Position numbers and translations under genes: made by a program
Virus record (IMG/VR): IMGVR_UViG_3300032327_000191
Reading direction: 5' to 3' (one strand)
DNA: 64,000 bases
DNA from: an uncultured virus (IMG/VR IMGVR_UViG_3300032327_000191)
Lineage: Duplodnaviria > Heunggongvirae > Uroviricota > Caudoviricetes
Shown here: positions 1 to 64,000 of the stretch, piece after piece
How positions within the stretch are numbered: position 1 is the stretch's first letter
How the letters are laid out: every line of letters begins with the position of its first letter
Notes under the pieces: model-generated
What the model saw: the letters and a program-made list of their open reading frames with translations, nothing else
Database searches by the model: none
What the model was told of the DNA's origin: nothing

Positions 1-64
1 ACCCTGTGTCGTACTTTAACGACTCACGCGCAACCAAGACCTATCAATCAAGAGAGGACAACTA

Positions 65-187
65 ATGAGTGACCCGTACTGCTCGTCGTGCCACGAATTG
101 TTAGGCACATCATTCATCACACTTAAAACACGCAATGTCTGTTTCGACTGTGGTCTGGACATTGCCGAGAAAGGAAAATCAAAATGA
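65..187 (+). CDS. Small zinc-ribbon protein (MSDPYCSSC...CFDC)
   Basis: Read manually; GAGGA RBS; two CxxC; ATGA overlap with next gene. Confidence 0.6.
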   Translation: MSDPYCSSCHELLGTSFITLKTRNVCFDCGLDIAEKGKSK

Positions 188-321
188 GTCAGCACGAATG
201 GCGCGTTATCGCGTACAGCGACCCTGTCGCAATGATGACCTGTGACCTGTGTGGACAGCGCAGAGTCATTCCCACGCTCAATCCAGAACCAGAATGTATC
301 AAAGAGACGGAGAATGTCTAA
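184..321 (+). CDS. Small hypothetical protein (CDLC motif)
   Basis: Read manually; ATGA and TAATG coupling on both sides. Confidence 0.55.
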   Translation: MSQHEWRVIAYSDPVAMMTCDLCGQRRVIPTLNPEPECIKETENV

Positions 322-908
322 TGTCTATTGAAGCATACGAACCAACACTAATTGACGAGACTACGCGAATCGCGTACTACTACGACAATCACGCACAGCA
401 CCCTGCCGAATGGTGGGACAGCGAGACTCTATCTATTCACAGTCTGTACTCATACGTCTATCGAGAATTGTCGTTTGGCAAAGACCCTGACGCAGACACT
501 CTAGATGATATTTGGTGCAACAATGACCGCTATGGTCGAGAGGAAGCAATCGAGCGACACTTTGCGCGTAAGGGACAGGCGTACTACATTCTCCACGACG
601 AGCATGGCATATCGCTATGGTACGCAACCGCCACAAACATCAACACAAACCCTGACCTTGATTGGATAATGTCCCACGTGCAAGAGTGGGAAGCGTACAG
701 CAAGGGAAAAGTGTACCTAGTCTCATTGGAGAAGCGCGTAACCTATCGCAACGACGATGACCCTAACGACGTGCGATACGACTGGGTAAACCACGAAGCC
801 ATTGGCGGTCTCATGTCAACCACTCACGAAGCGTTAGAGTACGAAGCCAAAGACTGCTTTGGCTTACACACAGACCTGAAAGTACCAGAATACTCTAGCC
901 AAGCGTAA
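321..908 (+). CDS. Hypothetical early protein, paralogue of 5466-6092
   Basis: Start moved to ATG 321 (TAATG overlap); shared motif E..Y/W.G.VY....KR..Y...GGL. Confidence 0.75.
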   Translation: MSIEAYEPTLIDETTRIAYYYDNHAQHPAEWWDSETLSIHSLYSYVYRELSFGKDPDADTLDDIWCNNDRYGREEAIERHFARKGQAYYILHDEHGISLWYATATNINTNPDLDWIMSHVQEWEAYSKGKVYLVSLEKRVTYRNDDDPNDVRYDWVNHEAIGGLMSTTHEALEYEAKDCFGLHTDLKVPEYSSQA

Positions 909-990
909 GCAAGAACAAGCAAGACTTACTAGGCAATATCACTAGCAAGCCTAAGCACTATCAAAGCATTATCACGAAAGGATAATCACA

Positions 991-1314
991 ATGCTAGATA
1001 ACGAAACATTAATCGAAGAACGACTCGCTGACGCGCGTGGAATCGCGTGGGACACCTGTCACAAAATCTATTTACTCATGGACGAAAAACAGGTCGAGCA
1101 AATGAGGGAGTACAATTACGACTCAATCATTACGTCAGACCAAGCCACACCAAAAATAATGTTGGAATACATACGCCGTTGGTGGTCAGATTCATGCGGA
1201 TTACGGTTTGTAGAATCGATACGCACCGACCACGACACTCCTAATCTTGGCTTTAAGAGACACGAGTGCGCAACAGTATTTGAGACCCTAATCCCACAAT
1301 TCGACGAGGAGTAA
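991..1314 (+). CDS. Conserved phage hypothetical protein (WDTCHKIY...SCGLRF)
   Basis: AAGGA RBS; motif recognised from other phage proteins. Confidence 0.75.
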   Translation: MLDNETLIEERLADARGIAWDTCHKIYLLMDEKQVEQMREYNYDSIITSDQATPKIMLEYIRRWWSDSCGLRFVESIRTDHDTPNLGFKRHECATVFETLIPQFDEE

Positions 1315-1319
1315 TCACA

Positions 1320-1526
1320 ATGGCAACATACAAAGTCACACACAATTACACGCTTGCCAAAATAGCGTATGTCTCTGCGGAGAGCGAAGAAGAAGCAAGG
1401 GAAATTGCAGACACTCTCTTGATTGAGAACCCTGAATTCGAGACAAATGGTGAACCAGTAGAGGGAGTCTTATCATTCTCAAATTACAGAGAGTACAACT
1501 TTACTGACGCAGAGGAAGTGGAGTAA
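1320..1526 (+). CDS. Small acidic protein, DpnD/PcfM-like motif (Y.V...V.AESEEEA)
   Basis: GGAG RBS; motif shared with 2296, 2631 and 25833. Confidence 0.7.
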   Translation: MATYKVTHNYTLAKIAYVSAESEEEAREIADTLLIENPEFETNGEPVEGVLSFSNYREYNFTDAEEVE

Positions 1527-1529
1527 CCA

Positions 1530-1850
1530 ATGAAACCAGTAGGTAAGTTTCACATTGCATACACAGATGACAATCGTCAAACAGTCTCTCGACTCATGGA
1601 GACTTATCAATCAATCGTTGGCAAGAAGAATGTTCATTCAGAGTTTCTTGAGCCTCTTGTCAACGCAAACAAACACACGCACTACATCAGAGTAATTACA
1701 CTTACTTCGCGCAAACTTGGTGTGACCAATGCCATGTACCTTGCAGGTAGTAAGGGTATTTACAATGACTTCATCTCAAGCAACTATCAGGAAAATCACA
1801 GGCAATCGTTACCAATTCGTTACCGTAAAAAGTGGCGATTGGCTCGCTAA
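1530..1850 (+). CDS. Hypothetical protein
   Basis: GGAG RBS; tight packing. Confidence 0.65.
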   Translation: MKPVGKFHIAYTDDNRQTVSRLMETYQSIVGKKNVHSEFLEPLVNANKHTHYIRVITLTSRKLGVTNAMYLAGSKGIYNDFISSNYQENHRQSLPIRYRKKWRLAR

Positions 1851-1903
1851 GCAATTAGCGTAGTAATAGTTGGAATGACCAACCCCAAGAAAGGACAACA
1901 CTA

Positions 1904-2284
1904 ATGGAATACAACGCAGTAAGCACACAGGTCGAGACCCCTCGCTACCCCACAGAGGATTGGGTACGCGAATTGGTCAGTAGCATTATCACGCTTCACA
2001 AAGACGGCAAGATTGACTTGGCGAACGGTATGCACCACTCGCTGACAGACATTCGTATGACGTTAAGTGAAATGGCTCGTCAGGGATTCATCGAGCCAAT
2101 CATGGTCGAAAAGACCGTTGAGGTGCGCGTCACCAAAGAGATGACAGTCTCAATCGAGGTTGAGCAATCAATCTTTGACGACGCTGACGAGATTGACCTT
2201 GACGAGTACCACGACTTGATTGAGGATGAAGCAGACGGAGAATGGCGCGACTGCTGGGAAACCAACTACGAGAACATCACATAG
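1904..2284 (+). CDS. Hypothetical acidic protein
   Basis: AAGGA RBS. Confidence 0.7.
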   Translation: MEYNAVSTQVETPRYPTEDWVRELVSSIITLHKDGKIDLANGMHHSLTDIRMTLSEMARQGFIEPIMVEKTVEVRVTKEMTVSIEVEQSIFDDADEIDLDEYHDLIEDEADGEWRDCWETNYENIT

Positions 2285-2295
2285 GGAGGTTGACA

Positions 2296-2472
2296 ATGCC
2301 TAAATACAAACTCACAGCAACGTTTTACTACTGGGATTATATTGACGCTGATTGCCCTAGAGACGCTGTACAGATGTTTAAGGACAGCGTTGAGTACCAA
2401 GTGTTTGACCAAAACGACGGTTACAAAATTAAGTGGAAACAACAACAGGTAAGGGAGACCAACAATGAGTAA
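2296..2472 (+). CDS. Small protein, DpnD/PcfM-like motif
   Basis: GGAGG RBS before ATG 2296. Confidence 0.65.
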   Translation: MPKYKLTATFYYWDYIDADCPRDAVQMFKDSVEYQVFDQNDGYKIKWKQQQVRETNNE

Positions 2473-2638
2473 TCACACAGAACTCAACCTGTGGATTAGC
2501 AAGACCGCTGGTGTCCACAGAAACTACGACCTAAAGAACGCACAGTACGACCTGCTATACCGGTTGTACTACACGCTCACACCTGAGCAGAGAAAACAAA
2601 TCAACTCTGACCTGACAAGGGAGAACAGCAATGCCTAA
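2465..2638 (+). CDS. Hypothetical protein (MSNHTELNLW...)
   Basis: Read manually; AAGGGAG RBS; fills the gap between neighbours. Confidence 0.6.
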   Translation: MSNHTELNLWISKTAGVHRNYDLKNAQYDLLYRLYYTLTPEQRKQINSDLTRENSNA

Positions 2639-2807
2639 TTACACAGTCACTCTGTACGAAACTATCTACCACACCGTAGATGTCGAAGCAGATTCCGCAG
2701 ACAAAGCGGTCGCTTTGGCAATGAACACCGTTACTGGGGATGTGGGAGACTACGAAACCGAATCACAGGGTATCAACTCGTGGTCGTGGGAAATAGAGGA
2801 AGCGTGA
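2631..2807 (+). CDS. Small protein, DpnD/PcfM-like motif (MPNYTVTL...VEADSADKA)
   Basis: Read manually; AAGGGAG RBS; TGATG coupling. Confidence 0.65.
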   Translation: MPNYTVTLYETIYHTVDVEADSADKAVALAMNTVTGDVGDYETESQGINSWSWEIEEA

Positions 2808-3067
2808 TGACTAAACAATACTTACCAATTCTTGACTTTGACCTTGATTCAGCCTTTGTTCACATCGAGACCAACGGAACTTTGTTTAACCTGTGCTACA
2901 CAGACGGCATCAATGAGTGGAGTGAGCCGTACCCTGCTCTGTCTGTGGCTATCATGCGTCTCGCTGTCCTCACAGAGTGCGATGACAAAGGTACGCTCAT
3001 GTTCCAACACAACCATTTGACATTCTCCGACCACGCAACCGAATTCATTTACAGAGAGGTTATCTAA
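2807..3067 (+). CDS. Hypothetical protein
   Basis: ATG 2807 coupled to upstream stop. Confidence 0.65.
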   Translation: MTKQYLPILDFDLDSAFVHIETNGTLFNLCYTDGINEWSEPYPALSVAIMRLAVLTECDDKGTLMFQHNHLTFSDHATEFIYREVI

Positions 3068-3318
3068 TGTCCAGTAGTGGAATCACTTACTTCGTTGTTG
3101 CCTACGACAACGACACCATGCGATTCACCGTTGACGAAGCCAAGCGTAGCGAGATGTTTCGTTGCGACACTTGGGACACAGTAGACGAGTGCTGGTGCTA
3201 CCTAGACACCAACCTTGATATGCCAGATGACATGAAAAGTCTGACCTACGGACTGACCCAGATTCTCGAAGAAGCACAGAAAGGAGACGGATATGAGTAC
3301 AACCTCGGTATCGATTAA
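3067..3318 (+). CDS. Hypothetical protein
   Basis: TAATG coupling; GAGG RBS. Confidence 0.65.
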   Translation: MSSSGITYFVVAYDNDTMRFTVDEAKRSEMFRCDTWDTVDECWCYLDTNLDMPDDMKSLTYGLTQILEEAQKGDGYEYNLGID

Positions 3319-3577
3319 GGACTATCAATGCCCCGAATGTGGCGCGACTTACGCCAGCAAGTCATCGGAGTGCTGTGACGAGTGTGTAGATACATTCTAT
3401 GTCGCAGATGAATTCCCGAGCAATGTCCAGCGGTTGCCAGAAACTCTGGTTACTCTCCCTCGCGTTTACCTGATTACACTCAGAGTCACAGACAAAGACA
3501 TTGACTACTCAAAGTTGCGATGGCTTTTGGAAGAAGCAGGACACATTCTCAACATCAAGGAGATTGACAATGAGTAA
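3293..3577 (+). CDS. Zinc-ribbon protein (CPEC...CDEC)
   Basis: AGGAG RBS; CxxC pairs. Confidence 0.65.
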   Translation: MSTTSVSIKDYQCPECGATYASKSSECCDECVDTFYVADEFPSNVQRLPETLVTLPRVYLITLRVTDKDIDYSKLRWLLEEAGHILNIKEIDNE

Positions 3578-3764
3578 GCAAGAAAACTCGTCGGTGTACT
3601 CAATGACTGATGAAGAAATCATCGGTGCAGTAGCAATCATCTACACGCACGGCAGTCTAACCGAGCAAGAATACACAACGTGGGTCTCACGTCTGTGCGA
3701 CCAGTACGGATTCGACGAGAGCAGTCTGCTCAAGAAAGTGAAAGAGAAGGCAAACAATGTCTGA
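3570..3764 (+). CDS. Hypothetical protein
   Basis: AGGAG RBS before ATG 3570. Confidence 0.6.
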   Translation: MSKQENSSVYSMTDEEIIGAVAIIYTHGSLTEQEYTTWVSRLCDQYGFDESSLLKKVKEKANNV

Positions 3765-3867
3765 GCAACCATTGATTAGTGGTACTTGTGATTCCTGCGA
3801 GGAGTACATGATTCTCAAGTATTTTCCCGAGACCGGCAACTACCTCTGCCCCGATTGCGTGGATTGA
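3757..3867 (+). CDS. 36-aa zinc-ribbon protein (CDSC...CPDC)
   Basis: Read manually; two CxxC. Confidence 0.55.
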   Translation: MSEQPLISGTCDSCEEYMILKYFPETGNYLCPDCVD

Positions 3868-3892
3868 CAACCTGCTTACAACCCTGTAAGTT
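3864..3892 (+). promoter_or_regulatory. SigA/sigma70-type promoter TTGACA-N17-TAAGTT
   Basis: Perfect -35, 17-nt spacer and TANNNT -10 upstream of the HNH gene. Confidence 0.6.
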
Positions 3893-3925
3893 GGAACTAA
3901 CAACAACCCCATAGAAACAACTGAT

Positions 3926-4324
3926 ATGACTGATAAATTTTACGCAAAAGTCAATAAGACAGACTCGTGCTGGCTATGGACTGGTCATATAAACAATGTC
4001 GGGTATGGGAGATACAACGGAAAAGGAATTCCTAGTGGGTATGTTCACAGAACCGCCTTTTACTGGGCAAATGGATACCTTCCAGAAAAACCAAATATAG
4101 TCGGTCATCTATGTGAAGTTAGAAACTGCGTTAATCCCGAACACTTACAAGAGCAATCACAATCAGAAAATGTAAAGCAATATACATACAAAATAACTTT
4201 TTGCCCAAAGGGGCATGAGTACACAGAAAACAACACTTACATCCGACCAAATGGCGCACGGAAATGCCGTGAATGTCACCGAGTAACAACGAATAAGAAA
4301 AGGAAAAACGATAATGGGTCTTGA
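3926..4324 (+). CDS. HNH homing endonuclease with C-terminal zinc domain
   Basis: CWLWTG...YG...HR...HLC...CVNPEHL...EN; CPKGH...CREC. Confidence 0.9.
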   Translation: MTDKFYAKVNKTDSCWLWTGHINNVGYGRYNGKGIPSGYVHRTAFYWANGYLPEKPNIVGHLCEVRNCVNPEHLQEQSQSENVKQYTYKITFCPKGHEYTENNTYIRPNGARKCRECHRVTTNKKRKNDNGS

Positions 4325-4793
4325 CCAATATCTATTCGCTAACAAGCACCTCAACGGATACGACTACGACTGGAAAACGGATGTGCCGTTGCCCACACCC
4401 GAATTCGATGCGGTTATGACTGCCACAGGTCTTGAGCGCACCGACTTCCAGACTGATATGCCGTCTGTACAACTTTCGTTTAAGGTCGGTTACTGGCGCA
4501 AGCAGAACGCAATCCACAACTGGTTCGTTGACACCGTAGGTAATGGCGAGGACAACTGCCAGCCATACTACGTCAGTCGTTCTGACCTAGATGAATTGGT
4601 CTCTTTGTGCCAGTCTGCTCTGGCTGACAAGAACCCAGACATCTTGCCCCCTATGGACGGATTCTTCTTTGGCTCTACCGAGATAGATGACACCTACTGG
4701 TGGAGTATCCAGTACACGCTGGATATGGTCTCCGCCATTCTCGACAACCCAAAGTTTGCAGACTGCGACTTTGAGTATCAGGCTTCGTGGTAA
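4314..4793 (+). CDS. Conserved phage hypothetical protein (MGLDQY...YWRK.NAIH.WF...YQASW)
   Basis: Recognised widespread phage motif; function unknown. Confidence 0.8.
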   Translation: MGLDQYLFANKHLNGYDYDWKTDVPLPTPEFDAVMTATGLERTDFQTDMPSVQLSFKVGYWRKQNAIHNWFVDTVGNGEDNCQPYYVSRSDLDELVSLCQSALADKNPDILPPMDGFFFGSTEIDDTYWWSIQYTLDMVSAILDNPKFADCDFEYQASW

Positions 4794-4802
4794 GGACACA
4801 CA

Positions 4803-5282
4803 ATGCTAACTTTCGACAACGAACTGCAAGCCGTGCGTGACGCATCTGGCTTCACCGAAGAACAACTGCTCATTCTTGAGTCTGAGTTTGAGACCGCGTA
4901 TGACGAATCACAGAAACTACTCAACAACATTGACGCTCTGTGGGAATTCCAAGACGAGTTACGTAGTATCTCTAAGCGCGACAGTTTCCGTGACGCGCTT
5001 GTGCGTATGGGAGAACGCAAATTTGTCAGCCTACTGAGTGGAATCAATGAGACTCAGGCGCAGGTAGACAGGTGTGTACGCAACGAACACGAACGTTACT
5101 TCGAGTCTCTTGACACTCTGGAATCAATCGTTCACGAGTGTGTCAAGAACGGTGTGCTTCACCAAAATGCACCGTGGGAACTCTCCAATGGGCGTATGTT
5201 CCCCTCTGCTACACGCATCATGAAGCACCGCACCGACCTGAAAAACGTCATCATCGCACGAGAGATACGGGACAATGACTGA
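4803..5282 (+). CDS. Hypothetical helical protein
   Basis: AAGGA RBS. Confidence 0.7.
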   Translation: MLTFDNELQAVRDASGFTEEQLLILESEFETAYDESQKLLNNIDALWEFQDELRSISKRDSFRDALVRMGERKFVSLLSGINETQAQVDRCVRNEHERYFESLDTLESIVHECVKNGVLHQNAPWELSNGRMFPSATRIMKHRTDLKNVIIAREIRDND

Positions 5283-5469
5283 GAAAAGCGAACACATCAT
5301 TAGGCAAGAACACTTCGTCTCTGGTTGGGAAAGCGGAGAGGAAGCCGAGCGCAGTCGTATCATTGCTCTGCTGGAAAATATGCGTGATGAATGTCAGGAA
5401 GCAGATGACCTTCACGGCGCGACTATTGTTCGCGTTGCTCAGACGCTTATTAAGGGAGAGAACAAATGA
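5275..5469 (+). CDS. Small ERxRII..LL...LIKGE family protein
   Basis: Motif shared with four genes at 20.4-21.5 kb. Confidence 0.7.
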   Translation: MTEKSEHIIRQEHFVSGWESGEEAERSRIIALLENMRDECQEADDLHGATIVRVAQTLIKGENK

Positions 5470-6092
5470 GTGAGCCAATCTATGCGTTCCCTCTGGGAGA
5501 TGACTACCGCGTAGCCGTATACGCCGACCCTGATGCCGAATGGTATCCCCCGTACGAGAACTGGGAGAGTGTAGGTATTCACACTCTGACCATGAGCGAG
5601 GACAACACCCCTATCTACCACACCCCTGTGGGTGCAGAGTCAGTAAGTGAGTGGCTTGTCAATCACTACGCAGGTGTAGATGTTCACACAGGCGCACACA
5701 GCGACCACCTTGAGCGAGGTATGTTCGATTACTTTAAATCTCTTGGCACTCAGGCTTGTCTCCTCGCTATGAATGGTCACTTGAGCAGTCAATGGGGAAT
5801 CGTACTCTTGTACAACGCAGTCAAAGACGAGGTAGATATTGCCCGCAACAAACTTGACAACCACGCCAGCGAACTAACAGACTGGTGGCGTGGGGACGTG
5901 TACATGGCGCAGATTCAGAAACGGACTGTGTACCGTGCAGACAACAACAAGATGGTGATTCTCTGGGAACGCGCTGACGATGTACAGCCCAACACAGCAG
6001 GTGGACTGTACCTGTCTGGAGATGCAACCTTAAACAACGTTCTTCGTGGCATTGGATGGATAGATACCGAACACTTTTGGGAGAACAACTAA
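5466..6092 (+). CDS. Hypothetical early protein, paralogue of 321-908
   Basis: WWRGDVY...QKRTVY...GGL. Confidence 0.75.
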   Translation: MSEPIYAFPLGDDYRVAVYADPDAEWYPPYENWESVGIHTLTMSEDNTPIYHTPVGAESVSEWLVNHYAGVDVHTGAHSDHLERGMFDYFKSLGTQACLLAMNGHLSSQWGIVLLYNAVKDEVDIARNKLDNHASELTDWWRGDVYMAQIQKRTVYRADNNKMVILWERADDVQPNTAGGLYLSGDATLNNVLRGIGWIDTEHFWENN

Positions 6093-6280
6093 TGAGTACA
6101 TGGCAAGACGATGACGAAGTAGTCACCACTTACCGCACCATACAGCAGATTAAGTCAGAGTTTTATCAAGAAGGTGTGAAGTCTATGGAGAGTAAAGTAT
6201 TCAGTCTCCAAGAACAACTCCGGGCATCTCAGGCTCTTACCGAACGACTCATGAACGAACGCAAAGAAGGGAAAAAATAA
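6092..6280 (+). CDS. Small coiled-coil protein
   Basis: TAATG coupling. Confidence 0.6.
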   Translation: MSTWQDDDEVVTTYRTIQQIKSEFYQEGVKSMESKVFSLQEQLRASQALTERLMNERKEGKK

Positions 6281-6615
6281 TGGAAATACCACCCAACGAA
6301 CTGGGTTACGACCTTAACGTCTATGACCGAGGTGGAGACCTGAACGACTACGCTGTTGGCTCTGAGGAGTGGGTAATCCTTGTCCACCATCTCGAACTGG
6401 GTTACGACAAGCAGTTACAGACTGGGGAATGGATTGAGGGCATTGAGTATGTTCTAACCCCCAACGAGTCAGCGCAACTAACGCTTGGTCTCACGCCCGA
6501 GCAAGGTGGGCAGTATGACTGTGACACCGACTTCTTCATCGACCCTGCTGGATTCCTTGATGTCTACAAAGACATCCCCAACGGTGTACGCGAATTCGTA
6601 CAGCAATTCATCTAG
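6280..6615 (+). CDS. Hypothetical acidic protein
   Basis: TAATG coupling. Confidence 0.65.
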   Translation: MEIPPNELGYDLNVYDRGGDLNDYAVGSEEWVILVHHLELGYDKQLQTGEWIEGIEYVLTPNESAQLTLGLTPEQGGQYDCDTDFFIDPAGFLDVYKDIPNGVREFVQQFI

Positions 6616-6629
6616 AAAGGATAACTACA

Positions 6630-6869
6630 ATGTCTGACTACGATACTTGGCTATCGACCAACCCTAATGATGCATACGCCGAGAAAGAGATGGCACAGAA
6701 CCTTGAGTGTGACTGTGGCTGGAATGGCACTCTCGACGTTGAGGTAAGCATTAGCCGGTACTCCATGAACTTCGTCTGGGACTGCCCCGACTGTGGTGAG
6801 AACCATGAAGAAGAGGGAGACTACTCCGAGGATGACTACATCGACAGCGACCCCACGTCGGAATACTGA
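6630..6869 (+). CDS. Acidic zinc-ribbon protein (CDC...CPDC)
   Basis: AAGGA RBS. Confidence 0.7.
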   Translation: MSDYDTWLSTNPNDAYAEKEMAQNLECDCGWNGTLDVEVSISRYSMNFVWDCPDCGENHEEEGDYSEDDYIDSDPTSEY

Positions 6870-7012
6870 TGCTAGTACCATCTGACCCACGCTCACAGAC
6901 CGCGCCAATGGATGCGATAGCAGATGTCATCGCTGACTTTGACGCAGGGTACTGCAACCCTCTCGAAACCCTGTCAAGTATTCGTGGCATCGTCATAGAG
7001 TGGAGAATCTAA
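6869..7012 (+). CDS. Small hypothetical protein
   Basis: Read manually; TGATG coupling. Confidence 0.45.
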   Translation: MLVPSDPRSQTAPMDAIADVIADFDAGYCNPLETLSSIRGIVIEWRI

Positions 7013-7041
7013 CTTTGTCCAAAACAACCAAAGGTCAATCA

Positions 7042-7248
7042 ATGAATAATCAGCAAGCAGTCTCAGTCATGAGTCAGGCAGTACAGACACTCATCAAGTG
7101 TCACGGCGTACACGATTTGTCATCTACCACGCGACTCACACTCCGCATCCTCAATGACGCGATTGGCGCAGAGGAGTGGGAGTCTGACGGGTTCGTAGAG
7201 CGGTACTCCAGCGCAATCACGATGGCACAGAGCATTGTTAAAGGGTAA
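7042..7248 (+). CDS. Hypothetical protein
   Basis: AAGG RBS before ATG 7042. Confidence 0.6.
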   Translation: MNNQQAVSVMSQAVQTLIKCHGVHDLSSTTRLTLRILNDAIGAEEWESDGFVERYSSAITMAQSIVKG

Positions 7249-7357
7249 ACAACCTCTGGTGTTTGGCTGGTGCATGACCAAAGACCACGACAAATGCCCC
7301 TACGACCTCGTCTCACAGCCCGGAACACTCTGTGAATGTGAATGCCATGCTAAGTAA
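7235..7357 (+). CDS. Small Cys/His metal-binding protein (GWC..H..C...CECECH)
   Basis: Read manually; motif typical of actinophage microproteins; start uncertain. Confidence 0.5.
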   Translation: MLKGKQPLVFGWCMTKDHDKCPYDLVSQPGTLCECECHAK

Positions 7358-7375
7358 TATCAAAAGGAACTAAAA

Positions 7376-7648
7376 ATGCACAATCTGGAAGATGCACTCT
7401 GCGCCCAAACTGACCCTGACGCATTCTTTGAAGAAGCTTCCCCAAATGCACAAGTCTTTGCCGTCAGGCTTTGCGTTAAGTGCCCCTTGAAAAAGCAGTG
7501 CCTTGAGACGGCTCTCAAGACCCCATACATGGATGACTACGGAGTATGGGGCGGGACAACAAGAGCAGAGCGTAGGCGTATGCGAACAGAGAGAAACAGG
7601 CAGTACAGGCTGCTAGAAGGGACAACCAATGTTGTACACAACGATTAA
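7376..7648 (+). CDS. whiB: WhiB-family transcription factor
   Basis: C...DPDAFF...CxxC.....C; GVWGG turn; basic tail. Confidence 0.95.
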   Translation: MHNLEDALCAQTDPDAFFEEASPNAQVFAVRLCVKCPLKKQCLETALKTPYMDDYGVWGGTTRAERRRMRTERNRQYRLLEGTTNVVHND

Positions 7649-7662
7649 GGAGACACTGACTA

Positions 7663-7866
7663 ATGCAGTTAAACGAATGGCTGACCGCGCACGAGGTCGC
7701 AGAGTACGCGAGTATTCCCTACCCACACCTTTGGACTTATCAAAAGCGAGGCATCCTTCCAATGCCCGACCAGTACATCGGGAACAAGCCCCTATGGAGT
7801 CGCAGTCTTATCGAGTCGTGGAACTTCGAATGGAATCGCCGGACTCGGCAGGAAACTAAAGAATGA
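7663..7866 (+). CDS. AlpA/MerR-like HTH DNA-binding protein
   Basis: LTAHEVAEY...G.LP.PD..IG..PLW...I..W; AGGAG RBS. Confidence 0.85.
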   Translation: MQLNEWLTAHEVAEYASIPYPHLWTYQKRGILPMPDQYIGNKPLWSRSLIESWNFEWNRRTRQETKE

Positions 7867-8456
7867 AAAAGTATCAAGCAGTAGCAATAGTCTTTCTACT
7901 TGTACTCAGTCTCGGGGCATTCCCAGCCAATTATCTGGATGGGTCAAAGTACAACCATTATCAGTCAAAGCCTGTTTCAACACAAACCGTGACGGCTAAA
8001 GGCAAAGAGGTGAATGTGGCTCGGGGTCTAGGCATCTACATCCCAAGCATGATTTACCCAGTCGGTCGATACGTTCCCGTGACATCGGGCTTTGGGTATC
8101 GAACTGCACCCTGCGCAACGTGCTCTAGTAACCACGAAGGATTAGACTTCAATCCCGGCTATGGAACGCCAGTTTATTCAGCAACAGATGGGACAGTAAT
8201 CTGGGTAGGAATGGAAGGAAGTCTTGGCTATCACGTAGTCATAGCAGATGCAGGGACATGGCAACTCTACTACGGGCATATGATAGATGGGTCAGCCCCA
8301 TCAAGCGTCATCATCGGAAGCACCATCAAGAAGGGGGACTTGATTGGTAAGGTCGGCAGCACAGGGCAGTCAACTGGGGCGCACCTGCACTTTGCCATCC
8401 AAGATGGAAAAGCCTTTGTAGACCCTTACCCACTACTCCAAAAGTATGCAGAATAG
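7863..8456 (+). CDS. M23 peptidase with N-terminal signal/TM segment
   Basis: HEGLD (HxxxD), YGH and HLH motifs; hydrophobic N-terminus. Confidence 0.92.
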   Translation: MKKYQAVAIVFLLVLSLGAFPANYLDGSKYNHYQSKPVSTQTVTAKGKEVNVARGLGIYIPSMIYPVGRYVPVTSGFGYRTAPCATCSSNHEGLDFNPGYGTPVYSATDGTVIWVGMEGSLGYHVVIADAGTWQLYYGHMIDGSAPSSVIIGSTIKKGDLIGKVGSTGQSTGAHLHFAIQDGKAFVDPYPLLQKYAE

Positions 8457-8476
8457 GGTGTGGCACAATTCAAACA

Positions 8477-8506
8477 GTGTCGTTTACTGTTATCAGATAA
8501 CTAGTC
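8477..8506. repeat. Palindromic site GTTATCAGATAAC, copy 1, at the convergent strand junction
   Basis: gtgtcgtttACTGTTATCAGATAACtagtc; near-identical copy at 9138-9166. Confidence 0.7.
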
Positions 8507-10003
8507 TTCGATGGATTGGCGGATAATCGTGGTAGTTTGTTCTTCGTTTAGAGGCTGTTCCATCTCTCTCAGAGCCGTAGCCCTATCACCGAAAATGGCA
8601 CTCAACACTCCACCAGAGGACTGGCGTTCAGCAGTGATGCGAATGAACTCTTTGTTCTCTTCCAACTCTTTTACATTCTTGACTAACTTGAACAATCTAT
8701 CCATCTCTTGGGACACATTGGGGTCAGCATACCCGCCGTTCAATTCCTCTTGGAAGCGCATAAATGCTACTCTTTGCCCCTGCATTTCAATGACCGCAGT
8801 AAGCAGAGCCTTCAATTGTTCTTTGGTCCGAACCTCTACTGGCAAGTTAAACGCACAGGTCGTATCAGGCTTGAAAGCAGGGCAATTGGAAGCCACAAAA
8901 CAGGTGTTGCAATTGCGCAAAGACACCCCATTGGACTGCACCACAGGGGCGTCTCTAAGCACCTCATTGCCAGCGTCATCTACGTCTACAATGGTCTTCA
9001 TTGAGTACCCGAAAACAGGCAACGGAGTGACCTCTGAGGGGTCTCTAGGGGTCACTTCTGAGGCTTCATGTTTCCGCATCTCAGACCCACTGTTATTAGA
9101 AGACCCTACCCCTAATTCCATCAAACCGCTGTATAGGGTGTCATCACTGTTATCAGATAACAAGTCATCTTTGCCACCTTTGAGTACACGTAAGTCTGGT
9201 TTATCTTTATCCATTGACCTCTCCAACTGTAAAAATGACCAGATAGCAACCCGTGTAGATTCCAAAGTGTCATCCGCAACAAACAAATCAAAGTCTAATC
9301 CAGCAGACAGCACTTGCGCTCGGTATCTCGGTCGAGCCTGTGCCTTCATCTTCTTTGGATACCGCATGAGTTTCATGCCATCCCAGATGATTGTCTCGCC
9401 TCTACGCATGGGGGAAATCCAAGCGAGTGTAGATGCAGTAGCAAATGGAATCTGGCGCAGGTTGTCGGGTTTAGCAGTAGCAAGTGCATGGAAAGCAACA
9501 CCATGCTTCTGAGCCAGAGAGCGAGTAACCGTAGCAAGGTTAGTCACAGACTCTATAGTCTCGTAAGGGATAGCAACGTTAGCATAATCAGAAGCCCATC
9601 GTTGCAAGAGCATCTGCCCGTAAGACTCTCGCCAGACTACCCAGAGCTTAGGGTCATTCTCGTAAGCAGCTCGGTTCTGCTGAATAGCTGGAAGCCCGAG
9701 CACCTGACTGTCGAACTCCACCCAGCCCTCGATGCGGTCGTAGTTGATAGCGATGAAGTCCTCGTAGTCCGCAGCGTAATCCTCCAGTTCCTGACGAGAC
9801 AAGTTAGCTTTATCAGCTTGGACAGCTCCAGAGTCTACCCATACTTTCATGTCAGGCAGGAAGTGCTCACCAATCAAATACTCTTTGGTCTTGGGAAGCC
9901 CACGTTTGCGCAAACCCCAGTAGTTGAGCATAACGTGCTGAACACCGCTCCTCTCCAAGAGAGTGCGGTTACTTGGAATCTCTACTCCGCCAAAGATAAT
10001 CAC
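8501..10003 (-). CDS. TGT/DpdA-like TIM-barrel protein with C-terminal Cys4 and helical domain
   Basis: VWVDSGA motif, FHAL strand, S..W.SP.R.G; CNTC.....C........C. Confidence 0.6.
   Translation of the reverse strand: MIIFGGVEIPSNRTLLERSGVQHVMLNYWGLRKRGLPKTKEYLIGEHFLPDMKVWVDSGAVQADKANLSRQELEDYAADYEDFIAINYDRIEGWVEFDSQVLGLPAIQQNRAAYENDPKLWVVWRESYGQMLLQRWASDYANVAIPYETIESVTNLATVTRSLAQKHGVAFHALATAKPDNLRQIPFATASTLAWISPMRRGETIIWDGMKLMRYPKKMKAQARPRYRAQVLSAGLDFDLFVADDTLESTRVAIWSFLQLERSMDKDKPDLRVLKGGKDDLLSDNSDDTLYSGLMELGVGSSNNSGSEMRKHEASEVTPRDPSEVTPLPVFGYSMKTIVDVDDAGNEVLRDAPVVQSNGVSLRNCNTCFVASNCPAFKPDTTCAFNLPVEVRTKEQLKALLTAVIEMQGQRVAFMRFQEELNGGYADPNVSQEMDRLFKLVKNVKELEENKEFIRITAERQSSGGVLSAIFGDRATALREMEQPLNEEQTTTIIRQSIED
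9138..9166. repeat. Palindromic site TGTTATCAGATAACA, copy 2
   Basis: gtgtcatcACTGTTATCAGATAACaagtc, in the inter-domain linker of the gene. Confidence 0.7.
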
Positions 10004-10021
10004 AGATTAAACCTAGTGAAT

Positions 10022-10420
10022 TTAATCATAGTTAGTGAACTGAACGGTGTGAGACTCTTTTCCAGTGAGCCTGTCTGCAAGGAGTCGATGGTGTCCCTCA
10101 GCCACCCATATCTTCCCTTGGTACTGGTAAACCTGTGGGGCGTTATGCCCGTCGTCATCCGACCATTCTTCTGGGTCATACCCGGTTTTGGCGTAGTGTG
10201 CCAACCCCCATTTACCAAAAGATGTTTGGCTAGTATGCAGGGGAACATCGGTAGACAAAGTGGTCATCTCGTGCGGCTGTTGGTACGTGTAGCCCTCTAC
10301 TTCACCAATGATATGTGGAGCGTCTTCCTTGTGAAAGACAAATCCGTGTTTCTTGGCAATAGCTGAGTCCATAGGGAGATACGGCTCAAGCTGATGCCCA
10401 ACATTTTCATCTCTCCACAT
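10022..10420 (-). CDS. ParB/Srx-like domain protein
   Basis: P.V.......WV.EGHHRL.A motif. Confidence 0.75.
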   Translation of the reverse strand: MWRDENVGHQLEPYLPMDSAIAKKHGFVFHKEDAPHIIGEVEGYTYQQPHEMTTLSTDVPLHTSQTSFGKWGLAHYAKTGYDPEEWSDDDGHNAPQVYQYQGKIWVAEGHHRLLADRLTGKESHTVQFTNYD

Positions 10421-10432
10421 TACTCTCTCCTA

Positions 10433-10918
10433 TCATTCGAAGTTTAAAGTCTCTGTACGAGTGAGGCGACGGTCGGTAGTGCGAAGTTCGTTCTGCTTCT
10501 CCACAGCTTCTTCAATCTCAGACCATGCACGTACTTTACGAGGAGCATCAGGTCGAAACTCTGGTCGCAGGTAGGAAGGTTGAGCGAACATCACAGCCGC
10601 GATGCCTAGGTCAAAAGCGTAAGCCCACAGATGCGGGTCTCCTGTGATGAACAAATCGATAGCACCACGAGAGCGAGCAAAAGTAATCTGACGCTCTTCC
10701 AGACTCTCCCCAGCCAGAGCCACAGAGTTATCAATCACGTTATCGAAGTCAACGATTTTGTTTACGTTGAGCCAACGCTCGGTCTCGGCTCGCGTCATCG
10801 TTGACATATAAGTCAACTGATTATAGACAGTCAATGTAGACGCCATAATTATGCCCGTAGGGATGATTTGGTCGTCAGTATTCCGCAGAACGCCGTCTAA
10901 TTGCACCAGTATTTGCAT
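10433..10918 (-). CDS. HAD-superfamily-like protein with degenerate motif I
   Basis: ILVQLDGVLR (normally DxDG); LFITGDP. Confidence 0.65.
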   Translation of the reverse strand: MQILVQLDGVLRNTDDQIIPTGIIMASTLTVYNQLTYMSTMTRAETERWLNVNKIVDFDNVIDNSVALAGESLEERQITFARSRGAIDLFITGDPHLWAYAFDLGIAAVMFAQPSYLRPEFRPDAPRKVRAWSEIEEAVEKQNELRTTDRRLTRTETLNFE

Positions 10919-10927
10919 AGAGTCAGC

Positions 10928-11386
10928 TTAATCGTAAAATGGTTTAGAATCTTTGTTGAACTCGTCGATGTGGTTAAAAAACTGTTCCGGGGTAAACTCG
11001 CCTTTTTCATAGGGCTGTTCACCCCACTTTGCGGAATAATCGTGCATATTTGTAACGTCAATTGCGCCGTGCGCAGGGTGATGGTGGTCAATAATCGGTC
11101 CACCATGCCAAACGTGCGACCAGCCATCTGATTCTGTGTGCTTAATGTGCAAATCCCCGTGCTCATCTTCGTGAATCATGCTCGTAGGAAAGTGCTTTGC
11201 ACGAGACAGAAAAACTTGAGTTTGATGTGCTTTACGTTCTTCGTCAGTTTGCGGTGTACCGAATATCTCTGAAACTTTGTTCCACAGTTGTTCCCCCATT
11301 GCACGACCGGTCATAGCACTCTCGTCTTGTTGAGAAAAGTTGCGCCCCATAATTTCGTCAAACTGCTTACTGTCTTCAGGGTTCAT
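10928..11386 (-). CDS. His-rich hypothetical protein
   Basis: TAATG coupling; many His residues. Confidence 0.7.
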   Translation of the reverse strand: MNPEDSKQFDEIMGRNFSQQDESAMTGRAMGEQLWNKVSEIFGTPQTDEERKAHQTQVFLSRAKHFPTSMIHEDEHGDLHIKHTESDGWSHVWHGGPIIDHHHPAHGAIDVTNMHDYSAKWGEQPYEKGEFTPEQFFNHIDEFNKDSKPFYD

Positions 11387-11886
11387 TATTTAAGCTCTCT
11401 TTTCTGTACCGTACGAGCACTAACTACTTTTAAAGTATTTGGGCGTTGAATTTCTGGGTACTCAGACGCTGCATTTGCTAGACCGTTTACATATTCTTTG
11501 TCGGTGTAAAAACCTGCGCGGTGCTCTGCGCCCATCTCATCTTGCCGTTCGCGTTCAATTCTTCTGCCGTTGTGAATTCGGAGTGCGCTGAGAGCAGAGT
11601 CTTCGTTGCCACCGTGCAAATCAACTACGGCGTTGTAGTCTTCTAGTCTTTTACTCCCCAAGTAACGAGACATGGCTTTTTCGTGCGCATCTTCGCTGTC
11701 AAACAACTCTCGGTAATTACTGCCTGTTACATGAAACAGAGAACCTGTGTACTGGTGATGAGTCAAGTATCCGTGAGGAGTCTCTACAGTATCTGGGTCA
11801 ACGGGAGTTGAGTCCCCGATGTTCTTGTGCCATGTTTCTGTCCATGGGTTTTTATACGGGAGAAACTGTGCGCTGATGTCCATCAT
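11386..11886 (-). CDS. Hypothetical protein
   Basis: Coupled on both sides. Confidence 0.7.
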   Translation of the reverse strand: MMDISAQFLPYKNPWTETWHKNIGDSTPVDPDTVETPHGYLTHHQYTGSLFHVTGSNYRELFDSEDAHEKAMSRYLGSKRLEDYNAVVDLHGGNEDSALSALRIHNGRRIERERQDEMGAEHRAGFYTDKEYVNGLANAASEYPEIQRPNTLKVVSARTVQKRELK

Positions 11887-12779
11887 GACCTGCCGTAGAG
11901 TGCGGATGTGCGGAGGGCTAAATGAGCATCAGGGAGACTAGCCCCGTACAGGGACTTCTCTCGCTGTTCCTTGACGGCGTCAACTCGTTGGCGAATCTGA
12001 CGCAGTGCTTGAACCGTACCCTCACGCTTCCCTGCTTGCCATCTGTAGTTATTAAAGTCTGAGTAACCTTCACCAGTATCTGAGAACGCCAGAGCGCGGT
12101 TGCCATGAATCTCGTCGTAAAGTGCTGACCCTTGCTGGGATGCGGCTTCCAAACGAGCCTCTGCATTACGGCGGAGTGCCTCGTTGTAAGCAGTCGAGGA
12201 CTCGGTGAGCGCAGCTTGGAAACGTGTAACGACCTGCTGCGTCATGGCACGGTCACTGTTTACAATCTCTTCCCACTCAGGCTTGTATGGGGCGTGTTGG
12301 GCAGGATTGGGAGAAACAGTCCACTCATCGTATTTAACGTCGTATGCCGCGTACGGGTGGATGCTACGGATGTCATCTGTCTGAAGTGCGTAAAACGTCA
12401 GTTCGTAACCGTTCCAGTTTTCCGTCTCAGGGTGTAACCCCTCGTGAATATCGTCGTTAATCTGCTCTGAGATTTCACGGTCTGACAGACCCATAAACTC
12501 TGGGTTAGCTTTGCGGAACTGTACGTAGTCCACACCAAATAAACAGTCAAGGTCTCCGGGCTGTCTGGCGGCTTCCCATTGGTACGAAACCCCTGACCCA
12601 GCCAGCCATGCGTGAGACCACAGCTCTGGATGACGATACTTGTGACTCAGAAACCCAGCTAACAGAGACTGAATACCCTGTCGTGCCCAGCTTTTGAGGT
12701 GGCGACCTTCAAACAAGTTGGGGTCAAGGTTGGTTGACGGCTCGCTAAAGTACGATGTAGGCGAACCGGTTATATCCAT
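11883..12779 (-). CDS. Pol-beta-superfamily nucleotidyltransferase
   Basis: LAGS..SY.......GDLD (GS...DxD); ELTFY; AYD...W. Confidence 0.8.
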   Translation of the reverse strand: MDITGSPTSYFSEPSTNLDPNLFEGRHLKSWARQGIQSLLAGFLSHKYRHPELWSHAWLAGSGVSYQWEAARQPGDLDCLFGVDYVQFRKANPEFMGLSDREISEQINDDIHEGLHPETENWNGYELTFYALQTDDIRSIHPYAAYDVKYDEWTVSPNPAQHAPYKPEWEEIVNSDRAMTQQVVTRFQAALTESSTAYNEALRRNAEARLEAASQQGSALYDEIHGNRALAFSDTGEGYSDFNNYRWQAGKREGTVQALRQIRQRVDAVKEQREKSLYGASLPDAHLALRTSALYGRS

Positions 12780-12808
12780 AAGTAAAGTTTAGTGCATATA
12801 TGCTGACT

Positions 12809-13084
12809 TTACTCGGTATCAGGTGTAGCCGTTCGTTCCTTAAGGGCGTTAGACACCTTGTCTGCTACCGTGGGTTCTGGGGTAGGCATAAGAGCGTTTA
12901 CTGCCTGAGTAATGCCTTCCATGAGCAGTGAACGCTCAAGGTCAGCAACGCACTTGCGGGAGGAATCAATGATGTCAAAGATTCCAGCCTCTTTCTTGAC
13001 CTCAACACCCTCAGGTACTTTGGTGTCAATTTTGATTGAGCCGTCTTCATCAACAGCAATGCTGTACTGGTAATTAGTTGTCAT
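12809..13084 (-). CDS. Hypothetical protein
   Basis: ORF track; tight packing. Confidence 0.65.
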   Translation of the reverse strand: MTTNYQYSIAVDEDGSIKIDTKVPEGVEVKKEAGIFDIIDSSRKCVADLERSLLMEGITQAVNALMPTPEPTVADKVSNALKERTATPDTE

Positions 13085-13634
13085 AAAGACCCTGCTTCAT
13101 ACGGGCGTTGGTAATTGCAACGCTGTGGAACGGACAAAAGTTACAAAGGTAAATCTTGGGACCCGGTGCTTGGTCCGGTGATTCCAACCCTACATCCTTA
13201 CGCTCTTTGGCAGTCTTTGGCAAGAGGCGTTTCTCCGGAGATTTGTAGTCAGAACACCCGATTTGTGGTCGTTTGTGCTTTTCGTAGCACGACATAGCGT
13301 CTTCTGCAAACTGCATTTTGCTGGAGTAGTAGTCCTTTTCAGGAGTCATAGCGTCGAGACCTTCTGAACTACCGCCCTTGAGTTGTGTAATAATCTCCTT
13401 GCGGTACGCGGGGTTACCCCACGTCTTTACTGGGAGAATAAACAACTTACCTTTGTGGGGTTCTCCTGATGGGAACTTGTGCTTCTCTACAGAGATTTCA
13501 AGCAAGTAGTCATGCTCTGGTTTTCCCTCGTATGGGGGTAGTTCTTCCATCGTGTTGCAAACGAGACAATACAACAGCCGGATAACCGGTCCGTCATGCA
13601 TCTCGCGTTTACCAAGAAGTGGTACATCAACCAT
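13074..13634 (-). CDS. Zinc-binding hypothetical protein (CxxC..H..H; C..H..C..CxxC)
   Basis: AGGAG RBS; Cys/His pattern. Confidence 0.75.
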   Translation of the reverse strand: MVDVPLLGKREMHDGPVIRLLYCLVCNTMEELPPYEGKPEHDYLLEISVEKHKFPSGEPHKGKLFILPVKTWGNPAYRKEIITQLKGGSSEGLDAMTPEKDYYSSKMQFAEDAMSCYEKHKRPQIGCSDYKSPEKRLLPKTAKERKDVGLESPDQAPGPKIYLCNFCPFHSVAITNARMKQGLYDN

Positions 13635-13664
13635 ATTGTGCTCCTAACAGTTAGTAATCCTAGT

Positions 13665-14222
13665 TCATTGAGCGTACTGGCTCAGGTCAAACTTCTTTGA
13701 AACAAATTCTTCCGGGGAACCATCGTGATATAGGTCAAATGCTTTTGTGCACCGAGTACAAAACGTTCCCTCTCTTAGGTAGTAATATGACCATTCAAAT
13801 TTGCGTCGTTGTTCTTTCTTTAGATAAAAAACAAACTGTTGTAACCCAAGAGCCGCAAACATCCCAAGAAAAATTCCAATAGGCAACCCAGTCATTATGT
13901 ATGAAAATAACTTGGTTTCATCGGGGTATGTAGTCCACTGCGGAATAATAATCAAAACAACTAAATAAGCAATGATTGGAGTGGCAAACAATGTCCACCC
14001 AAGAAAATTCCACACGGTTATGTTGCCCGGAAGACGGGGTATGGAAAACCTCTGAGCTATTTGAGACGAGCTTTGTGACCAAAGCATCGCGGGGGTAATG
14101 CCCTCTCCGGGGATGTAGCCCCCACCCATGGTCACTGTGTTCGTGGTACCAGAGTCGAGTAAATAGCCGATATTGACAAGAGAGTTTTTGGTTTCGCAAT
14201 AGGGGCACGTATTATTTGCCAT
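13665..14222 (-). CDS. Two-TM membrane protein flanked by CxxC motifs
   Basis: CPYC N-terminal, two hydrophobic helices, CTRC; AAGGA RBS; AT-rich. Confidence 0.75.
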   Translation of the reverse strand: MANNTCPYCETKNSLVNIGYLLDSGTTNTVTMGGGYIPGEGITPAMLWSQSSSQIAQRFSIPRLPGNITVWNFLGWTLFATPIIAYLVVLIIIPQWTTYPDETKLFSYIMTGLPIGIFLGMFAALGLQQFVFYLKKEQRRKFEWSYYYLREGTFCTRCTKAFDLYHDGSPEEFVSKKFDLSQYAQ

Positions 14223-14272
14223 GATGATTCCTTTCTATTGGGAATCATACACCTGATTTGTGCAAATAGGAA

Positions 14273-15049
14273 CTACCGGTACGGGTTTGCTCCGACATTG
14301 ATTTGACCCGGCTGGCGGGTGGCTTCGCCTACTCGCATGGTGTTATTACCGTCTTTTCGGGTGCTACGAATATAGCGACCAACTACTGGGGATGCTGGAG
14401 CTACGGGACTCGCTACGAAACCTGTTACAGAGTACCCCGGTGACGCGTAATCAGCGTAAAACGAACCCGGCTCCTCTTCGTGCTTGGGGTCACCCTGCAA
14501 TTGGTAACGATGGGTAATGAACGCCTCTAGGTCGCCTGATACTCCCTTGGAGACTTTGCCCTTGGGTACGGTCATACCGCCAGCTCCCGGTCCCCAGATA
14601 GTCTCCTGTTTTGGAACCAATGATTGAAAGTGCTCTTCCAAAACTTGTCGAGCTGTGCGCTGCGCAGTTGCGTGAGCAATCTTAACTAACATGTCTTCAG
14701 ATGCTCGGGGGTATATGCCCCGTGCCTTTTCAACGTCAATTGGGATTCTTTGCTCAAAGTTGTACGGAGTGTGCCCATCGCCCAACTCAAAGTTATCTTT
14801 ACTCTGCTGGTCTACGATGCCCACGTGGTAGTGCTCGTTGATGCGCGTAGTCAGCGGAGCGTTTGGGTCTCTTCTCATCGCGTTTACTGCGCTTCTACGC
14901 TCTTTTTTCGCTTGGTCGTCCGGCGTAAGCGGGGTGAACTCTGCCAGAAGTTCTTGGCGTTTTTCGAATTGCTTAGGATTGAGGTTACCCAGAGAGGCTG
15001 GTGGCTCTTCTGGGTCTGCCTCTTCTTCGCTTTCGAAACGGTAACCCAC
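14273..15049 (-). CDS. Hypothetical protein
   Basis: 258-aa ORF; GTG start. Confidence 0.7.
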   Translation of the reverse strand: MGYRFESEEEADPEEPPASLGNLNPKQFEKRQELLAEFTPLTPDDQAKKERRSAVNAMRRDPNAPLTTRINEHYHVGIVDQQSKDNFELGDGHTPYNFEQRIPIDVEKARGIYPRASEDMLVKIAHATAQRTARQVLEEHFQSLVPKQETIWGPGAGGMTVPKGKVSKGVSGDLEAFITHRYQLQGDPKHEEEPGSFYADYASPGYSVTGFVASPVAPASPVVGRYIRSTRKDGNNTMRVGEATRQPGQINVGANPYR

Positions 15050-15051
15050 GA

Positions 15052-15261
15052 TTACTTACCGGGGTTGACCTTAGCCGAGTCCGGGTACTCTGACGTGGCG
15101 AAACCGTAGTTGTAGAATGGGTTCAGGCTCTGGCGGTTTTCCAGAGTAGCGTCGGGAGCACCGGGGATTACCTCGGTGTTGGGGCGTACCTTACGGTACT
15201 TACCGTCTGTCGAGCCTTCGTTGAGGCTGGCGTTCATCGAACGCGAAGTGTTAACTGCCAT
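15052..15261 (-). CDS. Small hypothetical protein (MAVNTSRSMN...)
   Basis: Start moved to ATG 15261 after AGGA. Confidence 0.7.
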   Translation of the reverse strand: MAVNTSRSMNASLNEGSTDGKYRKVRPNTEVIPGAPDATLENRQSLNPFYNYGFATSEYPDSAKVNPGK

Positions 15262-15262
15262 T

Positions 15263-15646
15263 TTAGTATCCTGACTGTTGGCTAGTAGAAATAGGTCGGT
15301 TGTGGTTCGGGTCTTTGCACTTGTCCGTAACACGGTTCAATTTTGCACCACAAGTCTCGCAGATTGCGGTTCCGCCCACCATGACGCCGTCGCCTTCGTG
15401 CTCATTTTGCATGTAGCGCAAATCGGTGTTATCGAACTCATCGTCTTCTGAGTACTCTTTTCCGGAGTGCTTCTCGTGTTCGCGCCGAATAAAGTCGCTG
15501 CCGTACATGTGGTCGAGAGTCCCCTGCTGAATCGCGTCCTGAGCCGCTGCACGACATTCGGGGCACGAGCGAGCTTCGACGTCGTATTCGCTACCGGGAC
15601 CCATGTTTACGTGGTCTCCGTTTCGACGGTCATGAAATGTAGTCAT
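15263..15646 (-). CDS. Hypothetical protein with CxxC motifs
   Basis: CPEC; CETC...C...H. Confidence 0.65.
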   Translation of the reverse strand: MTTFHDRRNGDHVNMGPGSEYDVEARSCPECRAAAQDAIQQGTLDHMYGSDFIRREHEKHSGKEYSEDDEFDNTDLRYMQNEHEGDGVMVGGTAICETCGAKLNRVTDKCKDPNHNRPISTSQQSGY

Positions 15647-15664
15647 GGTAATCTCTTTCCCCCG

Positions 15665-15871
15665 TTAGTCTCGGGCGTTTCCTGTCTTATGGTTTTGTCC
15701 CCACGGCAACGTGCGCCTACCCCGTGATGGGTCAGCCATGACACGGTACTTTGGTTCAGTTTTAGACTTCTTTGCCTTAGGTACGTAATCCCAAACACCG
15801 CTGACGTCTAGGTCAGCGTCAACGTCGTTCCGATTACCGGCACGATTTGGCACTGGGTCGTATGCACCCAT
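15665..15871 (-). CDS. Small hypothetical protein
   Basis: GGAG RBS. Confidence 0.6.
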   Translation of the reverse strand: MGAYDPVPNRAGNRNDVDADLDVSGVWDYVPKAKKSKTEPKYRVMADPSRGRRTLPWGQNHKTGNARD

Positions 15872-15873
15872 GA

Positions 15874-16152
15874 TTACTCTCCGTACGGCTTTGAGGCTTC
15901 GTGGGCGGCTTTACACGCGGGGCAATCCTCGGCGTGAACCTGTGCTCCCATACCTGTTTCAGAGTCTACGTTAGAGTAATCGTACTTGTGGTCCATCTGC
16001 GCACCTGCGCGAGGCTTACCGCCACGACCAATGAACCCCATGAGCTGAGCCATGTCTTTTTCCCCACCAGCGTTCCATGCGGGGTCCGTAAGAAGGTCAC
16101 GGTATTTTCCGTGAGTACCTGCTGCGCGGTTCGGCGGGTTGTTGTTATCCAT
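15874..16152 (-). CDS. Small hypothetical protein (H..DCPAC)
   Basis: TAATG coupling. Confidence 0.6.
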   Translation of the reverse strand: MDNNNPPNRAAGTHGKYRDLLTDPAWNAGGEKDMAQLMGFIGRGGKPRAGAQMDHKYDYSNVDSETGMGAQVHAEDCPACKAAHEASKPYGE

Positions 16153-16352
16153 TACGCCATTTTTCCTTTGACTCGTTGTGCCATCTTGTTATTTAAACAT
16201 TCTGGACACAGACCCTTGCTCATCATAAATTCAACTGGATTCATAATGACTCCGCATTGTGGGCACGGAGCTGACCCTCTATATAGAGTAGCATTTTCCA
16301 TGATTTGTCGTGCCTGAAGTTCGAGCGGGTATCCGCCACCATCAATATCCAT
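16152..16352 (-). CDS. Zinc-finger protein (CPQC...CPEC)
   Basis: GGAGG RBS; TGATG coupling. Confidence 0.7.
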   Translation of the reverse strand: MDIDGGGYPLELQARQIMENATLYRGSAPCPQCGVIMNPVEFMMSKGLCPECLNNKMAQRVKGKMA

Positions 16353-16735
16353 CAGTTTCCTCCTAGATGGTTCCATGAGTAAGCATAAACGGCATTATGC
16401 GCAGCTTCTGTGGCGTTGTCTTTGATGCCTCTTACTGCTCTTTTAACCGGCTCTGGGGCGTCTACCCCCGCGCTGAATAGTGCGTGGGCGTGGTTAACGT
16501 GTTCTTCAGCAACCATCATGCTTGACAGTGCGGAGTGATAATCCCCATCCATGTGGTGTACGGCGGAGTACAGCAGATGGGCATTGGCTTGCTTCAGGTG
16601 ATGCACCAACACGCCTTGTTCAGCGTCATCTAGGTCCACATACCCAGACTTCAACGCTTGTTTCATTCCCTGTTTAAGAGTCTGAAGTGTGTCGTGCATT
16701 TCTTCGTGTTGAACCGAGATAGGTGATTTAGCCAT
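16352..16735 (-). CDS. His/Ala-rich helical protein
   Basis: TAATG coupling. Confidence 0.65.
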   Translation of the reverse strand: MAKSPISVQHEEMHDTLQTLKQGMKQALKSGYVDLDDAEQGVLVHHLKQANAHLLYSAVHHMDGDYHSALSSMMVAEEHVNHAHALFSAGVDAPEPVKRAVRGIKDNATEAAHNAVYAYSWNHLGGN

Positions 16736-17127
16736 TAGTCACCTGCCAAGCTGTTGCGCGACGAACCCGAGTATGAGCCAACTCCTCCTGAGTACCACGC
16801 CACACGAGGTTCGGTGTACACGCGGTCAATGCTCACAACGTCATCAATTTCGGGCTGGGTGCGCATACCGTAGCCAAAACGGTCTGGGAACAATCGGATT
16901 TGAGGAAGCGGTGGGCGTACCATTTCTTGAATCTTGCTACCCGGAATGGATGCGACAACCAATGCTTGTTGCGTCAACCGTTCTTCGTTAGACGCCCACG
17001 GTCCCAAATATGACCATGACTTCTCGGAAGACGTTGGCGCATAACGATTACTAGCCGTTCCACTGGAGTCGAATGCTCCTTGCCACGGCTTAGTCTTGTC
17101 GTATTGACCGTCAAATCGCGTTGTCAT
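16735..17127 (-). CDS. Hypothetical protein
   Basis: GGAGG RBS; TAATG coupling. Confidence 0.7.
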   Translation of the reverse strand: MTTRFDGQYDKTKPWQGAFDSSGTASNRYAPTSSEKSWSYLGPWASNEERLTQQALVVASIPGSKIQEMVRPPLPQIRLFPDRFGYGMRTQPEIDDVVSIDRVYTEPRVAWYSGGVGSYSGSSRNSLAGD

Positions 17128-18038
17128 TACCGGTCACCTCCAGCGATTCCTTTGGCAAAATGTTCTAAACGGGTATTGTAATCTTGCTCTGTGGAGAGCG
17201 GTTGAAGACCGTGGTTTGCGGGGTCAAGAACAGGGTTTTTCTCAGCGTAACGAAGGCTTTGGCGAATGTTGCTTTTTGCCATTCCCTGAACCCGAGCGGA
17301 AACCGAGGCTTTACCCAACTGATGATGTACCCAGTGAGTGGCTTGAAAAGCTGCGGGGGTCATTTCAGATGGAATGAGCTTTTGTTTTAACGCCTTTTGA
17401 TGAGCAGTAAGGTACGCTTGTTGCACAAAGTCGTACGCATGACCGTCTTTCATATGCTGTGAGCCAACTCCGTACGGGATATCGTAACGGTCAAGGGCTG
17501 CGTCGTATGCGTGAGTATCGACTGGAAGAAGAGCGGTGTCTCCGCCTGTTGCCAAAGAAACGCTGAAGTGTCCGGTTTTTTTAGAACCAGCACCCTTCAT
17601 TTTAAACGCTTGTCTTGGAGAAACCCTTCCTTTTAAAACGTTTTCTGCTCCCAGAATAGCTTGATTGGTTGTCAATCCCAGCGGAGTACCTCCAACAATG
17701 CTGGAACGTATGGCTGTCAACTCGTCTTTATCAGTTTTGTTATGAAAAGCTTCACGCAGTGGGTCAAGGGCATCTTCGGGCATGGACTTGATTTGCAGCC
17801 CCATTTGTCGGTTGATTCCCCACGCTTGTTGAGGAGACAACTTGGAGAGAACTGCTGCGCCAACTTCTGGGTCTCCTTCGCCAACATGTTCAGCGTCGGA
17901 TTTACCGCTAGGGTACCAGCTCATTCCTTCAGCAATTGTTTCAGGAGATAATTCCCGAGTCCTTTTAAGAAGGTTTCTTACTAGGTGATTTTGATTGGCA
18001 GCGTTGAGTTCAAACGAACCGGGAACGAGTTTTGCCAT
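17127..18038 (-). CDS. HhH DNA-glycosylase-like protein (DUF7178-type)
   Basis: WY...A.LS.LSP..W..N...KT..F...VDTHA...Y...QA..W. Confidence 0.65.
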   Translation of the reverse strand: MAKLVPGSFELNAANQNHLVRNLLKRTRELSPETIAEGMSWYPSGKSDAEHVGEGDPEVGAAVLSKLSPQQAWGINRQMGLQIKSMPEDALDPLREAFHNKTDKDELTAIRSSIVGGTPLGLTTNQAILGAENVLKGRVSPRQAFKMKGAGSKKTGHFSVSLATGGDTALLPVDTHAYDAALDRYDIPYGVGSQHMKDGHAYDFVQQAYLTAHQKALKQKLIPSEMTPAAFQATHWVHHQLGKASVSARVQGMAKSNIRQSLRYAEKNPVLDPANHGLQPLSTEQDYNTRLEHFAKGIAGGDR

Positions 18039-18041
18039 GAT

Positions 18042-18575
18042 TTATGACCAAACTGGCTTGAGGTAATTCAACATGTCAGCACGACGAACGTTGATAGTAC
18101 CCGGCTGGTCTGCTCGGGTGTTTGCTTTACCATCGTTGACAAGGTGCGGAGCCGGAGTGAGGCGAATATCCTGTGTAAACCGAGGAACTCGGTATGTCAC
18201 AACACCGTTATTCATAACGGGTACAGCTTTCATTTGACGTTTGAGACCGTCTTGTGCGCCAAACTCGGGGGACCAGAAGTAGGATGACGCCTCAATTCGC
18301 TCACCTTTGTGGACGCCACGCTGGTATGCCTTTTGACCGACGCGATTCTTGATGGAATCCAAAAGACGGTCATCACGGCGTGAACGTATAGTCCCAAGAT
18401 AGCCGTCAGGATACTCCGCCGATGGTACACGCCCAGTACCAATGCGGATGCCGTCAAGGTCGCTACGAGCAACCGGCGTACCGGAACCGCCTTGGTTGTT
18501 GTACCCACTAAATCCACCGCCACCCAATGACTGCCAGTTTTGGCTGGGCGACATGTTGTTGGTGCTACCAGCCAT
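18042..18575 (-). CDS. Gly/Arg-rich hypothetical protein (YPDGYLGT...RGVHKGERI)
   Basis: Coupled ORF. Confidence 0.75.
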   Translation of the reverse strand: MAGSTNNMSPSQNWQSLGGGGFSGYNNQGGSGTPVARSDLDGIRIGTGRVPSAEYPDGYLGTIRSRRDDRLLDSIKNRVGQKAYQRGVHKGERIEASSYFWSPEFGAQDGLKRQMKAVPVMNNGVVTYRVPRFTQDIRLTPAPHLVNDGKANTRADQPGTINVRRADMLNYLKPVWS

Positions 18576-18856
18576 TATCCACCTGCCGGAGGATACGGAG
18601 TCTGATTAGAGTTAAAGTTAACAAAAGAACCACTGACGTTTGATGCCCCGCGGTTTGCACCAAACTGTGAAGTATCCCATGCCGTAAAACGATTAGCCCC
18701 GTAATTTGCAGAGCCAAATGGAGCAACATGCGTAGGTCCACCGGGTTGACCGGCTTTAGCTAATGCAAATCCTGCTCCGGGGTCGGAACTCGGTATTTGT
18801 ACTGCTTGTACCGCGTTCATCGCGGGGTGGATACCCTCTACGCCATAACCAGCCAT
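18575..18856 (-). CDS. Gly/Ala/Pro-rich small protein
   Basis: Coupled ORF. Confidence 0.6.
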   Translation of the reverse strand: MAGYGVEGIHPAMNAVQAVQIPSSDPGAGFALAKAGQPGGPTHVAPFGSANYGANRFTAWDTSQFGANRGASNVSGSFVNFNSNQTPYPPAGG

Positions 18857-18869
18857 GGGTTATCGCGCC

Positions 18870-19289
18870 TTAGTACAGTTCGTTGATGCTCGCGTCAAAG
18901 TTGGGAGCAACACGACCCTGAATGGACGGAACGATACGAGCATTTGCCATCGTCTGTCCTGCTGAGGGGTCAAGTGGGATACCCATGTTTGCCGTCACGC
19001 GGTAGGTTGCACCGATGCGCTCGATGTTCTGGCGGTTCTGCTTCGAGCCGGGGTTGGTGGGGTCACCTGCCTGAGTGTTGTGGCGAGGCATCATCGTACC
19101 AGCCGTAGGCATAACGGGGGCTGCCATACCAATCGGAACACGCGCACTGTTAGCAGCAGCGTGGTCCTGCATAGCTTCGTCCGAGGTCTTGTGGGTGCGG
19201 TTCATAGGGGTTCCTGCCGACTCGTGGTGGTTGGAAGGAATTCCCATTCGACGGCGCATGCCGTGACCAATGCTGGACCAATTTGCCAT
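18870..19289 (-). CDS. Low-complexity hypothetical protein
   Basis: AAGGAG RBS. Confidence 0.7.
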   Translation of the reverse strand: MANWSSIGHGMRRRMGIPSNHHESAGTPMNRTHKTSDEAMQDHAAANSARVPIGMAAPVMPTAGTMMPRHNTQAGDPTNPGSKQNRQNIERIGATYRVTANMGIPLDPSAGQTMANARIVPSIQGRVAPNFDASINELY

Positions 19290-19302
19290 GAGAGACTCCT
19301 TA

Positions 19303-19322
19303 TACTCTTATTAATAAGAGTA
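19303..19322. promoter_or_regulatory. Perfect 20-bp palindrome TACTCTTATTAATAAGAGTA
   Basis: Intergenic; contains a TACTCT -10-like hexamer upstream of 19289. Confidence 0.6.
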
Positions 19323-19330
19323 CGCTTAAA

Positions 19331-19624
19331 TTAACTCGATGTAACAGTAAACACGAGCGCGGAAATCATTCCGTCCCTAGATTCAATTGTGGCAAAACCT
19401 ACTTTAAAATTCAGGTCAAGTCCTCGGGGAGCCGCGTAACCACGGGCAATAGCCATGGCTTTGCATGCCTGATTCACAGCTCCGGCACCAACGGCACGGA
19501 GTTTAACTGTGTGGGCTTCGTAAATTGCATGGGCGATTGCCGACGCAACAGACTGCGGGTTTGAACCGGCACTGACTTTAAGAAAAGGTTCTTTGGATGA
19601 AAAAACAGCAACGTCTTCTGACAC
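19331..19624 (-). CDS. spoVS: SpoVS-family (Alba-fold) protein
   Basis: LKVSA.SNP.SVA.AIA...AVGAGAVNQA.KA.AIARG. Confidence 0.9.
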   Translation of the reverse strand: MSEDVAVFSSKEPFLKVSAGSNPQSVASAIAHAIYEAHTVKLRAVGAGAVNQACKAMAIARGYAAPRGLDLNFKVGFATIESRDGMISALVFTVTSS

Positions 19625-19679
19625 GGGTGGTAGTCCTTAAATATGAGGGGTGCCCACCTCGTGATACAGCGTACAGCAG

Positions 19680-20267
19680 TTATTGAATGGCGTCTCTGTA
19701 TTTGGTGTCCAGTATCTGCTCCACAATTGCGCGTTCTGTGGCGTCTATTGAAACCTTACCTGCCAGTCGCGCAAGCGCGTATGCATCTGCTGCGTTGTCA
19801 TCGTTGAACTCAATTTGCCAACGCTTGTAAATCTGCATCAGCATCTCTTGCTTCTTTGAGGTGCCTTTGCCTGTTGCGTACTTCTTGAGCGTCATGGGGG
19901 GAATTTGAAGCGGAGTTGCCAACAGCTTCTCGTTGTTTGAGAACATGACCCACAACGTCAGCTTTACGGTTGCGGCTAATTCACCGAGAACACTGGCAGA
20001 GAACGATGCGTTGACCGTACCTTCCATGGCAATGTCCACAATACGGTGACCCGCTAACGACATGACTTTACCGCGCATCCAGTGTGAGATGTCATTCAAT
20101 CTTTGTACCCCGTTATATGGAGATTTATATACCCACGTCTCGTGGAAGTTAGGGTCGTTTACGGATACCGCTGAGAATGCAAACCCGGTAAGGGATTGGT
20201 CGATACCAATGGCGATGTCTTTGGCGTTCTGGAGACCGGTGCCAAAGTGCTTTTCTTTACCTACCAA
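19680..20267 (-). CDS. ruvC: RuvC-like Holliday junction resolvase
   Basis: GIDQSLT; MEG; LKK.ATGKG..KK; DN.ADA. Confidence 0.9.
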   Translation of the reverse strand: MVGKEKHFGTGLQNAKDIAIGIDQSLTGFAFSAVSVNDPNFHETWVYKSPYNGVQRLNDISHWMRGKVMSLAGHRIVDIAMEGTVNASFSASVLGELAATVKLTLWVMFSNNEKLLATPLQIPPMTLKKYATGKGTSKKQEMLMQIYKRWQIEFNDDNAADAYALARLAGKVSIDATERAIVEQILDTKYRDAIQ

Positions 20268-20274
20268 TGTGTAC

Positions 20275-20385
20275 CTAATTTCTTATTAGAAAAAATATTG
20301 CTACTGGTGAGCCTAGGATTGCAATAATAACAATTGCCCACCATGCCCACGCCTCGAACTCGTGGTCAGGCTTAGTCCACTTCAC
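20275..20385 (-). CDS. 36-aa single-TM peptide
   Basis: Read manually: MKWTKPDHEFEAWAWWAIVIIAILGSPVAIFFLIRN. Confidence 0.5.
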   Translation of the reverse strand: MKWTKPDHEFEAWAWWAIVIIAILGSPVAIFFLIRN

Positions 20386-20551
20386 CTTTTATAATCTCAA
20401 TCAGTTCGTCGGGGCTGTAAGCGTAGTGGTCATGCCACTTTCGGCAGTCGTGAGGTTTTTCGCAACGGAGATGATTGAGCAACTTTGTGATGCGTTCACG
20501 CTCATGCTGCATACCTTGGCGATATGCGCGAGTGTTTTCGTTTTCACTCAT
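20372..20551 (-). CDS. ERxRII...IKGE family protein
   Basis: Read manually: YRQGMQHERERITKLL...LIEIIKGE. Confidence 0.65.
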   Translation of the reverse strand: MSENENTRAYRQGMQHERERITKLLNHLRCEKPHDCRKWHDHYAYSPDELIEIIKGEVD

Positions 20552-20730
20552 TTGTTCTTTCCTTTAATTCGTCGCACAAACCGTAGGAGTGCTCGTTCGA
20601 CAACCATTCGGCGTACAAAGAACCAGTAATGGTCATTTAGCAAGTGCATGTACTGAGCATCTGGGCTGAGGTTTACGGGTACAACTCTGGGGTCCCTGTA
20701 ACCACACAGACCGCATGATTGGTTTCTCAT
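20548..20730 (-). CDS. Small C2H2-like protein (CGLC...H...H)
   Basis: ATG 20730 after GGGGAG. Confidence 0.6.
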   Translation of the reverse strand: MRNQSCGLCGYRDPRVVPVNLSPDAQYMHLLNDHYWFFVRRMVVERALLRFVRRIKGKNK

Positions 20731-20888
20731 TTGTTCTCTCCCCTTAGATTCCCAAGTAGTTCTGCCAACTCCTCTGAGTCGTAATCGGGGTGGGGGAACC
20801 CTTGAAACTCCAAAGAACCAAACTTTGTAAGGTGGTACGCGCCACACCAAACAATGCCGTCAATCGTAACTTGATAGCTTTTAGCCAT
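20727..20888 (-). CDS. Small hypothetical protein
   Basis: ATG 20888 after AAGGGAG. Confidence 0.6.
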   Translation of the reverse strand: MAKSYQVTIDGIVWCGAYHLTKFGSLEFQGFPHPDYDSEELAELLGNLRGENK

Positions 20889-21087
20889 GATTCTCTCCCT
20901 TGATAAGCGCAATAAGTTTATTAAACCTAACTTCTATCATGTCGCACTCACCCCCACAACCACACTTAAGTGTTTCAATTAGTGCAGTGACGCGTTCCCG
21001 CTCTTGGCTCGCACCAATGCCTACGCCTACTTCATAGGCTTTGTTTTCTATGCGGTCTACCTCTTCAGGAGTAAAGGAATTACGCAT
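20881..21087 (-). CDS. ERxRII...IKGE family protein
   Basis: G.SQERERVTALI...LIALIKGEN. Confidence 0.65.
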   Translation of the reverse strand: MRNSFTPEEVDRIENKAYEVGVGIGASQERERVTALIETLKCGCGGECDMIEVRFNKLIALIKGENHG

Positions 21088-21253
21088 TGTCCTCTCCCTT
21101 GATACGCGAAATGGCATGCTTGAGAGCCTCTTCGCATTCGCACACACTCATTTCATTGTCGAGTAGTGCAAGGATGCGGTCGCTCTCAGCTTTTGCGCCC
21201 TCGGAGCAGCCTTGGGCGTACGCCTTGTGCTCCGAAGAACCCGACTCAAACAC
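21080..21253 (-). CDS. ERxRII...IKGE family protein
   Basis: Read manually: GAKAESDRILALL...ISRIKGED. Confidence 0.6.
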   Translation of the reverse strand: MFESGSSEHKAYAQGCSEGAKAESDRILALLDNEMSVCECEEALKHAISRIKGEDNA

Positions 21254-21452
21254 TTTTGTCTTCCTTGATGAGCTTAATAATATGACGTAAATTCATGTTC
21301 CACCTAAGAACTGAGGTGCTGGTAGTAGGACCAAAGTCATGAGTCTCAAGTAACGAAATGATGCGTTCACGCTCGTAATCTCGCCCCTGTTGGAAGTGGG
21401 TGTCTGCGATAAGGTCGTCAAGTTCATCTTCACTAAGCATTAGTTTCTCCAC
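21246..21452 (-). CDS. ERxRII family protein
   Basis: GRDYERERIISLL...LIKEDK. Confidence 0.65.
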   Translation of the reverse strand: MEKLMLSEDELDDLIADTHFQQGRDYERERIISLLETHDFGPTTSTSVLRWNMNLRHIIKLIKEDKSV

Positions 21453-21706
21453 CCCTCGTACTCAAAAGGAGCCTCTGGTATGTCGAGGGTTTTAGCGCTG
21501 TTATCTTGAGACAGTGAAACACGCTCGATTTCCCACGCCAAGTACTGCTGAGCTTTTAACAAGTCTTGCAGTTCTTCCCCCTTATAGGGAGCGCGGAGAA
21601 TGTACTTCAGAATGTTCCCGCGAAGGAAAGTTTCAAATTTTGTTATTTGAATTGCCTCAATACCGCTGGGGTGATAGTAGTGCTTAGGGCTGACTGCATC
21701 AGGCAT
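21440..21706 (-). CDS. DUF3310 / T7 gp1.7-like nucleotide kinase domain
   Basis: V.PKHY...IE.I...F..GN.LKY..RA..K...QDL.KA..YL. Confidence 0.9.
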   Translation of the reverse strand: MPDAVSPKHYYHPSGIEAIQITKFETFLRGNILKYILRAPYKGEELQDLLKAQQYLAWEIERVSLSQDNSAKTLDIPEAPFEYEGWRN

Positions 21707-21971
21707 TGTTCATACCTACAATGCTTCGTGCCAAATCAACCTCTGCTGGATAAAGAACCCCGAGGTTACCAGTCATCTTGGAATACTTGTCAAGCCGGTT
21801 TTCTACCGCCATTAAAATACGTAATTGGGCTTGGTAGTACGAGAGGTGGGTGTGAGCAACAAAACTCGGTTGGTCATCCATCTCTATTTTATATTGGTTG
21901 ACTTTGTCCTGAAGTTGAGCGATTGCGGTTTCCAACGCTTCTTCATCTGTCAAGACCCCCAATGCTTGCAT
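21699..21971 (-). CDS. Hypothetical protein
   Basis: AGGAG RBS; TGATG coupling. Confidence 0.6.
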   Translation of the reverse strand: MQALGVLTDEEALETAIAQLQDKVNQYKIEMDDQPSFVAHTHLSYYQAQLRILMAVENRLDKYSKMTGNLGVLYPAEVDLARSIVGMNNA

Positions 21972-22438
21972 CAGAACTCCTTCCTAGTGAATCTGTTCTC
22001 GTTTGAACGTCGAGTAATCTCTCGGGAGATAAGTGAGATGTCACGCTCATGGTTGGTGAACAGCATCTCCAACATCTTGCGATACGCGTACTTGTCTTCG
22101 TAGTCCTGCGAAAGAGCTTGAATGTTCTCGTCAATGTTAATCTGTGCTTTAACAGTGGTGACGCGTTCTCCTCGGACCGAAGCTCCCATGCGGGTAACAA
22201 GAAGCTTGCTTTCCTCAAAGTCCATCAGCTTCTGAGCTTGACGTTCTTCCAGAATTGCGAGAGTCAGCTTAGAGGCGATGTAATCTGCCCACGCGGTTAG
22301 TGCCGTAAATTTAGCGGCTAGTTGGTCACTGGTCAACTCAGTGATGTCGGCGGGCATTGTTACCTGACCAAGCTTGGGTTCCTCGAACTTAAACCCCAAC
22401 TGATTGAACTTTTGAATTGCGTCCATATTAATTTGCAT
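21971..22438 (-). CDS. Coiled-coil protein, possibly UvsY-like recombination mediator
   Basis: Helical composition; C-terminal ISREITRR; located near exonuclease and RecA. Confidence 0.55.
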   Translation of the reverse strand: MQINMDAIQKFNQLGFKFEEPKLGQVTMPADITELTSDQLAAKFTALTAWADYIASKLTLAILEERQAQKLMDFEESKLLVTRMGASVRGERVTTVKAQINIDENIQALSQDYEDKYAYRKMLEMLFTNHERDISLISREITRRSNENRFTRKEF

Positions 22439-23297
22439 CCTGTTTCTCCTTATAGGGGGCACACTTCTTGCACGCTCCACTTTCATCTACATTACAGGCT
22501 AACGGAATCCCCGCTTCAACAGCATCTACGACAACCCGTGCGTTGTCAAAAATCTTTTCAACAAATCGATAGTCAGCTTTAACTGGAAACTCCTTGTAAG
22601 ACTGGTCTGCCTTGAGTTCGTAAATAAAAACAATCTCATCAATAGGGTCTCCCATGCGCTTCATTAGCTCAAGGTACATTTGCCCCTGTAAAACGTGAGA
22701 TTGGAAAGGATGGGTAACTTTCGTCCATGCTTTCATAAAGTCCCCGTATGCCTCATACATCTGGGTAGGAGCTTCAAACCGCAGTGTTCCGGGTCCAATT
22801 GACTTAATCTCAATCAGACAGTCATCTCCAATACCTTTAATCCAGCCATCGGTGTGACCCTTGATACGCAAGTCGTCGTCTCGCAAAGTGACTTCTTCGT
22901 AGTAAAGGGTGTGGCGAGGGGCTGTACAAGACCCGCACATTTCGGGAGAAGTGCCCCACGTAATCTCGTTACATACCTGACACCGGAATTGACCGTGAAG
23001 AACACCCATGTCTTGGAACCAACGTTGCCATTTAGCGTGAATGGCGTGACCTTCGTCAAAGATAGACTGTAGTTTGAGACCGGGAGTTTCGGCAATTTTC
23101 TTGTGACCACTGAGCAAGAACCACGATTCCCGCAGACACCAGTCCTTCTTAATAATCTCTGAGGGATGAAGCACTGTAGTAGAACGGTCTCCGGGGGGAC
23201 GAGAGAGCAAATACCGCTCTACATCACCAATCAATCTATTCGAAGATTTCTTCGCATTAAGATACGCTTTTAGTGTCGGGTCCTTAACAGACATCAA
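22428..23297 (-). CDS. Cas4-like PD-(D/E)xK exonuclease with inserted zinc ribbon
   Basis: HPSE...C.R; G..IH; GHTDG; IEIKS; Q..Y; C-terminal C...C..C. Confidence 0.88.
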   Translation of the reverse strand: MMSVKDPTLKAYLNAKKSSNRLIGDVERYLLSRPPGDRSTTVLHPSEIIKKDWCLRESWFLLSGHKKIAETPGLKLQSIFDEGHAIHAKWQRWFQDMGVLHGQFRCQVCNEITWGTSPEMCGSCTAPRHTLYYEEVTLRDDDLRIKGHTDGWIKGIGDDCLIEIKSIGPGTLRFEAPTQMYEAYGDFMKAWTKVTHPFQSHVLQGQMYLELMKRMGDPIDEIVFIYELKADQSYKEFPVKADYRFVEKIFDNARVVVDAVEAGIPLACNVDESGACKKCAPYKEKQDAN

Positions 23298-23608
23298 AAG
23301 GTCCTTTCATTCAACACGTAGTCTTCGAGAGTCATTTTGTCTTTGTAGAGCCTACGCCACTTTCTAACCAAAGCGTTTCTCTCTCGGTGACTCATGCCCC
23401 CCCAGATTCCGTGAACCTCGTCTGAGTCTATCGCGTACCACAGACACTCGTTCAATACTGGGCACGGTGTCTTGCCGTTTACTCCAAAACAGTAAACCTT
23501 TGCTTTGTCGGCAATTGATTTGTACTTATCTTTGTCTCGGGGTGGGAAGAACAGCTCAGTGTCTTCACCTTTACACCGAGCTTCTTCACGCCACGATTCA
23601 TCCCGCAT
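23294..23608 (-). CDS. whiB: WhiB-family transcription factor (second copy)
   Basis: W...A.C...FFP...C......CP....C; GIWGG. Confidence 0.95.
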   Translation of the reverse strand: MRDESWREEARCKGEDTELFFPPRDKDKYKSIADKAKVYCFGVNGKTPCPVLNECLWYAIDSDEVHGIWGGMSHRERNALVRKWRRLYKDKMTLEDYVLNERTF

Positions 23609-23912
23609 TCTTTTCCCACATCTCTAGGAAGTCGGTCTCAAGAAGAATTACATAGTCTTCGCCGTCAAGGTGAATGCCGAATACGGGAAGGCGACCATCC
23701 ATGATTGCTTCATTGGTAATCTTCTTTAGCTCCGCCGAACTAATGGTCTTGGTTTTCTTGCCGGTCCACTTGTGCTCAATAAGCAAGTCAGCATTACGCA
23801 CGTCGCCCTTACGAGACCAGAAAGCACCAGAGGCAGCAGTTGTGCTGCCCCCGATTGCCTTAGCAATACGCTTTTCGTGCGCCTGACTCTGCTTCTGTCC
23901 CTCGCTACGCAA
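23598..23912 (-). CDS. Hjc-like PD-(D/E)xK resolvase/nuclease
   Basis: E..IA....G...SGA...GDV....IEHK; start likely TTG 23912. Confidence 0.8.
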   Translation of the reverse strand: MRSEGQKQSQAHEKRIAKAIGGSTTAASGAFWSRKGDVRNADLLIEHKWTGKKTKTISSAELKKITNEAIMDGRLPVFGIHLDGEDYVILLETDFLEMWEKNAG

Positions 23913-24147
23913 AGTCCACCTTGCCTTCTTTATAGGCTTCAAGGATTCGAGGAATGAGAAAGTGAAGTGTTTCCCGAGACTCACATACTTCACAGCCACA
24001 ATAATCTACACCAGACAAGGTAGTGAAGTCGGGTGCAGGGTCATCGAAGACTAAAGCAGCGCAATTTTCCATGTACTCTGTTAACTCTGCGGAAACGTAA
24101 TGCGCCCAAGCGGTGTCTTTAATAACAAACTTACTCTGACTGTTCAT
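23905..24147 (-). CDS. Small hypothetical protein (YCGCEVC)
   Basis: AGGAG RBS. Confidence 0.65.
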   Translation of the reverse strand: MNSQSKFVIKDTAWAHYVSAELTEYMENCAALVFDDPAPDFTTLSGVDYCGCEVCESRETLHFLIPRILEAYKEGKVDFA

Positions 24148-25186
24148 TGATTGCTCCTAGAATTGAATCCGGCGTGGTCAATACTTTCTCACGAAGTTCT
24201 TCCATGAAGTCAACTTCTTCTCGGATGGACGCAATAAGAGCTTCTTGACCCTGCCACTTGCGTTCTCCGTAGTAAATCCAGCCACCCTTACGGTCTACGA
24301 TTTCCTTGACGATTGCCATTGCTGCAACTTCTTTGGCAAAGTCGTAGTCACCAGCTTCGTACATCCCGTGGTCAGAGAAGTAAAAGTCGATGTACGCCAC
24401 ACGTTGTGGTGGAGCAACTTTGTTCTTAATCGTGCGAATCTTGATGCGCTGACCAACTCGGGACTTGTTAACCCCAGAACCAGCCTCAATCCATTCATCA
24501 CGACGAATCTCGCTACGAGTAAAGAACGCGTAGTTCTTACCTTCGCCACCGGGGGTGGTACGAGGGTCTCCGTGCATTACACCAATCTTCATACGATACT
24601 GGTTGATTACCAGCCCCAGAATTGGTCGCTCGTCATCAACAAGGCTACGCTTCATTGCAGCACCTGCCTTGCGAAAGAACTTGTTGGTAATCATGGCACC
24701 ACGACCCACGGTGAGTTCGTCCATGTTCTTGTCCATCTCTGGGGACGGCACAAGGGCGGGGAGCGAGTCGATGACAATGGCATCAATGGACTTGGATTCA
24801 GCGAAGTCAAGAACAGCTTGGTATGCCTCTTCCATCACGTTGGTCTCAACGACAATGACACGGCTAGTATCGACCCCACACATGTCTGCGTACTCGGGGA
24901 CCCACTGCTCAGCAGCCACCCACACGGTAACGTGCTCCGGATTAGCTGCCTGATTTGCTGCGATGCATTTAAGGGCAACAGCGGTCTTCCCGTGACTTGC
25001 TTCACCAATAAGTTCGTTCCACTGGTTAGCCGGGAATCCACCGCCAAGGATGTAGTCAAAAGTGGTAGAGCCAGTCGTAATCTTGGAGACTAGTCCGGGA
25101 CGGATGTCCTCACCAATGACTACTACGTTCTCACCAAATTTCTTATTGATAGAAGCAATAATCTTCTTGGCTTCTGCGCTAATCAT
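24131..25186 (-). CDS. recA: RecA recombinase
   Basis: Walker A GEASHGKT; IVIDSL.AL; NQ.R.KIGVM.G.P.TTPGG; KNKVAPP. Confidence 0.97.
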   Translation of the reverse strand: MISAEAKKIIASINKKFGENVVVIGEDIRPGLVSKITTGSTTFDYILGGGFPANQWNELIGEASHGKTAVALKCIAANQAANPEHVTVWVAAEQWVPEYADMCGVDTSRVIVVETNVMEEAYQAVLDFAESKSIDAIVIDSLPALVPSPEMDKNMDELTVGRGAMITNKFFRKAGAAMKRSLVDDERPILGLVINQYRMKIGVMHGDPRTTPGGEGKNYAFFTRSEIRRDEWIEAGSGVNKSRVGQRIKIRTIKNKVAPPQRVAYIDFYFSDHGMYEAGDYDFAKEVAAMAIVKEIVDRKGGWIYYGERKWQGQEALIASIREEVDFMEELREKVLTTPDSILGAINEQSE

Positions 25187-25463
25187 TTAGTTTTTCCTTA
25201 ACTGTTTTTACAGCGGTTTGAAGAGAAGAGTTATTTTCAGACAAAAGTGCTTTTTCAATCAACCAACTCATGTCGGAACTAAACTTACTTGGGTCTAGAG
25301 GTTCTGGAAAAACTTGACCTATTGCGTCAATAGTTTCCATTGTTGGGGCGGAACTTGAAGAACTCCAGTTTTGAGCCGAACCCAAAGCGATGTCGGTGTA
25401 ACCGCACGAGAAACAATGGTATTTTTCGTAGTAAGTCTCCTGCGAGCATTTAGGACACTGCAT
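25179..25463 (-). CDS. Zinc-ribbon protein (CPKC...CFSC)
   Basis: TAATG coupling. Confidence 0.6.
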   Translation of the reverse strand: MQCPKCSQETYYEKYHCFSCGYTDIALGSAQNWSSSSSAPTMETIDAIGQVFPEPLDPSKFSSDMSWLIEKALLSENNSSLQTAVKTVKEKLND

Positions 25464-25840
25464 TACCCGTCAATCCTTCCGATGATGCCCTGTGGGTTCC
25501 AGTTATTCGTCGGGTCATTGCCTTTTGAGGACTTTGCGGAACCCTCAACATGAGCACCTGCCAAAGAGCCGTATCGAGAACCAGACTGCTCCAGAGGGTA
25601 ACCGCAATCAAAGCAGCGAGGGGCTGCATTAGCAACTGACATATAATTAGCACTACCACAATCAGGACATGCAGAAGTTTGATTGGCACTTTGCGCTCTC
25701 GTAGTTGTTTGAGGTTGAAAGTTAGGCATGGGAGCCAACGGTTGTTGGCTAGGTGGTGCCGGTAGGACTCCGTCCGAACGTGGAGGAGCCTGTGGCGTGG
25801 TCTGGGCAAGCTTCTTTGCCCACCAGTCGGCGTTATTCAT
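25463..25840 (-). CDS. Pro/Gln-rich protein with zinc ribbon (CPDC...CFDC)
   Basis: GGAG RBS. Confidence 0.75.
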   Translation of the reverse strand: MNNADWWAKKLAQTTPQAPPRSDGVLPAPPSQQPLAPMPNFQPQTTTRAQSANQTSACPDCGSANYMSVANAAPRCFDCGYPLEQSGSRYGSLAGAHVEGSAKSSKGNDPTNNWNPQGIIGRIDG

Positions 25841-26054
25841 AGGTACTCCAAACTACTCTCTTCATGTTATTGTCTCCGGTGGTCGTGATAGACACGACAC
25901 TCCAGTCAGAAAATAAAGTATCTGAGGCAGCGATTACGTCGTCGTCAGACGGAGCCTCAATGGTCACGTAGGTACGTGCTCGCCACCACTTTGCGGGGTG
26001 AGCTTGTGCGTACTCAATTGAGTACTCTTGCATCTTGATGTGTCCCTCACGCAT
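25833..26054 (-). CDS. Small protein (Y.I....IEA.S motif)
   Basis: TAATG coupling at 26054. Confidence 0.55.
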   Translation of the reverse strand: MREGHIKMQEYSIEYAQAHPAKWWRARTYVTIEAPSDDDVIAASDTLFSDWSVVSITTTGDNNMKRVVWSTYE

Positions 26055-26323
26055 TAGTCCTCCAAAATAGCATTTGCCAAACCAAGAAACTCTCGGCAAG
26101 CGTAAAGGTCGTCGGGGTCAAGTGAGCCATCTTCTGTGATAGCCGACGAGTCAAGAAACTTTTTACCAAGCTCCAAGAGGTCAATAAGCCACGGAACGGT
26201 TCGATACAAAACTTTTGCCTCGGAATATAAAACCATAGTGTCGTGGTGTTCTTTCCACCCAAGAAGCTTATTCAAAGCCCTGTCGATGGTTTCCTGTGGG
26301 AGTTCAACGTTTGAAGATGTCAT
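26054..26323 (-). CDS. Hypothetical protein
   Basis: AAGGA RBS. Confidence 0.6.
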   Translation of the reverse strand: MTSSNVELPQETIDRALNKLLGWKEHHDTMVLYSEAKVLYRTVPWLIDLLELGKKFLDSSAITEDGSLDPDDLYACREFLGLANAILED

Positions 26324-26750
26324 ACCAATGTCCTTTTCTGTTTACAACCTTTATGATACCCAAGTCAACAAGCTGAGACAACGCGCCGACCAAGGTGCTT
26401 ACGGATACTTGTGTAAAAACTTTACGCGTCATTACCCAAGCAGAGGCTGGGAGGACATCTTCGTCATCTAGCTCGGCTTTTTGATACTCGGTAATTCCTT
26501 CTGCCATTGTGTGCGCAAAAGCGTAAAGAAGAGGAATTAAATGAGATATTTCAGATACGCGGTTTTCGCTTTCCTCATACTCTTTGTCTAAAACTTCCTC
26601 GCTAATCTCAGACATGCCTAAATACGCAACTACTTCTTCTGCTTCAGGAAGTTGAGAGTCGTAAATAAACTCTCTTATTCGGGCTGTCAACTCTGGGATA
26701 GACATGTCTTCTGGGCGGTTGCGATGAAATATCACTTTGCTTCGCCCCAT
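26304..26750 (-). CDS. Acidic hypothetical protein
   Basis: ORF overlapping the end of polA. Confidence 0.65.
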   Translation of the reverse strand: MGRSKVIFHRNRPEDMSIPELTARIREFIYDSQLPEAEEVVAYLGMSEISEEVLDKEYEESENRVSEISHLIPLLYAFAHTMAEGITEYQKAELDDEDVLPASAWVMTRKVFTQVSVSTLVGALSQLVDLGIIKVVNRKGHWYDIFKR

Positions 26751-28735
26751 TTATCAACCACGTTAATTTCAGCCACAAGAGGTATTGTAATCTGCTTTAA
26801 CTTAATACCTTCCATAGACACGCGAATCGCTTCGACGGTCTCTTCTGCACGGTCTTCGGGGCACATAGTGACCAGTTCGTCATGAACCGTGAGAACTACA
26901 TTGATGTCTGGCTCGTCAATAAAGCACGAATGAGCGCGGACAATAGCCAACTTCATGACGTCCGCAGCAGAACCTTGAATGACGGTGTTGAATGCCTGAC
27001 GTTCTGCTCTAGAGAGGAATCCTTGTTCCCGACTTATGAGGTCTGGCAAATAGCGTCGGCGTCCAAAGATAGTCTCAACATACGGTACTGGCTTTGTCTG
27101 TCGAGCAAGACGTACTACCTCACCCTTGTACTTGGTAACCGACGAAAACGCGGACTCAAAGTCGGCAAGAAGTTGTCGCGCTTCCTTGACCGTACAACCA
27201 ATGCTGGAGGCAATCTTATCGGGTCCCACACCGTACGAGATGGCAAGAACCAGAACCTTGCCAGCCTTGCGGTCAACGCCCATCGTGTCACCGATAGCTG
27301 TGTAAATGTCCCCACCAGTACGGTACGTCTCAGTCATAACAGGGTCATTAGAAAATGACGCAATGATTCTTGGCTCAATCTGAGAGTAGTCTGCTACGAC
27401 CAACTTGTACCCCGGTTGAGCAACAAAGAGATTACGAATAAGCTTTCCGTATTCACCTGAGGATGGTATGTTCTGGAGGTTAGGGTTTGCCGATGAAAGA
27501 CGCCCAGTCTCAGCACCGTGCGCTTTAAAGTCCGTGTGCACACGCCCTTTGATAAGCAGACTCTTTTTATCAATGAGTCGTTCCTTACCTTTATTTACGC
27601 GCTTTACCTCGCCACCAGCGTAGGGGGTTACGTACGTGGTCATAATCTTGTTGAGGTCTTGATACTCCAACAGAGCGTCAACCAACTCGTCTTGACCACG
27701 GTACATCTCCAGTGCGTCTGCACTGACAGAGTAGTGTTGAGGAAGGATAGGGGAATTAGATGCCCGTGCTTCTTGACCCTTAGGAGTAAGAGCAATCTTC
27801 AGTGCTGGGTTTGGGCGAATCCGAGGTGATTTAGCCCCGTCACGTTTTGAGAACAACAGCTCTTGTTTAACAGGGACAGAGTTAATACTAAACGTCTCAC
27901 CTGCAAGACGGTACACCCGCTTCTCTGCTTCAAGCTTGTCGTGAGACAATTGCTCGTCAAGAACCTTTAGCTGGTCAAGGTCGATAACTGCACCTGCCAA
28001 CTCCATGTCGCACAACGCGGGGAGACAATCCATCTCCAACTTCCAAACCTTGCTTAAGTTACCTTCCAGTTTGGGAGTAAGAGCCTTGTATAGTTTCCAC
28101 GTCACGTCGGCGTCGATACCTGCGTACTTTGCCACATCTTCAAAAGAGTGCTGAGAAATGTCTTCTCCAACCCCTTTTTCAATCTTGAGTTTAAGTTCTC
28201 GTTCTACGCAGTAGAGAAGGCTCAACTTGTGGCGGTTACGGTTGTCAATGATAAACGATGCCATCATGGTGTCAAAGTAAGGACCGCTGGGAATGGTGGT
28301 CTTGTAGTACTTAGCCACAGACTTTAAGTCAAATTTTAGGTTGTGACCAATCTTCAATGCAGGTCCAAACATGACGGGCTTAATTGCGGAGAACACCTCT
28401 GCCGGAGTCAACTGCTCGGGCGGGTCTGTGAACTGAGGAATCCACAGCTTAGAGTTTTTAGAGAAGTGAGTGTCACTAAGTGGCTTGCCCTCAGCGACCC
28501 GTCGTTTACCAGAGAGGAGAAGGGGCTTAGTCCAGAACTCAAACTCTCCGTTGGGGTGACCCATGGGGATTACGTCCACACGACTGTCTGTGGCAAATGA
28601 CAGCCAACAAACGTCGTTGATAATGGTATTGACGCGGTTTTCCCCGATAGTTTCGCAGTCATAGGCAAAAGCGTCTACCGCACTGTATGCCTGTACAAAT
28701 TCTTCTAGTTGTTCCCTTGTAGTAATGATGTTCAT
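26732..28735 (-). CDS. polA: Family A DNA polymerase (3'-5' exo plus polymerase, no 5' nuclease)
   Basis: ExoI YDCET; TGRLSS.NPNLQNIP; DYSQIE; motif B K...L...YG; VHDE. Confidence 0.97.
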   Translation of the reverse strand: MNIITTREQLEEFVQAYSAVDAFAYDCETIGENRVNTIINDVCWLSFATDSRVDVIPMGHPNGEFEFWTKPLLLSGKRRVAEGKPLSDTHFSKNSKLWIPQFTDPPEQLTPAEVFSAIKPVMFGPALKIGHNLKFDLKSVAKYYKTTIPSGPYFDTMMASFIIDNRNRHKLSLLYCVERELKLKIEKGVGEDISQHSFEDVAKYAGIDADVTWKLYKALTPKLEGNLSKVWKLEMDCLPALCDMELAGAVIDLDQLKVLDEQLSHDKLEAEKRVYRLAGETFSINSVPVKQELLFSKRDGAKSPRIRPNPALKIALTPKGQEARASNSPILPQHYSVSADALEMYRGQDELVDALLEYQDLNKIMTTYVTPYAGGEVKRVNKGKERLIDKKSLLIKGRVHTDFKAHGAETGRLSSANPNLQNIPSSGEYGKLIRNLFVAQPGYKLVVADYSQIEPRIIASFSNDPVMTETYRTGGDIYTAIGDTMGVDRKAGKVLVLAISYGVGPDKIASSIGCTVKEARQLLADFESAFSSVTKYKGEVVRLARQTKPVPYVETIFGRRRYLPDLISREQGFLSRAERQAFNTVIQGSAADVMKLAIVRAHSCFIDEPDINVVLTVHDELVTMCPEDRAEETVEAIRVSMEGIKLKQITIPLVAEINVVDKWGEAK

Positions 28736-28784
28736 TTTATTGTCCCTTGTTAAATGTCTCCTTTTCTTACCCACCAATTAAGAA

Positions 28785-28827
28785 GGGAGCTGAGGTGTAG
28801 AAAGGATAGAAAGCCACCTCAGCCCCC
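28785..28827 (-). terminator. Hairpin/terminator after ssb
   Basis: GGG.GCTGAGGTG...CACCTCAGC.CCC stem followed by TTCTT. Confidence 0.6.
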
Positions 28828-28840
28828 GTTCTATGAGTGG

Positions 28841-29512
28841 TTACGCAGCCCCAAAGGACTCCGCGAGCTTCACCAGTTCCTCGTAGGGGGAGACGTAAAC
28901 TGTGTCGTTCGTGTACGGAGTAGCGGTTGCCATGAACTCAGCAACCTTGTCGGGGTCGATTTTCCACTCTTCGGCAAGGTCACGGGGACGAACACGCTCA
29001 AGGGAAAAGCGTGTGGTGGGACCCATTCCCTGCCGAGAAATTGCCCAGAATGACTTGGTCAAAGGACCGCGCATCGGGTCTTCATTCGCTGTCTGCAAAT
29101 CGCGTCCAAAGCTGACACCAGCAGTCAGAATCTTGACTTCCCACTCTTCATCTGTCAGAACTACGACGTTGAAGTCATACTTCTGTGCAGGTACGTTGCT
29201 GACCGGCTTGTCACACAACGGGCAGGGCTGTCCGGGAAGTGCGCAGACAAAAGAGCGCTTTCCTGCGGAACGGTCAATCCAGTGCTGCTTGTAGTTAGCA
29301 AACGGCGCGTCCTCAAAAAAGGCGACTACTTGAGTCTGAGGACCGAACTTGAACGCGGTGGGGTACTTCTTGTCCTTGTTAACAGGAGCGGTTCCCCAAC
29401 CAGACTGTACGGAAGTTCCGTACTTAGGTGTAGCGGTAGGTGAATCCTCAGCAAGAACTGCTGGGGATTCATAATCATCGGCATCAATGTTTGGCAATTG
29501 CATAATCGGCAT
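28841..29512 (-). CDS. ssDNA-binding protein (gp32-like, zinc-binding)
   Basis: QHW...F.C....CPLC; G.G..T..; replication context. Confidence 0.75.
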   Translation of the reverse strand: MPIMQLPNIDADDYESPAVLAEDSPTATPKYGTSVQSGWGTAPVNKDKKYPTAFKFGPQTQVVAFFEDAPFANYKQHWIDRSAGKRSFVCALPGQPCPLCDKPVSNVPAQKYDFNVVVLTDEEWEVKILTAGVSFGRDLQTANEDPMRGPLTKSFWAISRQGMGPTTRFSLERVRPRDLAEEWKIDPDKVAEFMATATPYTNDTVYVSPYEELVKLAESFGAA

Positions 29513-29530
29513 ACTTTCGGTAATGAGTAC

Positions 29531-30019
29531 TTACGCACTCGGTTTTTGGTTGATGGCTTCTCTCCATCTATCAACGAGTATAGATGTTAAGTCGCCCAAT
29601 TGATTCCACTCGACACGCGCAGAACCAAGAAGTCCTCGCTTGCCAAATTCCTCAATTGCTATTTCAATCAGTTCCCGAGTATACACCCGGTTACCGTTGA
29701 CCTTGTTACCGTTTAGGGTTTTAGACCGCAAACGATAGGGAGCAATGGGGATGTACCCCTTCTTTTCCCAAAGCCTAATTGTAACTACTTTTTTCTCCAG
29801 AGCATCTGCTAATGCGCTGATTGTAAACACCTCTACGGGCACGCCCTGCATGTGTTTAATAATGGGGGTACTGTCCCACCCATTTGATTCCCCAAGAGCT
29901 TTTGCTCGTCGCCTGTCAGCAACAGGGGTGGTATCCCTACGGGGCTTTTTAGAGCCGGGAACTTTATCAAGACCTTCAAAGGCGCGAAGAATGTCTTCTT
30001 CACTACGCATTCCGGGCAT
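29531..30019 (-). CDS. MerR-like HTH DNA-binding protein
   Basis: FTI..LA..L....TIR.WE..G.IP...R.YT. Confidence 0.85.
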   Translation of the reverse strand: MPGMRSEEDILRAFEGLDKVPGSKKPRRDTTPVADRRRAKALGESNGWDSTPIIKHMQGVPVEVFTISALADALEKKVVTIRLWEKKGYIPIAPYRLRSKTLNGNKVNGNRVYTRELIEIAIEEFGKRGLLGSARVEWNQLGDLTSILVDRWREAINQKPSA

Positions 30020-30020
30020 G

Positions 30021-30464
30021 CTAGCCCTTCTTGGTGGTCAAAGCCCAGATGGTCTTCTTGGGGAACATCTCGTCAATTTCATCCTCGGTCAACTTACCTT
30101 CGTAAAGCTGGGACATGAGGGCACCCTCGTCGATTACGCGAACCATCTTGTATACATCATCTCCAATACCCTTCTCTTCAATGATTCGTTCTGCAACGGT
30201 GTCATCAAGGTAGGGGGTAATTCGAGCGGTCTTCTGTAGGCAACGGATTCCTTCAACAGACTGGGGAAGGTCAAGAATGACGTTACCTTTTTCATCTTCG
30301 TAACCCTCCTCTTCAATCTTGGAAAACAGAAGGTCGCGCAGCTCTTTCTGCCGAGCCTCCATGTAGTTCATTGAAGCCTTAAGCTTTGCGTACTCACGGA
30401 CCTGTGCTTCGAGGCTGTTGGGGTCAACAAATCGTGTTTCTTCTTCGGGAATAATCTGTGCCAT
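30021..30464 (-). CDS. Conserved hypothetical protein with N-terminal coiled coil
   Basis: AAGGA RBS. Confidence 0.75.
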   Translation of the reverse strand: MAQIIPEEETRFVDPNSLEAQVREYAKLKASMNYMEARQKELRDLLFSKIEEEGYEDEKGNVILDLPQSVEGIRCLQKTARITPYLDDTVAERIIEEKGIGDDVYKMVRVIDEGALMSQLYEGKLTEDEIDEMFPKKTIWALTTKKG

Positions 30465-30474
30465 GTTATGTCCT

Positions 30475-32046
30475 TTAAATTCGTGATGATAGGAAATTTA
30501 TCAAACTTCCTACAGTGAGGTCAACCCCTCCATCAGAGTTTATACCTTCTCCATCTAACACTGCCCCTGCGACACTCATCTTCTGCTGAAGCATGTCGTA
30601 CTGTCGTTGCTCGATAGAGCCGTTGATAAGGAAGTCTTGAATGGTAACTGTTTGCCATGTAGAGCTGGTTCTCTTGATTCGCCCGTTACGTTGGACTGAA
30701 AGACCGGAAGACCAAGGTTGGTCATAGTTAATGAGCAAGTTTGCTTGAGGTAAATCAACCCCATAACCTCCAGCGTCACTGCTGACAAGTACCCGAATAT
30801 CGGTAGAAGTTTGGAAGGCAACCTTGTGGGCTTCCTTCTCTTTGGCGTTCATCTTCCCTGTGTAAGGAAGGGCTTTAAAGTTTTTTGCACCTAGACGATT
30901 GACGATGTGGTCAACTGAGCCAAGATAACTTGAGAACACAACGGCTTTGTACGACTCATCAATGTCTAGGTGCTCACTCAAGTATGAGACAACTGCGTCA
31001 AGCTTGGGGGTCTTATCGACACCTTCTAACAACCCTTCCTCTCCGAGGGAATGCACAAAAGCACTTCCTTTTCCCTGTTGAGCAGAAAAATTTTTGTAAC
31101 TCTCTTTGAGTAAGTCGGGGTGCGAACAGAGCATGCGAAGCGCGGTGATTCGGGACATAATCTTGCCCCTCATTTCGTTTGCGGGGTCATTAGGTCCCTG
31201 TGACTGACCGTAGTGGGAAGCAATGCTGAAAGATGCTCCAAATAATTGGCTGGCGTCTAAAAGCAATGAGTGCAGGTCGGTGGCAATGTAGTTGTACAAC
31301 GACTTGGTCTTGGAGTCAAAGGTGACAAGCATAGGCTCGCGGTAAACAGCGTCAGGAAGAAACGGAGCTACGTCTTCGTCTTTTTGAGACTTGCGGGCTG
31401 TGTGGTCTGAAAGTGTGGAGTACAAAGTCGGAAGATTGCGGTAACGCAAAACTCCGCCAAAATGATTACGAACAATAAATGTTTTATCAAACAAGTCAAA
31501 ACGACCAAGAACCTCGCGGTTCACAAACTCCATGATGGAGTAAATCTCTTCTGGTCGCCCGTTCTCAATAGGTGTCCCTGTCAGGGCATACCTGATGGGA
31601 ATTGATTTAGAAAGCTCTTTTACTTTTTTTGCTCGTTTTGCTCGGAATCCTTTGATTGCTGTTGCTTCGTCGCAAATGATTGCAGAAAAACTTTTAGTGC
31701 GAATAATGTCCCAGTCATTTACCACCTGCTCGTAATTCATGATGATGTAGTTGTAATCCAAGTATGTCTCGTAAGACATATTTCGTTGCTTGGGCGTACC
31801 GTCAATCACTAGCGCAGTTTGGTCACTGAACTTATTGATTTCTTTTTGCCACTGGTACTTCAAGCTGGCAAGACAAAGCACAAGAACCGGAGAGGTGACC
31901 TCGCCGGATTCTCGTAATGTCTCAATCGCTGCAATGGTGCTTGGCGTTTTGCCAAGACCCATCTCGTATGCCATGAGGAGTTTCTTTTTCTCCACCATAG
32001 CGTCCACAGCCTCCACCTGATAGGGGAGTAGGGAACCCTTAAACAT
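30475..32046 (-). CDS. SNF2-family helicase
   Basis: LLPYQ; MGLGKT; DEAT; LTGTP..N; Q..GRI.R. Confidence 0.95.
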   Translation of the reverse strand: MFKGSLLPYQVEAVDAMVEKKKLLMAYEMGLGKTPSTIAAIETLRESGEVTSPVLVLCLASLKYQWQKEINKFSDQTALVIDGTPKQRNMSYETYLDYNYIIMNYEQVVNDWDIIRTKSFSAIICDEATAIKGFRAKRAKKVKELSKSIPIRYALTGTPIENGRPEEIYSIMEFVNREVLGRFDLFDKTFIVRNHFGGVLRYRNLPTLYSTLSDHTARKSQKDEDVAPFLPDAVYREPMLVTFDSKTKSLYNYIATDLHSLLLDASQLFGASFSIASHYGQSQGPNDPANEMRGKIMSRITALRMLCSHPDLLKESYKNFSAQQGKGSAFVHSLGEEGLLEGVDKTPKLDAVVSYLSEHLDIDESYKAVVFSSYLGSVDHIVNRLGAKNFKALPYTGKMNAKEKEAHKVAFQTSTDIRVLVSSDAGGYGVDLPQANLLINYDQPWSSGLSVQRNGRIKRTSSTWQTVTIQDFLINGSIEQRQYDMLQQKMSVAGAVLDGEGINSDGGVDLTVGSLINFLSSRI

Positions 32047-33019
32047 ACGCGCGTTCTCCTAGGAGGCTTGAGGTAGAGTTTTCAATACCCCATGCTATCT
32101 CACTATCAGTCATATCTCCGGGGTCTTTCTTGCTCGTGTCACCGTAGTTAAAGAACGACAAGTTGATTCCGTACGTGATTGCTTGTCGCATTAACTCGCT
32201 AGAAACCTTCTTGCCAGCAGAGTCTATTTTAGGGTTGTCAAAAGCAGCGATGACACGGTCAGCGTAACGAATGATGCGGAGTTGCGTCTCACTGATAGAA
32301 GACCCACAAATTGCAACAGCTCCGGGGAATCCTGCGGTGTGCAAGCGTGCGCAGTCTAGAGGTGACTCTACAAGGTACACAACGCTCTCCTGCATTTGAC
32401 CAAAACCAAAAAGGGTCTTAGAACGAGGAAGACCCGCTGGTCTATTCATGAAAGTTCTTTCTACAGTTCCCTTTTCCTGCCAACCTAGTAGCTTCTTGGT
32501 GTAGGGGTCGTAAAAAGGAAAAACCCACGCTTTCCTGCGTTCATCCCAAAGGATGTTGTAAGCCTCCACCGACTCCCGTGAGAGGTTACGCTCTCGAAGT
32601 TTGTCGTCAGGGGGAGAAACAAAGACTGCAAGATGTGCCTCTGATACTTCAATTGGTTTGGGGGTTTCTTCAATGCGTCTAGGAATAGCAGCCAGCATTT
32701 CCGCGAGTCTTTCAGGAGAAATATCACCAAGTTCTGCTAGCCAACGTTTTGCGGCTTGGTAGTCGTAACTGTAAGTGTCTCCCCAGTTCTTGACGTAGAA
32801 CTCTTCAACATCGCAGACTAGCTGGAGAACATTCCCCTTGTATTGGCAAGAAAAACAGATGTGCTGTCCGGTGTCGAGGTTTATCCACCATGAGGGTGAG
32901 CGGTCATCCTTGCCCGTACGAGCCTTGTGCATGGGGCAAAGACCTAGGGCTTCATTGCCCTTCTCCTCAAAGTCAATACCCAAACGAATGAGGACTTCTT
33001 CAATGTCGATGTCAATCAT
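32039..33019 (-). CDS. DNA primase (CHC2 zinc finger plus TOPRIM)
   Basis: CP.H...CFSC; VES.LD; FDN; KDPG. Confidence 0.92.
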   Translation of the reverse strand: MIDIDIEEVLIRLGIDFEEKGNEALGLCPMHKARTGKDDRSPSWWINLDTGQHICFSCQYKGNVLQLVCDVEEFYVKNWGDTYSYDYQAAKRWLAELGDISPERLAEMLAAIPRRIEETPKPIEVSEAHLAVFVSPPDDKLRERNLSRESVEAYNILWDERRKAWVFPFYDPYTKKLLGWQEKGTVERTFMNRPAGLPRSKTLFGFGQMQESVVYLVESPLDCARLHTAGFPGAVAICGSSISETQLRIIRYADRVIAAFDNPKIDSAGKKVSSELMRQAITYGINLSFFNYGDTSKKDPGDMTDSEIAWGIENSTSSLLGERAYV

Positions 33020-34266
33020 TGCTGAATCCAAGGGGTGCAGTACTTGCATTCAAACTTCTTGCTTTCATCATGGAAGCATCCTATATCCCACCGCCACGTA
33101 ATGGAAGTCTCCTCCGGGGGAGCGTTACGGGACTGGACAACTTTCAAGAGTCGAACCTCTTCATCGCCGTCCACCGGCTCAAGACCAAGAATAACGTCCG
33201 AGTCTTGGAAGAACGACGACGAGTAACCAATCGAGTCTGCGGTGACTTTCCCATTCCGCATCTTCCACAACAGAGTCTGAGTAGTGATAACGACTGGGAT
33301 GTCCATACTCTGTGCCACCCGCTTGAGACCACGAGTGATGTTAGTCAATGCTTGAGGGGTGTTGGAGTCACCTGTGACTTGGTCCAGCATCAGGTAGACA
33401 CCGTCAATGAACATAATGTCTGGCTTCAACTGGTCGGCTTTAGCCACGAGTGCGTCAATCGTTAGACCGTTCACTGCATCCACCAGATGGAACGGAGGAG
33501 CGTCTGCCATCTGAATGAGCATGTCTCGATACCGAGCCTCTTCGCTATCAGATAGCTTTCCAAGTCGAAGGTCTTTGTGAGAGAGGTGCGCACGCATAGC
33601 ATCGTGACGCTGAGTTTGCTCGGCGTTGTTCATCTCAAAACTTTGGAACATCGGGACTTTACCGATGGCGTGAGTGTTAATAGCCATCTGCAAGGCAATC
33701 TGAGACTTACCCGTTTTAGGGGGAGCGATAACCGTAATCAACTGCCCACCCTGAAGCCCTGCGGTAGCCTCATCAATCGCGGCAAAACCAGTGGGAATCC
33801 CAAGGAACTCATTGTTCTGCATTTCCTCGTAGTGAAGAAAACGAGACTCGGGGTCTTTGGTCAAGTCAACGTGTTGGGTCCCAACAATGCCCTGCTCATT
33901 GACAATCGAAATAGTCTTGGACATCTCGGAAAGAGCGGACTCAAAGTTGTTCTGCTGCATGTCGGCAACAGCTTGAGCAACACCCTGATTAACCAAAGTG
34001 CGACGGCGGAAAGCAACCATCTGGTCAATGAGGTAGTCAATAGTATCTCCGACATCGAGTGCCGTGAAGTTTGGGAAGTTGTCCTTTACCGCTGTGTACG
34101 TAGGTACTTCTCGGTATTTGGCGTAGTGCTCTCGGACAAACTTCCAGATACGACGAAGGTCGGGGTCAACAATCCAGTCGTCCCGAATCCCAACCTCGAT
34201 AACCGGAATGATGTTCCGGTCTGTGATTACTTTGCTAAGTAACCTGTACTCGTTATCGTGTGCCAT
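33016..34266 (-). CDS. dnaB: DnaB-like replicative helicase
   Basis: APPKTGKS; S.EM; IDG.YL; QDSD..L. Confidence 0.95.
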   Translation of the reverse strand: MAHDNEYRLLSKVITDRNIIPVIEVGIRDDWIVDPDLRRIWKFVREHYAKYREVPTYTAVKDNFPNFTALDVGDTIDYLIDQMVAFRRRTLVNQGVAQAVADMQQNNFESALSEMSKTISIVNEQGIVGTQHVDLTKDPESRFLHYEEMQNNEFLGIPTGFAAIDEATAGLQGGQLITVIAPPKTGKSQIALQMAINTHAIGKVPMFQSFEMNNAEQTQRHDAMRAHLSHKDLRLGKLSDSEEARYRDMLIQMADAPPFHLVDAVNGLTIDALVAKADQLKPDIMFIDGVYLMLDQVTGDSNTPQALTNITRGLKRVAQSMDIPVVITTQTLLWKMRNGKVTADSIGYSSSFFQDSDVILGLEPVDGDEEVRLLKVVQSRNAPPEETSITWRWDIGCFHDESKKFECKYCTPWIQQ

Positions 34267-34287
34267 CTTATTTCCCTTGTTTTGTAC

Positions 34288-34707
34288 CTATAAATTCTGT
34301 AGTTCAATTCCCCATGAACCGTAGCGTGCAACACGCTCTACTATGTCTATCACACCTTTGAGGTTAGTCCTATAAGGCAACTCGCCAATGAAGTCGTCAA
34401 TACTCGGGTAAAGCTCCGCGTAGTTAAACGGGTTCCCGCCCCGACTATCAAGTCGAGCCATCAACTTGTCCAAGTGTTCTTGAGTCCAAAGCTCTGACTC
34501 AAATGCAGAAAGTTCTACGGATAGTCCAAACTGATAGGACTTGTTCCACAGCAAGGACAAGGCGGGGTTATTAAGACCCAAGATTCGTCTGGTGAGTTTA
34601 TTGCCACGGATTATTCTTTTCTCCTCATCAATGTCTGACGAGACTACCGCGTCAATGTTTACGATTATTCTTGGCGGAGTTTCATTGGATATGTCCCCGC
34701 GTAACAC
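34288..34707 (-). CDS. Hypothetical protein, possibly degenerate HAD fold
   Basis: RIIVNID; GVID. Confidence 0.6.
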   Translation of the reverse strand: MLRGDISNETPPRIIVNIDAVVSSDIDEEKRIIRGNKLTRRILGLNNPALSLLWNKSYQFGLSVELSAFESELWTQEHLDKLMARLDSRGGNPFNYAELYPSIDDFIGELPYRTNLKGVIDIVERVARYGSWGIELQNL

Positions 34708-35012
34708 TAAATAACCTCAATGCGAGCGTTATGAATCAACATGTTGCGGAACGAGTCTGCACTTTCTGATGCTCGTTCTATCTCTTCGTCACTAACGTGC
34801 TCGGGGATAGTAATGCTGTACGAGCCATTCTTGGAGATGATTTGCTGACGCACGTAACGCACATGAGCACACCGCTTTCCAGTCTTGTAGACATCGCAGT
34901 CGCACTTAAGTCGCTTGTAATTATCAGGGTTAGCTTGAACTTCATGAACCCCGTCCTCAGACAAGAAGAACTGAAGGGAACGCCATTCTGCCACGGGCTT
35001 AGCCTCTCTCAT
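34707..35012 (-). CDS. SWIM zinc-finger protein
   Basis: CDC.......CAH. Confidence 0.8.
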   Translation of the reverse strand: MREAKPVAEWRSLQFFLSEDGVHEVQANPDNYKRLKCDCDVYKTGKRCAHVRYVRQQIISKNGSYSITIPEHVSDEEIERASESADSFRNMLIHNARIEVI

Positions 35013-35731
35013 CAGTTTTTACGCAAGTCCTTTCCATCCAGTTTAACGCGTCGAAAGGCTTCATGTGCGAAAGACTCCATCGCTTCTGAATAAACTTCCT
35101 TCCACGTCTCACGGGAAACGTTGGTGGTCAGGATTGTCGGGAGACCCTTGTCGTAACGAGTTCGCAGGATATCGTCGAAAGTAAACTTGTCGTACTCAGA
35201 GCCGTACTCTTTGCCAAGGTCATCTAGAACCAGTAGGCGAACATTGAGCGTGTCTTCTTTGGCACGACCGTGGAACCCATCCATCTCCTCTTGCAACCGC
35301 TTACGGTCGTCTACGTCGGCATCAAACAACGCTTTCTTGCGGTAGAGCAGGTCGGTGAATGTCAAGTAATAGACGGGGCGCATGTTCCGCCCATAAGCCG
35401 AGCGGGGCATGTGAAGAATCTTGGATGCTTGGTCTGGGTCTTCTGGAAGGTTCTTAACGAACTCAATCAGGGATGCTACGGCATGCGTGGTCTTGCCTCG
35501 TCCCGGAGGTCCCTCAAGCAAGACTCCGACTCCTGTGGTACCAAGACCTCCGACGTTGAGGATTACTTTGCCATCCATGAGGTCGTGAAACCAGTCCTCA
35601 AGTTCAACGGGTAGGTTCCCCTGACTCTCCCGAATGTTGTCAAAATCCCAGCGCAGGTAGCGCGTAGGAATGTTCGACATCTTTGTCAACCAGTGCTCCC
35701 TGTTGAGACCGATTGTCCTCATGTCAAGCAT
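35012..35731 (-). CDS. DnaC/IstB-like AAA+ helicase loader
   Basis: GPPGRGKT; LVLDDLGKE; RY....PTI.TTN; G.DLR. Confidence 0.9.
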   Translation of the reverse strand: MLDMRTIGLNREHWLTKMSNIPTRYLRWDFDNIRESQGNLPVELEDWFHDLMDGKVILNVGGLGTTGVGVLLEGPPGRGKTTHAVASLIEFVKNLPEDPDQASKILHMPRSAYGRNMRPVYYLTFTDLLYRKKALFDADVDDRKRLQEEMDGFHGRAKEDTLNVRLLVLDDLGKEYGSEYDKFTFDDILRTRYDKGLPTILTTNVSRETWKEVYSEAMESFAHEAFRRVKLDGKDLRKN

Positions 35732-36761
35732 TCTTGGAAATCCTTTCCTCGTAGTTCTTCAGCGCAGAACGCCCAGCGATGTTGTTCTCGAACGTCCTGC
35801 CGTCCGAAGCATACAACACGTCTGTGACCTCTTGGGTAGGCGTGTCTTTCTCGTACTCAATGCCAAGTCGGTCGAAGGCGTTTCGCATGTTGGTCTTGAA
35901 CATGTGTAGATACCACGTGTGAACCTGTGAGGCTTTCTTGTCGGCATCCCGGAAGTTTCTCTCGTCTTCAAAGAACATCCGCATGATTTCCATCTCGATT
36001 TGCGGGGTGATTCCGTACTGCTTCCGCCATCGGGATAGCGCACCACGGATGTCCTTAGTGTTTACCAATGCGGGGGTCATGGGGTAGTGCATCGATAGCC
36101 GGTAGGAAAACTCCGCAGCAACATCTCCGGGGGTCCACTCGTCTTCTGGACGCTTCCAGCGCGTACGGATATCCCGCTTGTCAATCTTGGCTTGGGGCTG
36201 TTTCCGGAGAGCCTCATCTTCAAAAAGCCCTACTCCGCCAATCTCGTCATCTCCCGCAGTGTCTTCACCACGAGGTCTCCACTTCTCCACAATGACCTCC
36301 TTCGTGGGGACGGACGCGTCCCCAATTAAATACGAAGTATTTAATTTGGTAGTTTTACTACTATTACTATTACTACTAGCTGTTGACCACACAGAATTGT
36401 GTGATGGTGTACCCGCAATTTCCACCAAAATGTGTGATGGTTGAGCGGGCAAATCCTCGGAATTGTGTGATGGTAAAACCCCTGTTTCCACAGAATTGTG
36501 TGATGGTGAAACTAGGTGGTAAATGTTCCGAGACCACTTACCCAGATTTCGTTTCGTTCTCTGGGTCTCCAATAATCCGGCGTTCTCCAGCCCCCTGAAT
36601 GAGCGTCGCAAAGTTTCTGCGCTGTACCCAGTCAGGATGGTCAACTCATCTTTGGACACGTCAACCAGCCCCTCAGGGCTTGCCAGATGGTACATCGCAA
36701 TGATGGTTTTGAACTCCGAAGAAGTTAAGTTGGAGTCAAATATCTCTGGTGGTAAATTCAT
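35724..36761 (-). CDS. wHTH replication initiator containing iterons
   Basis: N-terminal wHTH (TLRRSFRGLE..GLL...N.Y.L); four PSHN repeats; adjacent to loader and DnaB. Confidence 0.8.
   Translation of the reverse strand: MNLPPEIFDSNLTSSEFKTIIAMYHLASPEGLVDVSKDELTILTGYSAETLRRSFRGLENAGLLETQRTKRNLGKWSRNIYHLVSPSHNSVETGVLPSHNSEDLPAQPSHILVEIAGTPSHNSVWSTASSNSNSSKTTKLNTSYLIGDASVPTKEVIVEKWRPRGEDTAGDDEIGGVGLFEDEALRKQPQAKIDKRDIRTRWKRPEDEWTPGDVAAEFSYRLSMHYPMTPALVNTKDIRGALSRWRKQYGITPQIEMEIMRMFFEDERNFRDADKKASQVHTWYLHMFKTNMRNAFDRLGIEYEKDTPTQEVTDVLYASDGRTFENNIAGRSALKNYEERISKNA
36306..36507. repeat. Probable replication origin: four ~21-bp iterons at 33-bp period, AT-rich tract and two hairpins
   Basis: TGTGTGATGGT core ends at 36408, 36441, 36474 and 36507. 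Confidence 0.8.
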
Positions 36762-36797
36762 GTTTCCCTCTGTTCGTAGGGAATCGAATATATCACC

Positions 36798-37070
36798 TTA
36801 TCGGCGCGTAGTGAGTTGTTGAATCGTCATTGGGCGCGTCATGTAGTACATAATTAGCAGGTTAAAGAACGCAGAAGCAAGACCTGCAACAAGAATGTCC
36901 CAATCTTGAGCACCAAGAAGCCAAGAGAAAAGTGCCCCAAATGGTGCTAAGACTATTTGCTTAGTCAATCTTTCATCAAGCACTGTGAAGCGTTCGATAA
37001 AAAAAGAAATAAGTTCGGCACAGAATCCTGATGCCATGCCCGAAATGATTACAACGATTAATAGTTCCAT
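36798..37070 (-). CDS. Three-TM membrane protein, possible holin
   Basis: Three hydrophobic segments; basic C-terminus; lies at the end of the structural operon. Confidence 0.55.
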   Translation of the reverse strand: MELLIVVIISGMASGFCAELISFFIERFTVLDERLTKQIVLAPFGALFSWLLGAQDWDILVAGLASAFFNLLIMYYMTRPMTIQQLTTRR

Positions 37071-37079
37071 AGTTGTATT

Positions 37080-39269
37080 CTATGGCGCAAATCCCTTAAC
37101 TTCACCCATATTTCCACTAACAATTCCAGAGTCTGTTATGACCCGGTAGGGCGTTCCTGTAACAAGATACGACGGCATGTCGGTGGCGAGACGGGATACT
37201 ACAGTGCTTTTGTTTGGGAAAACATACGTTGCCGAAGCATTGGCAGTCCCACTCCACTCTCCACCGTTAATTGACATGGAGCCATCAAAGTAATCCGTGG
37301 GGGAGTAAGCTCGCTCCAGTTGAGCAGCGTCAAACCGAACTACTCCCGAGTCAACTCCCAAAAGAGTAAGAGTCAGGGTTGGCGCAACATATGCGGATTC
37401 TACGAATAAGTTGACGTAATATCGGTTCCAACTATTTGTTATAGCAATCGGTTTAGTTACATTTTTAGAAAGAGAACCAGAACTTGCAGCAAACGTAATC
37501 GTTGCATTCAGGGTCCCGGACGTTGCCTTCTTTGCGTAAAAAGAGTACGTGTAGTAATCGCCGTACTTTGGAGTCGGGACTAGTAGTGGAGGAGCACCAA
37601 CAACTACGGAAGGAATTGCAAGTTCACCTGTACCGCTGGTGACTACCGCTTCAATCTTTTGAGTACTAGAAATAGTTGCAGAAAGGCTTTTTGTTCCCGA
37701 AACTACGTCTGGGGAACTATCTGTGACTATAGAAGAACCAGAGTCGGTAATAGTCCAGTTAGATTTGTCTACTTCAAATGACGGGTTGACAATGTAGTTT
37801 ATTTTTGTAGGAGACAAATGAACATTTGCCGTACGAGCTTCTTCATAAGCTGCTGCACTTCCGACAGCAAACTGCATCATGTCTAAGTAGTAAGTTTGAC
37901 CAGATGAGTTGAACTTTAGCTCTGTGCTTGCGTAAACCGACCCAGCCGGAGCCGTTGCAGTAAGAGTTTTCTTTGCCCAACTAGATGACGTTGTCCACGC
38001 GGTTGTAGTCGATGCAGAGATATATGTTCCAGAAACATCGTACCAACGAATTGTTGGGGTAATAGTTCCTGCTCCTGTGTTCTGTACATAAGCAGAAAAA
38101 GTGTATGAAGAACCTGCGGTAACCGGGATTCCTTGAGTGATAGGTGAGGAACTACCGTTGACAATCTGCGCGTTTGCAGCAGAAGTAACTACCTTGCCCG
38201 AGTAAACAAGGTTAATTGCTTTATCTAAGTCGGGAGTAAACGTTGCTTTAGCTGGTGGAGTATTAACCTTTTCAACAGTGAGAGTGCAACCACCAACTAC
38301 TTTCCAGTTACCAATGCCCTTGTAAAAAGAGCTGTCTTGAGCGGAGAGCATTAGGTTAGGAGAGGGAATCACGACAGCATTAAACCCCGTCATTGACTCA
38401 GCCAAAGTCTCTAAAGCAAGAGCAGTACCTTTACGAGAAGTTATGTACTGAGCTTCTCTAACCAATTTCTGTTGAATTTTTTGGGACCGCTGATTGTCGG
38501 CAGTGATTCCAAGCTCAAATGATTTTGCACGAAGTAAATCGGCTGAGTAGTTTGTAGCGTCTCGCGTAGGCAAGAGCAGGTCAGCAAATGTAAATATTTC
38601 ATCGATGGTATAAGTAAACCCTTTGAGGAATCTAGACAAGTCCGAGGTTTCATCAACAATATCTAACGGGGATTCATTTGCCGTTGTGTACACTCTTGGG
38701 AGAAGTTCTAGGAATTTTTGGTGCGTAGTCTGGGTGCGCGTCGTGGCATTGTTAATTAGGTTTGTTCGTAAAAATTCTATCTCTGCTGCCGACAACCCTG
38801 CCGGTGAAACTGAGTCGTCAGTATTGCTAAGTAACGTGTCGTGAGACTTTGCAAGTACCGTGCTAGTGTCTGCAATCTTGTCCCAAAAAGTATTGCCACC
38901 TGTAACTTTGAGGAGCCAAATAGAGTAGTAAACAAACTTACCCGGCTTGAGTGCTGGAAACAAATTTCCATCAGCGTCTTTAAGGGTTCCGTCTGTTCTT
39001 TCTTGGTATCCAGAAGCTGAAAAAGGGCTACTCAAATCAACAATGATAATTCCGTCTTCTTGAGTTTCAGATGGGTAATCTTGATTACGGACTATCCGAA
39101 GTCGGCTATAGGTGTACCCAGAGATAGTTCCGGGCATAATCCATGACACACGAATTTTGTCGTAGTCAATAGCTGCTGCTACAAAAGGGGTTGCCTCATA
39201 AAGAGACGCGGATGTATCGCCATACTTGACGGTTGCATCGCCGTACTTAAAGGTATTATACCGAGCCAT
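37080..39269 (-). CDS. Baseplate wedge/tail protein (P2 gpI-like) with carbohydrate-binding-like domains
   Basis: LLP.VY...L.RFL...KGT..ALE; NPSFE and YT.S.Y CBM-like motifs. Confidence 0.75.
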   Translation of the reverse strand: MARYNTFKYGDATVKYGDTSASLYEATPFVAAAIDYDKIRVSWIMPGTISGYTYSRLRIVRNQDYPSETQEDGIIIVDLSSPFSASGYQERTDGTLKDADGNLFPALKPGKFVYYSIWLLKVTGGNTFWDKIADTSTVLAKSHDTLLSNTDDSVSPAGLSAAEIEFLRTNLINNATTRTQTTHQKFLELLPRVYTTANESPLDIVDETSDLSRFLKGFTYTIDEIFTFADLLLPTRDATNYSADLLRAKSFELGITADNQRSQKIQQKLVREAQYITSRKGTALALETLAESMTGFNAVVIPSPNLMLSAQDSSFYKGIGNWKVVGGCTLTVEKVNTPPAKATFTPDLDKAINLVYSGKVVTSAANAQIVNGSSSPITQGIPVTAGSSYTFSAYVQNTGAGTITPTIRWYDVSGTYISASTTTAWTTSSSWAKKTLTATAPAGSVYASTELKFNSSGQTYYLDMMQFAVGSAAAYEEARTANVHLSPTKINYIVNPSFEVDKSNWTITDSGSSIVTDSSPDVVSGTKSLSATISSTQKIEAVVTSGTGELAIPSVVVGAPPLLVPTPKYGDYYTYSFYAKKATSGTLNATITFAASSGSLSKNVTKPIAITNSWNRYYVNLFVESAYVAPTLTLTLLGVDSGVVRFDAAQLERAYSPTDYFDGSMSINGGEWSGTANASATYVFPNKSTVVSRLATDMPSYLVTGTPYRVITDSGIVSGNMGEVKGFAP

Positions 39270-39283
39270 AGGTGGCTACTCCG

Positions 39284-39724
39284 TTACGCTGTTCCGCCGT
39301 CAATGATTGGGGTAAAGAATGTTCCGTCGTTTTTAAAGTAACTAACAGCAGTGGTAGACCCATCTACTTGAAACTCAAGTAAGTTAACCGACTGTGATGC
39401 GGCACCCTTGATGATAAGACCCTTGGTACCACTTGTCGCTGGAAGAATCGTTGTTCCACCATTTTTATTAACAAGGGAGGTCTGTGAGTAGTACGCCCCA
39501 TTTTCTACGTTATCCAAGCGCGATTTGACGTCTGTAAACGTAAGGCTAGAAACAACCATTGGAGTTGTAGCCCAAGAGCCAGAACGGTCTGAAGCATTTG
39601 CTCCAAGCTCAGTTTGAGTTGCCGTAATTTCTTGATAACCAACGTTTACATGGACAGCTTGAACCGTGTTTACGCCATCTTGTACAGAAGTAAAATTGGC
39701 AAGATTATCGGGGTACGTAGCCAT
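39284..39724 (-). CDS. Tail/fiber-associated structural protein
   Basis: GGAGG RBS; YP..L..F....A.HVN...EI.A.Q..LG. Confidence 0.7.
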   Translation of the reverse strand: MATYPDNLANFTSVQDGVNTVQAVHVNVGYQEITATQTELGANASDRSGSWATTPMVVSSLTFTDVKSRLDNVENGAYYSQTSLVNKNGGTTILPATSGTKGLIIKGAASQSVNLLEFQVDGSTTAVSYFKNDGTFFTPIIDGGTA

Positions 39725-39730
39725 ACCAAC

Positions 39731-39765
39731 CTCCTAAAGTCTTACCTCTATTTTGACTGATTATT
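39731..39765 (-). promoter_or_regulatory. Candidate late promoter/leader motif, copy A
   Basis: 29 of 33 nt identical to 61186-61217. Confidence 0.55.
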
Positions 39766-40548
39766 CTCAGACATATAGGGCAAAGGGAACTTGGCTTCCA
39801 GACGGTCTTTGTACTCCGCAGAGATACCGGCTACCAGTTCTTGGATACGGTCGTTCTTCTGGCGTTGAGCCGTGTGACTACCGATGTGCTGTTTGTAGAT
39901 GACCTTGGGAATATGCATAAACTCCGTAACTAACGACGTTCGGACCACCAGCTCGTAGTCATCAGCAATTTCTAGCTTAGGGTTGTGACCGCCAAGTTCG
40001 TGGTAAACAGAAGCCCGCCAAGCGCGTACGTGATTAGGAGCAGAAACAATGTGCCCCAGAGTGATGGCGTTGATTTCTGTGACTCGTGAACCCCATACTT
40101 CGAGTTCATCATCCCAGTAGTGTTCTCCGTATCCAAATGCCCATCCGTCAGGGTACTTTCCAGACTGACCATCGGAGAGAATCTCTACCCAATCAGAGTA
40201 GACAAAGCCAACGCTTTCATTTTCAAACGCCTCGGCAATCAACTCAAGTGCATCCGGGGTTAGCTCGTCATCGTGGTCAAGCTCTACTAAGATGTCGCCT
40301 TCGGCAACCATGAACCCACGACGTTTTACCTCTCCAATAGAGCCAGAGTGAGTGTGTGTACGGTGTGTAATGAGGCGGAATCGTTCGTCCGAGGCAAAGC
40401 CGTATAGCTGTGCCCACGTTTCGGGCTTAGTGGAGTCATCCCAAACAACCCACTCCCAATCAGTGTAGGTCTGCGCTTTGAGAGACGCCCATGTTCGGGC
40501 AAGCACATCTAGTGGGGTATTGTAAGCCGGTGTAATTACTGAAATCAT
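39748..40548 (-). CDS. Family 2 glycosyltransferase
   Basis: ISVITPAYN; WDD.S; LDHDD; DDYEL. Confidence 0.93.
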   Translation of the reverse strand: MISVITPAYNTPLDVLARTWASLKAQTYTDWEWVVWDDSTKPETWAQLYGFASDERFRLITHRTHTHSGSIGEVKRRGFMVAEGDILVELDHDDELTPDALELIAEAFENESVGFVYSDWVEILSDGQSGKYPDGWAFGYGEHYWDDELEVWGSRVTEINAITLGHIVSAPNHVRAWRASVYHELGGHNPKLEIADDYELVVRTSLVTEFMHIPKVIYKQHIGSHTAQRQKNDRIQELVAGISAEYKDRLEAKFPLPYMSENNQSK

Positions 40549-40557
40549 GCAGTAAGT

Positions 40558-40794
40558 CTATAGACCAAGGACCGCTTTGGCTTCCTCTTCTGTAAGCCCA
40601 AGTTTTGCAAGCTTTGCTAGCGCAGATTGTTTTGCTAGTTCCCGAGAGTTTTCCTCTGCCTTTAGTCTCTCCGCTTCAGAGTTCAGGCGGTCCATCTCAA
40701 CCCGCATCTCCTCGGGGATAGGACTACGGTAAACAGGGCATGCCGAATCCTCTGGGGTAATGTCCTCAAGTGTTTCATTAAGCCTTGTATCCAT
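40558..40794 (-). CDS. Small fiber-associated protein (SA.AKL..LGLT.EE)
   Basis: C-terminal motif often seen next to fiber genes; start uncertain. Confidence 0.6.
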
Positions 40795-43177
40795 AAACCG
40801 TAATGGTCCCTCCAATAGTTCCAGCAGAAATAAAGAATGTTATGCCGTTGTACGACGTGGTGTTTCGTACACGACCAAGTGTTGTCCATCCACGAAATAC
40901 AGAGGTCAACTCCGCAAGTCCAAGTCCTGAGATACCTGTCACCAGTGTCTGAGCTGGGTTAAACACGTCCAAAGTCATGTAGTTACCGTTTGAGTAGTTG
41001 TTAGCAAGGGTAAGGGAAGTTAGCGCCGAGCCGTTGTTTACCACTGCGGTACTTGAGTTAGCTGTGCCAACAATCGACGCCGTGTCATAAAGTGCCCCCG
41101 AGAAATCAGTTGTGTTGGAACGAATACGCAACGACAACGTGGAGTCGTTAGCGTTACCAACTGTGTTCCTGTAAACAATTCGATATGCAGTGTACGAAGT
41201 TGAGAATACGGTGTTTAAACTGATTGAAGTGGCGGCAGCGTATGTCACGGTTCCGGTAGTCGCGTCTACAGACGCAGAGCTACCCGCTCCAACGACAGTT
41301 ACGCTAGCGGGTATTACAGGAATTAAACCCGAACCAGTAGTTGCTCCTGTACCACCCTGCGCAATGGGTAAAGTGGTTGTCCATTGCGTGTTGTAATTGG
41401 TGGCATCAATTTTGGTAAGAAAGTCCCCAGCAGCACCACCGGTAGGAACACCGGCTCCTTGAGGACCTTGAGCACCTTGCGAGCCGTTAGTTCCATTAGT
41501 ACCGTTGGTTCCAGCAGCACCCTGCGGACCTTGAGAGCCTTGAGGACCAGCAACTGTTGATGCCGCACCTTGCGGACCTTGTGGTCCCTGAGTTCCCTGT
41601 GTACCTTGCGGTCCTTGAGCACCTTGCGGTCCAAGTTGGGTGTACATAACCTGTGTAGCAGTAAATATTACTCCGGGAGAACGAGGCGTTGTCGGCGTTG
41701 TTCCAGCAGGGATAGTCTCGATGTAACAGGCTGTGCTTTCTGTTTGCCATACAAGCTCAATGTAGTCACCAGCGGAAAGAGTCAAAACAAAATTGACTGC
41801 CCCAATTGACTGCCCGTGAATGCCACCGTGAGAGTTAGGAATAGTCCATTGGGAAGCGGAGTCGTCAATAAGACTTCCGTTTTTATTTAGCCATACATTT
41901 ACGTTGTGGATAGATGTATTGGTGTTTGTAAACTGAATGGAGTATTGCAGGTTGTATGTTCCTGCGTAGGCAAAGACTATTTTAGAAGTTGGAGAGCCAA
42001 TGGTTACTCCGTTGGACTCATCAGAAGAGTTAAACGTAATTGGGTACGCAACAGTTGTGCTCGATGCAACTTGATTGGTTGTATCATGAAAAGTGCCGTA
42101 GTGACCAAGAGCACCCCCAGCACCTGTGGAACCAGTAGCTCCCTGAGGACCTTGAGTACCTTGCGGTCCAGTGGAGCCTTGCGGACCGGTAGGTCCCTGA
42201 CTTCCGGTTGTTCCTTGGGGTCCTTGTGTTCCTTGTGACCCTGTCGAGCCCTGAGGTCCAGTCGGACCTTGCGTACCCTGCACACCTTGAGAACCTTGGC
42301 TTCCAGTAGCTCCTTGTGCACCAGTATTTCCTTGAGTACCCTGAGGTCCTTGCGTTCCTTGCGGACCCTGTGCCCCCTGCACACCCTGCGGACCCGTTGG
42401 TCCCTGAGTTCCTTGAGGACCCTGACTTCCAGTTGCCCCCTGAGCACCCGTTGACCCCTGAGGTCCCGTAGAACCTTGAGGTCCAGCTACAGTTGATGCA
42501 GCACCTTGAGGTCCCTGTGGTCCTGTTGAACCCTGCGTACCTTGAGGTCCCGTGGTTCCTTGAGAACCGGTAGCGCCTTGAGAGCCAGTTGGACCCTGAG
42601 TTCCCTGAGGACCTGTTGAGCCTTGTGGTCCCTGTGAACCCTGCGCTCCTTGAGTTCCCTGCGGTCCCTGTACGCCCTGTGTTCCTTGCGGTCCCTGTGA
42701 GCCAGACCCAGTTGCTCCTTGCGCACCTTGGGGTCCTTGGGCACCCTGCACACCCTGCGGACCTTGGCTTCCTTGAGGTCCTTGAGACCCGCCACCAGAG
42801 CCGACTCCGGGAACCCACGTTTGGTCAGAAGCTCGATACACAATGGTTTGACCGTTAGAGACTCCGGAAGTATCTACGTCAGTAAGGTCATTCAATGCCA
42901 GATTGAGGTTGGTGTCGTCTTCACCAAACTCGCCTACGACAACGGGGAAAGAAGGGTCCCCACCCTCAAACTGCACCCACACCCCTTGACCCGTTTTAAA
43001 GGGGTCTACATGAACACCGTGAGCATCTTGAATAGAAGCCCACTCAGTCATCGCATCAAAAAGTACCTGCGGAACCATTAAGCGGACACGTCCCTTACCG
43101 AGGGGGTCAGCGTTATCCTGAACCACACCTCGGTAGATTCCAAAGAATCTGCGGTTACCGTAGGAGTCGATAATCAT
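40778..43177 (-). CDS. Gp5/VgrG OB-fold spike fused to collagen-like repeats and beta-rich domains
   Basis: G.YRG.V..N.DP...GR.R..VP...V.V.FEGGD..FP; about 74 plus about 20 G-X-Y triplets. Confidence 0.85.
42121..42790 (-). repeat. 9-bp-period collagen-coding repeat (G-[PSTAV]-[QT])
   Basis: Direct translation. Confidence 0.9.
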
Positions 43178-45240
43178 TATGCGGACTTGTAAACAGCTAC
43201 CGTGTATGTCTGGAGGGTGCGACCATCCGCAGCAGTGACCACAATAGGTACGTTAACCGTGGTTCCAACACTGCTGTTGGTAATTGTTTGAGGACTTGTT
43301 CCACCATTTACGGTAACGGTTGCTCCAGCAGCGTTTGCTACGGCTGTAATTGCTGTAGATGTAGCAGAGCCAATATCTAACAAGTAGTTGAGCGTGGTTG
43401 AGCTAAAGCTTGGGCTAAGCGTTCCAACACTATTTGTGAGTGACGATAGCGTCGCATCCGTGCTGCGCTGTGTAGGCGTTACGTTGTCAGTATTGAGCAC
43501 AAAGATTTCACTTGCGGTACCAACTAGTGTACCGAGAGCACCCGTAGGAGCGGAACTGCGTCGAAGTTCAGTCACCCATACGTTAAGGATTCCGGGAACA
43601 TACCGAAGGATAAACTCAATTTCTTCAGGGTGAATAATCTGTGCAAAAGTATTTGTAGCGTAGCCGTAATACGTTTTAATGTATTCCTTTATGGAGGACT
43701 GAATCTGTGCGTCAGTTACTTCCGGTTGTTTGCTGTACTCAACTTTTAAGATGACGTTGGTGTACGTAGGTGGAGAAACAGTAAGTGAAGTTCCAATAAG
43801 AAGTTTTGGCTTCAAGGCATCCTGCACGGCTTTTTGAAGTGTGGTCCATGTATCAAGTACGGCTGTGTTGCTAGAGTTCTTACCGGGGTAAAAGTCCGAA
43901 GAGTCTGTACTAGACGGAGCAAGGTAAACCGTTACGGAAGACCAGACGTCAGCCACAGCCTTTGCCTTACCCGCACCATTGACCTGAAGGGTTAGACCTT
44001 CGTAGTCAGTAAGACTAACGGCACGATTAAGAGCACTGAAGGCTCGGGGAGCATTCACGCGGATTGCATCAATACCTTCTGGGTCAAGACCGCCCGTTGC
44101 TCGCTCAGGGTTGGTTACCGTAATCCCCGAAGGAGTAGAACCAACAAACGTGTTGACGGAAGATGCGGGTACGTTACCCACGTTTCCCCCGCCATAGACG
44201 TACTGCGCCTTGATGCTTGAGTGGTTATTTGGGATTGCTCCAGATACACCGTCGCCAAACTGAACAAATATAGAATTGTTACTTCCTCGAATAATTTTAA
44301 ATACCGAGTCGGTTGGACCGTAGTCAGCCAAGTGGATTACTTCGGTCCATTCACCGTAAGTTGTGCTTGCACCTGTTCCAGTAACTACAAAGACTCGAAC
44401 CGTGTTGTCAACAACCCGAGACTCTTTAAGCTGAAAAATCTGACCAGCAGTGCCGTCCGATGCTCCCAGTTTTTCACCCGAGATATCTGGAGACGAGGCA
44501 ACGTTTGCCGTTCTAGTAGAGACGTTTTCTCCGTGAGTTGCTACTACTGAAATAGTCTTGGCAGCGTACGTTGCAGTTCCTGTAGATGTGCTTCCAGTCA
44601 AAGAACTTTGGATAATAAAAGTGTCTGTAGTAACCCCGTAAATAACCGCGTTAGTTACGTTGTAGTTAGTTGACCCCGTAACAGTTACGTAGTTACCAGC
44701 AGTAAACCCATGACCAGTCGAGGTGTATGTAACAAACCCTCCAGAACTAGAAATTGATGCAATTGACTTTGTAATTGGGGAAAAATCAGCAGTTGAGCTG
44801 GTAGTGAAGATTACTTGCTCTACAACGTCGTTTGTCGTAATTGTGGCGCGAAGTTTTGTTCCCGCAGGAACAGAGGCAGAACCAATGGCGGCAGAAGCAA
44901 ACGTAAGAGAACAAGAGGCTTGCTTATATCCGGAAGGAATGTACCCGTAGCTATACGCGAGGTTCAGAATACTGTCTCGTTGAGAAGCGGTGAGCAGGGT
45001 ACCCTCATTAGCAACGCGGTCAACATAGTAGCTGGTGATGTCACCCATATATGAGAATGCTTCAATAAGAGCAAGCCCAAAGTCTGAAGGGTCATTGCCA
45101 TACCACGCGTTTCCAGACCCGGTGTTGACGCGGTCCTTGACGCGCTGAATAAGCTGGTCTCGCAAAGAGTAGAAGTCCCGGTTGGTGTAATCCACCATAA
45201 TGGGGGTTTGAAGAATAGGTGCGGGGTTAGGGTCGGTCAT
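43177..45240 (-). CDS. Baseplate J / wedge protein
   Basis: DYT.RD..S; D.G..L.E.F.Y; FGDG..G.IP; GG.D.E; RAV...DYE. Confidence 0.92.
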
Positions 45241-45659
45241 CGTGGCTCCTCATACAATGGCAAGTTACCAGCGACAACTGCCAATCCAACGTTCGTAGTA
45301 ATTGTGTCCATGTTGGGAGTCGTGTATTCTACGTCTACCACAACAATGTTGTTTATTTCATCGTGCTCTACGGTTACTTGGTCTAAAACTAAAGTAGGAA
45401 AAAATGCTGTGAACATGTTTTCGACTTCAGTTAAGATAACTTCTTCCATGTTCGTAACGGTGTCCCACTCGTACTCGGCTATCTTTGTGCCAAAACGAGA
45501 GAACATCACCCGCTCACCAAAACGCGTGTTAAGCGCACCCTTTACACGGTCAGCCCAAACCTGAGCCTGACTTTTCGCAACCTTAATTCCACCTTGTGCA
45601 GTAATTCTGAAAGGCAAAGAAATAGCATTCTCAAAAGTCTTGAGTTGATTGTCGTACAC
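45237..45659 (-). CDS. gp25-like baseplate wedge protein
   Basis: T..GERVM...FGT. Confidence 0.88.
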   Translation of the reverse strand: MYDNQLKTFENAISLPFRITAQGGIKVAKSQAQVWADRVKGALNTRFGERVMFSRFGTKIAEYEWDTVTNMEEVILTEVENMFTAFFPTLVLDQVTVEHDEINNIVVVDVEYTTPNMDTITTNVGLAVVAGNLPLYEEPR

Positions 45660-46969
45660 TAGACCCCCCTAGTAACCCACAGAGCAGGGCTACGTTTAAA
45701 TCCTTGCTCGGAAGGAATTATGGAAGGTGACAACTGAGAAAGACCTGTGCTTGAATGCGTGTTCAAGGTGTTTACTCCGTTGCTCTGCTCAATAAGACTG
45801 TTTATATTTACAGTACTAATTGTAGGCGATTGTCGCCCTCTAAATGCCCCGACTTTGTTCACACCTGTTCCATCTGTGACAATGGTCATTGTCGCAATGT
45901 AGTCGTCATACTTCTTAAACGTGTGTACGATATCTTTGATGAGCCAGTACCCATCGGTTAACTCGCTTGTCCCCATTACATAAACAGGGGCGTGGGGTTC
46001 CATTCTTGGGTCCCCTTGAGCGTGAACCTTTGCGGGCATACTCAACCGAGCAAGATGAGACGCGCCTTCAGATACAAGGTCCGCGTCTGACATCATGGTG
46101 TTAACTTGGTCAGAGCGGTACTCGGAGAACAATACATCACTCAAATTAGTTCGTAAGTTATCCCCAACATTGGTAGGAGTATTGCTGCTAGAAAATGCCT
46201 CTGAGGTGTTTACATCCACACCACCAGCAACTTTCTCAGTGCGCATATTGTCACCAGACTCAATGTAATCTCCACGAAGAACTACAAACTTGTCAAGTGT
46301 TTTTTCAATAAAGTTGTTCTTGTAAAGAGAGGGTGTATCTCCGGCGTAAAGAACGGGAACCGTTGTAATTTTTGAATCAACATGCTTGTCAAGTTGACGG
46401 AAGTACAGATTAGAGCCGTCAACACGAAGCACAAACCCAATGCGCTTTGCCTGTTCTGCCAACCATTCCCAGTAAGAGTGACCAGCCATTGTAAGCTGAG
46501 GGAAACGACGGGGATTACTGTCCCCAACAAAGTTTAGGTTTAACTCTCTAGCAATAGTTGCAGCAGCTTCGGGAATCGTTGAGTTGGTAAAAACTCGATT
46601 AGCCCGCTCTTTTAACGGGAAGGAAGACCCAATACAGTGAACTTCCATCGTCTGTTCTTTTTGCTGAGACGCATTGGTCCGAGAAACAAACGACACATAG
46701 CCATACCAGTCTTTGGTAATACCCACCTGAGTCCATGAAAATTTAATTGGCAATCCAGTGGGGATGTCCTCAAACCAGTTGAAACCAGTGGTCATAAACG
46801 AGATGATTAGTACGTCATGCTGGTATTGCGACTGGTGCAGGTCAACTCGACGAGGTTCCCTAGTCAAAGATGGCATTGTTGGAAACGTAATGCGAAAAGT
46901 TGTACCCCTGCGGTTTTTCATCACAGGGTTATTAGAGTTACTTTCGTTGTACGTTTTACTAACGGACAT
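45659..46969 (-). CDS. Baseplate hub (gp27/late control D-like)
   Basis: S.WE.L..A.RIG; GDP...P; GYW.I..V.H. Confidence 0.8.
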   Translation of the reverse strand: MSVSKTYNESNSNNPVMKNRRGTTFRITFPTMPSLTREPRRVDLHQSQYQHDVLIISFMTTGFNWFEDIPTGLPIKFSWTQVGITKDWYGYVSFVSRTNASQQKEQTMEVHCIGSSFPLKERANRVFTNSTIPEAAATIARELNLNFVGDSNPRRFPQLTMAGHSYWEWLAEQAKRIGFVLRVDGSNLYFRQLDKHVDSKITTVPVLYAGDTPSLYKNNFIEKTLDKFVVLRGDYIESGDNMRTEKVAGGVDVNTSEAFSSSNTPTNVGDNLRTNLSDVLFSEYRSDQVNTMMSDADLVSEGASHLARLSMPAKVHAQGDPRMEPHAPVYVMGTSELTDGYWLIKDIVHTFKKYDDYIATMTIVTDGTGVNKVGAFRGRQSPTISTVNINSLIEQSNGVNTLNTHSSTGLSQLSPSIIPSEQGFKRSPALWVTRGV

Positions 46970-47237
46970 GCGGAATCCGAATAACTGTTCCTACAGGAAT
47001 TTCAAATGGGTTACCAATCTCGGGATTGTAGTCCATAATCTTCCACCACACTGCTGGAGTTTTGAAGAAACGGTTAGCAACGAGGTCAATGCGGTCAGAC
47101 TCACGCCACGTGTACATGAAGTACTGCGCACGTCCCCGTGGGAACTCCCGAGAAACAAATACATCCGTATCGTACTTGCGAGTGTTCCATGCAGAGTACA
47201 GCTTCCCAGTTGAATACCGACTATCTGTATAAATCAT
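46959..47237 (-). CDS. LysM-like baseplate protein (tail X/gp53-like)
   Basis: DR.D.VA...WW.I.D.NP...G..IRIP. Confidence 0.88.
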   Translation of the reverse strand: MIYTDSRYSTGKLYSAWNTRKYDTDVFVSREFPRGRAQYFMYTWRESDRIDLVANRFFKTPAVWWKIMDYNPEIGNPFEIPVGTVIRIPHVR

Positions 47238-48319
47238 TATTCCACCAATCCAGTAAAGTCAGGGATACGCTTGAACGATATTTTCACCGTACTAAAGATT
47301 GGGACCATACGAACATCAAACATTGTGTGGTTAACACTAAAACCGTCGATAGTTCCCACGTATTTTAGAGACTTACCCAGACTCAGTTTGACAGGACGAC
47401 CCGTAAGCCATCCCAAGTCAGCGGTAGTTCCTCGAAGAGAAGTGTCCGACTTAAACCCAATAACGCTAGAGAGCAAGAACTCTACGTCGTACATTGTTCC
47501 TTTGTTGTAGATTTCTTTTTCTTCTGTAGTATCTTTGGGCATTCGAGGTGAGTAGATGTTTTTGTTTTTGTACTGAGACTTGATAGTCCCATCCGCGTTG
47601 TAGTATTTGAAATCCGCGACTCGGTTTAGTACAAGGTCAAAGTCAATAACACTTTGGCTACCTTGTTGACCCAAAAGATTAAAGGGGTCTCCACCAGACG
47701 CACTAAGCGCAATGTCAATTGCGGGAGTACCGGCGTATGTCATGCTGACACTAGTCGGATTGTAATGGAATTGGAAAGAGTATAGCTCCCACTGAGCAGG
47801 TTTTAAGTTACTTCCCTCAGCGGGGGTAATTGCGTCCATCGTCGTGTCCGGGTTTGGTGGAATGAACAAACTAATCATTCCTTTAGTTTTACCGGCAGCA
47901 CTCCACAACTGTGATGAAGACTCTACTTTAACAGGCTTGTCTTGAATAGCTCCTGAAGCATCTTTTGACAGTAGCTTGTGGAATGATGCTTTTGGACTAA
48001 AGTAAGCATCAGTAACACACCCCACATTGTAGGAAAGACCTTTTCCAGAGTAATCAAGTTGAGGAGGTGGAGGAGGGGGTTGAGGGCTATATTCCCCCAA
48101 TAACTTTTGAGCTTCCTCGGAGTAATCGATGTTTACAGCACCAGTAACTGGTCTTCCCGTGAAAACACTGGTGCTCATTGCCGGGACATATGGGCGACCA
48201 GTAAACGTAGAAGAAGTTATTATTGGGGTGGTGTTAGTTGCAGGACGATACTGCCAAAATGAGGGGTTACTTGGATGTCCTCCAACAATGTACCTTAAAT
48301 ACGGATTTTTTATGAGCAT
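47237..48319 (-). CDS. Tail tube initiator-like protein
   Basis: FQF.YNP..V; V.H..F...M.P; follows tape measure gene. Confidence 0.7.
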   Translation of the reverse strand: MLIKNPYLRYIVGGHPSNPSFWQYRPATNTTPIITSSTFTGRPYVPAMSTSVFTGRPVTGAVNIDYSEEAQKLLGEYSPQPPPPPPQLDYSGKGLSYNVGCVTDAYFSPKASFHKLLSKDASGAIQDKPVKVESSSQLWSAAGKTKGMISLFIPPNPDTTMDAITPAEGSNLKPAQWELYSFQFHYNPTSVSMTYAGTPAIDIALSASGGDPFNLLGQQGSQSVIDFDLVLNRVADFKYYNADGTIKSQYKNKNIYSPRMPKDTTEEKEIYNKGTMYDVEFLLSSVIGFKSDTSLRGTTADLGWLTGRPVKLSLGKSLKYVGTIDGFSVNHTMFDVRMVPIFSTVKISFKRIPDFTGLVE

Positions 48320-50943
48320 TATTTCATCCCCATGTTCTTAATCAAAGTGTCTTTTTCAAGCATGTCCTTCACAATGTTTGCAAAACGACGAGCTTCAGTT
48401 TCTGAGGCTTGAGCAATGCTGAGATTGATAGTCACGTTGTTTCCGCCACCCTTACCAAGACCACCCTGCTTGAGTGCAGTACGCCACACCTCGGCTTGCT
48501 CGGAGGTAAGGATAGCTTCACCCGAGTGGACGTTAACGGGACCGTCGTTTGCAACATACGGGTCACCAGTCTTAGCTCGACGAGCACCGGGCAAGTAGAT
48601 TCCCATAGAGCTACTGGTCAGGTTGTTCTTTCCACTTGCGCCCGTTCCTAAAGCCATGTTCCCCTTAGTCTGGGAGTTTGACCCCATAGCCATAGCTTTG
48701 AACCCACTGTTGGCACCACCACCGCCAACTTCTGCACCACGGTAACTAGAAACCGTCATGATTCCGGCTTTAGCTCGTGAGTCACTGATGCCAGCCATGT
48801 CAGAAGCTGGGGCGGAACTTCCAGATGCAGTAGCGGAGTCATTTTGCGAACCGTATGTTGCGCTAGAAGTTCCATAAAGAACTTTCATGGGGTCAATAAG
48901 TTTTCCAGAAGCATCACGGACACCAAAGTGAAGGTGGGCACCTGTCGAAGTTCCAGTGCTACCTACGTACCCAATAACCTGACCCTGAACAACTTTTTTA
49001 CCAACCGATGTAGCAATTCGAGATTGATGCCCGTAAATAGTCACATAACCATTTGCGTGTTTAATTTCAACACAGTTACCAAGCCCACCATTATTTCCAG
49101 CCATAATAACGTCACCATCAGCCGATGCCATGATGGGCGTACCCATTCCCACACCAATGTCGATACCTTCGTGGTAAGAAGATGCTCCGGGCTTAGGAGG
49201 AGTACGGGGACCAAACCCGTCACTAACAAGTGAGGCGTTACCTGCGGGCCATGTAAATTTAACTGTATTCTGTTGACCAGTTCCTGTTGGTCCTTGCGCA
49301 TTGATTGTGCTGTTAGTGCCTCCTCCCCCAAGAGTTTTTCCGGGGTTATTTACGTCCCCAGTACCTAAAAAATTTCCTGCGTAAGACAACGTCGCACCAA
49401 AGTACCTACCTAGGTTGTTTAACGCAGTAGGTATAAAGTTCAATGCTTGGTCCATAAAGCCCAGAGAAGACAGTTTGTTGTTGTCTTGCATATTTTGTTT
49501 AAAAGCAACATCAAAAAGATTAGGTGCTTCAGTTTTATTTTGCCTAGCAGATATAAGCATTCCGTTATAGTCATTAGCTGCTACAGTCCCACTAGCAACA
49601 GTGGATAGTGCCGCTGTTATTAGGCTAGCTTTACCAACAGACTTGGCTACGCTACCCAGTAAACTTCCCCCAGATTTTGAAGCTACCATAGAAGAGACCC
49701 CACCGGCTGCTCCTCTCAAACCTCCACCACCAATTGCCCCCCCTCCAATAGCTGCAATTACTGTACCTATTACACCAGCAAGAGCAGTGAGTGCGGTAGC
49801 CACCATTTCTTCAGCAGCTTTAACCGAGGCAGCACCGGCTACGCTTCCTTCTAGTGCAGCTTTCATAGCTTTAAAAGAACCAACGGGTCCTGCTGCCAAA
49901 TCTCCAGCTTCTTTGCTCAGTCTTTCAATTTCTGGAATAGTATTTTTTATTGCTTGGATGTAGTTCTCTTGCGCAGCATTTTGTGCCCCAGCATCGGCGC
50001 TAAGACTTTGATATCCCATTTGAGCAGGGTTAAAACCGTTTTTCTCAGCAAATGCTTTTACAGACTTTTCATTTTCTAAATCAAGATTTACACCCTGCGA
50101 ACGAGCAAGCATGAACATGTGCATCATATGTTGTTGGTCTTCGCTAAGTCCAAGCCCAGAAAGAGATGCCCCAAGCTTTCCTCGACGAAACGACTCGTTA
50201 ACTTGGTCTGAAGTTGCCATGGATTGACCCGCAGTCAATCGGTTAGCAATTTCGCCAAACAACTGACCCTGACTCTTTGCCTGTCCCGTACGAGGGTCAG
50301 ACGTGTAAATGCCAAGGTTACGAAGAAGGTCACTAGAAGTTTTACCGCTAGTCAGTCCCTCCAAAGCAACAGCGGAACGTTCATTGCTCATGTTCAAATA
50401 CTTGGCAGAGTTAGCAACAGCCCCAACAGTACCGAGGTAGTTACTCATATTTTGAGTCATACCACGGCTACCAAGGTACTCAGCAGTGCGATAGTCACTT
50501 CCCGCAGAAGTAATCGCTCCGTTAAGGGCGCTAAACGTGGCGGATTGCATCCGCTTAGCCCCACCACCCATGGTTCCGTAAAGACCTGCGTTGTAGTACC
50601 CAGTGGCACGGTCAACAGTGGCTTGCACGTCTGGCATAGCCTCATACTTGCCTTGAACGTAACTAATCCCAGCAGAAAATGCTCCAAGCCCCAACTGAGC
50701 CATGATGGGTTTGACCATACCCCGCATGCCCATGCCGGTTTCGCCCTCATTGGGTTGTCGAACTGGGGCAAGACTGTTGCCCATAATAGGACCACCAGAG
50801 GGCGAGTTACCGGAGAATGTTCCTCCACTAACTCCCTTGGCGCTCTTTGTTAAATCACCAAGAGCACCGGTAGCGGATTTAACTCCGGATTCAAAAGCTT
50901 TTAGGTCTTGAATAGTACCGTCGAGTTCATTTCCGTCACTCAT
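48319..50943 (-). CDS. Tape measure protein with M23 peptidase domain
   Basis: Long Ala/Gly helical region; HEGID, YGH and HLH; VH.GE.IL. Confidence 0.88.
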   Translation of the reverse strand: MSDGNELDGTIQDLKAFESGVKSATGALGDLTKSAKGVSGGTFSGNSPSGGPIMGNSLAPVRQPNEGETGMGMRGMVKPIMAQLGLGAFSAGISYVQGKYEAMPDVQATVDRATGYYNAGLYGTMGGGAKRMQSATFSALNGAITSAGSDYRTAEYLGSRGMTQNMSNYLGTVGAVANSAKYLNMSNERSAVALEGLTSGKTSSDLLRNLGIYTSDPRTGQAKSQGQLFGEIANRLTAGQSMATSDQVNESFRRGKLGASLSGLGLSEDQQHMMHMFMLARSQGVNLDLENEKSVKAFAEKNGFNPAQMGYQSLSADAGAQNAAQENYIQAIKNTIPEIERLSKEAGDLAAGPVGSFKAMKAALEGSVAGAASVKAAEEMVATALTALAGVIGTVIAAIGGGAIGGGGLRGAAGGVSSMVASKSGGSLLGSVAKSVGKASLITAALSTVASGTVAANDYNGMLISARQNKTEAPNLFDVAFKQNMQDNNKLSSLGFMDQALNFIPTALNNLGRYFGATLSYAGNFLGTGDVNNPGKTLGGGGTNSTINAQGPTGTGQQNTVKFTWPAGNASLVSDGFGPRTPPKPGASSYHEGIDIGVGMGTPIMASADGDVIMAGNNGGLGNCVEIKHANGYVTIYGHQSRIATSVGKKVVQGQVIGYVGSTGTSTGAHLHFGVRDASGKLIDPMKVLYGTSSATYGSQNDSATASGSSAPASDMAGISDSRAKAGIMTVSSYRGAEVGGGGANSGFKAMAMGSNSQTKGNMALGTGASGKNNLTSSSMGIYLPGARRAKTGDPYVANDGPVNVHSGEAILTSEQAEVWRTALKQGGLGKGGGNNVTINLSIAQASETEARRFANIVKDMLEKDTLIKNMGMK

Positions 50944-51095
50944 TAGTTACCTATCTGTCCGTAGTTTTTGGCAATCTCTAGCCAGTTTTTACGCTCTCGA
51001 TAAGAGAGGTCTCTAATTTCAGACAGAGTCCATCCAGTGAATGACCTAGTCAAGGCAATCCATTCAGTCAAAAGAACTCCGTAATTAGAAAGGTT
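50943..51095 (-). CDS. Tail assembly chaperone C-terminal extension (frameshift product or TTG start)
   Basis: GWTLSEI..L..RER..W motif in the +1 frame between chaperone and tape measure. Confidence 0.65.
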   Translation of the reverse strand, partial: NLSNYGVLLTEWIALTRSFTGWTLSEIRDLSYRERKNWLEIAKNYGQIGN

Positions 51096-51915
51096 AGAAT
51101 TGAAACAAAGTGCCGAGGTTAATCGGCACCACCACCTCAGACTCACAGTCGGGGCAAGTAACTGTGATGTCTTGAAACTTTGGACCGGGAGCACGTTCTG
51201 CGATAACCTCGCTAATTTTTCTGCGGTCCTTAATTCCAATGTTTTGAATTTGCACTTTGTTGTAGACAGGGTTGCCGTCAATTGCGGTAACCGTGTTTTC
51301 CAAAAGAATAGACGTCAGTTCCGGAACAGTCTTTTCCAATGAGTTGTTTAATTCTTTTTGCACAACTCCTGTGGGAAGAATCACGGTGTATTCGTGGTTA
51401 GCTCCCTCTACCGTAAATGCTCGCTCTTCAATCGGGTCGATAAGAGGCTTAACTTTGATGTCTGTATTCAAGTCCACAAGTACATCTTTAATCTCTTCAC
51501 AACCACCGCAGTATGCTTTCATCTCGGAAGGATTTCCGAACGTAGCCCGATAGATGCCCAACAACAATGCGTCACGGTCTCCCGCAAACATCTCGTCGAG
51601 CATCTTTTCTGTAACAGAAACTCCTCCTACAGATACAACTCCACGACTAAGGATGATGTTGAACATCCGTCCCAAAGTCGTTGCCCGAGAAATTGCTTCC
51701 TCATCTTTTCCTGTAAGTTCACGTACTTCGGCGGTCTTGGCGACCTCCCCGTCAGGCGTGATATACCCAGCGGGGAGGTCAACCAAAGTATCCGAAGGAA
51801 GGATTACAGGTACTTCAGTTGATGTTTCGACTTCTTCTACTTCTGCCAGAGCCTTGGTGATAAGCTCGTTTGCCAAACCGGGGTTGGCACTGGCGTTAAT
51901 CGTGTTAGATTCCAT
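51094..51915 (-). CDS. Tail assembly chaperone / T4 gp26-like hub assembly protein
   Basis: VRELTG.DEE; GDRD.LL; CxxC...CPxC. Confidence 0.8.
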   Translation of the reverse strand: MESNTINASANPGLANELITKALAEVEEVETSTEVPVILPSDTLVDLPAGYITPDGEVAKTAEVRELTGKDEEAISRATTLGRMFNIILSRGVVSVGGVSVTEKMLDEMFAGDRDALLLGIYRATFGNPSEMKAYCGGCEEIKDVLVDLNTDIKVKPLIDPIEERAFTVEGANHEYTVILPTGVVQKELNNSLEKTVPELTSILLENTVTAIDGNPVYNKVQIQNIGIKDRRKISEVIAERAPGPKFQDITVTCPDCESEVVVPINLGTLFQF

Positions 51916-51938
51916 AGTTATACTCCTGTATTAGTTAT

Positions 51939-52616
51939 TTACCGAATGACCTGCGGGCGAAGAGTCTTCTTTGCCTTTGCAGTAGCAGCCTTAGTACCGG
52001 CTGAGGTAGAAGCTGCATCAAAGTTTGGTGCGCTTTCAGTCAGTGACGGTGCCCAGTTGACGTCGAAGCCTTCGTGAACAATGTTCATCTGCTCAACAAA
52101 CAGAGCGTTGTCACCTGCGTTCAAGTCAGAATACGCCACGGAGGTAACCCACGCGTTGTAAATGTTGAACCGCATTGCAACGTGGTCGGCATTTGTTGTT
52201 TGCGTTGGGTCAGCAGGGTTAGCACCAGCAATTGGGTGGCTAAGAACCTGAATCTCGATGTCACAACGGAAGTCCGACAGCGAACCACTGCTTCCCGAAG
52301 CCTGAACCGTACGGAACAGGCGCTTCATCCAGTCCCAGTTCTGCGTGGTGCCAAGGGTGACGCCGCGCTGGAACTGAACCGGGGAGAACGTGGTCTGTCC
52401 CGGAATCTGGTGAACAGTGGTGTTGTAGCCACCCTCACGATACGGGATGCTGTCGGTGGTAACACCGAGACCCGTAACAGAGGTGAACCCAAGCGCGTTG
52501 CCTCCCATGCGGAAGTCAAGCACCGTGGGGTCAAACGGCTTGAACAAGACTAGGAATCGAAAGTTCCTAATCGGGTCGGTCGTAAGGTTTGACCGGTTGT
52601 TGATAATGGTTGGCAT
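51939..52616 (-). CDS. Tail tube protein (T4 gp19-like)
   Basis: DP.RNFRF; YREGG; RG; AW......LNA; HEG. Confidence 0.93.
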   Translation of the reverse strand: MPTIINNRSNLTTDPIRNFRFLVLFKPFDPTVLDFRMGGNALGFTSVTGLGVTTDSIPYREGGYNTTVHQIPGQTTFSPVQFQRGVTLGTTQNWDWMKRLFRTVQASGSSGSLSDFRCDIEIQVLSHPIAGANPADPTQTTNADHVAMRFNIYNAWVTSVAYSDLNAGDNALFVEQMNIVHEGFDVNWAPSLTESAPNFDAASTSAGTKAATAKAKKTLRPQVIR

Positions 52617-52635
52617 TATCTGTTATCTCCTTCGG

Positions 52636-54447
52636 TTAGTTTGCAGTCTTTTGGCTGAGCGTGATGACTACGAATTCAGCCGGGTACTCAAGCGAGACAC
52701 CGACCTCGATGTGTACCTCGCCATTGGCGATGGTTTCAAACGGGTTGTTCTCAGAGTCACACTTGACGTAGTAAGCCTCGTCCGGCGTTGTTCCTGCAAG
52801 ACCGCCGTTGTTGCTGTACGTGTTCAAGAACACTGAGATTGCCGTACGAAGCTGCGACCAAAGACGCTCATCGTTGTTTTCAAACAACGCAAAACGCGTA
52901 ATCTCTTTAAGGCTTTGCTTCAAATAGATGAGCGAACGACGCATCGAAACGTAGCGGTTAGCCGTACCATCCTGCTTCAGGGTGCGAGCACCCATGACCA
53001 CAACTCCCGCACCCGGAATATCGCGGATTGCGTTAATCGGGGAGGAAGCAGAGTTTAGCAAGTCAAGGTCGCTGTCGCTGAGACGACGTTCCGTCGTAAC
53101 AACTCCGCCAAGCTCGGCACGAAGACCAGCAGGAGACTTGAACGGACCAAAATCTCGGTCAGTTGACAAGTAAAGACCAGCAACAGCACCAGCAGGACCG
53201 CATTTACGAATCGAACCAGCATTGCGTCCCAACGGGTCAGCAATGTAGATGTTCGGGTAGTAAACAGCGGCGTAGCTGGAGTTTTGCAACCCTTCTGCAT
53301 AAGCCAATGCGGTTCCGGAAGTAGAGCTAGTACCGACAGCTAAGTCCGGTGCAGTTTCCAAAACGGCAAACCCGTTGTGTGCCTCAGCCCAAGCGGTAAG
53401 AGCATCGTGAACCGTTGAGTATCCCGCTGCAATGCTTCGGAATATTTCCGGAGCAAAAATAACGAGAGGAGTATCAATGGTGTTGAGGTTTGCAAGAGAA
53501 GCAACGTAATCTGATGCAATCGGGGATGAAGAGGGCAACCCCGTGACGCTTCCACCCGAAGTGTAGCTTGCAAGGGAAGCTGTATTTGCAACCGTAAAAG
53601 TGAACGGTGATGCCGTTGTAATTGCGGTGATAACCGCATTAGCTACGTTATACCCAGTTGGCGTAATTCCCGTAACAGTAGCCAAGTACCCTACTTGGAA
53701 ATTGTGTGCAGCAGAAGTGGTGTAAACCACAGTGCTTCCATTGCTCACTGCTCCAGTAATCGTGCTAGTTGAGGAACTTCCACCACCACCATTGCTACCA
53801 CCGGACAAAACAAGAACCGTAGGTGAGGTACTTGCGGGGTCCTGAGCCGTTGGGAATAAAGCGTGCGTGTTATCAGTAATGGCTACTGAAACATACTGTG
53901 ACTGAAGGTTCACTGCCGTAACAATGTAGTCTCCAGAGTTAACGTCATTGAACACGATGTTGTTGAATTGCTCAACAAGTACGTCATCCGTAACGTTCTG
54001 ACCGGTGTTACCACCCGTAGTTGTCTCTTTGTAAACAAGCATGTTGAAATAGGTTGCACCCTGATTCGACGAGGTGAACACAACACGGAGGTCGTTTCCA
54101 CCAACACCGGGGTCGAGAGCAGTTACCGTACCAAGGTTACCCGTCGTGCTTGCCGGGATAGAGACCGTTGCTTTTGTAGCGTTACTGCTCAGTACGCGCT
54201 GGACATAAAGCTGTGAACCACCGCTCTTAAAGAACTGACCGACGCCAAACGTAGCGGGGTAAGCGGCGTTGTACCCACCAAATACTTGGGTAAACTGGTA
54301 CCACGAGTTCACGAGAACTGGGGTAACTGGACCCTGCGCAAATTGTCCGACAGCGCAACCGATAGCCTCGGTTCCACCAGCCGCAGTAATGGGCGCAGGA
54401 AGAAGGCGTTCTGATACATAAACGCCGGGACGACCGTAAGCCATCAT
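52636..54447 (-). CDS. Tail sheath protein
   Basis: RPGVYV.E; FF..GG; YYP; GARTL; FE.ND; PAEFV. Confidence 0.95.
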   Translation of the reverse strand: MMAYGRPGVYVSERLLPAPITAAGGTEAIGCAVGQFAQGPVTPVLVNSWYQFTQVFGGYNAAYPATFGVGQFFKSGGSQLYVQRVLSSNATKATVSIPASTTGNLGTVTALDPGVGGNDLRVVFTSSNQGATYFNMLVYKETTTGGNTGQNVTDDVLVEQFNNIVFNDVNSGDYIVTAVNLQSQYVSVAITDNTHALFPTAQDPASTSPTVLVLSGGSNGGGGSSSTSTITGAVSNGSTVVYTTSAAHNFQVGYLATVTGITPTGYNVANAVITAITTASPFTFTVANTASLASYTSGGSVTGLPSSSPIASDYVASLANLNTIDTPLVIFAPEIFRSIAAGYSTVHDALTAWAEAHNGFAVLETAPDLAVGTSSTSGTALAYAEGLQNSSYAAVYYPNIYIADPLGRNAGSIRKCGPAGAVAGLYLSTDRDFGPFKSPAGLRAELGGVVTTERRLSDSDLDLLNSASSPINAIRDIPGAGVVVMGARTLKQDGTANRYVSMRRSLIYLKQSLKEITRFALFENNDERLWSQLRTAISVFLNTYSNNGGLAGTTPDEAYYVKCDSENNPFETIANGEVHIEVGVSLEYPAEFVVITLSQKTAN

Positions 54448-54485
54448 TTCTCCTTAGGTTAGATTTTGATTCTGGGGGGAACGAA

Positions 54486-55136
54486 TTATTGCGTAATAGT
54501 AAAGTTTGGAACTGGAGTAAAGTAAGGGTCGCTTGGACGCCCTCCTTGTTCCACAACCAAAGGTGGGGTATTGATTTTTACCGATAGAACTTCGTAAAGT
54601 TCTGTTAGTTTTCCTTGCACGACCTCCGAGGAAACCCGTACTGTTATTGCGTTTACGTACAAGCGCTTTGCTTGTTCGGTGACATCACGCTTTGTGACAT
54701 CCATGACATCCAATCGGCGGATTGTTCCATCATCCGTTTCAAGGTAGCCAAATCTGAGAGGGAACTTCGTCGTGAGCAACTGAGCAACAATTGCCCGGTC
54801 ATGACGCGGGTGGCGAGCATAACTAGTGATTTGATAGTCAATGTTTACTGGGATAGGAAGGTTGGTAATAAACCCAACTACAGATGGGGAAGAGGGCGTA
54901 TGAGGGATGTAGGGCGCAGACGTCAATCCTCGGTGTTCCCGAGACGTATCCCGTTGAACATCAATCATGTCAATTGTGATGTATGGGTAAGACTGGTTAC
55001 GGATTTCTTGGTCTGGCTGTCCGTACCATACACCCACAGTTCGTGTGGCAACTTCCCCGTTGGACTTTTGGTCTTCAACCGTCATGCCTTGAAGTTTTTC
55101 ACGCAACGCTTTGTCTTCAGAAAGAAGGAATGTCAT
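54486..55136 (-). CDS. Tail terminator/completion protein
   Basis: YP.ITID; P....YQI; immediately upstream of sheath. Confidence 0.65.
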   Translation of the reverse strand: MTFLLSEDKALREKLQGMTVEDQKSNGEVATRTVGVWYGQPDQEIRNQSYPYITIDMIDVQRDTSREHRGLTSAPYIPHTPSSPSVVGFITNLPIPVNIDYQITSYARHPRHDRAIVAQLLTTKFPLRFGYLETDDGTIRRLDVMDVTKRDVTEQAKRLYVNAITVRVSSEVVQGKLTELYEVLSVKINTPPLVVEQGGRPSDPYFTPVPNFTITQ

Positions 55137-55432
55137 TTCTTTCCTCCCCGAAGTGCGCGACTAACAACCCGTCTGGATGCCTCGCGGTCATTGTTCAACT
55201 TGCGAATGACAGCAGTAGGTCGGCTGTGCTCAGTTCCAAACTCATGCTTGAAAACTTGCTCGGCGTAATCAGGGTGAACGTGTACGCCCATCTTCTGGTC
55301 TTTGTACTCGACGCGAATGTTGTTGACAACATCCTTGTCCCAACCATTTGACAAAGCGCGGTTGCGCAACTCAGACGTCAGTTCCTGAGCAGTCTGGTGC
55401 TTAAGATTGTGAATGAACTTTGCAATACTCAT
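55133..55432 (-). CDS. Neck/tail completion protein
   Basis: E.GT...P motif; position. Confidence 0.6.
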   Translation of the reverse strand: MSIAKFIHNLKHQTAQELTSELRNRALSNGWDKDVVNNIRVEYKDQKMGVHVHPDYAEQVFKHEFGTEHSRPTAVIRKLNNDREASRRVVSRALRGGKK

Positions 55433-55562
55433 CGGGTCACCTCAAGCGGAATGGGCGCATGCGACGTACGCATGGCAAGTACTGATACAGCATTCATTCC
55501 GCAAAATCCCCTAAAGAGGCGCAAAACCGGCGAACCGGGTAGGCTCCGCACGGATACCTACA
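55433..55562 (-). ncRNA. Candidate structured RNA leader
   Basis: About 130-nt intergenic region with hairpins and an 8-bp closed multi-way junction. Confidence 0.5.
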
Positions 55563-55578
55563 CTTCTAGGATAGAGAA

Positions 55579-55601
55579 ATGCCCCGCATTTAGCGGGGCA
55601 T
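55579..55601 (-). terminator. Intrinsic terminator ATGCCCCGC-N5-GCGGGGCAT
   Basis: 9-bp stem plus T-rich tail after the Lys-rich operon. Confidence 0.75.
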
Positions 55602-55618
55602 ACTCATTTGGGTTTGAA

Positions 55619-55819
55619 TTACTTCTTGCCAGACTTAATCTTCTTAGCAAGAGCATTGTCTTTCTTGGTGTCCTGCGCCTTGGTAAGTTTGGTGTTCTTA
55701 TCCATCTTGGCGTCAGCCTTTTCAAACTTTGCCTTTTGAGCAGGAGTCATGCCCTTCATGGTCTTGGCATCCTGCTTCTTGTCAGCAGCAGTTCCAATGT
55801 ACTTTTTTGCGGTAGCCAT
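55619..55819 (-). CDS. Lys-rich basic microprotein
   Basis: TAATG coupling. Confidence 0.75.
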   Translation of the reverse strand: MATAKKYIGTAADKKQDAKTMKGMTPAQKAKFEKADAKMDKNTKLTKAQDTKKDNALAKKIKSGKK

Positions 55820-55986
55820 TACTTGCTCTTTTCTTTTTTCATTTTTGCAGCGGTGATTACATCTCCACGAGTAATCTTGGTCTTGTCGCCGTACATTGCG
55901 GCAAGCTTTGCGTTCTTTCCTTTAGGTGCATCTTTCTTTGCACGCGCTTTACAAGCGGCGCATTTGCCGCACTTACACATTGCCAT
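55819..55986 (-). CDS. Lys-rich microprotein with CKCGKCAAC
   Basis: Read manually, 55 aa; TAATG on both sides. Confidence 0.7.
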   Translation of the reverse strand: MAMCKCGKCAACKARAKKDAPKGKNAKLAAMYGDKTKITRGDVITAAKMKKEKSK

Positions 55987-56144
55987 TAGTTTTCCTTCTT
56001 CTTAATTGGACGGACTCGACGGAGTCCGGTTCGTGCTAAAACGCCTTTCTCAGCACCAGTGTTTGCCCGCTGCTTTGAGGTCATAGATGTTCTAGACAAT
56101 TTGTCAACCACTTTTACTGTGGTCTTCTTTTTCTTTTCAGCCAT
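55986..56144 (-). CDS. Lys/Arg-rich microprotein (MAEKKKK...)
   Basis: ATG 56144; coupled. Confidence 0.7.
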   Translation of the reverse strand: MAEKKKKTTVKVVDKLSRTSMTSKQRANTGAEKGVLARTGLRRVRPIKKKEN

Positions 56145-56448
56145 TCTTTTTACCTTCGTTTGCTTTACGAATAGCAGCAGCCTTTTTCTTTGCGTCTGCT
56201 TTGCTGGACGCTCCCCATGCCTGAAGCGAGAGGAGAAGTCGAGTAGGTTCGCCGTTAGGCTTGCGTTCTGGTCCGGGCATTCCGCCCATACGAGCAAGGA
56301 ACGCGGCACGACGAGGGTTGTTACCCGACTTAACGGGAGCCTTTAGGTCAGAGCCGGGGTGTGCCTTTTCGTATGACTTGCGCCCCTTCTCGTTGAGACC
56401 GCCCTTGGCGTTCTTACCGTCTTTACGTTGCCACGCTTCACTAGCCAT
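56137..56448 (-). CDS. Basic protein, DUF6321-like (AWQRK.GK...GGLN.KGR)
   Basis: Motif recognition; AGGAG RBS. Confidence 0.8.
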   Translation of the reverse strand: MASEAWQRKDGKNAKGGLNEKGRKSYEKAHPGSDLKAPVKSGNNPRRAAFLARMGGMPGPERKPNGEPTRLLLSLQAWGASSKADAKKKAAAIRKANEGKKNG

Positions 56449-56699
56449 TAGCTGCTCCTTCTGTATGCTGCGGTTTTTTTGGCAATCTTCTTTGGTTGAG
56501 GGGCAACTTGCTTTCCCGCTTTGCCTCCATCGCCTTTAGCTTTTGCGCGGTTAGTTGCGGCTTTTTCCGCTGGGGTTAATGCCGACCAAGCTTTCTCGGG
56601 AAGATAGCGTTTCTTGCCCTTAGAGGGAGTACCGTCTGAGGTGGTCCACTTTTCCTTTGTCCACTTATCCAGTGACTTTTGAGGGGCTGCCTTAGCCAT
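56448..56699 (-). CDS. Basic protein, DUF5872-like C-half (Q.SL..WT.EKW.T...RYLP)
   Basis: Motif recognition; coupled. Confidence 0.8.
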   Translation of the reverse strand: MAKAAPQKSLDKWTKEKWTTSDGTPSKGKKRYLPEKAWSALTPAEKAATNRAKAKGDGGKAGKQVAPQPKKIAKKTAAYRRSS

Positions 56700-56887
56700 T
56701 ACTTGTATCCACCGCCAGCTTTCTTGTACTCCAAAGCCAGCAGTTGAGCTTTACGGGCAGACCACTCTCCGGGGTCTCCGCCCTTGGTTCCTGCTTTAAT
56801 CTGCTTAAACAGACGTTCTCGAAGAGCGGGCTTGGTGTAATTACCTGCCTCATTTACACGAGACTTGGTCTTCTTTTTCTCAGCCAT
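56699..56887 (-). CDS. Basic protein, DUF5872-like N-half (YTKP.LR...GG.PG.WSARKAQ...YK..GGGY)
   Basis: Motif recognition; coupled. Confidence 0.8.
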   Translation of the reverse strand: MAEKKKTKSRVNEAGNYTKPALRERLFKQIKAGTKGGDPGEWSARKAQLLALEYKKAGGGYK

Positions 56888-57103
56888 TTACTTAACCTTC
56901 GGATGTTCTTTGTGAAACTTCTTGGTGTCTTTGACACCCTGATTCACAGTCTTAGCTCCAGACAACTTTGTCAGGTTCATTTGTTCTTTTTTACCGGACT
57001 TGCTGTTTTGGGTAACAATAATGTCGCCTTTATTTCCGACACCTTTGTCTGTCGTTTTCTTAGTCACGGTGTGCTTCCTGCCACCAGCAGTTATCTTTGT
57101 CAT
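56888..57103 (-). CDS. Lys/Thr-rich basic microprotein
   Basis: Abuts both neighbours. Confidence 0.7.
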   Translation of the reverse strand: MTKITAGGRKHTVTKKTTDKGVGNKGDIIVTQNSKSGKKEQMNLTKLSGAKTVNQGVKDTKKFHKEHPKVK

Positions 57104-57145
57104 TTACTTCTTGCCTTTACCGCAAGTGCAATTTCCACCACACAT
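57104..57145 (-). CDS. 13-aa peptide MCGGNCTCGKGKK
   Basis: TAATG overlap upstream; TAA directly followed by next ATG. Confidence 0.55.
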   Translation of the reverse strand: MCGGNCTCGKGKK

Positions 57146-57438
57146 TATTTTTTATGCGCCTTTCCGCGTCGTTCATCTTCTTTAGCTACATTCTTACTAT
57201 GAGACATGGCTTGAAGGTTGCTAAGTGTGTCGTGACCTTTACGACCACCATTATCCTTGTGGTCTACGTCTGTGTCTCGACTAAGGTGAGTGTGGTGCGC
57301 GTCCTCGTAATCCACACGGGCTTTGTTGTGTGATGTGGTTACCCATTTACCGCCTACCTTTTTCTTGTAGACGTAGATAGGGCGACCACCGTTTTCTTTA
57401 GACCCCTTGTAGGGACCGAACTTCTTCCATTCAGCCAT
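57145..57438 (-). CDS. Basic HNH-motif protein
   Basis: DVDHKDN....D..SNL.......N. Confidence 0.75.
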   Translation of the reverse strand: MAEWKKFGPYKGSKENGGRPIYVYKKKVGGKWVTTSHNKARVDYEDAHHTHLSRDTDVDHKDNGGRKGHDTLSNLQAMSHSKNVAKEDERRGKAHKK

Positions 57439-57560
57439 TACTTTTTCTCTGCTTTCTCTGGAAGGTCCTCTGGGTGCTCGGTTTTATCTGCCCACTCCTG
57501 AGCCATCTCAGGGTGATTGGCAAACATAAAGCGCATTTGAGCGAGTGACTTGAACGGCAT
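57438..57560 (-). CDS. 40-aa protein MPFKS.AQ.RFM.A..PE.A.EW
   Basis: Read manually; coupled; motif recognised from other phages. Confidence 0.7.
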   Translation of the reverse strand: MPFKSLAQMRFMFANHPEMAQEWADKTEHPEDLPEKAEKK

Positions 57561-57561
57561 T

Positions 57562-57954
57562 TTAGTTTTGCGCCATAATCACCCAGTTAGTTCCGTTACT
57601 AACTAGGAGTGTCCATTTACCGGCTGTGTTAGCAGAGAAAAGAGTTGCAGCAGCAGTGTTAGTTGCGAGTGGGACCACGTTGGAAGAAGCTGAGGTCACT
57701 GCACCTGTATTGATTGTTTTAAAATTTAGAGTGCGACCGGGGTACGCTGAAGCAGTCGGAAGTGTAACTGAGATGCTTGAAGCAGAGTTAAAGATAACGA
57801 ACACGCTGGTTTCTGGAACAGTAAACGGAGAAGTTGTAACTGGCGTAGTGACATTAGCTACAGCCAAAGCAGTGTTTTTGTTCAAATAGTCAAGCGCGGT
57901 GTTTAGGGTGTCCCCCCAATTAGACTGACCGACGATAGGTTTTACAAGTGCCAT
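57562..57954 (-). CDS. Virion structural protein (head fiber/decoration-like)
   Basis: WG..LN; TLP.A; S.GTNW. Confidence 0.7.
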   Translation of the reverse strand: MALVKPIVGQSNWGDTLNTALDYLNKNTALAVANVTTPVTTSPFTVPETSVFVIFNSASSISVTLPTASAYPGRTLNFKTINTGAVTSASSNVVPLATNTAAATLFSANTAGKWTLLVSNGTNWVIMAQN

Positions 57955-57956
57955 TA

Positions 57957-58574
57957 TTACTCTCCATATTTTCCAGAGCCGTAGTCACCGGCTCCATAGA
58001 TTACTAAACGAGGCTCTTCTTTAACTGGAAGAGCAAACGTAGAGAACTGCGGGTCATTGACAAGTTCTTCAGGATTAACTTGGTTGCAGTCGATGGTTAC
58101 TACCGCGTAGTTGTTGGCGAAGATACCGCGAGGAAGAACTCGGGTAGGAACAAAGACCTCACCCCGGTACACAATGCGGTCTTTGATGTGGTCGCTAGGA
58201 TTTGCAAGCACGTCTGGAATAAGGCGTTGAATCTCTCCAACGTTGACCACGAGTCGCAACGTATCTGATACGTAGTAACCGCGCTCGTTCATTACGTTTG
58301 TGGAACGCATGAGTTGAGCCATAATTACGGGAAGCTTAAAGGGCTTAGTCCAACGACGACCCTTCTTAACTCCTGCATCAGTAACCCCCGAGTTAGACAC
58401 GTCATAGATGTCGTCTACAACGAGAGAGTAATTTTCCTCAAGGTACACCTCAGACCACTGCCACCAGTCAACCTCTTGACCAACAGTTTGACCGAGTTCT
58501 TCGGCAATGCCTTCATACATTGACTTTGATTCATAGTCAATGTTGAACCGACCCTGTACTAACTGACCTCTCAT
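57957..58574 (-). CDS. Head closure/adaptor protein
   Basis: Position; DRI.Y.G.VF motif. Confidence 0.6.
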   Translation of the reverse strand: MRGQLVQGRFNIDYESKSMYEGIAEELGQTVGQEVDWWQWSEVYLEENYSLVVDDIYDVSNSGVTDAGVKKGRRWTKPFKLPVIMAQLMRSTNVMNERGYYVSDTLRLVVNVGEIQRLIPDVLANPSDHIKDRIVYRGEVFVPTRVLPRGIFANNYAVVTIDCNQVNPEELVNDPQFSTFALPVKEEPRLVIYGAGDYGSGKYGE

Positions 58575-58582
58575 GGCATCTC

Positions 58583-60169
58583 CTAGTTAAATGACGTCCA
58601 CGCGCCAGCGGTGTACTTCTGTGAAGAAGTGATGTTTACCCAACCGGGGTTTCCGGTGCCATCGTCGGCAGCGTAGCGCTTTCCTGTAAGAATGGTTGCC
58701 CACCCACCGGCTGTGCCGCCTGAGCCGTACGTACCGGAGGTAGTTGCAGGGGTTGTGGTTCCCAGCGTAAAGCTATCGGTAGTTATTGCAGTTACGGTAC
58801 CTGAAGCATTAAGGGTAGAAGGAGTAATTCCAGTTACGGCAACGGGGTCCCCAACAGAGAACCCGTGAGCGGTACACGTGTATGTGGTGGTGTTGCCCAC
58901 AGCCGTTACCCCAGAGACCGTTTTAGTCTGATACCGCTTACCGTAAGCAGAGATAAAGATACTTGCTGTACCACCTGTAGACAAGTTGTACTGGTATGGA
59001 GAGATTACTGGAATAGCGTTTATAGCATACGCACGGAAGTAGTAGGTTTTACCGGCAGGAAGACCGGTAAAAGTTGTAGACCCTCCAGAAGCTCCAGAAA
59101 TAGACTGCCCACCTACCCACGTGGATTGGTCTGTGCTGTACTGCACTGTGTGGGAAGTAACGGCAGAACCACCGTTACTTGACGCGGGAGCGACAGTTAC
59201 AGTAGCTGATGTGCCGTTTTTAGTCACGGATGTAATAGAAGGAGCAGCATACGCAATCCCGTTGCCGGACCACGCCCCAAATTCTTCAGAGTTAGCTGCT
59301 GCTGTTTGAAAGTAGTAGACCTGAGTACCAGATACCGTTATGGGAGAAGTTGGTCCAAAGTTTTGGGTGCGCCCGGTGCCCATTCCAGTAACCTCGGTCC
59401 ACGAACCTGTGCCTGTTGTGTTGTATCGGTACTTGTAATCAGTGATTGGTGGAGGAAGTACGTTTACAGTACCCCCAGAAGTGTACGTAGTAGACGAACT
59501 GAGTGAACTTGCTACGGTTATTGTATACGTAGTTCTTGCCGTAATTGTTGCAGCAGTAATATTGAATGAGCTTGGGGTAATGCCCGTGACTGTAATTCTT
59601 CCCCCAACAGCAGCATTGTTGTACACACTGTACACAATTTGAGAGCCATTAGCAGTGGCTCCTGTAATAGGTGAGCTTCCTGTTGCCTCAGCGGCAATGG
59701 CAGAAGTTACAGTTATTGTAGTTCCTGTATTAGGTCTCGATATTGAGGGCGCAGCAGGAGCTTGAGGTTTTCTAGAGAAGTCTGTGGTAGCTTGAGTTCC
59801 GGTACCTGTCGTCGAACTACCCAGAGGGCTTGCTGCTACGGTGCTAATTGACAGGTCAACTGAACCAGTCCCATCTGATGCGTGAGGGAAGATAATTTGT
59901 CCACTGTCAAGCGCGTATGTTTGCCCAGCCGTAGCACCTCTAAAGTCATAGTTGTAGTATTTTGTACCAAAAGAGATTCCACCGATAGAGCCGGTCCAAT
60001 AAGACGAGCCACTAAAGTCATAGGGTTTTAACCCAGAACCGTAGTACAAATAAACGGACCAATTAATTGCGGATGTATTGTCCGCTGAATTTGTAGACGC
60101 CTCGCTGGTAGCAAGTACGATACTGATTCCAGAATAACTACCACTAAAGTTACCGGATGCCGAAGCCAT
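58583..60169 (-). CDS. Structural protein with DUF859-like N-terminus, FN3 domains and beta-sandwich inserts
   Basis: N.S...W; H..DG.G; TGL..G.TYYFR..A.N. Confidence 0.75.
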   Translation of the reverse strand: MASASGNFSGSYSGISIVLATSEASTNSADNTSAINWSVYLYYGSGLKPYDFSGSSYWTGSIGGISFGTKYYNYDFRGATAGQTYALDSGQIIFPHASDGTGSVDLSISTVAASPLGSSTTGTGTQATTDFSRKPQAPAAPSISRPNTGTTITVTSAIAAEATGSSPITGATANGSQIVYSVYNNAAVGGRITVTGITPSSFNITAATITARTTYTITVASSLSSSTTYTSGGTVNVLPPPITDYKYRYNTTGTGSWTEVTGMGTGRTQNFGPTSPITVSGTQVYYFQTAAANSEEFGAWSGNGIAYAAPSITSVTKNGTSATVTVAPASSNGGSAVTSHTVQYSTDQSTWVGGQSISGASGGSTTFTGLPAGKTYYFRAYAINAIPVISPYQYNLSTGGTASIFISAYGKRYQTKTVSGVTAVGNTTTYTCTAHGFSVGDPVAVTGITPSTLNASGTVTAITTDSFTLGTTTPATTSGTYGSGGTAGGWATILTGKRYAADDGTGNPGWVNITSSQKYTAGAWTSFN

Positions 60170-60174
60170 CTACA

Positions 60175-61179
60175 TCACCAGAACCAAAGGTCGCCCAACG
60201 TGGCGACGTACCCACTCGGGTTGCCTGTCGCGGGTTGAGTTGACTGCACAAAAATCCGAAGAACTGAGCGGGCTTTGGCGGTATCAGTAGCCCCAATCAC
60301 AGAGTTAGAGAGCGCCACTCCAAGACCTCCATTAGTGGGCTGAAGATAGCTGACAACATCCACATTGTTAGCCCCAAGATTAATGCTCCCAGCCATTAAC
60401 TGCCCGCCAGTGTCTAGCTTGGCGATAGAACCGCTATCACTACCAAAGTTAGAGAAGGTAACATCTCCCGCAACGGTCATGTTACCTGCCGTTGTAACAG
60501 AAAATCCGGTAGCACCAACTTTGAGGGTCCCCGTCATGTACGCGTTAGGAGAGCCTTGAACAGTTCCGTCAGCTTTAAGGAAGCTGTTTGTAACTGTAGT
60601 CAAAGCAAGTGTTCCAGCAGTACTTGGCAAATTTAGGGATAGGTCTCCCGAAGCTACGGGTGCAACAACAGACGTTTTGTACGAACCGCTGGCTTGGACA
60701 ATCCTTACCCCGCCACCGGAAATAAACGTAGGAGTTGTAATATCGGGGCTACCACTAAACACTAGGTTTCCAGCAGAACCAGTGGCGTCAGTAACTACGC
60801 CCAAAAGCTGGGAAGAAGTAGTGGTTGCAAAATAAGTTGTGCTTAGCGTGGGCGACACCCAAGCAGGGGAGCCTGTGCCACTTGTTCCGGATACCAAGAC
60901 TTTGTTGGCAGCACTAGCAGCAGCGGTAAATGAAGTTGTGTTTGCGGCTGTCTGATACGGCATCTGACCAGCAGCGCCCCCGGATATGCTGGTAGCACGG
61001 TCTGCTTGATTGACAGCGACGTCAATAGAACTTGACCATACAGTGCCGTTTGTTCCACCAAACTTTAATTTACCGGTGGTTGTATCAATTCCGATTTCAC
61101 CCTCAGCAAGGTTCTTCGTACCGGTAGTCCAGTTTGAAGTGGTGTCACGACGAAGTTTGATTGTAGTGTTTACGGGCAT
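60175..61179 (-). CDS. Fiber protein with Mtd-N-like N-terminus
   Basis: I.LRRDT..NW....L..GE.G.DT..GK.K.G; GDLWF end. Confidence 0.75.
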   Translation of the reverse strand: MPVNTTIKLRRDTTSNWTTGTKNLAEGEIGIDTTTGKLKFGGTNGTVWSSSIDVAVNQADRATSISGGAAGQMPYQTAANTTSFTAAASAANKVLVSGTSGTGSPAWVSPTLSTTYFATTTSSQLLGVVTDATGSAGNLVFSGSPDITTPTFISGGGVRIVQASGSYKTSVVAPVASGDLSLNLPSTAGTLALTTVTNSFLKADGTVQGSPNAYMTGTLKVGATGFSVTTAGNMTVAGDVTFSNFGSDSGSIAKLDTGGQLMAGSINLGANNVDVVSYLQPTNGGLGVALSNSVIGATDTAKARSVLRIFVQSTQPATGNPSGYVATLGDLWFW

Positions 61180-61185
61180 GAATAA

Positions 61186-61217
61186 CTCCTAAGTCTTATT
61201 TCTATTTTGACGGATTA
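61186..61217 (-). promoter_or_regulatory. Candidate late promoter/leader motif, copy B
   Basis: TAATCCGTCAAAATAGAAATAAGACTTAGGAG, matches 39731-39765. Confidence 0.55.
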
Positions 61218-61226
61218 GCTTCTGAG

Positions 61227-61349
61227 TTATGGGCTAACCGCAGGGGCAGTGAGGTACGCATACACGCCGTCCTCCGCAAGAATTACTTGGTCCCCGTTGT
61301 ACTCTGGATGTACGTCAAGTAGATTGACGTCTTTTTCAGGGTAAATCAA
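61227..61349 (-). CDS. Small hypothetical protein
   Basis: Read manually; TTGA overlap; GAGG RBS. Confidence 0.4.
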   Translation of the reverse strand: MIYPEKDVNLLDVHPEYNGDQVILAEDGVYAYLTAPAVSP

Positions 61350-62698
61350 AGAACAACCTCGCTTGCACGCACTGTGAACAAGTCACCTTCTACGATGGCA
61401 AGTTCCTCACCAGTAAAGCTGTTGATTCCAGTTATCTTCCACCACGTGCGGTTTGCCAACTTCATGGTCTCGTCTGAAGTAAGGCTAATTGCTGCCACGT
61501 ACGTCTGAGACACATTGTGCTCTGCATCGCCGGTAAGTCCAGTAAGAGCTAGAGCGGTAGTTGCTGTTCCCATGACAGAGAACGTGTTGCTTGTTACAGG
61601 AGCCACAACCACATACGTCCCGTCCACAGCACTGTTTGCAGAAGTGATTACTACGGAATCTCCAACAACAAAATCGTGAGTTGCTGCGGGGCTGGGGTTT
61701 ACCGTGACTGTTATCTTGGCATTTCCCGAAGTACGAGAAAGACCAGTAACTACCCATGAGTTTTTGGAAGAATTAACCTGAAGTGCAAAGTCCTCAATAA
61801 CTTGCACGCTACCACGTTGCTGGTAGAGCTTAGCGACAAACGAATTTCCTGCCCAATTTCCTGTATAAGAAATATTAGCTAAGAACTTACGCCCTTGATA
61901 CGCAGTCAAATCGGCTGCCTCAGTCGGGAACGCAGGACGCTGGTCTCCGTACGTGGGTTCTGGCAAGTACACTCGCTGGGGGAATGAGCGGTCATCAACT
62001 TCCATGGGCTTGTACACCGGTACGTAACGGTTAGTAGCCTTAGAAATTCGACGCAGAGTAAACACGTCGATGGAGTACATACCGATTCCCAGTTGAACAC
62101 AGAGGTCCTTGTACTGGGATTGACGGGCGTTAATCATGTCCATCAACTGGCGGTAACGTTCAGAACGCGGGATGCTCACGCCGTCTGGGGCAGCAATGTC
62201 GATGTCAAACGCGGCGTCCGTAGCCAGCGTGTACAGAGCCAACGTGGTCGCGTATACAGCGACGGGGTACTCCTCAATTACCGGAAGATTACTAACGGTA
62301 ATTTTACGACCAAGAGAGTCGGTGTGCCGAGCACCGTGCTCACCAATAGCGGTGGTTACAAGGCTTGACAACTCGGTCCCTGTAAAGTACCGAAAGTACG
62401 TTCCGCTAACAAGGAACTCCACACCCGCGTTAGGGACATCTGAGCCGGAGTTTACTAGGGTTGGGAAAAGTGCGTTAGTGAGGGTTACTACCAACACCCC
62501 TGTGGACTCTTCAACGTGAGAGTAATCCGTCACGTCAAACCCACCTGCATTGACAATAACAGTGGTCGCATCTAGAGGGGCGTAGTGCAAACGGAAACGG
62601 TTGGTGGTACCGTCAGCAGTAAACTGCGTAACAAATGACTTGCCAATATCCCCGAGTTCGACTCGGACTTTGGCAACCAAACTATTGATGTCAGCCAC
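61346..62698 (-). CDS. Head-tail connector/adaptor with extra domains
   Basis: VR.ELGD; Y.YF...EL; DGV.IPRS.RY.QL. Confidence 0.7.
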   Translation of the reverse strand: MADINSLVAKVRVELGDIGKSFVTQFTADGTTNRFRLHYAPLDATTVIVNAGGFDVTDYSHVEESTGVLVVTLTNALFPTLVNSGSDVPNAGVEFLVSGTYFRYFTGTELSSLVTTAIGEHGARHTDSLGRKITVSNLPVIEEYPVAVYATTLALYTLATDAAFDIDIAAPDGVSIPRSERYRQLMDMINARQSQYKDLCVQLGIGMYSIDVFTLRRISKATNRYVPVYKPMEVDDRSFPQRVYLPEPTYGDQRPAFPTEAADLTAYQGRKFLANISYTGNWAGNSFVAKLYQQRGSVQVIEDFALQVNSSKNSWVVTGLSRTSGNAKITVTVNPSPAATHDFVVGDSVVITSANSAVDGTYVVVAPVTSNTFSVMGTATTALALTGLTGDAEHNVSQTYVAAISLTSDETMKLANRTWWKITGINSFTGEELAIVEGDLFTVRASEVVL

Positions 62699-62763
62699 AA
62701 TATCTCCGTAATCCTTCTCTATCTATGTTCCCTGAAATTGAAGGATAATACAGGGCAAATAAA

Positions 62764-62802
62764 TCCGCCCTACAGGAAGGTGGGCATAACCTGTAGGTCG
62801 GA
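62764..62802 (-). terminator. Intrinsic terminator
   Basis: TCCG.CCTACAGG...CCTGTAGG.CGGA followed by TTTATTT. Confidence 0.65.
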
Positions 62803-62817
62803 ATAGTGTTTTAGGAG

Positions 62818-63192
62818 TTAGGCTCCGGGGGTCCAAACGTACCCGAGACGCTCTAGATAAGCTGCCAACTCTCGTGGGACAAGGTACTTCTGACCTTGTC
62901 GGAAACTGTAAGTGTTCCCCACACCAAAGGTCATGTCTTCGATGTCAGTGATGGTGCGGATAACCACGTTGTCGTTACGGGTATCAACCCCGACGTTCTC
63001 AATCTCGTCGATGAGGATAGGTTCATCCGGCTTCTTTGGGTCGAACACGTCGTTTGCAAGGCTGATTTCATCTGCCTGACGGCTGAGCGCAATTTCATCG
63101 GCTCGTTCCTTCAACGCCTTTGCGTTCTGCTTTGCTGCTTTTTCAGCAGCAGCTCCCGTTGCATCCAACGGGCTAGTGGGTAGATTTGCCAC
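62818..63192 (-). CDS. Capsid-adjacent conserved protein
   Basis: AAGGAG RBS; F..GQKY.VP..LA..L...GYV. Confidence 0.7.
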   Translation of the reverse strand: MANLPTSPLDATGAAAEKAAKQNAKALKERADEIALSRQADEISLANDVFDPKKPDEPILIDEIENVGVDTRNDNVVIRTITDIEDMTFGVGNTYSFRQGQKYLVPRELAAYLERLGYVWTPGA

Positions 63193-63223
63193 GATTTCAT
63201 TTCTCCTTGTGTTTTATTTGAAT

Positions 63224-63249
63224 GGGGGGAGAGCCGAAGCCCTCCCCCC
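63224..63249 (-). terminator. UUCG-capped hairpin after the capsid gene
   Basis: GGGGGGAGGGC-TTCG-GCTCTCCCCCC. Confidence 0.7.
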
Positions 63250-63263
63250 GAGGTTGTCAGGTA

Positions 63264-64000
63264 CTAGTTCGAGTAGACCTTGACGATTGCTTGGTCAGTG
63301 ATGACACCGAGACCCCAGATGGAGTACCATGCGAGAGCGTGCTCACGACCGAAGTCGAGAACGCCACCGTCGCGCAGTTCAACCGGGAGGCTGATGGCGT
63401 GACCAAATGCGTTGTCACCAATCATGATGGACTCGTAGACATCAGCCGTCAGAGTCGTCGTGTCGGTGGGGTAGGCAGCCGTCGAACCAGCGTCGGAAGC
63501 CTCAGGGTTTCCACCACCACCGGGGTAGGTGTTAGCCTTGACCGGAACCGAGCCAGCGTTAGCGGGAGCACCAACCTGCGAGGTGTAGTTCGTAACCGTC
63601 GCGCCGCTAGCGAACTTGTTCACCTGCGTGGTCTCGATGAACACGACGTCGTAGAGACGACCGATTTCACCGAGCATGAAGTTACCCGGAGCAGCGTACT
63701 TCGTAACTTCGATGAACTCAGGGTTCGAGCGAAGGTCACGCGACTGCTTGGGGTGGATGAACTGCACGTAGGTCTCACCAATGCGAGGGATGTTCTTCTG
63801 CGCAAGCGTAAGCGCAGCATCCTTGATGGCACCCGTGGTGAGCTTGTACTTACCAGCGTTCGTACCCGAACCAACGGAAGTGTTCGAACCCGACACTGCG
63901 GTAGCGGCGGTACCTTCCTGATACAGGTTGAAGTTGGTAGCACCGTCGTACGCCGAGCGGTCGTAACCGAAGACAGCCGAGGTAGCAGCACCGAGGGTGT
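63264..64000 (-). CDS. Major capsid protein (N4 gp56-like), 5' end outside window
   Basis: Y..FIHP.Q..DL; GEIG....V.FIET; DFGR...LAWY..WG. Confidence 0.92.
   Translation of the reverse strand, partial: TLGAATSAVFGYDRSAYDGATNFNLYQEGTAATAVSGSNTSVGSGTNAGKYKLTTGAIKDAALTLAQKNIPRIGETYVQFIHPKQSRDLRSNPEFIEVTKYAAPGNFMLGEIGRLYDVVFIETTQVNKFASGATVTNYTSQVGAPANAGSVPVKANTYPGGGGNPEASDAGSTAAYPTDTTTLTADVYESIMIGDNAFGHAISLPVELRDGGVLDFGREHALAWYSIWGLGVITDQAIVKVYSN

Follow-up and report, generated by a model that had tools for sequence, protein, structure and literature searches.

The window analysed here, a 64,000 nt stretch of DNA from an uncultured phage of actinobacteria, carries six ORFs between 8501 and 12779, all on the minus strand and with gaps or overlaps between neighbours of no more than 18 nt. 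From the higher coordinates downwards these are a 298 aa Pol-beta-type nucleotidyltransferase (NTase; 11883..12779), two ORFs referred to here as p166 (11386..11886) and p152 (10928..11386), a 161 aa HAD-motif protein (10433..10918), a 132 aa ORF with a ParB/Srx motif (10022..10420, WVAEGHHRLLADRL), and a 500 aa DpdA-like protein. The first-pass annotation grouped four of these, the NTase and the HAD-like, ParB-like, and TGT/DpdA-like proteins, as a co-oriented nucleic-acid modification module spanning 8501..12779. The co-orientation is as described and co-oriented core genes do lie within that span, but the conserved unit extends to 13634, taking in a small acidic protein, p91 (12809..13084), and a six-cysteine protein, p186 (13074..13634), which overlaps p91 by 11 nt, both also on the minus strand.

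The conserved core is made up of p186, the HAD-motif protein, and the DpdA-like protein, usually with the NTase. Across 79 viral loci the HAD-motif gene is present in 77, the NTase in 75, and p186 in 75, and all of the absences of core genes other than that of the NTase in locus L037, the four of p186 included, are due to truncation of the loci concerned. The core set recurs in the Streptomyces phages BRock and GiJojo and in a distant locus, L087. Between the window and locus L003, dN/dS is lowest in the HAD-motif gene (0.032) and p186 (0.035) and somewhat higher in the DpdA-like gene (0.05) and the NTase (0.058); the genes of the module are real and, at dN/dS 0.03–0.06, are under strong purifying selection. 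In p186 the residues C23, C26, C116, C127, C164, C167, and H52 are invariant in 51 sequences, among them BRock gp42 and the GiJojo homologue. Further p186 homologues are present in distant loci L086 and L087, with no match to the protein in Pfam, PHROG, or PDB. Conservation of p91, which has 30 distinct homologues and no family match, is limited to the closer relatives.

The ParB-motif ORF is accessory, as are p152 and p166; all three are insertions outside the machine. p152 and p166, inserted jointly between the NTase and HAD-motif genes, are present in three of the 79 loci (L003, L004, and L024 for p166); p166 has no significant family match and p152 has none. The ParB-motif ORF is a lineage-specific insertion between the HAD-motif and DpdA-like genes and is present in one of the 79 loci, which is 100% identical to the window, and among the loci compared the window alone has more than 400 nt between these two genes. 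A search of 5.8 billion proteins finds five homologue clusters, with a Pfam domain in none. The motif WVAEGHHRLxAxRL, invariant in all five known homologues, is the sole support for the ParB/Srx-like domain first proposed, as there is no match in Pfam, NCBIfam, PHROGs, PADLOC, or PDB. Bacterial DpdA is described as requiring a ParB-like ATPase, DpdB, but here the ORF is an accessory singleton and not a DpdB-like partner. Across the viral loci, the HAD-motif and DpdA-like genes and usually the NTase gene occur together; the ParB-motif ORF, p152, and p166 only rarely accompany them.

In the 500 aa protein, the DSGA barrel motif and its fusion to a Cys4/helical domain are both seen. Residues 1–266 (9206..10003) are modelled with pLDDT >94 as a TIM barrel of the TGT/DpdA fold, with VIA Z scores of 17.4 to ArcTGT (1iq8), 16.4 to DpdA (7ui4), 15.7 to Cap10 (9ntn_B), 15.6 to TGT, and 14.5 to QTRT2, against 13.5 at most for other TIM barrels. 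Using hhalign, the match to phage 9g DpdA has a probability of 96.6% (E 5e-10) and that to the barrel of Bacillus phage BCD7 gp21 a probability of 99.9% (E 1e-32, 262 columns), and residues 1–492 match phrog_887 with E 9.5e-57. By fold and profile, true homology to phage DpdA is clear, bearing out the proposed TGT-like barrel; the protein represents, in actinophages, the 'long-form' DpdA of phages (phrog_887), and its ancestry lies in a genuine BCD7-type DNA guanine transglycosylase. The sequence V-D57-S58-G59-A ends barrel strand 3, and the barrel retains D57-S58-G59, E96, D98, and H172. The base pocket has largely been kept (D57-S58, D98, H172), along with the conserved basic helix (residues 210–232, net charge +8) and the tail.

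The nucleophile has not been kept. The unusual second Asp motif remarked upon in the first-pass annotation, ATASTLAW, is part of 'FATASTLAW', in which profile–profile and MAFFT alignments both place Ser191 at the Asp of 'CDSSSW' in 9g DpdA and of 'TGDSTTW' in BCD7. Among 68 distinct viral-locus proteins this position is S in 59, T in 8, A in 1, and Asp in none, and among 76 family representatives there is a single Asp (S37, A11, T10, G9). BRock and GiJojo have S or A here; 9g, BCD7, and Bacteroides phage BS162P1, which have the Asp, all have preQ0 genes. The acid/base residue D57 is itself variable, being found in 51 of the 76 representatives and 52 of the 68 viral-locus proteins, with H, E, Y, or N in the other 25 representatives, which would suggest that base binding is perhaps not universal in the family.

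BCD7 gp21 (YP_007005872, 757 aa), among the closest known proteins, has a homologous barrel, the same Cys4/GGxADP tail, and the same phrog_887 assignment but, unlike the window protein, keeps the nucleophile Asp, and its gene directly follows those for FolE, QueC, QueE, and QueD (also Hutinet et al. 2019, supplementary file 7). There is no NTase homologue in the whole BCD7 record, and in the 16 kb locus searched neither the HAD-motif protein nor p186 has a homologue; the annotated NTase of BCD7, gp15, is unrelated to that of the window. In BS162P1, proteins 00087 and 00088 are a split long-form DpdA, each homologous to one half of the window protein, the barrel covering phrog_887 positions 38–273 and having the Asp, and the tail covering positions 365–486 with the same Cys4 motif. 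Unlike in the window, barrel and tail are two genes, and they are flanked by QueC-like and QueE-like genes, which makes this a genuine deazaguanine (preQ0) cluster. The DpdAs of phage 9g (gp03) and S. Montevideo (PDB 7UI4) are like the window protein in their TGT-type TIM barrel, the DSG motif, and a strand-8 'S-x-x-S-W', but their nucleophile Asp is in place (D256 in 7UI4) and they contain a structural CXCX2CX22H zinc site. In the window protein the nucleophile position is taken by Ser191, the Cys4 cluster is a different one that lies in a detached tail, and no ParB-like partner is conserved.

As first observed, the window is without queC, queD, queE, or folE, no Que/FolE family being present among the 64 window ORFs scanned. 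QueC and PTPS/QueD are each found in 0 of 5 records (four relatives at least 99% complete and BRock), as are FolE and radical SAM proteins in a second set of five (three complete relatives, a 38%-complete fragment, and BRock); the genes for 7-deazaguanine synthesis are absent from this phage lineage. Base exchange was the main idea of the first-pass annotation; in its canonical or near-canonical form, a DpdA would place preQ0 made by the host, or some other 7-deazaguanine, in the DNA of the phage, which is also the implicit published class of BRock as a 'DpdA-only' phage. Indeed, BRock is listed with DpdA and no other pathway gene (Hutinet et al. 2019, supplementary file 7), and the main text of the same paper allows that DpdA-only phages may get the base from their hosts. 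However, the nucleophile Asp is absent from all 68 viral-locus proteins and from 75 of the 76 representatives, the acid/base Asp is variable, and the window protein has no structural CXCX2CX22H site, which makes 7-deazaguanine exchange of the canonical kind very unlikely. The DpdA paper (PMC10164549) reports that neither DpdA nor TGT varies at D95, D130, or D256 and that these aspartates are essential, the D95A and nucleophile mutants being dead and the latter without exchange activity.

The cultured phages have the same module from the p186 homologue to the DpdA-like gene (BRock gp36–gp42, GiJojo gp175–gp181), with 37–40% identity in the NTase and 32% in the DpdA-like protein over 96–98% of its length. 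They differ from the window in having an endolysin gene and extra ORFs interleaved, and an ORF of 276–388 aa between the HAD-motif gene (annotated 'hydrolase') and the DpdA-like gene, the latter being annotated as 'queuine tRNA-ribosyltransferase' or 'dpdA-like tRNA-guanine transglycosylase'.

From its sequence the DpdA-like protein may have a new catalytic mechanism. It could be a hydrolase/glycosylase, or a dissociative transglycosylase, with DNA or free guanine nucleotides as its substrate and D57 as general base, the HAD-motif protein and NTase then processing the sugar-phosphate or nucleotide. The very strong selection on the gene, the pocket (D57-S58-G59 in 52, D98 in 65, and H172 in 66 of the 68 close relatives), and the Ser or Thr at position 191 in 67 of the 68 are all in keeping with such altered chemistry. 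Across the 76 representatives, however, the spread of S, A, T, and G at position 191 is not that of a conserved catalytic residue, D57 is replaced in 25, and a DpdA without its nucleophile does not exchange bases in the published account, so that an enzyme of this kind is unlikely.

Beyond the barrel, residues 267–336 (8996..9205) form an acidic, low-confidence linker of net charge −5, disordered over residues 274–312 (pLDDT <50). The tail domain, residues 337–500 (8504..8995), has a beta-hairpin, a Cys4 cluster C365-x2-C368-x5-C374-x8-C383 (CX2CX5CPX8C, nt 8855–8911), two long helices, and the sequence GGYADPN. The four cysteines are invariant in 76/76 and 68/68 sequences. Weak matches to phrog_6902, 'terminase small subunit', are found for 21 of 55 tails (E<=0.1, best 1.7e-4), and there is no recognisable TerS family in the ORFs upstream of TerL in a complete relative (G003), both of which would fit a role in packaging or genome recognition, a TerS-related tail being joined to a dead barrel that recognises phage DNA for the motor. 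The PHROG label is, however, taken as given, the gene is ~31–39 kb away from TerL in G002, G003, and BRock, and the tail carries a net negative charge (−8, with a median of −5 across 55 members), an acidity that argues against direct DNA binding by it. The same tail also belongs to DpdAs of preQ0 clusters: in BCD7 gp21 it is fused to the barrel, and in BS162P1 it has a gene of its own between QueC-like and QueE-like genes. It is therefore older than the loss of catalysis and part of the modification system. A packaging role is accordingly rather improbable.

The NTase was rightly recognised from its GS..DxD motif. G61-S62 and D76-L77-D78 make up the motif, and G61, S62, D76, D78, and E126 are invariant in 50/50 aligned sequences, as is the N-terminal segment T8-S-Y-F-S12. 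The AF2 model (mean pLDDT 90.9) has an alpha/beta N-lobe (residues 30–155) and a C-terminal helical bundle (167–297), the N-lobe matching minimal NTases, among which 1ylq scores Z 7.0 (rmsd 3.2, 89 aligned), 1no5 scores Z 6.1, and 8xeo, an MNT antitoxin, scores Z 6.0. The top Foldseek rows are NTases at weak E values (0.02–0.3), and PF01909 is found in 12% of a related Atlas cluster. As a partner of the DpdA-like protein the NTase stands up in 75 of the 79 loci but is not obligate: it is absent genome-wide from a 100% complete relative, G006, in which the p186, HAD-motif, and DpdA-like genes are present, and so it cannot be essential to the core function.

Pairing of a TGT fold with a nucleotidyltransferase is known from type IV CBASS, where Cap10 is reported to hold the deazaguanylated N-terminus of CdnD, in a role of binding and not of tRNA base exchange (bioRxiv 10.1101/2025.04.06.647259). 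Cap10 is the third-best structural match to the window barrel (9ntn_B, Z 15.7, rmsd 3.6, 239 aligned), and its likeness, with the co-conserved NTase and its invariant T8–S12 segment, could be taken to mean that the barrel holds a terminus, nucleobase-tagged or nucleotidylated, that belongs to the NTase or another protein. Cap10 itself, however, is reported to keep its catalytic Asp (D248) and to need the QueC-like Cap9, which is found in 0/5 records here. The NTase N-terminus differs from the M(G/S)G(G/S)GG motif, its N-lobe resembles minimal MNT-type NTases and not CD-NTases (VIA), CdnD and CdnG appear in weak Foldseek rows only (rmsd 16–20), and one complete relative has no NTase. This arrangement is most improbable.

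The likeness to Cap10, the base pocket kept without catalysis, and the position of the module near accessory and variable genes, with an ArdA-like antirestriction gene ~3 kb downstream in GiJojo, might also point to an anti-defence decoy or sponge, the pocket trapping a host signal or base or blocking TGT-fold/QueC systems such as Dpd and type IV CBASS. There is no PADLOC match, however, and a large, core-like, highly conserved protein with 50–78% identity across 79 loci is unlike the fast-evolving genes of anti-defence, so that this role too has a low probability.

The HAD-motif gene is a tight upstream partner of the DpdA-like gene, lying directly 5' of it (<=60 nt) in 74 of 77 loci. The HAD-like label given to it comes from the motif alone, and motif I reads Q6-L-D8-G-V-L, without the first Asp, the nucleophile. 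Of 50 sequences, 4 have the canonical D-x-D and 8 have the first Asp. Pfam matches none of 52 members at E<=1, and there is no PDB profile or NT5C match; the HAD fold is putative.

The best reading, a tentative one, is of a repurposed, non-transglycosylating derivative that binds bases or DNA and acts with partners, for which QTRT2 and Cap10 provide precedents of binding by the TGT fold. The DpdA-like protein would have given up base exchange through a covalent intermediate and may be a non-catalytic binder of guanine-type bases or DNA, perhaps complexed with the HAD-motif protein and serving as a base-flipping reader or adaptor, while its acidic helical tail would bind partners or mediate oligomerisation. 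In phages that have it, the NTase would provide the sole chemistry, nucleotidylating a protein, a DNA end, or a small molecule. Eukaryotic QTRT2 is described as paired with a catalytic paralogue; there is no such partner in the window module. The variable D57, the acidic tail, and the lack of the NTase in G006 may count against a repurposed binding derivative. The observations of the first-pass annotation are confirmed in part and its interpretation is supported in part. The base-exchange/nucleotidylation pathway is weakened by the missing nucleophile, the variable D57, and the singleton ParB-motif ORF, and the other suggestion, a repurposed pseudo-enzyme complex, is the better fit, with two core proteins lacking their attacking residues and all four under strong selection. 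The loss of the nucleophile Asp in a lineage with no base-making genes indicates that the gene set has a function other than the known DNA modification.

The stretch from 8501 to 12779 is filled by six minus-strand ORFs separated by gaps or overlaps of no more than 18 nt, none of which has a match in Pfam, NCBIfam or PADLOC. The sole family-library match is that of the 500 aa DpdA-like protein (8501–10003, minus strand) to phrog_887, "queuine tRNA-ribosyltransferase", which extends over the full length (E 9.5e-57; residues 1–492 against profile positions 11–495 of 509) and is found for each part separately, with E 3.8e-37 for the tail domain (residues 337–500) and 3.9e-18 for the barrel (residues 1–266). 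The first-pass annotation had read these co-oriented genes as one module, and the linkage of the window proteins was determined by tblastn searches of 79 related viral loci and of one locus from each of two Streptomyces phages. The HAD-motif gene (10433–10918, minus strand) is present in 77 of the 79 loci, and the nucleotidyltransferase (NTase) gene (11883–12779, minus strand) and that of the six-cysteine protein p186 (13074–13634, minus strand, and thus outside the stretch) in 75 each. Absences of these core genes are explained by truncation of the loci (L006, L008, L010 and L018), the exception being the NTase in locus L037, where p186 and the HAD-motif and DpdA-like genes are kept and the 41 kb partial record contains no NTase homologue. 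The proposed co-occurrence is thus retained for a core of p186, usually p91 (12809–13084, minus strand), the NTase, the HAD-motif protein and the DpdA-like protein, but not for the ParB-motif ORF (10022–10420, minus strand, 132 aa), which is found in a single locus (L004), itself 100% identical to the window, and in neither of the Streptomyces phages.

In 74 of 77 loci no more than 60 nt separate the HAD-motif gene from the DpdA-like gene. The NTase and HAD-motif genes are within 60 nt of each other in 36 of 73 loci, 61–400 nt apart in 27, and over 400 nt apart in 10, which include the window with p166 (11386–11886, minus strand) and p152 (10928–11386, minus strand). This junction (10928–11886 in the window, and its equivalent in the related loci) is a hot spot for insertions, and the ParB-motif ORF, p152 and p166, the latter two present in 3 of the 79 loci, are insertions. 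The set of four genes is also found in the Streptomyces phages BRock and GiJojo and in a distant locus, L087. Another locus, L086, from a record of 100 kb that is 100% complete by CheckV (G006), carries p186 and the HAD-motif and DpdA-like genes, with no NTase homologue anywhere in the record. Between the window and locus L003 all four genes are under purifying selection (dN/dS of 0.05, 0.058, 0.032 and 0.035 for the DpdA-like gene, the NTase, the HAD-motif gene and p186, respectively), which argues that the DpdA-like gene is not decaying. Lysis genes for an endolysin, a glycoside hydrolase and a transglycosylase are interspersed among those of the module in the Streptomyces phages (12353–13006 in the GiJojo locus and 2193–5197 in the BRock locus), and GiJojo has an ArdA-like antirestriction gene about 3 kb downstream of the module.

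That the protein at 8501 carries a TGT-like barrel, as had been proposed from its sequence motif, is borne out. The AF2 model, built from an alignment of 76 sequences (mean pLDDT 80.9), has a TGT-type (beta/alpha)8 barrel in residues 1–266 with pLDDT above 94, followed by a disordered linker (274–312) and a tail with a beta-hairpin, a cysteine cluster and two long helices (pLDDT about 70–85). In the VIA structure search of some 48,000 PDB representatives, which is independent of Foldseek, the barrel is closest to archaeosine TGT (1iq8, Z 17.4, rmsd 3.4 over 253 aligned residues) and then to DpdA (7ui4, Z 16.4), followed by Cap10 of type IV CBASS (Z 15.7), bacterial TGT (3unt, Z 15.6) and QTRT2 (Z 14.5), with unrelated TIM barrels at Z 13.5 or less; Foldseek agrees, with TGT at E 1.3e-5. 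Neither the Pfam TGT family, a PDB-sequence profile search nor a PDB sequence search with the single protein gave a match. Profile–profile comparison by hhalign nevertheless establishes, at the level of sequence, homology to the DpdA of phage 9g (probability 96.6%, E 5.3e-10, 202 columns) and to gp21, the long-form DpdA of Bacillus phage BCD7 (probability 99.9%, E 1e-32).

The nucleophile aspartate of these enzymes, which lies at the end of strand 8 (D256 in DpdA, D280 in TGT), is absent from the window protein. Its position is occupied by Ser191 in hhalign comparisons with 9g and with BCD7 and in a MAFFT alignment, where the residue is Asp in 9g, BCD7 and Bacteroides phage BS162P1, Ser in BRock and Ala in GiJojo. 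Among 68 distinct relatives from viral loci the position is Ser in 59, Thr in eight and Ala in one, with Asp in none, while one of the 76 family representatives (P0140) does have Asp here; this protein is 43% identical to that of the window, with the motif TADSGSW. The general acid/base Asp of the DSG motif (D95 in DpdA) is present as D57 and is kept in 51 of the 76 representatives and 52 of the 68 viral-locus relatives, a clade at about 50% identity having H-P-G or H-A-G in place of this motif. D98 is kept in 65 of the 68, H172 in 66, and all four cysteines in 68. In the text available of the published DpdA study (PMC10164549), Asp95 (acid/base), Asp130 (base recognition) and Asp256 (nucleophile) are described as invariant in DpdA and TGT, and a change of the acid/base or the nucleophile residue to alanine as abolishing all exchange activity. 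An altered catalytic mechanism is considered unlikely.

A base supply encoded by the phage is also missing. As had been noted at first pass, there is no FolE, QueD, QueE or QueC among the 64 window ORFs scanned, and models for QueC, PTPS/QueD, GTP cyclohydrolase I (FolE) and radical-SAM proteins each matched none of five records, made up of relatives 99–100% complete and BRock, with the nearest fragment (G001) included in two of the searches, while control genomes were matched. According to supplementary file 7 of Hutinet et al. 2019, BRock has DpdA only, whereas BCD7 has DpdA with FolE, QueD, QueE and QueC; that catalogue of phage 7-deazaguanine systems describes BRock as "DpdA-only", for which the host might supply the base. 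With both the nucleophile and a base supply from the phage, which define the process, lacking, canonical 7-deazaguanine exchange by the DpdA-like protein would be highly improbable.

In proven DpdA and TGT proteins a structural zinc site, CXCX2C...H, is on the barrel, a motif that was not found in the window protein, which instead has an invariant CX2CX5CX8C cluster in the tail domain, after a 70-residue linker. The tail is common to the window protein and BCD7 gp21, the gene for which comes after FolE, QueC, QueE and QueD. In BS162P1 the tail is a separate 251 aa protein encoded directly after a 275 aa barrel protein, between QueC-like and QueE-like genes. That the tail is shared with gp21 and is a separate gene in a preQ0-type cluster argues that the tail is an ancient component of long-form DpdA systems that can be separated from the barrel and that predates the loss of the nucleophile. 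The split DpdA of BS162P1 (4851–6483 of locus L083), of which the barrel has the nucleophile Asp and the other part is the Cys4/helical tail, is annotated as hypothetical, as are the flanking QueC-like and QueE-like genes. The tail profile had no match in a PDB sequence search, and an Atlas search with the domain gave a score of 0.75, which is chance level. Matches of 21 of 55 tails to phrog_6902, "terminase small subunit" (best E 1.7e-4), and the fact that no TerS could be recognised ahead of TerL in one of the complete relatives might suggest that the tail is terminase-like and that the protein acts in packaging, but the gene is 31–39 kb from TerL and the tail is acidic (net charge -8 in the window protein, median -5 over 55 members), and such a role is distinctly doubtful. 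Among the conserved elements of the protein, helix 210–232 of the barrel (net +8) alone is strongly basic.

The HAD-like label given to the 161 aa protein at first pass is not upheld by profiles: there was no Pfam family at E<=1 for any of 52 members, no match in a profile search of PDB sequences, and the NT5C model matched none of five records. Motif I reads Q6-L-D8 in the window, without the nucleophile Asp, which is missing in 42 of 50 relatives, and the canonical D-x-D is present in four of 50 sequences; the homologue in GiJojo, gp179, is annotated "hydrolase". In the ParB-motif ORF the motif EGHHRLLA, comparable with the GxxRxxA box, is present and is invariant in five of five homologues, while no match came from Pfam, NCBIfam, PHROGs, PADLOC or PDB. 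Because neither label is verified by profiles, there is no support for a DpdA–DpdB-like pair. No match was found for p186 in a PDB sequence profile search, and a match of p166 to XopAF in NCBIfam (E 0.0045, with 17 bits where the cut-off is 200) was taken as chance.

For the 298 aa NTase, the assignment to the Pol-beta type stands as regards its motif, G61, S62, D76, D78 and E126 being invariant in 50 of 50 sequences (hG[GS]...[DE]h[DE]h and a third acidic residue), and E126 would be the third metal ligand. The AF2 model (pLDDT 90.9) has an alpha/beta N-lobe and a C-terminal helical bundle, and the N-lobe aligns in VIA with minimal MNT-type NTases (1ylq Z 7.0, 1no5 Z 6.1, 8xeo Z 6.0). Foldseek gave nothing at E<=1e-3, its best matches being weak ones to NTases (E 0.02–0.3), and both lists are dominated by unspecific three-helix-bundle matches to the helical bundle. 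Pfam PF01909 does not match the window NTase and is found on 12% of a related Atlas cluster. A BFVD search with the model recovered one orthologue (E 5.8e-32) as well as 10 other proteins from uncultured phages (E 3e-9 to 5e-7), a result that shows the family to extend more widely among such phages and to include a fusion labelled amidoligase. These ten proteins are of 319–884 aa with the NTase-plus-helical-bundle architecture; the one labelled amidoligase is of 812 aa and another is labelled as an NTase-domain protein. The "nucleotidyltransferase" gp15 of BCD7 was rejected as a homologue (hhalign probability 0.06%).

A DpdA-related barrel beside an NTase recalls Cap10 of type IV CBASS. In that system Cap9 is QueC-like, whereas the QueC model matched none of the five records here. 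The CD-NTase has the N-terminus M(G/S)G(G/S)GG in the text available of the preprint (bioRxiv 10.1101/2025.04.06.647259), whereas the window NTase starts MDITGSPTSYFS, its N-terminal TSYFS segment being invariant in 50 of 50 sequences. CD-NTases are absent from the VIA lists for the NTase model, and CdnD and CdnG are present only as weak Foldseek matches with rmsd 16–20. A Cap10-like role beside the NTase is highly improbable.

The 64 kb window is part of an uncultured myovirus, with annotated ORFs for a tail sheath, tube, baseplate and collagen-like fibre, and for DNA polymerase I, helicases, a primase and a UvsX-like recombinase. That it also has a gene for a WhiB regulator (Pfam E 6e-18) points to a host among the actinobacteria. 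No tRNA genes were found in the window, nor any near-identical DNA in the phage collection by megablast. The plus strand at 7376–8456 encodes WhiB (90 aa), a small HTH or excisionase-like protein of 67 aa and an M23 peptidase (197 aa) that looks secreted, and these genes run towards the 3' end of the DpdA-like gene, with 44 nt between the stop codons; a further M23 domain is within an 874 aa tail protein (48319–50943). AAG/GAG words on the minus (coding) strand reach 62 and 76 per kb in 55001–57000, against about 20–55 elsewhere, and the AT skew there reaches -0.26, which probably reflects Lys/Glu-rich small proteins. There is no one-strand purge of CTT/CTC at 8–13 kb, where the coding strand has 25–41 CTY words per kb, the same as the rest of the window, and scans for promoters and terminators were at chance level (8 against 7.7 and 7 against 7.6).

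A protein search in which 8,000 candidates were scored gave at least 1,554 clusters (90% clustering) of the DpdA-like family at E<=1e-3, the best 120 of which are 70–96% identical and on contigs of up to about 100 kb. The library clustered at 50% identity contains 850 representatives, of which 221 reach E<=1e-30. The sole cultured relatives are from the BRock group of Streptomyces phages (about 32% identity over 96–98% of the protein) and, more distantly, BCD7.

The best-supported reading of these sequence comparisons is of a repurposed DpdA derivative that would bind instead of exchanging. From the loss of exchange by the known mechanism we infer binding of DNA or of a base. The closest partners of the derivative would be the HAD-motif protein and p186, and the NTase may be a frequent but dispensable enzymatic partner. 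More specifically, and very tentatively, the barrel might be a DpdA-derived base-flipping reader that swaps no base, exposing specific guanines in DNA or holding a guanine-bearing ligand for the chemistry of its partners, the outcome being a novel nucleotidyl-type modification of phage DNA or protein in actinophages that evolved from a 7-deazaguanine system after the base supply was lost. An anti-defence role for the protein is also distinctly unlikely.

A literature search, with supplements covered as far as those of Hutinet et al. 2019, found no description of a nucleophile-less DpdA in actinophages and none noting the lost nucleophile, and a search on DpdA with BCD7 found no paper. Since cultured relatives growing on Streptomyces exist (BRock, GiJojo, LuckySocke and Alone3), the question of function is directly testable. 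If this widespread family cannot exchange bases, DpdA-only phages would have been mis-scored as carrying modified DNA. A modification enzyme has here been retained without its nucleophile, and it ranks with the proteins that are best conserved across a large clade of phages abundant in lakes and soil.

Follow-up and report, generated by a model that had tools for sequence, protein, structure and literature searches.

Ten coupled, mostly lysine-rich small genes form a variable cassette between the head and tail genes of an uncultured aquatic myophage

Results

Layout of the cassette

The minus strand of the window (the whole 64,000-nt stretch of uncultured virus DNA that was analysed) carries ten ATG-started ORFs of 13-103 aa at 55619-57560, here called o1 to o10, which are tiled end to end (Table 1) and bear out the count, sizes and span given in an initial annotation of this DNA. 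Its description of the junctions as TAATG or near-zero gaps also held: six junctions are one-base TAATG overlaps, two are TAAATG with zero gap, and the o7/o8 junction is an 8-nt overlap. A 1-nt gap separates the cassette from the 130-aa gene upstream, no sigma-70-like promoter site was found on the minus strand between the two, and stop-start overlaps run along the cassette and onward to the upstream structural genes. The proposed location between head and tail genes was corroborated by a Phage_capsid_3 ORF on the upstream side, which runs past the window end, and by the sheath and tube genes on the downstream side.

Eight of the ORFs could be compared with two related contigs, and because their dN/dS values were 0.00-0.14 (o7, 0.00-0.05; o5, 0.01; o2, 0.04-0.06; o4, 0.11; o8, 0.07-0.14), the ten ORFs are taken as real genes. 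Translational coupling joins these late genes, with which the head/neck operon of an uncultured aquatic myophage closes at its 3' end.

The initial annotation had held that three of the ORFs were missing from the ORF track and that one had a wrong start. The wrong start fits o8, as a 107-aa GTG ORF versus its ATG, while the missing ORFs fit the 13-aa o3, which is sub-threshold. The GTG version of o8 was rejected since the extension overlaps o7 in another frame and the related locus L006 starts at the same MAEKKK; in L005, the ATG ORF starts five codons further upstream. Real genes of 13-55 aa in phage structural operons escape annotation.

Table 1. Features of the cassette and its surroundings
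Feature	Position	Strand	Remarks
Phage_capsid_3 ORF	63264, past window end		upstream of cassette
Upstream anchors, 205-aa and 130-aa genes	57562..58574	-	gaps 2 nt, 1 nt
o1, 40 aa	57438-57560	-	sole acidic member, pI 5.5; phrog_1375, E 1.3e-5
o2, 97 aa	57145-57438	-	mini HNH_3-type nuclease-like; motif D59-H60...N74...N83 intact
o3, 13 aa	57104-57145	-	Cys-cluster micro-ORF, three Cys; in frame with o4, single TAA between
o4, 71 aa	56888-57103	-	24% Lys; residues 25-69 match domain in long DUF6321 proteins
o5, 62 aa	56699-56887	-	first of o5-o6 pair; phrog_17747, E 7e-34
o6, 83 aa	56448-56699	-	second of o5-o6 pair; phrog_14910, E 2e-31
o7, 103 aa	56137-56448	-	solo DUF6321 domain; Pfam PF19846, E 5.9e-23
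o8, 52 aa	55986-56144	-	pI 11.5; ATG start 56144, MAEKKK
o9, 55 aa	55819-55986	-	N-terminal CxCxxCxxC cluster, then conserved 'YGDKxKITRGDVI' tail
o10, 66 aa	55619-55819	-	30% Lys; last cassette gene; relatives at cassette end
Terminator hairpin closing the operon	55579..55601	-	intrinsic; 9-bp stem, 7 G-C pairs, 5-nt loop, T-rich tail
Conserved intergenic stretch	55433-55578		
Downstream anchors, 99-aa and 216-aa genes	54486..55432	-	directly upstream of sheath gene
Sheath gene	52636-54447		downstream of cassette
Tube gene	51939-52616		downstream of cassette

Composition and individual proteins

Nine of the ten proteins are basic (pI 9.1-11.5), with o1 as the sole exception, and lysine makes up 20.7% of the cassette's 642 residues versus 4.0% of the 7200 residues in 13 large window proteins, in agreement with the earlier description of the set as mostly Lys-rich and strongly basic. 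None of the window's 42 other ORFs of up to 110 aa exceeded 10% Lys. Judged from their sequences, the ten proteins do not form one family. Compared by eye, their N-termini share just Met-Ala and a Lys-rich start, Met-Ala being found in 7/10 cassette proteins versus 15/97 other predicted genes, and both o5 and o8 begin with MAEKKK. Pfam and PHROGs gave no family for o3, o4, o8, o9 or o10, and a tblastn search of 50,697 phage records with o1, o2, o4 and o9 gave no match at E 1e-3, a result of little weight given the short queries and the active low-complexity filter.

The N-terminal module of o1, 'MPFKS..Q..FMFANHPEMA', recurs as the first ~38 residues in 4 of the 120 long DUF6321 proteins listed, and an 85-86-aa variant of o1 is carried by the related loci L005 and L006. 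The domain found in o4 occurs in 7 of the same 120 listed proteins, lying 15-16 residues ahead of DUF6321 in P0070, P0027 and P0019.

The HNH-motif protein of the initial annotation is o2, and this assignment was confirmed at the level of its family, which has 43 representatives. Pfam HNH_3 (PF13392) was matched by 18 of 21 aligned sequences (o2 and 20 relatives, 37-57% identical to it) with a best E of 3.8e-11. Every aligned family member has H60, and 90% or more have D59, N74 and N83; o2 has all four residues, and its catalytic His/Asn motif is intact. o2 itself matched no Pfam family, HNH_3 included, at E up to 10, and a PDB sequence search with o2 alone likewise gave nothing at E up to 10, but the family profile matched the HNH homing endonuclease I-HmuI (1u3e, E 0.021) at the active-site stretch. 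The o2 family has the D-H...N...N motif in common with HNH_3 homing endonucleases of the I-HmuI type, but o2 is just 97 aa long and does not have the C-terminal DNA-binding domains of I-HmuI. o2 is placed in a mini HNH_3 nuclease family, with a putative nuclease activity.

Two Cys-cluster peptides had been reported, and these are o3 and o9. The nucleotide sequence of o3 is identical in L005, and ORFs of 13-19 aa starting with M-C-x-G-x-C-x-C-G-K are present in eight related loci, some without o4. Because o3 and o4 share a frame and are separated by one TAA, o3 was considered as a truncated N-terminus of o4; this was rejected since o3-like micro-ORFs occur in the o4-less loci L006, L017, L021 and L041. 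The two-part build of o9 is kept in relatives from L005, L006, L021, L028 and L038, and no longer form of o9 was found among 27 candidates. In a protein atlas, o9 and o8 matched unnamed clusters alone, with scores (0.89 and 0.81) below the trusted level. Relatives of o10, either o10 itself or a 73-aa variant seen in L005 and L006, lie at or beside the cassette end in 12 of 15 related loci. Searches for a fused form or family found none for o8, o9 or o10.

o7, the o5-o6 pair and their relatives

The presence of a DUF6321-like protein was borne out by o7, which scored 81.7 bits against a cut-off of 28.5 and covered profile positions 1-72 of 72. The domain is found in 6271 long metagenomic proteins (at least 182 aa) and, by tblastn, in 465 phage records at identities of 42-76%, 441 of these records lying at 60-80%; 58 DUF6321 sequences share 37 invariant columns. 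Pfam domains among the 120 listed DUF6321 proteins include DUF5872, Peptidase_S78_2 (XkdF), Zeta_toxin, ART-PolyVal and DUF3626, and the co-occurring domains were upheld on re-scanning eight long DUF6321 proteins. The DUF6321 gene was solo in 79 of the 80 best IMG/VR matches, a set biased towards solo genes by the solo query. Among these best 80 loci the 205-aa gene was present upstream in 17, the downstream 216-aa and 99-aa genes in 22 and 19, and the HNH gene in 8, counts that overstate independence given frequent near-duplicates.

The nearest large neighbours of solo DUF6321 genes were scanned in 58 loci outside this lineage. The 74 neighbours comprised 33 terminase, portal, major head or tail proteins, 3 DNA-metabolism proteins, 9 proteins matching only families of unknown function, and 29 unmatched ones. 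A full-text literature search for DUF6321 or DUF5872 gave a single paper, whose listing names DUF5872 alone; searches on Syn9 gp114 and on small lysine-rich phage capsid proteins gave nothing relevant.

o6 follows o5 in 16/16 o5-bearing IMG/VR loci, and the two form an obligate pair. The o5 domain is matched by 1740 longer proteins at E<=1e-3 and is C-terminal in 116 of the 120 listed, with o6 fused behind it in two of the 120 (P0165 and P0131). In BFVD, the o5 domain aligns to a segment of a 1022-aa protein called ParB/Sulfiredoxin (68% identity over 54 columns, E 6.3e-4). The initial annotation had taken o5 and o6 for adjacent halves of a DUF5872-like protein. The pairing stood, but Pfam did not confirm the DUF5872 identity: PF19197 gave no match to o5 or o6 at E up to 10, nor to the natural fusion P0165 at E up to 0.01, while the same model does match P0045 and P0011. 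Profile and fold support for the relationship was weak, with an hhalign probability of 24.8% (P 7.9e-4, 39 columns) for 139 o5-family versus 33 DUF5872 N-terminal segments, and DUF5872-named proteins at ranks 17 and 25 of the BFVD search (E 0.26 and 1.4).

AF2 predicted four helices for o7 (pLDDT 86.1) and six for the natural o5-o6 fusion (pLDDT 78.9). The o7 model had no convincing PDB match (best Foldseek E 3.4, best VIA Z 4.4, to generic helical pairs), and the best PDB match of the o5-o6 model, at E 4.3, allowed no fold assignment; these absent matches do not make either fold new. Sequences of o7 and o5-o6 are ~50-80% identical among phages of cyanobacteria, SAR11, SAR116, roseobacters and methylophiles.

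A variable site in related phages

The cassette lies upstream of the sheath gene, at a variable site flanked by neck genes. In a synteny survey, small and mostly basic ORFs were found at the same site in 15 related phages: these loci, with both flanks kept, contain 7-14 small ORFs, 6-12 of them basic, with 12-22% Lys. A fixed core was not recovered, because members are lost or exchanged between close relatives (o4, o5 and o6 are absent from L006), and the 15 loci show 12 different module orders. Against L005, dS is 0.45-0.91 across the cassette but 0.18-0.25 in the two genes downstream, a contrast that suggests mosaic exchange. The HNH gene, being present in just 8 of the best 80 DUF6321 loci, cannot be the general driver of cassette turnover.

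Terminator and downstream intergenic element

The strong terminator described earlier was supported by its stem and T-rich tail and by compensatory changes in relatives, 6/9 stem pairs being kept via two-sided changes in at least one sequence among seven related ones. The intergenic stretch that follows folds better than shuffled sequences (z -4.17) and shares 93.6% identity with L005 and 89.0% with L006, despite diverged synonymous sites in the neighbouring genes. This element was found in just nine loci, all of this phage's lineage, and BLAST found no copy of it in 58 loci of other lineages that carry cassette modules. Rfam at gathering scores and a tRNA scan gave nothing across the whole window.

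Discussion

Relation to polyvalent proteins, T4 internal proteins and T4-GC119

Four of the cassette modules, o1, o4, o5 and o7, recur as domains within large multidomain phage proteins, in which XkdF-protease, Zeta-toxin, ART-PolyVal or ParB domains are present as well. In Iyer et al. 2017 (PMC5512222), the polyvalent proteins of phages and conjugative elements are described as two to fifteen disparate domains in one polypeptide, with 40 LPD domains among them; they are predicted to be packaged and injected, and solo versions of their domains adjoin phage structural genes. The cassette shares the placement among late virion genes. Homologous domains in such large proteins were shown for o1, o4, o5 and o7, and not for o2, o3, o6, o8, o9 and o10. 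Unlike polyvalent proteins, the cassette has no embedded peptidase and no multidomain chain, each module being a separately started and terminated ORF of 13-103 aa. On these domain comparisons, the cassette corresponds to building blocks of polyvalent proteins in an unfused state, and packing of its proteins into the head along with the DNA is probable, as they are free-standing copies of modules that are fused into large virion proteins elsewhere.

The T4 internal-protein locus is termed 'hyperplastic'. Rao and Black 2010 (PMC3012670) describe ~1000 internal protein molecules within the T4 DNA, with lysines contacting DNA phosphates, report that IPI* is injected and blocks a restriction enzyme, and note that internal proteins are highly diverse among T-even phages. 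Like T4 IPI, IPII and IPIII, the cassette proteins are small, basic and late-made, and their set varies between related phages; with 12 orders in 15 loci, the cassette likewise is a variable locus of small basic late genes. In contrast, no sequence or fold relation between the two groups of proteins was found, and by eye the cassette N-termini show no shared capsid-targeting sequence of the T4 kind, which the prohead protease removes, beyond 'MA'. Packing and ejection, described for the T4 proteins, are a proposal for those of the cassette, and this phage is not T4-like, having a family A DNA polymerase and a DnaB-type helicase.

Cyanophages provide one virion proteome. T4-GC119 is the cluster of Syn9 gp114 and S-SM1 SSM1_115, and DUF6321 ends Syn9 gp114 (Pfam) and is matched by tblastn at the C-terminal end of SSM1_115. 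According to Sullivan et al. 2010 (PMC3037559), T4-GC119 is a 'Structural protein' for which S-SM1 virions gave 13 peptide counts, its Syn9 homologue is annotated in the genome and was undetected in Syn9 virions, and T4-GC119 sits in a cyanophage cassette possibly mobilised by an endonuclease. T4-GC119 ends in the domain of o7 and lies within a variable region adjoining packaging and sheath genes. It is, however, composite (the gene spans 276-2985 nt in 15 carrier cyanophage genomes; Syn9 gp114 has 443 aa and SSM1_115 has 495 aa), unlike the solo 103-aa DUF6321 gene found here among other solo modules.

Interpretation and alternatives

The best-supported reading is a virion-internal, DNA-associated nature, which draws on relatives through domain fusions, gene neighbourhood and the virion proteome of one cyanophage homologue. 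I give roughly even chances to the more specific proposal of a hyperplastic cassette whose solo proteins sit inside the head, leave it together with the DNA and act like T4 internal proteins; packaging, DNA contact, ejection and any anti-defence role are what I infer. The proteins would be made late, alongside capsid proteins, and then loaded into the procapsid, where they would lie amid the packaged DNA via lysine-phosphate contacts. They would exit with the DNA upon infection and act in the host's first minutes, for instance by shielding incoming DNA or blocking host defences. Their set would vary from phage to phage, as at the T4 internal-protein locus, and the HNH gene may help move modules.

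In favour of this proposal are coupling, purifying selection, a single conserved terminator, domain fusions, structural-gene neighbours, the S-SM1 virion detection, the hyperplastic site and the T4 analogy. Against it stand the Syn9 homologue that went undetected in virions, the nature of the sole positive proteome entry as a 495-aa composite protein and not a solo 103-aa module, the missing capsid-targeting tag past 'MA' in 7/10 proteins, and o8, o9 and o10, for which no fused form or family was found. Moreover, accessory-gene hot spots, too, typically adjoin structural genes. Tryptic mass spectrometry readily overlooks small Lys-rich proteins.

The initial annotation had proposed a histone- or protamine-like DNA-condensing core or capsid lining, of which the virion-internal, DNA-associated idea is best supported while the condensing core was weakened. 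A structural core with neutralising or condensing DNA, or lining the capsid, as its sole role would fit the strong basicity of nine of the ten proteins, their lysine content of 20.7%, their late-operon position and the lysine-phosphate contacts in T4 described in PMC3012670. Compact helical folds are nevertheless predicted for o7 and o5-o6, which makes a purely protamine-like role unlikely; o7, o5 and o6, the three of the ten covered by models, would not be disordered polycations. The 37 invariant columns of DUF6321 and the ~50-80% identity across phages of unrelated hosts exceed what charge alone would need, and the members dropped or swapped by close relatives such as L006 also argue against a structural core, which I regard as improbable. 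The same annotation offered ribosomal-protein-like RNA binders working with the structured RNA just downstream. The folding of that stretch above shuffles and its high identity in L005 and L006, against diverged neighbouring synonymous sites, would agree with this, but the element was found only in nine loci of its own lineage, while DUF6321 and o5-o6 also occur in other phage backgrounds, where BLAST finds no copy. It also sits after the cassette terminator and before the next gene, where the terminator and a promoter or leader of the tail operon account for it, Rfam is unmatched at gathering scores, and no fold match links the cassette proteins to RNA binding; the idea is found without support and is very improbable.

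A more serious alternative, which I consider possible though on the unlikely side, is an accessory-gene hot spot whose products are nucleic-acid binders, regulators or anti-defence factors outside the virion, acting in the cytoplasm late in infection, their genes being carried at a permissive late-operon site and moved by HNH. The site is fixed while its gene content and gene order change freely, an HNH_3-type gene lies within the cassette, the cassette dS above that of the downstream genes suggests mosaic exchange, and, in PMC3037559, the cyanophage homologue belongs to a possibly endonuclease-mobilised cassette and was not found in Syn9 virions. The S-SM1 virion detection reported there points the other way, as do the fusions with domains characteristic of putatively injected proteins and the neighbourhood, in which 33 of the 36 function-assigned neighbours are head, packaging or tail proteins; the HNH gene, in 8/80 loci, is not a general driver.

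Wider reading and significance

Building on the head-internal reading, a wider one is put forward tentatively, as a conjecture that may well fail: many lineages of aquatic phages may draw on a common pool of small, folded and very basic modules, which would make up a previously unrecognised class of head-internal, co-ejected proteins. The phages concerned comprise this uncultured group together with myo- and podoviruses infecting cyanobacteria, SAR11, SAR116, roseobacters and methylophiles. The modules are DUF6321, the o5-o6 pair, o1, o4 and the Cys-cluster microproteins, and they would be used either as separate genes in a shuffled cassette or fused into polyvalent proteins. DUF6321, being near-invariant, might then target the DNA itself or some feature that all these hosts have in common, and the 13-19-aa Cys peptides might work as parts of the virion or in metal binding.

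Among phage domains of no known role, DUF6321 and its companion modules rank with the most widespread, and the cassette is a caution that annotation of phage structural operons overlooks real genes of 13-55 aa. The unfused state makes each module individually testable. Should the modules prove to be packed and injected, the principle of the T4 internal proteins would reach the phages that dominate oceans and lakes, and the modules would provide concrete candidates for first-minute counter-defence or DNA-protection factors.

Results

The window is a segment of a phage genome, and since the capsid gene runs past its end, the portal and terminase genes are out of view. The ten small ORFs, o1 to o10 (the cassette), lie exactly where the initial annotation had placed them. 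Their tight junctions (six TAATG, two TAAATG and an 8-nt overlap of o7 with o8), together with a spacing of only 1 nt between the upstream gene and o1, make the cassette the coupled tail end of a head/neck operon and not a separate operon. The minus-strand stretch from the 130-aa gene to o1 has no sigma-70-like promoter site. A single strong terminator-like hairpin follows o10; of the 9 pairs in its stem, 6 are preserved by two-sided changes in at least one of seven related sequences.

The intergenic element beyond this hairpin is more conserved than the synonymous sites of neighbouring genes, with 93.6% and 89.0% identity to the two IMG/VR contigs with a cassette that served as reference relatives, L005 (sheath 94% identical) and L006 (77%). 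It contains a nearly invariant block, CTATCCT..AAG.GTAGG, and predicted helices, and folding of the whole 193 nt gave a z of -4.17. It probably serves the tail operon as promoter or leader.

Features of the cassette and of the genes around it
Feature	Coordinates	Strand	Position
Major capsid gene (Phage_capsid_3, E 2.3e-5)	63264-64000, truncated by window end	minus	first in minus-strand order
Several fibre- or decoration-like genes (Mtd_N, fn3)		minus	between capsid gene and 205-aa gene
205-aa and 130-aa genes		minus	upstream of the ten small ORFs
Cassette, o1 to o10	55619-57560	minus	
o3 (13 aa)	57104-57145	minus	within cassette
o4	56888-57103	minus	within cassette
Terminator-like hairpin	55601-55579	minus	after o10, before 99-aa and 216-aa genes
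Intergenic element	55433-55578	minus	cassette terminator to 99-aa gene
99-aa and 216-aa genes		minus	between hairpin and tail sheath gene
Tail sheath gene	52636-54447	minus	followed by tube, baseplate and fibre genes, then replication genes
500-aa protein gene	8501-10003	minus	

Comparison with L005 and L006 gave dN/dS values of 0.00-0.14 for o2, o4 to o9 and the flanking genes. L006 uses the same ATG start for o8; the L005 ORF is extended by an ATG 5 codons further upstream. The tiny o3 is identical to its L005 counterpart over all 42 nt, against a dS of ~0.5 in neighbouring genes, and it shares a frame with o4, with one TAA between them. Its M-C-x-G-x-C-x-C-G-K start recurs in 13-19-aa ORFs of 8 related loci, some of them without o4, and o3 is therefore an independent micro-ORF; the idea that it is a fragment of o4 was rejected, as o3-like ORFs are present where o4 is absent. 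All but one of the ten proteins are basic, at pI 9.1-11.5, and Lys makes up 20.7% of the cassette proteins versus 4.0% of the large proteins of the window, in which no other small ORF exceeds 10% Lys. Seven of the ten ORFs start with Met-Ala (six ATGGCT, one ATGGCA) compared with 15 of the window's 97 remaining predicted genes, an excess that may reflect high expression or N-terminal processing.

Several identities proposed in the initial annotation held up. The DUF6321-like protein, o7, carries a full-length DUF6321 domain, and the HNH-motif protein, o2, belongs to a family of 43 representatives. When o2 was aligned with 20 relatives, 18 of the 21 sequences matched Pfam HNH_3; o2 has the catalytic His and both Asn, and a profile of the family aligns to the part of I-HmuI, a homing endonuclease, that holds its active site. 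Both Cys-cluster peptides were likewise recovered, o3 by its start motif and o9 by a CxCxxCxxC cluster and a conserved C-terminal motif. The label of DUF5872 halves for o5 and o6, on the other hand, denotes a resemblance and not membership: Pfam gave no DUF5872 match for either protein, the o5 family reached a profile-profile probability of only 24.8% against the N-terminal part of DUF5872, and DUF5872-named viral proteins appeared in the fold search at E 0.26 and 1.4. Each of the two matches one PHROG (two PHROGs, both of unknown function). Relatives of o8 and o10 were found in related cassettes, and neither was assigned a family in Pfam or PHROGs, nor o8 in the protein atlas.

The best 80 DUF6321 loci in IMG/VR were compared, 22 of which have the same flanking genes and constitute the cassette's own lineage. 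o6 follows o5 within 15 nt in 16 of the 16 o5-holding loci (in L045, 32 nt lie between the tblastn matches). The two are adjacent in Methylophilales phage MEP402, Roseobacter phage CRP-9 and Pelagibacter phage HTVC115P, 1.8 kb apart in Puniceispirillum phage HMO-2011, and fused in 2 of the 120 longer proteins listed; they are an obligate pair. In MEP402, gp48-gp50 correspond to an o6-like protein, an o5-like protein and DUF6321; the module genes are gp66 and gp67 in CRP-9, gp43 and gp44 in HTVC115P, and gp63 and gp59 in HMO-2011. Plus-strand ORFs of 32-34 aa with nine Cys, metallothionein-like (M-C-x-K-C-G-C-x-C-K...), were also seen (L022:553, L039:6470, L040:6470, L054:2010, L077:6294), directly 3' of the DUF6321 gene in L054 and L077, both of other phage backgrounds, which points to a second Cys-rich microprotein family linked to DUF6321.

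Searching for DUF6321 among longer proteins only, I obtained 6271 bearers. Many of the 120 matches listed combine it with DUF5872, and several with Peptidase_S78_2 (XkdF), Zeta_toxin, ART-PolyVal or DUF3626; a re-scan of 8 such proteins confirmed the domains. Four of these 120 begin with the o1 module, and the o4 module occurs in 7, standing 15-16 residues before DUF6321 in P0070, P0027 and P0019. The o5 domain is C-terminal in 116 of the 120 longer proteins listed for it, behind variable, unrelated N-terminal parts, and it aligns with a portion of a viral protein of 1022 aa that bears the name ParB/Sulfiredoxin. In the sequences inspected of the longer o5-family forms (P0121-P0240), a similar stretch, K-S-(R/K)-V-N-(E/A)-A-G-N-Y-T-K-P, links the parts and might mark a boundary between domains or a site of processing. 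The architectures of these long proteins are those of the 'polyvalent proteins', which their authors predict to be packaged and injected, and whose domains are described there as having solo versions beside phage structural genes (Iyer et al. 2017, PMC5512222).

DUF6321 occurs in 465 deposited phage genomes, for the most part cyanomyoviruses. It ends Syn9 gp114 (Pfam) and has a tblastn match at the C-terminal end of S-SM1 SSM1_115, both members of gene cluster T4-GC119. Sullivan et al. (2010, PMC3037559) flag this cluster with proteomic data in a supplementary spreadsheet, and their Table S8, taken here from a PDF whose columns could be misread and whose column order agrees with the text, labels it 'Structural protein' and gives 13 peptide counts for S-SM1 virions; the same study reports it as not detected in Syn9 and the gene as absent from S-PM2. 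In Syn9, S-P4 and S-SM1 (L096, L097, L098) the DUF6321 gene comes directly after the small terminase gene and that of T4-GC403, a second protein detected in virions (60 counts). Downstream of it lie petE, PTOX, gnd and zwf, and the cyanomyovirus cassette was considered possibly mobilised by an endonuclease (Sullivan et al. 2010, PMC3037559). Among the 74 nearest ORFs of at least 250 aa at 58 DUF6321 loci outside the own lineage, several of them near-duplicates, 15 were terminase large subunits, 7 major head proteins, 6 portals, 5 fibre or virion proteins and 3 DNA metabolism proteins; 9 matched only families of unknown function and 29 had no match.

Discussion

The site is hyperplastic. At the 15 loci with both flanks (13 of the 22 lineage loci, together with L006 and L032), the interval is 1.6-3.4 kb long and contains 7-14 small ORFs, of which 6-12 are basic, with 12-22% Lys and 12 different module orders (e.g. 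o1-o7-o2-o10, o1-o5-o6-o7-o9-o10 and o5-o6-o4-o7-o10). L005 has an additional 56-aa Lys-rich gene, and L006 is without o4 to o6. Relative to L005, dS is 0.45-0.91 within the cassette against 0.18-0.25 for the pair of genes downstream of it, a difference suggestive of exchange. The main alternative to the reading preferred below, possible if doubtful, is an accessory-gene hot spot whose genes may be moved by the HNH gene and whose products stay out of the virion.

A purely condensing core, the histone/protamine-like set of the initial annotation, is unlikely despite the basic composition: AlphaFold2 predicted four helices for DUF6321 (pLDDT 86.1) and six for a natural o5-o6 fusion (pLDDT 78.9), and 37 columns are invariant in an alignment of 58 DUF6321 sequences. 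Both would thus be folded, tightly constrained modules, not protamine-like chains; neither model had a convincing match in the PDB. That the proteins are RNA-binding partners of the adjacent element, which was seen only in loci of the own lineage, is highly improbable.

The reading preferred here, to which I would give about an even chance, is that the cassette proteins are made late and would then, as I infer, be loaded into the procapsid, where lysine-phosphate contacts would keep them among the DNA until they leave with it and act immediately in the host. Such a mechanism agrees with the established picture of the T4 internal proteins, of which ~1000 copies lie in the DNA with lysines touching phosphates, of which IPI* is injected as an anti-restriction factor, and whose set is diverse between T-even phages (PMC3012670). 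The 500-aa protein encoded elsewhere in the window matches phrog_887 (queuine tRNA-ribosyltransferase, DpdA-like, E 9.5e-57), a match that suggests 7-deazaguanine modification of the phage DNA. In T4, modified DNA is shielded from a modification-dependent nuclease by an injected internal protein. The cassette is real and conserved, and it is a set of solo polyvalent-protein modules of putative function, similar to an internal-protein locus.
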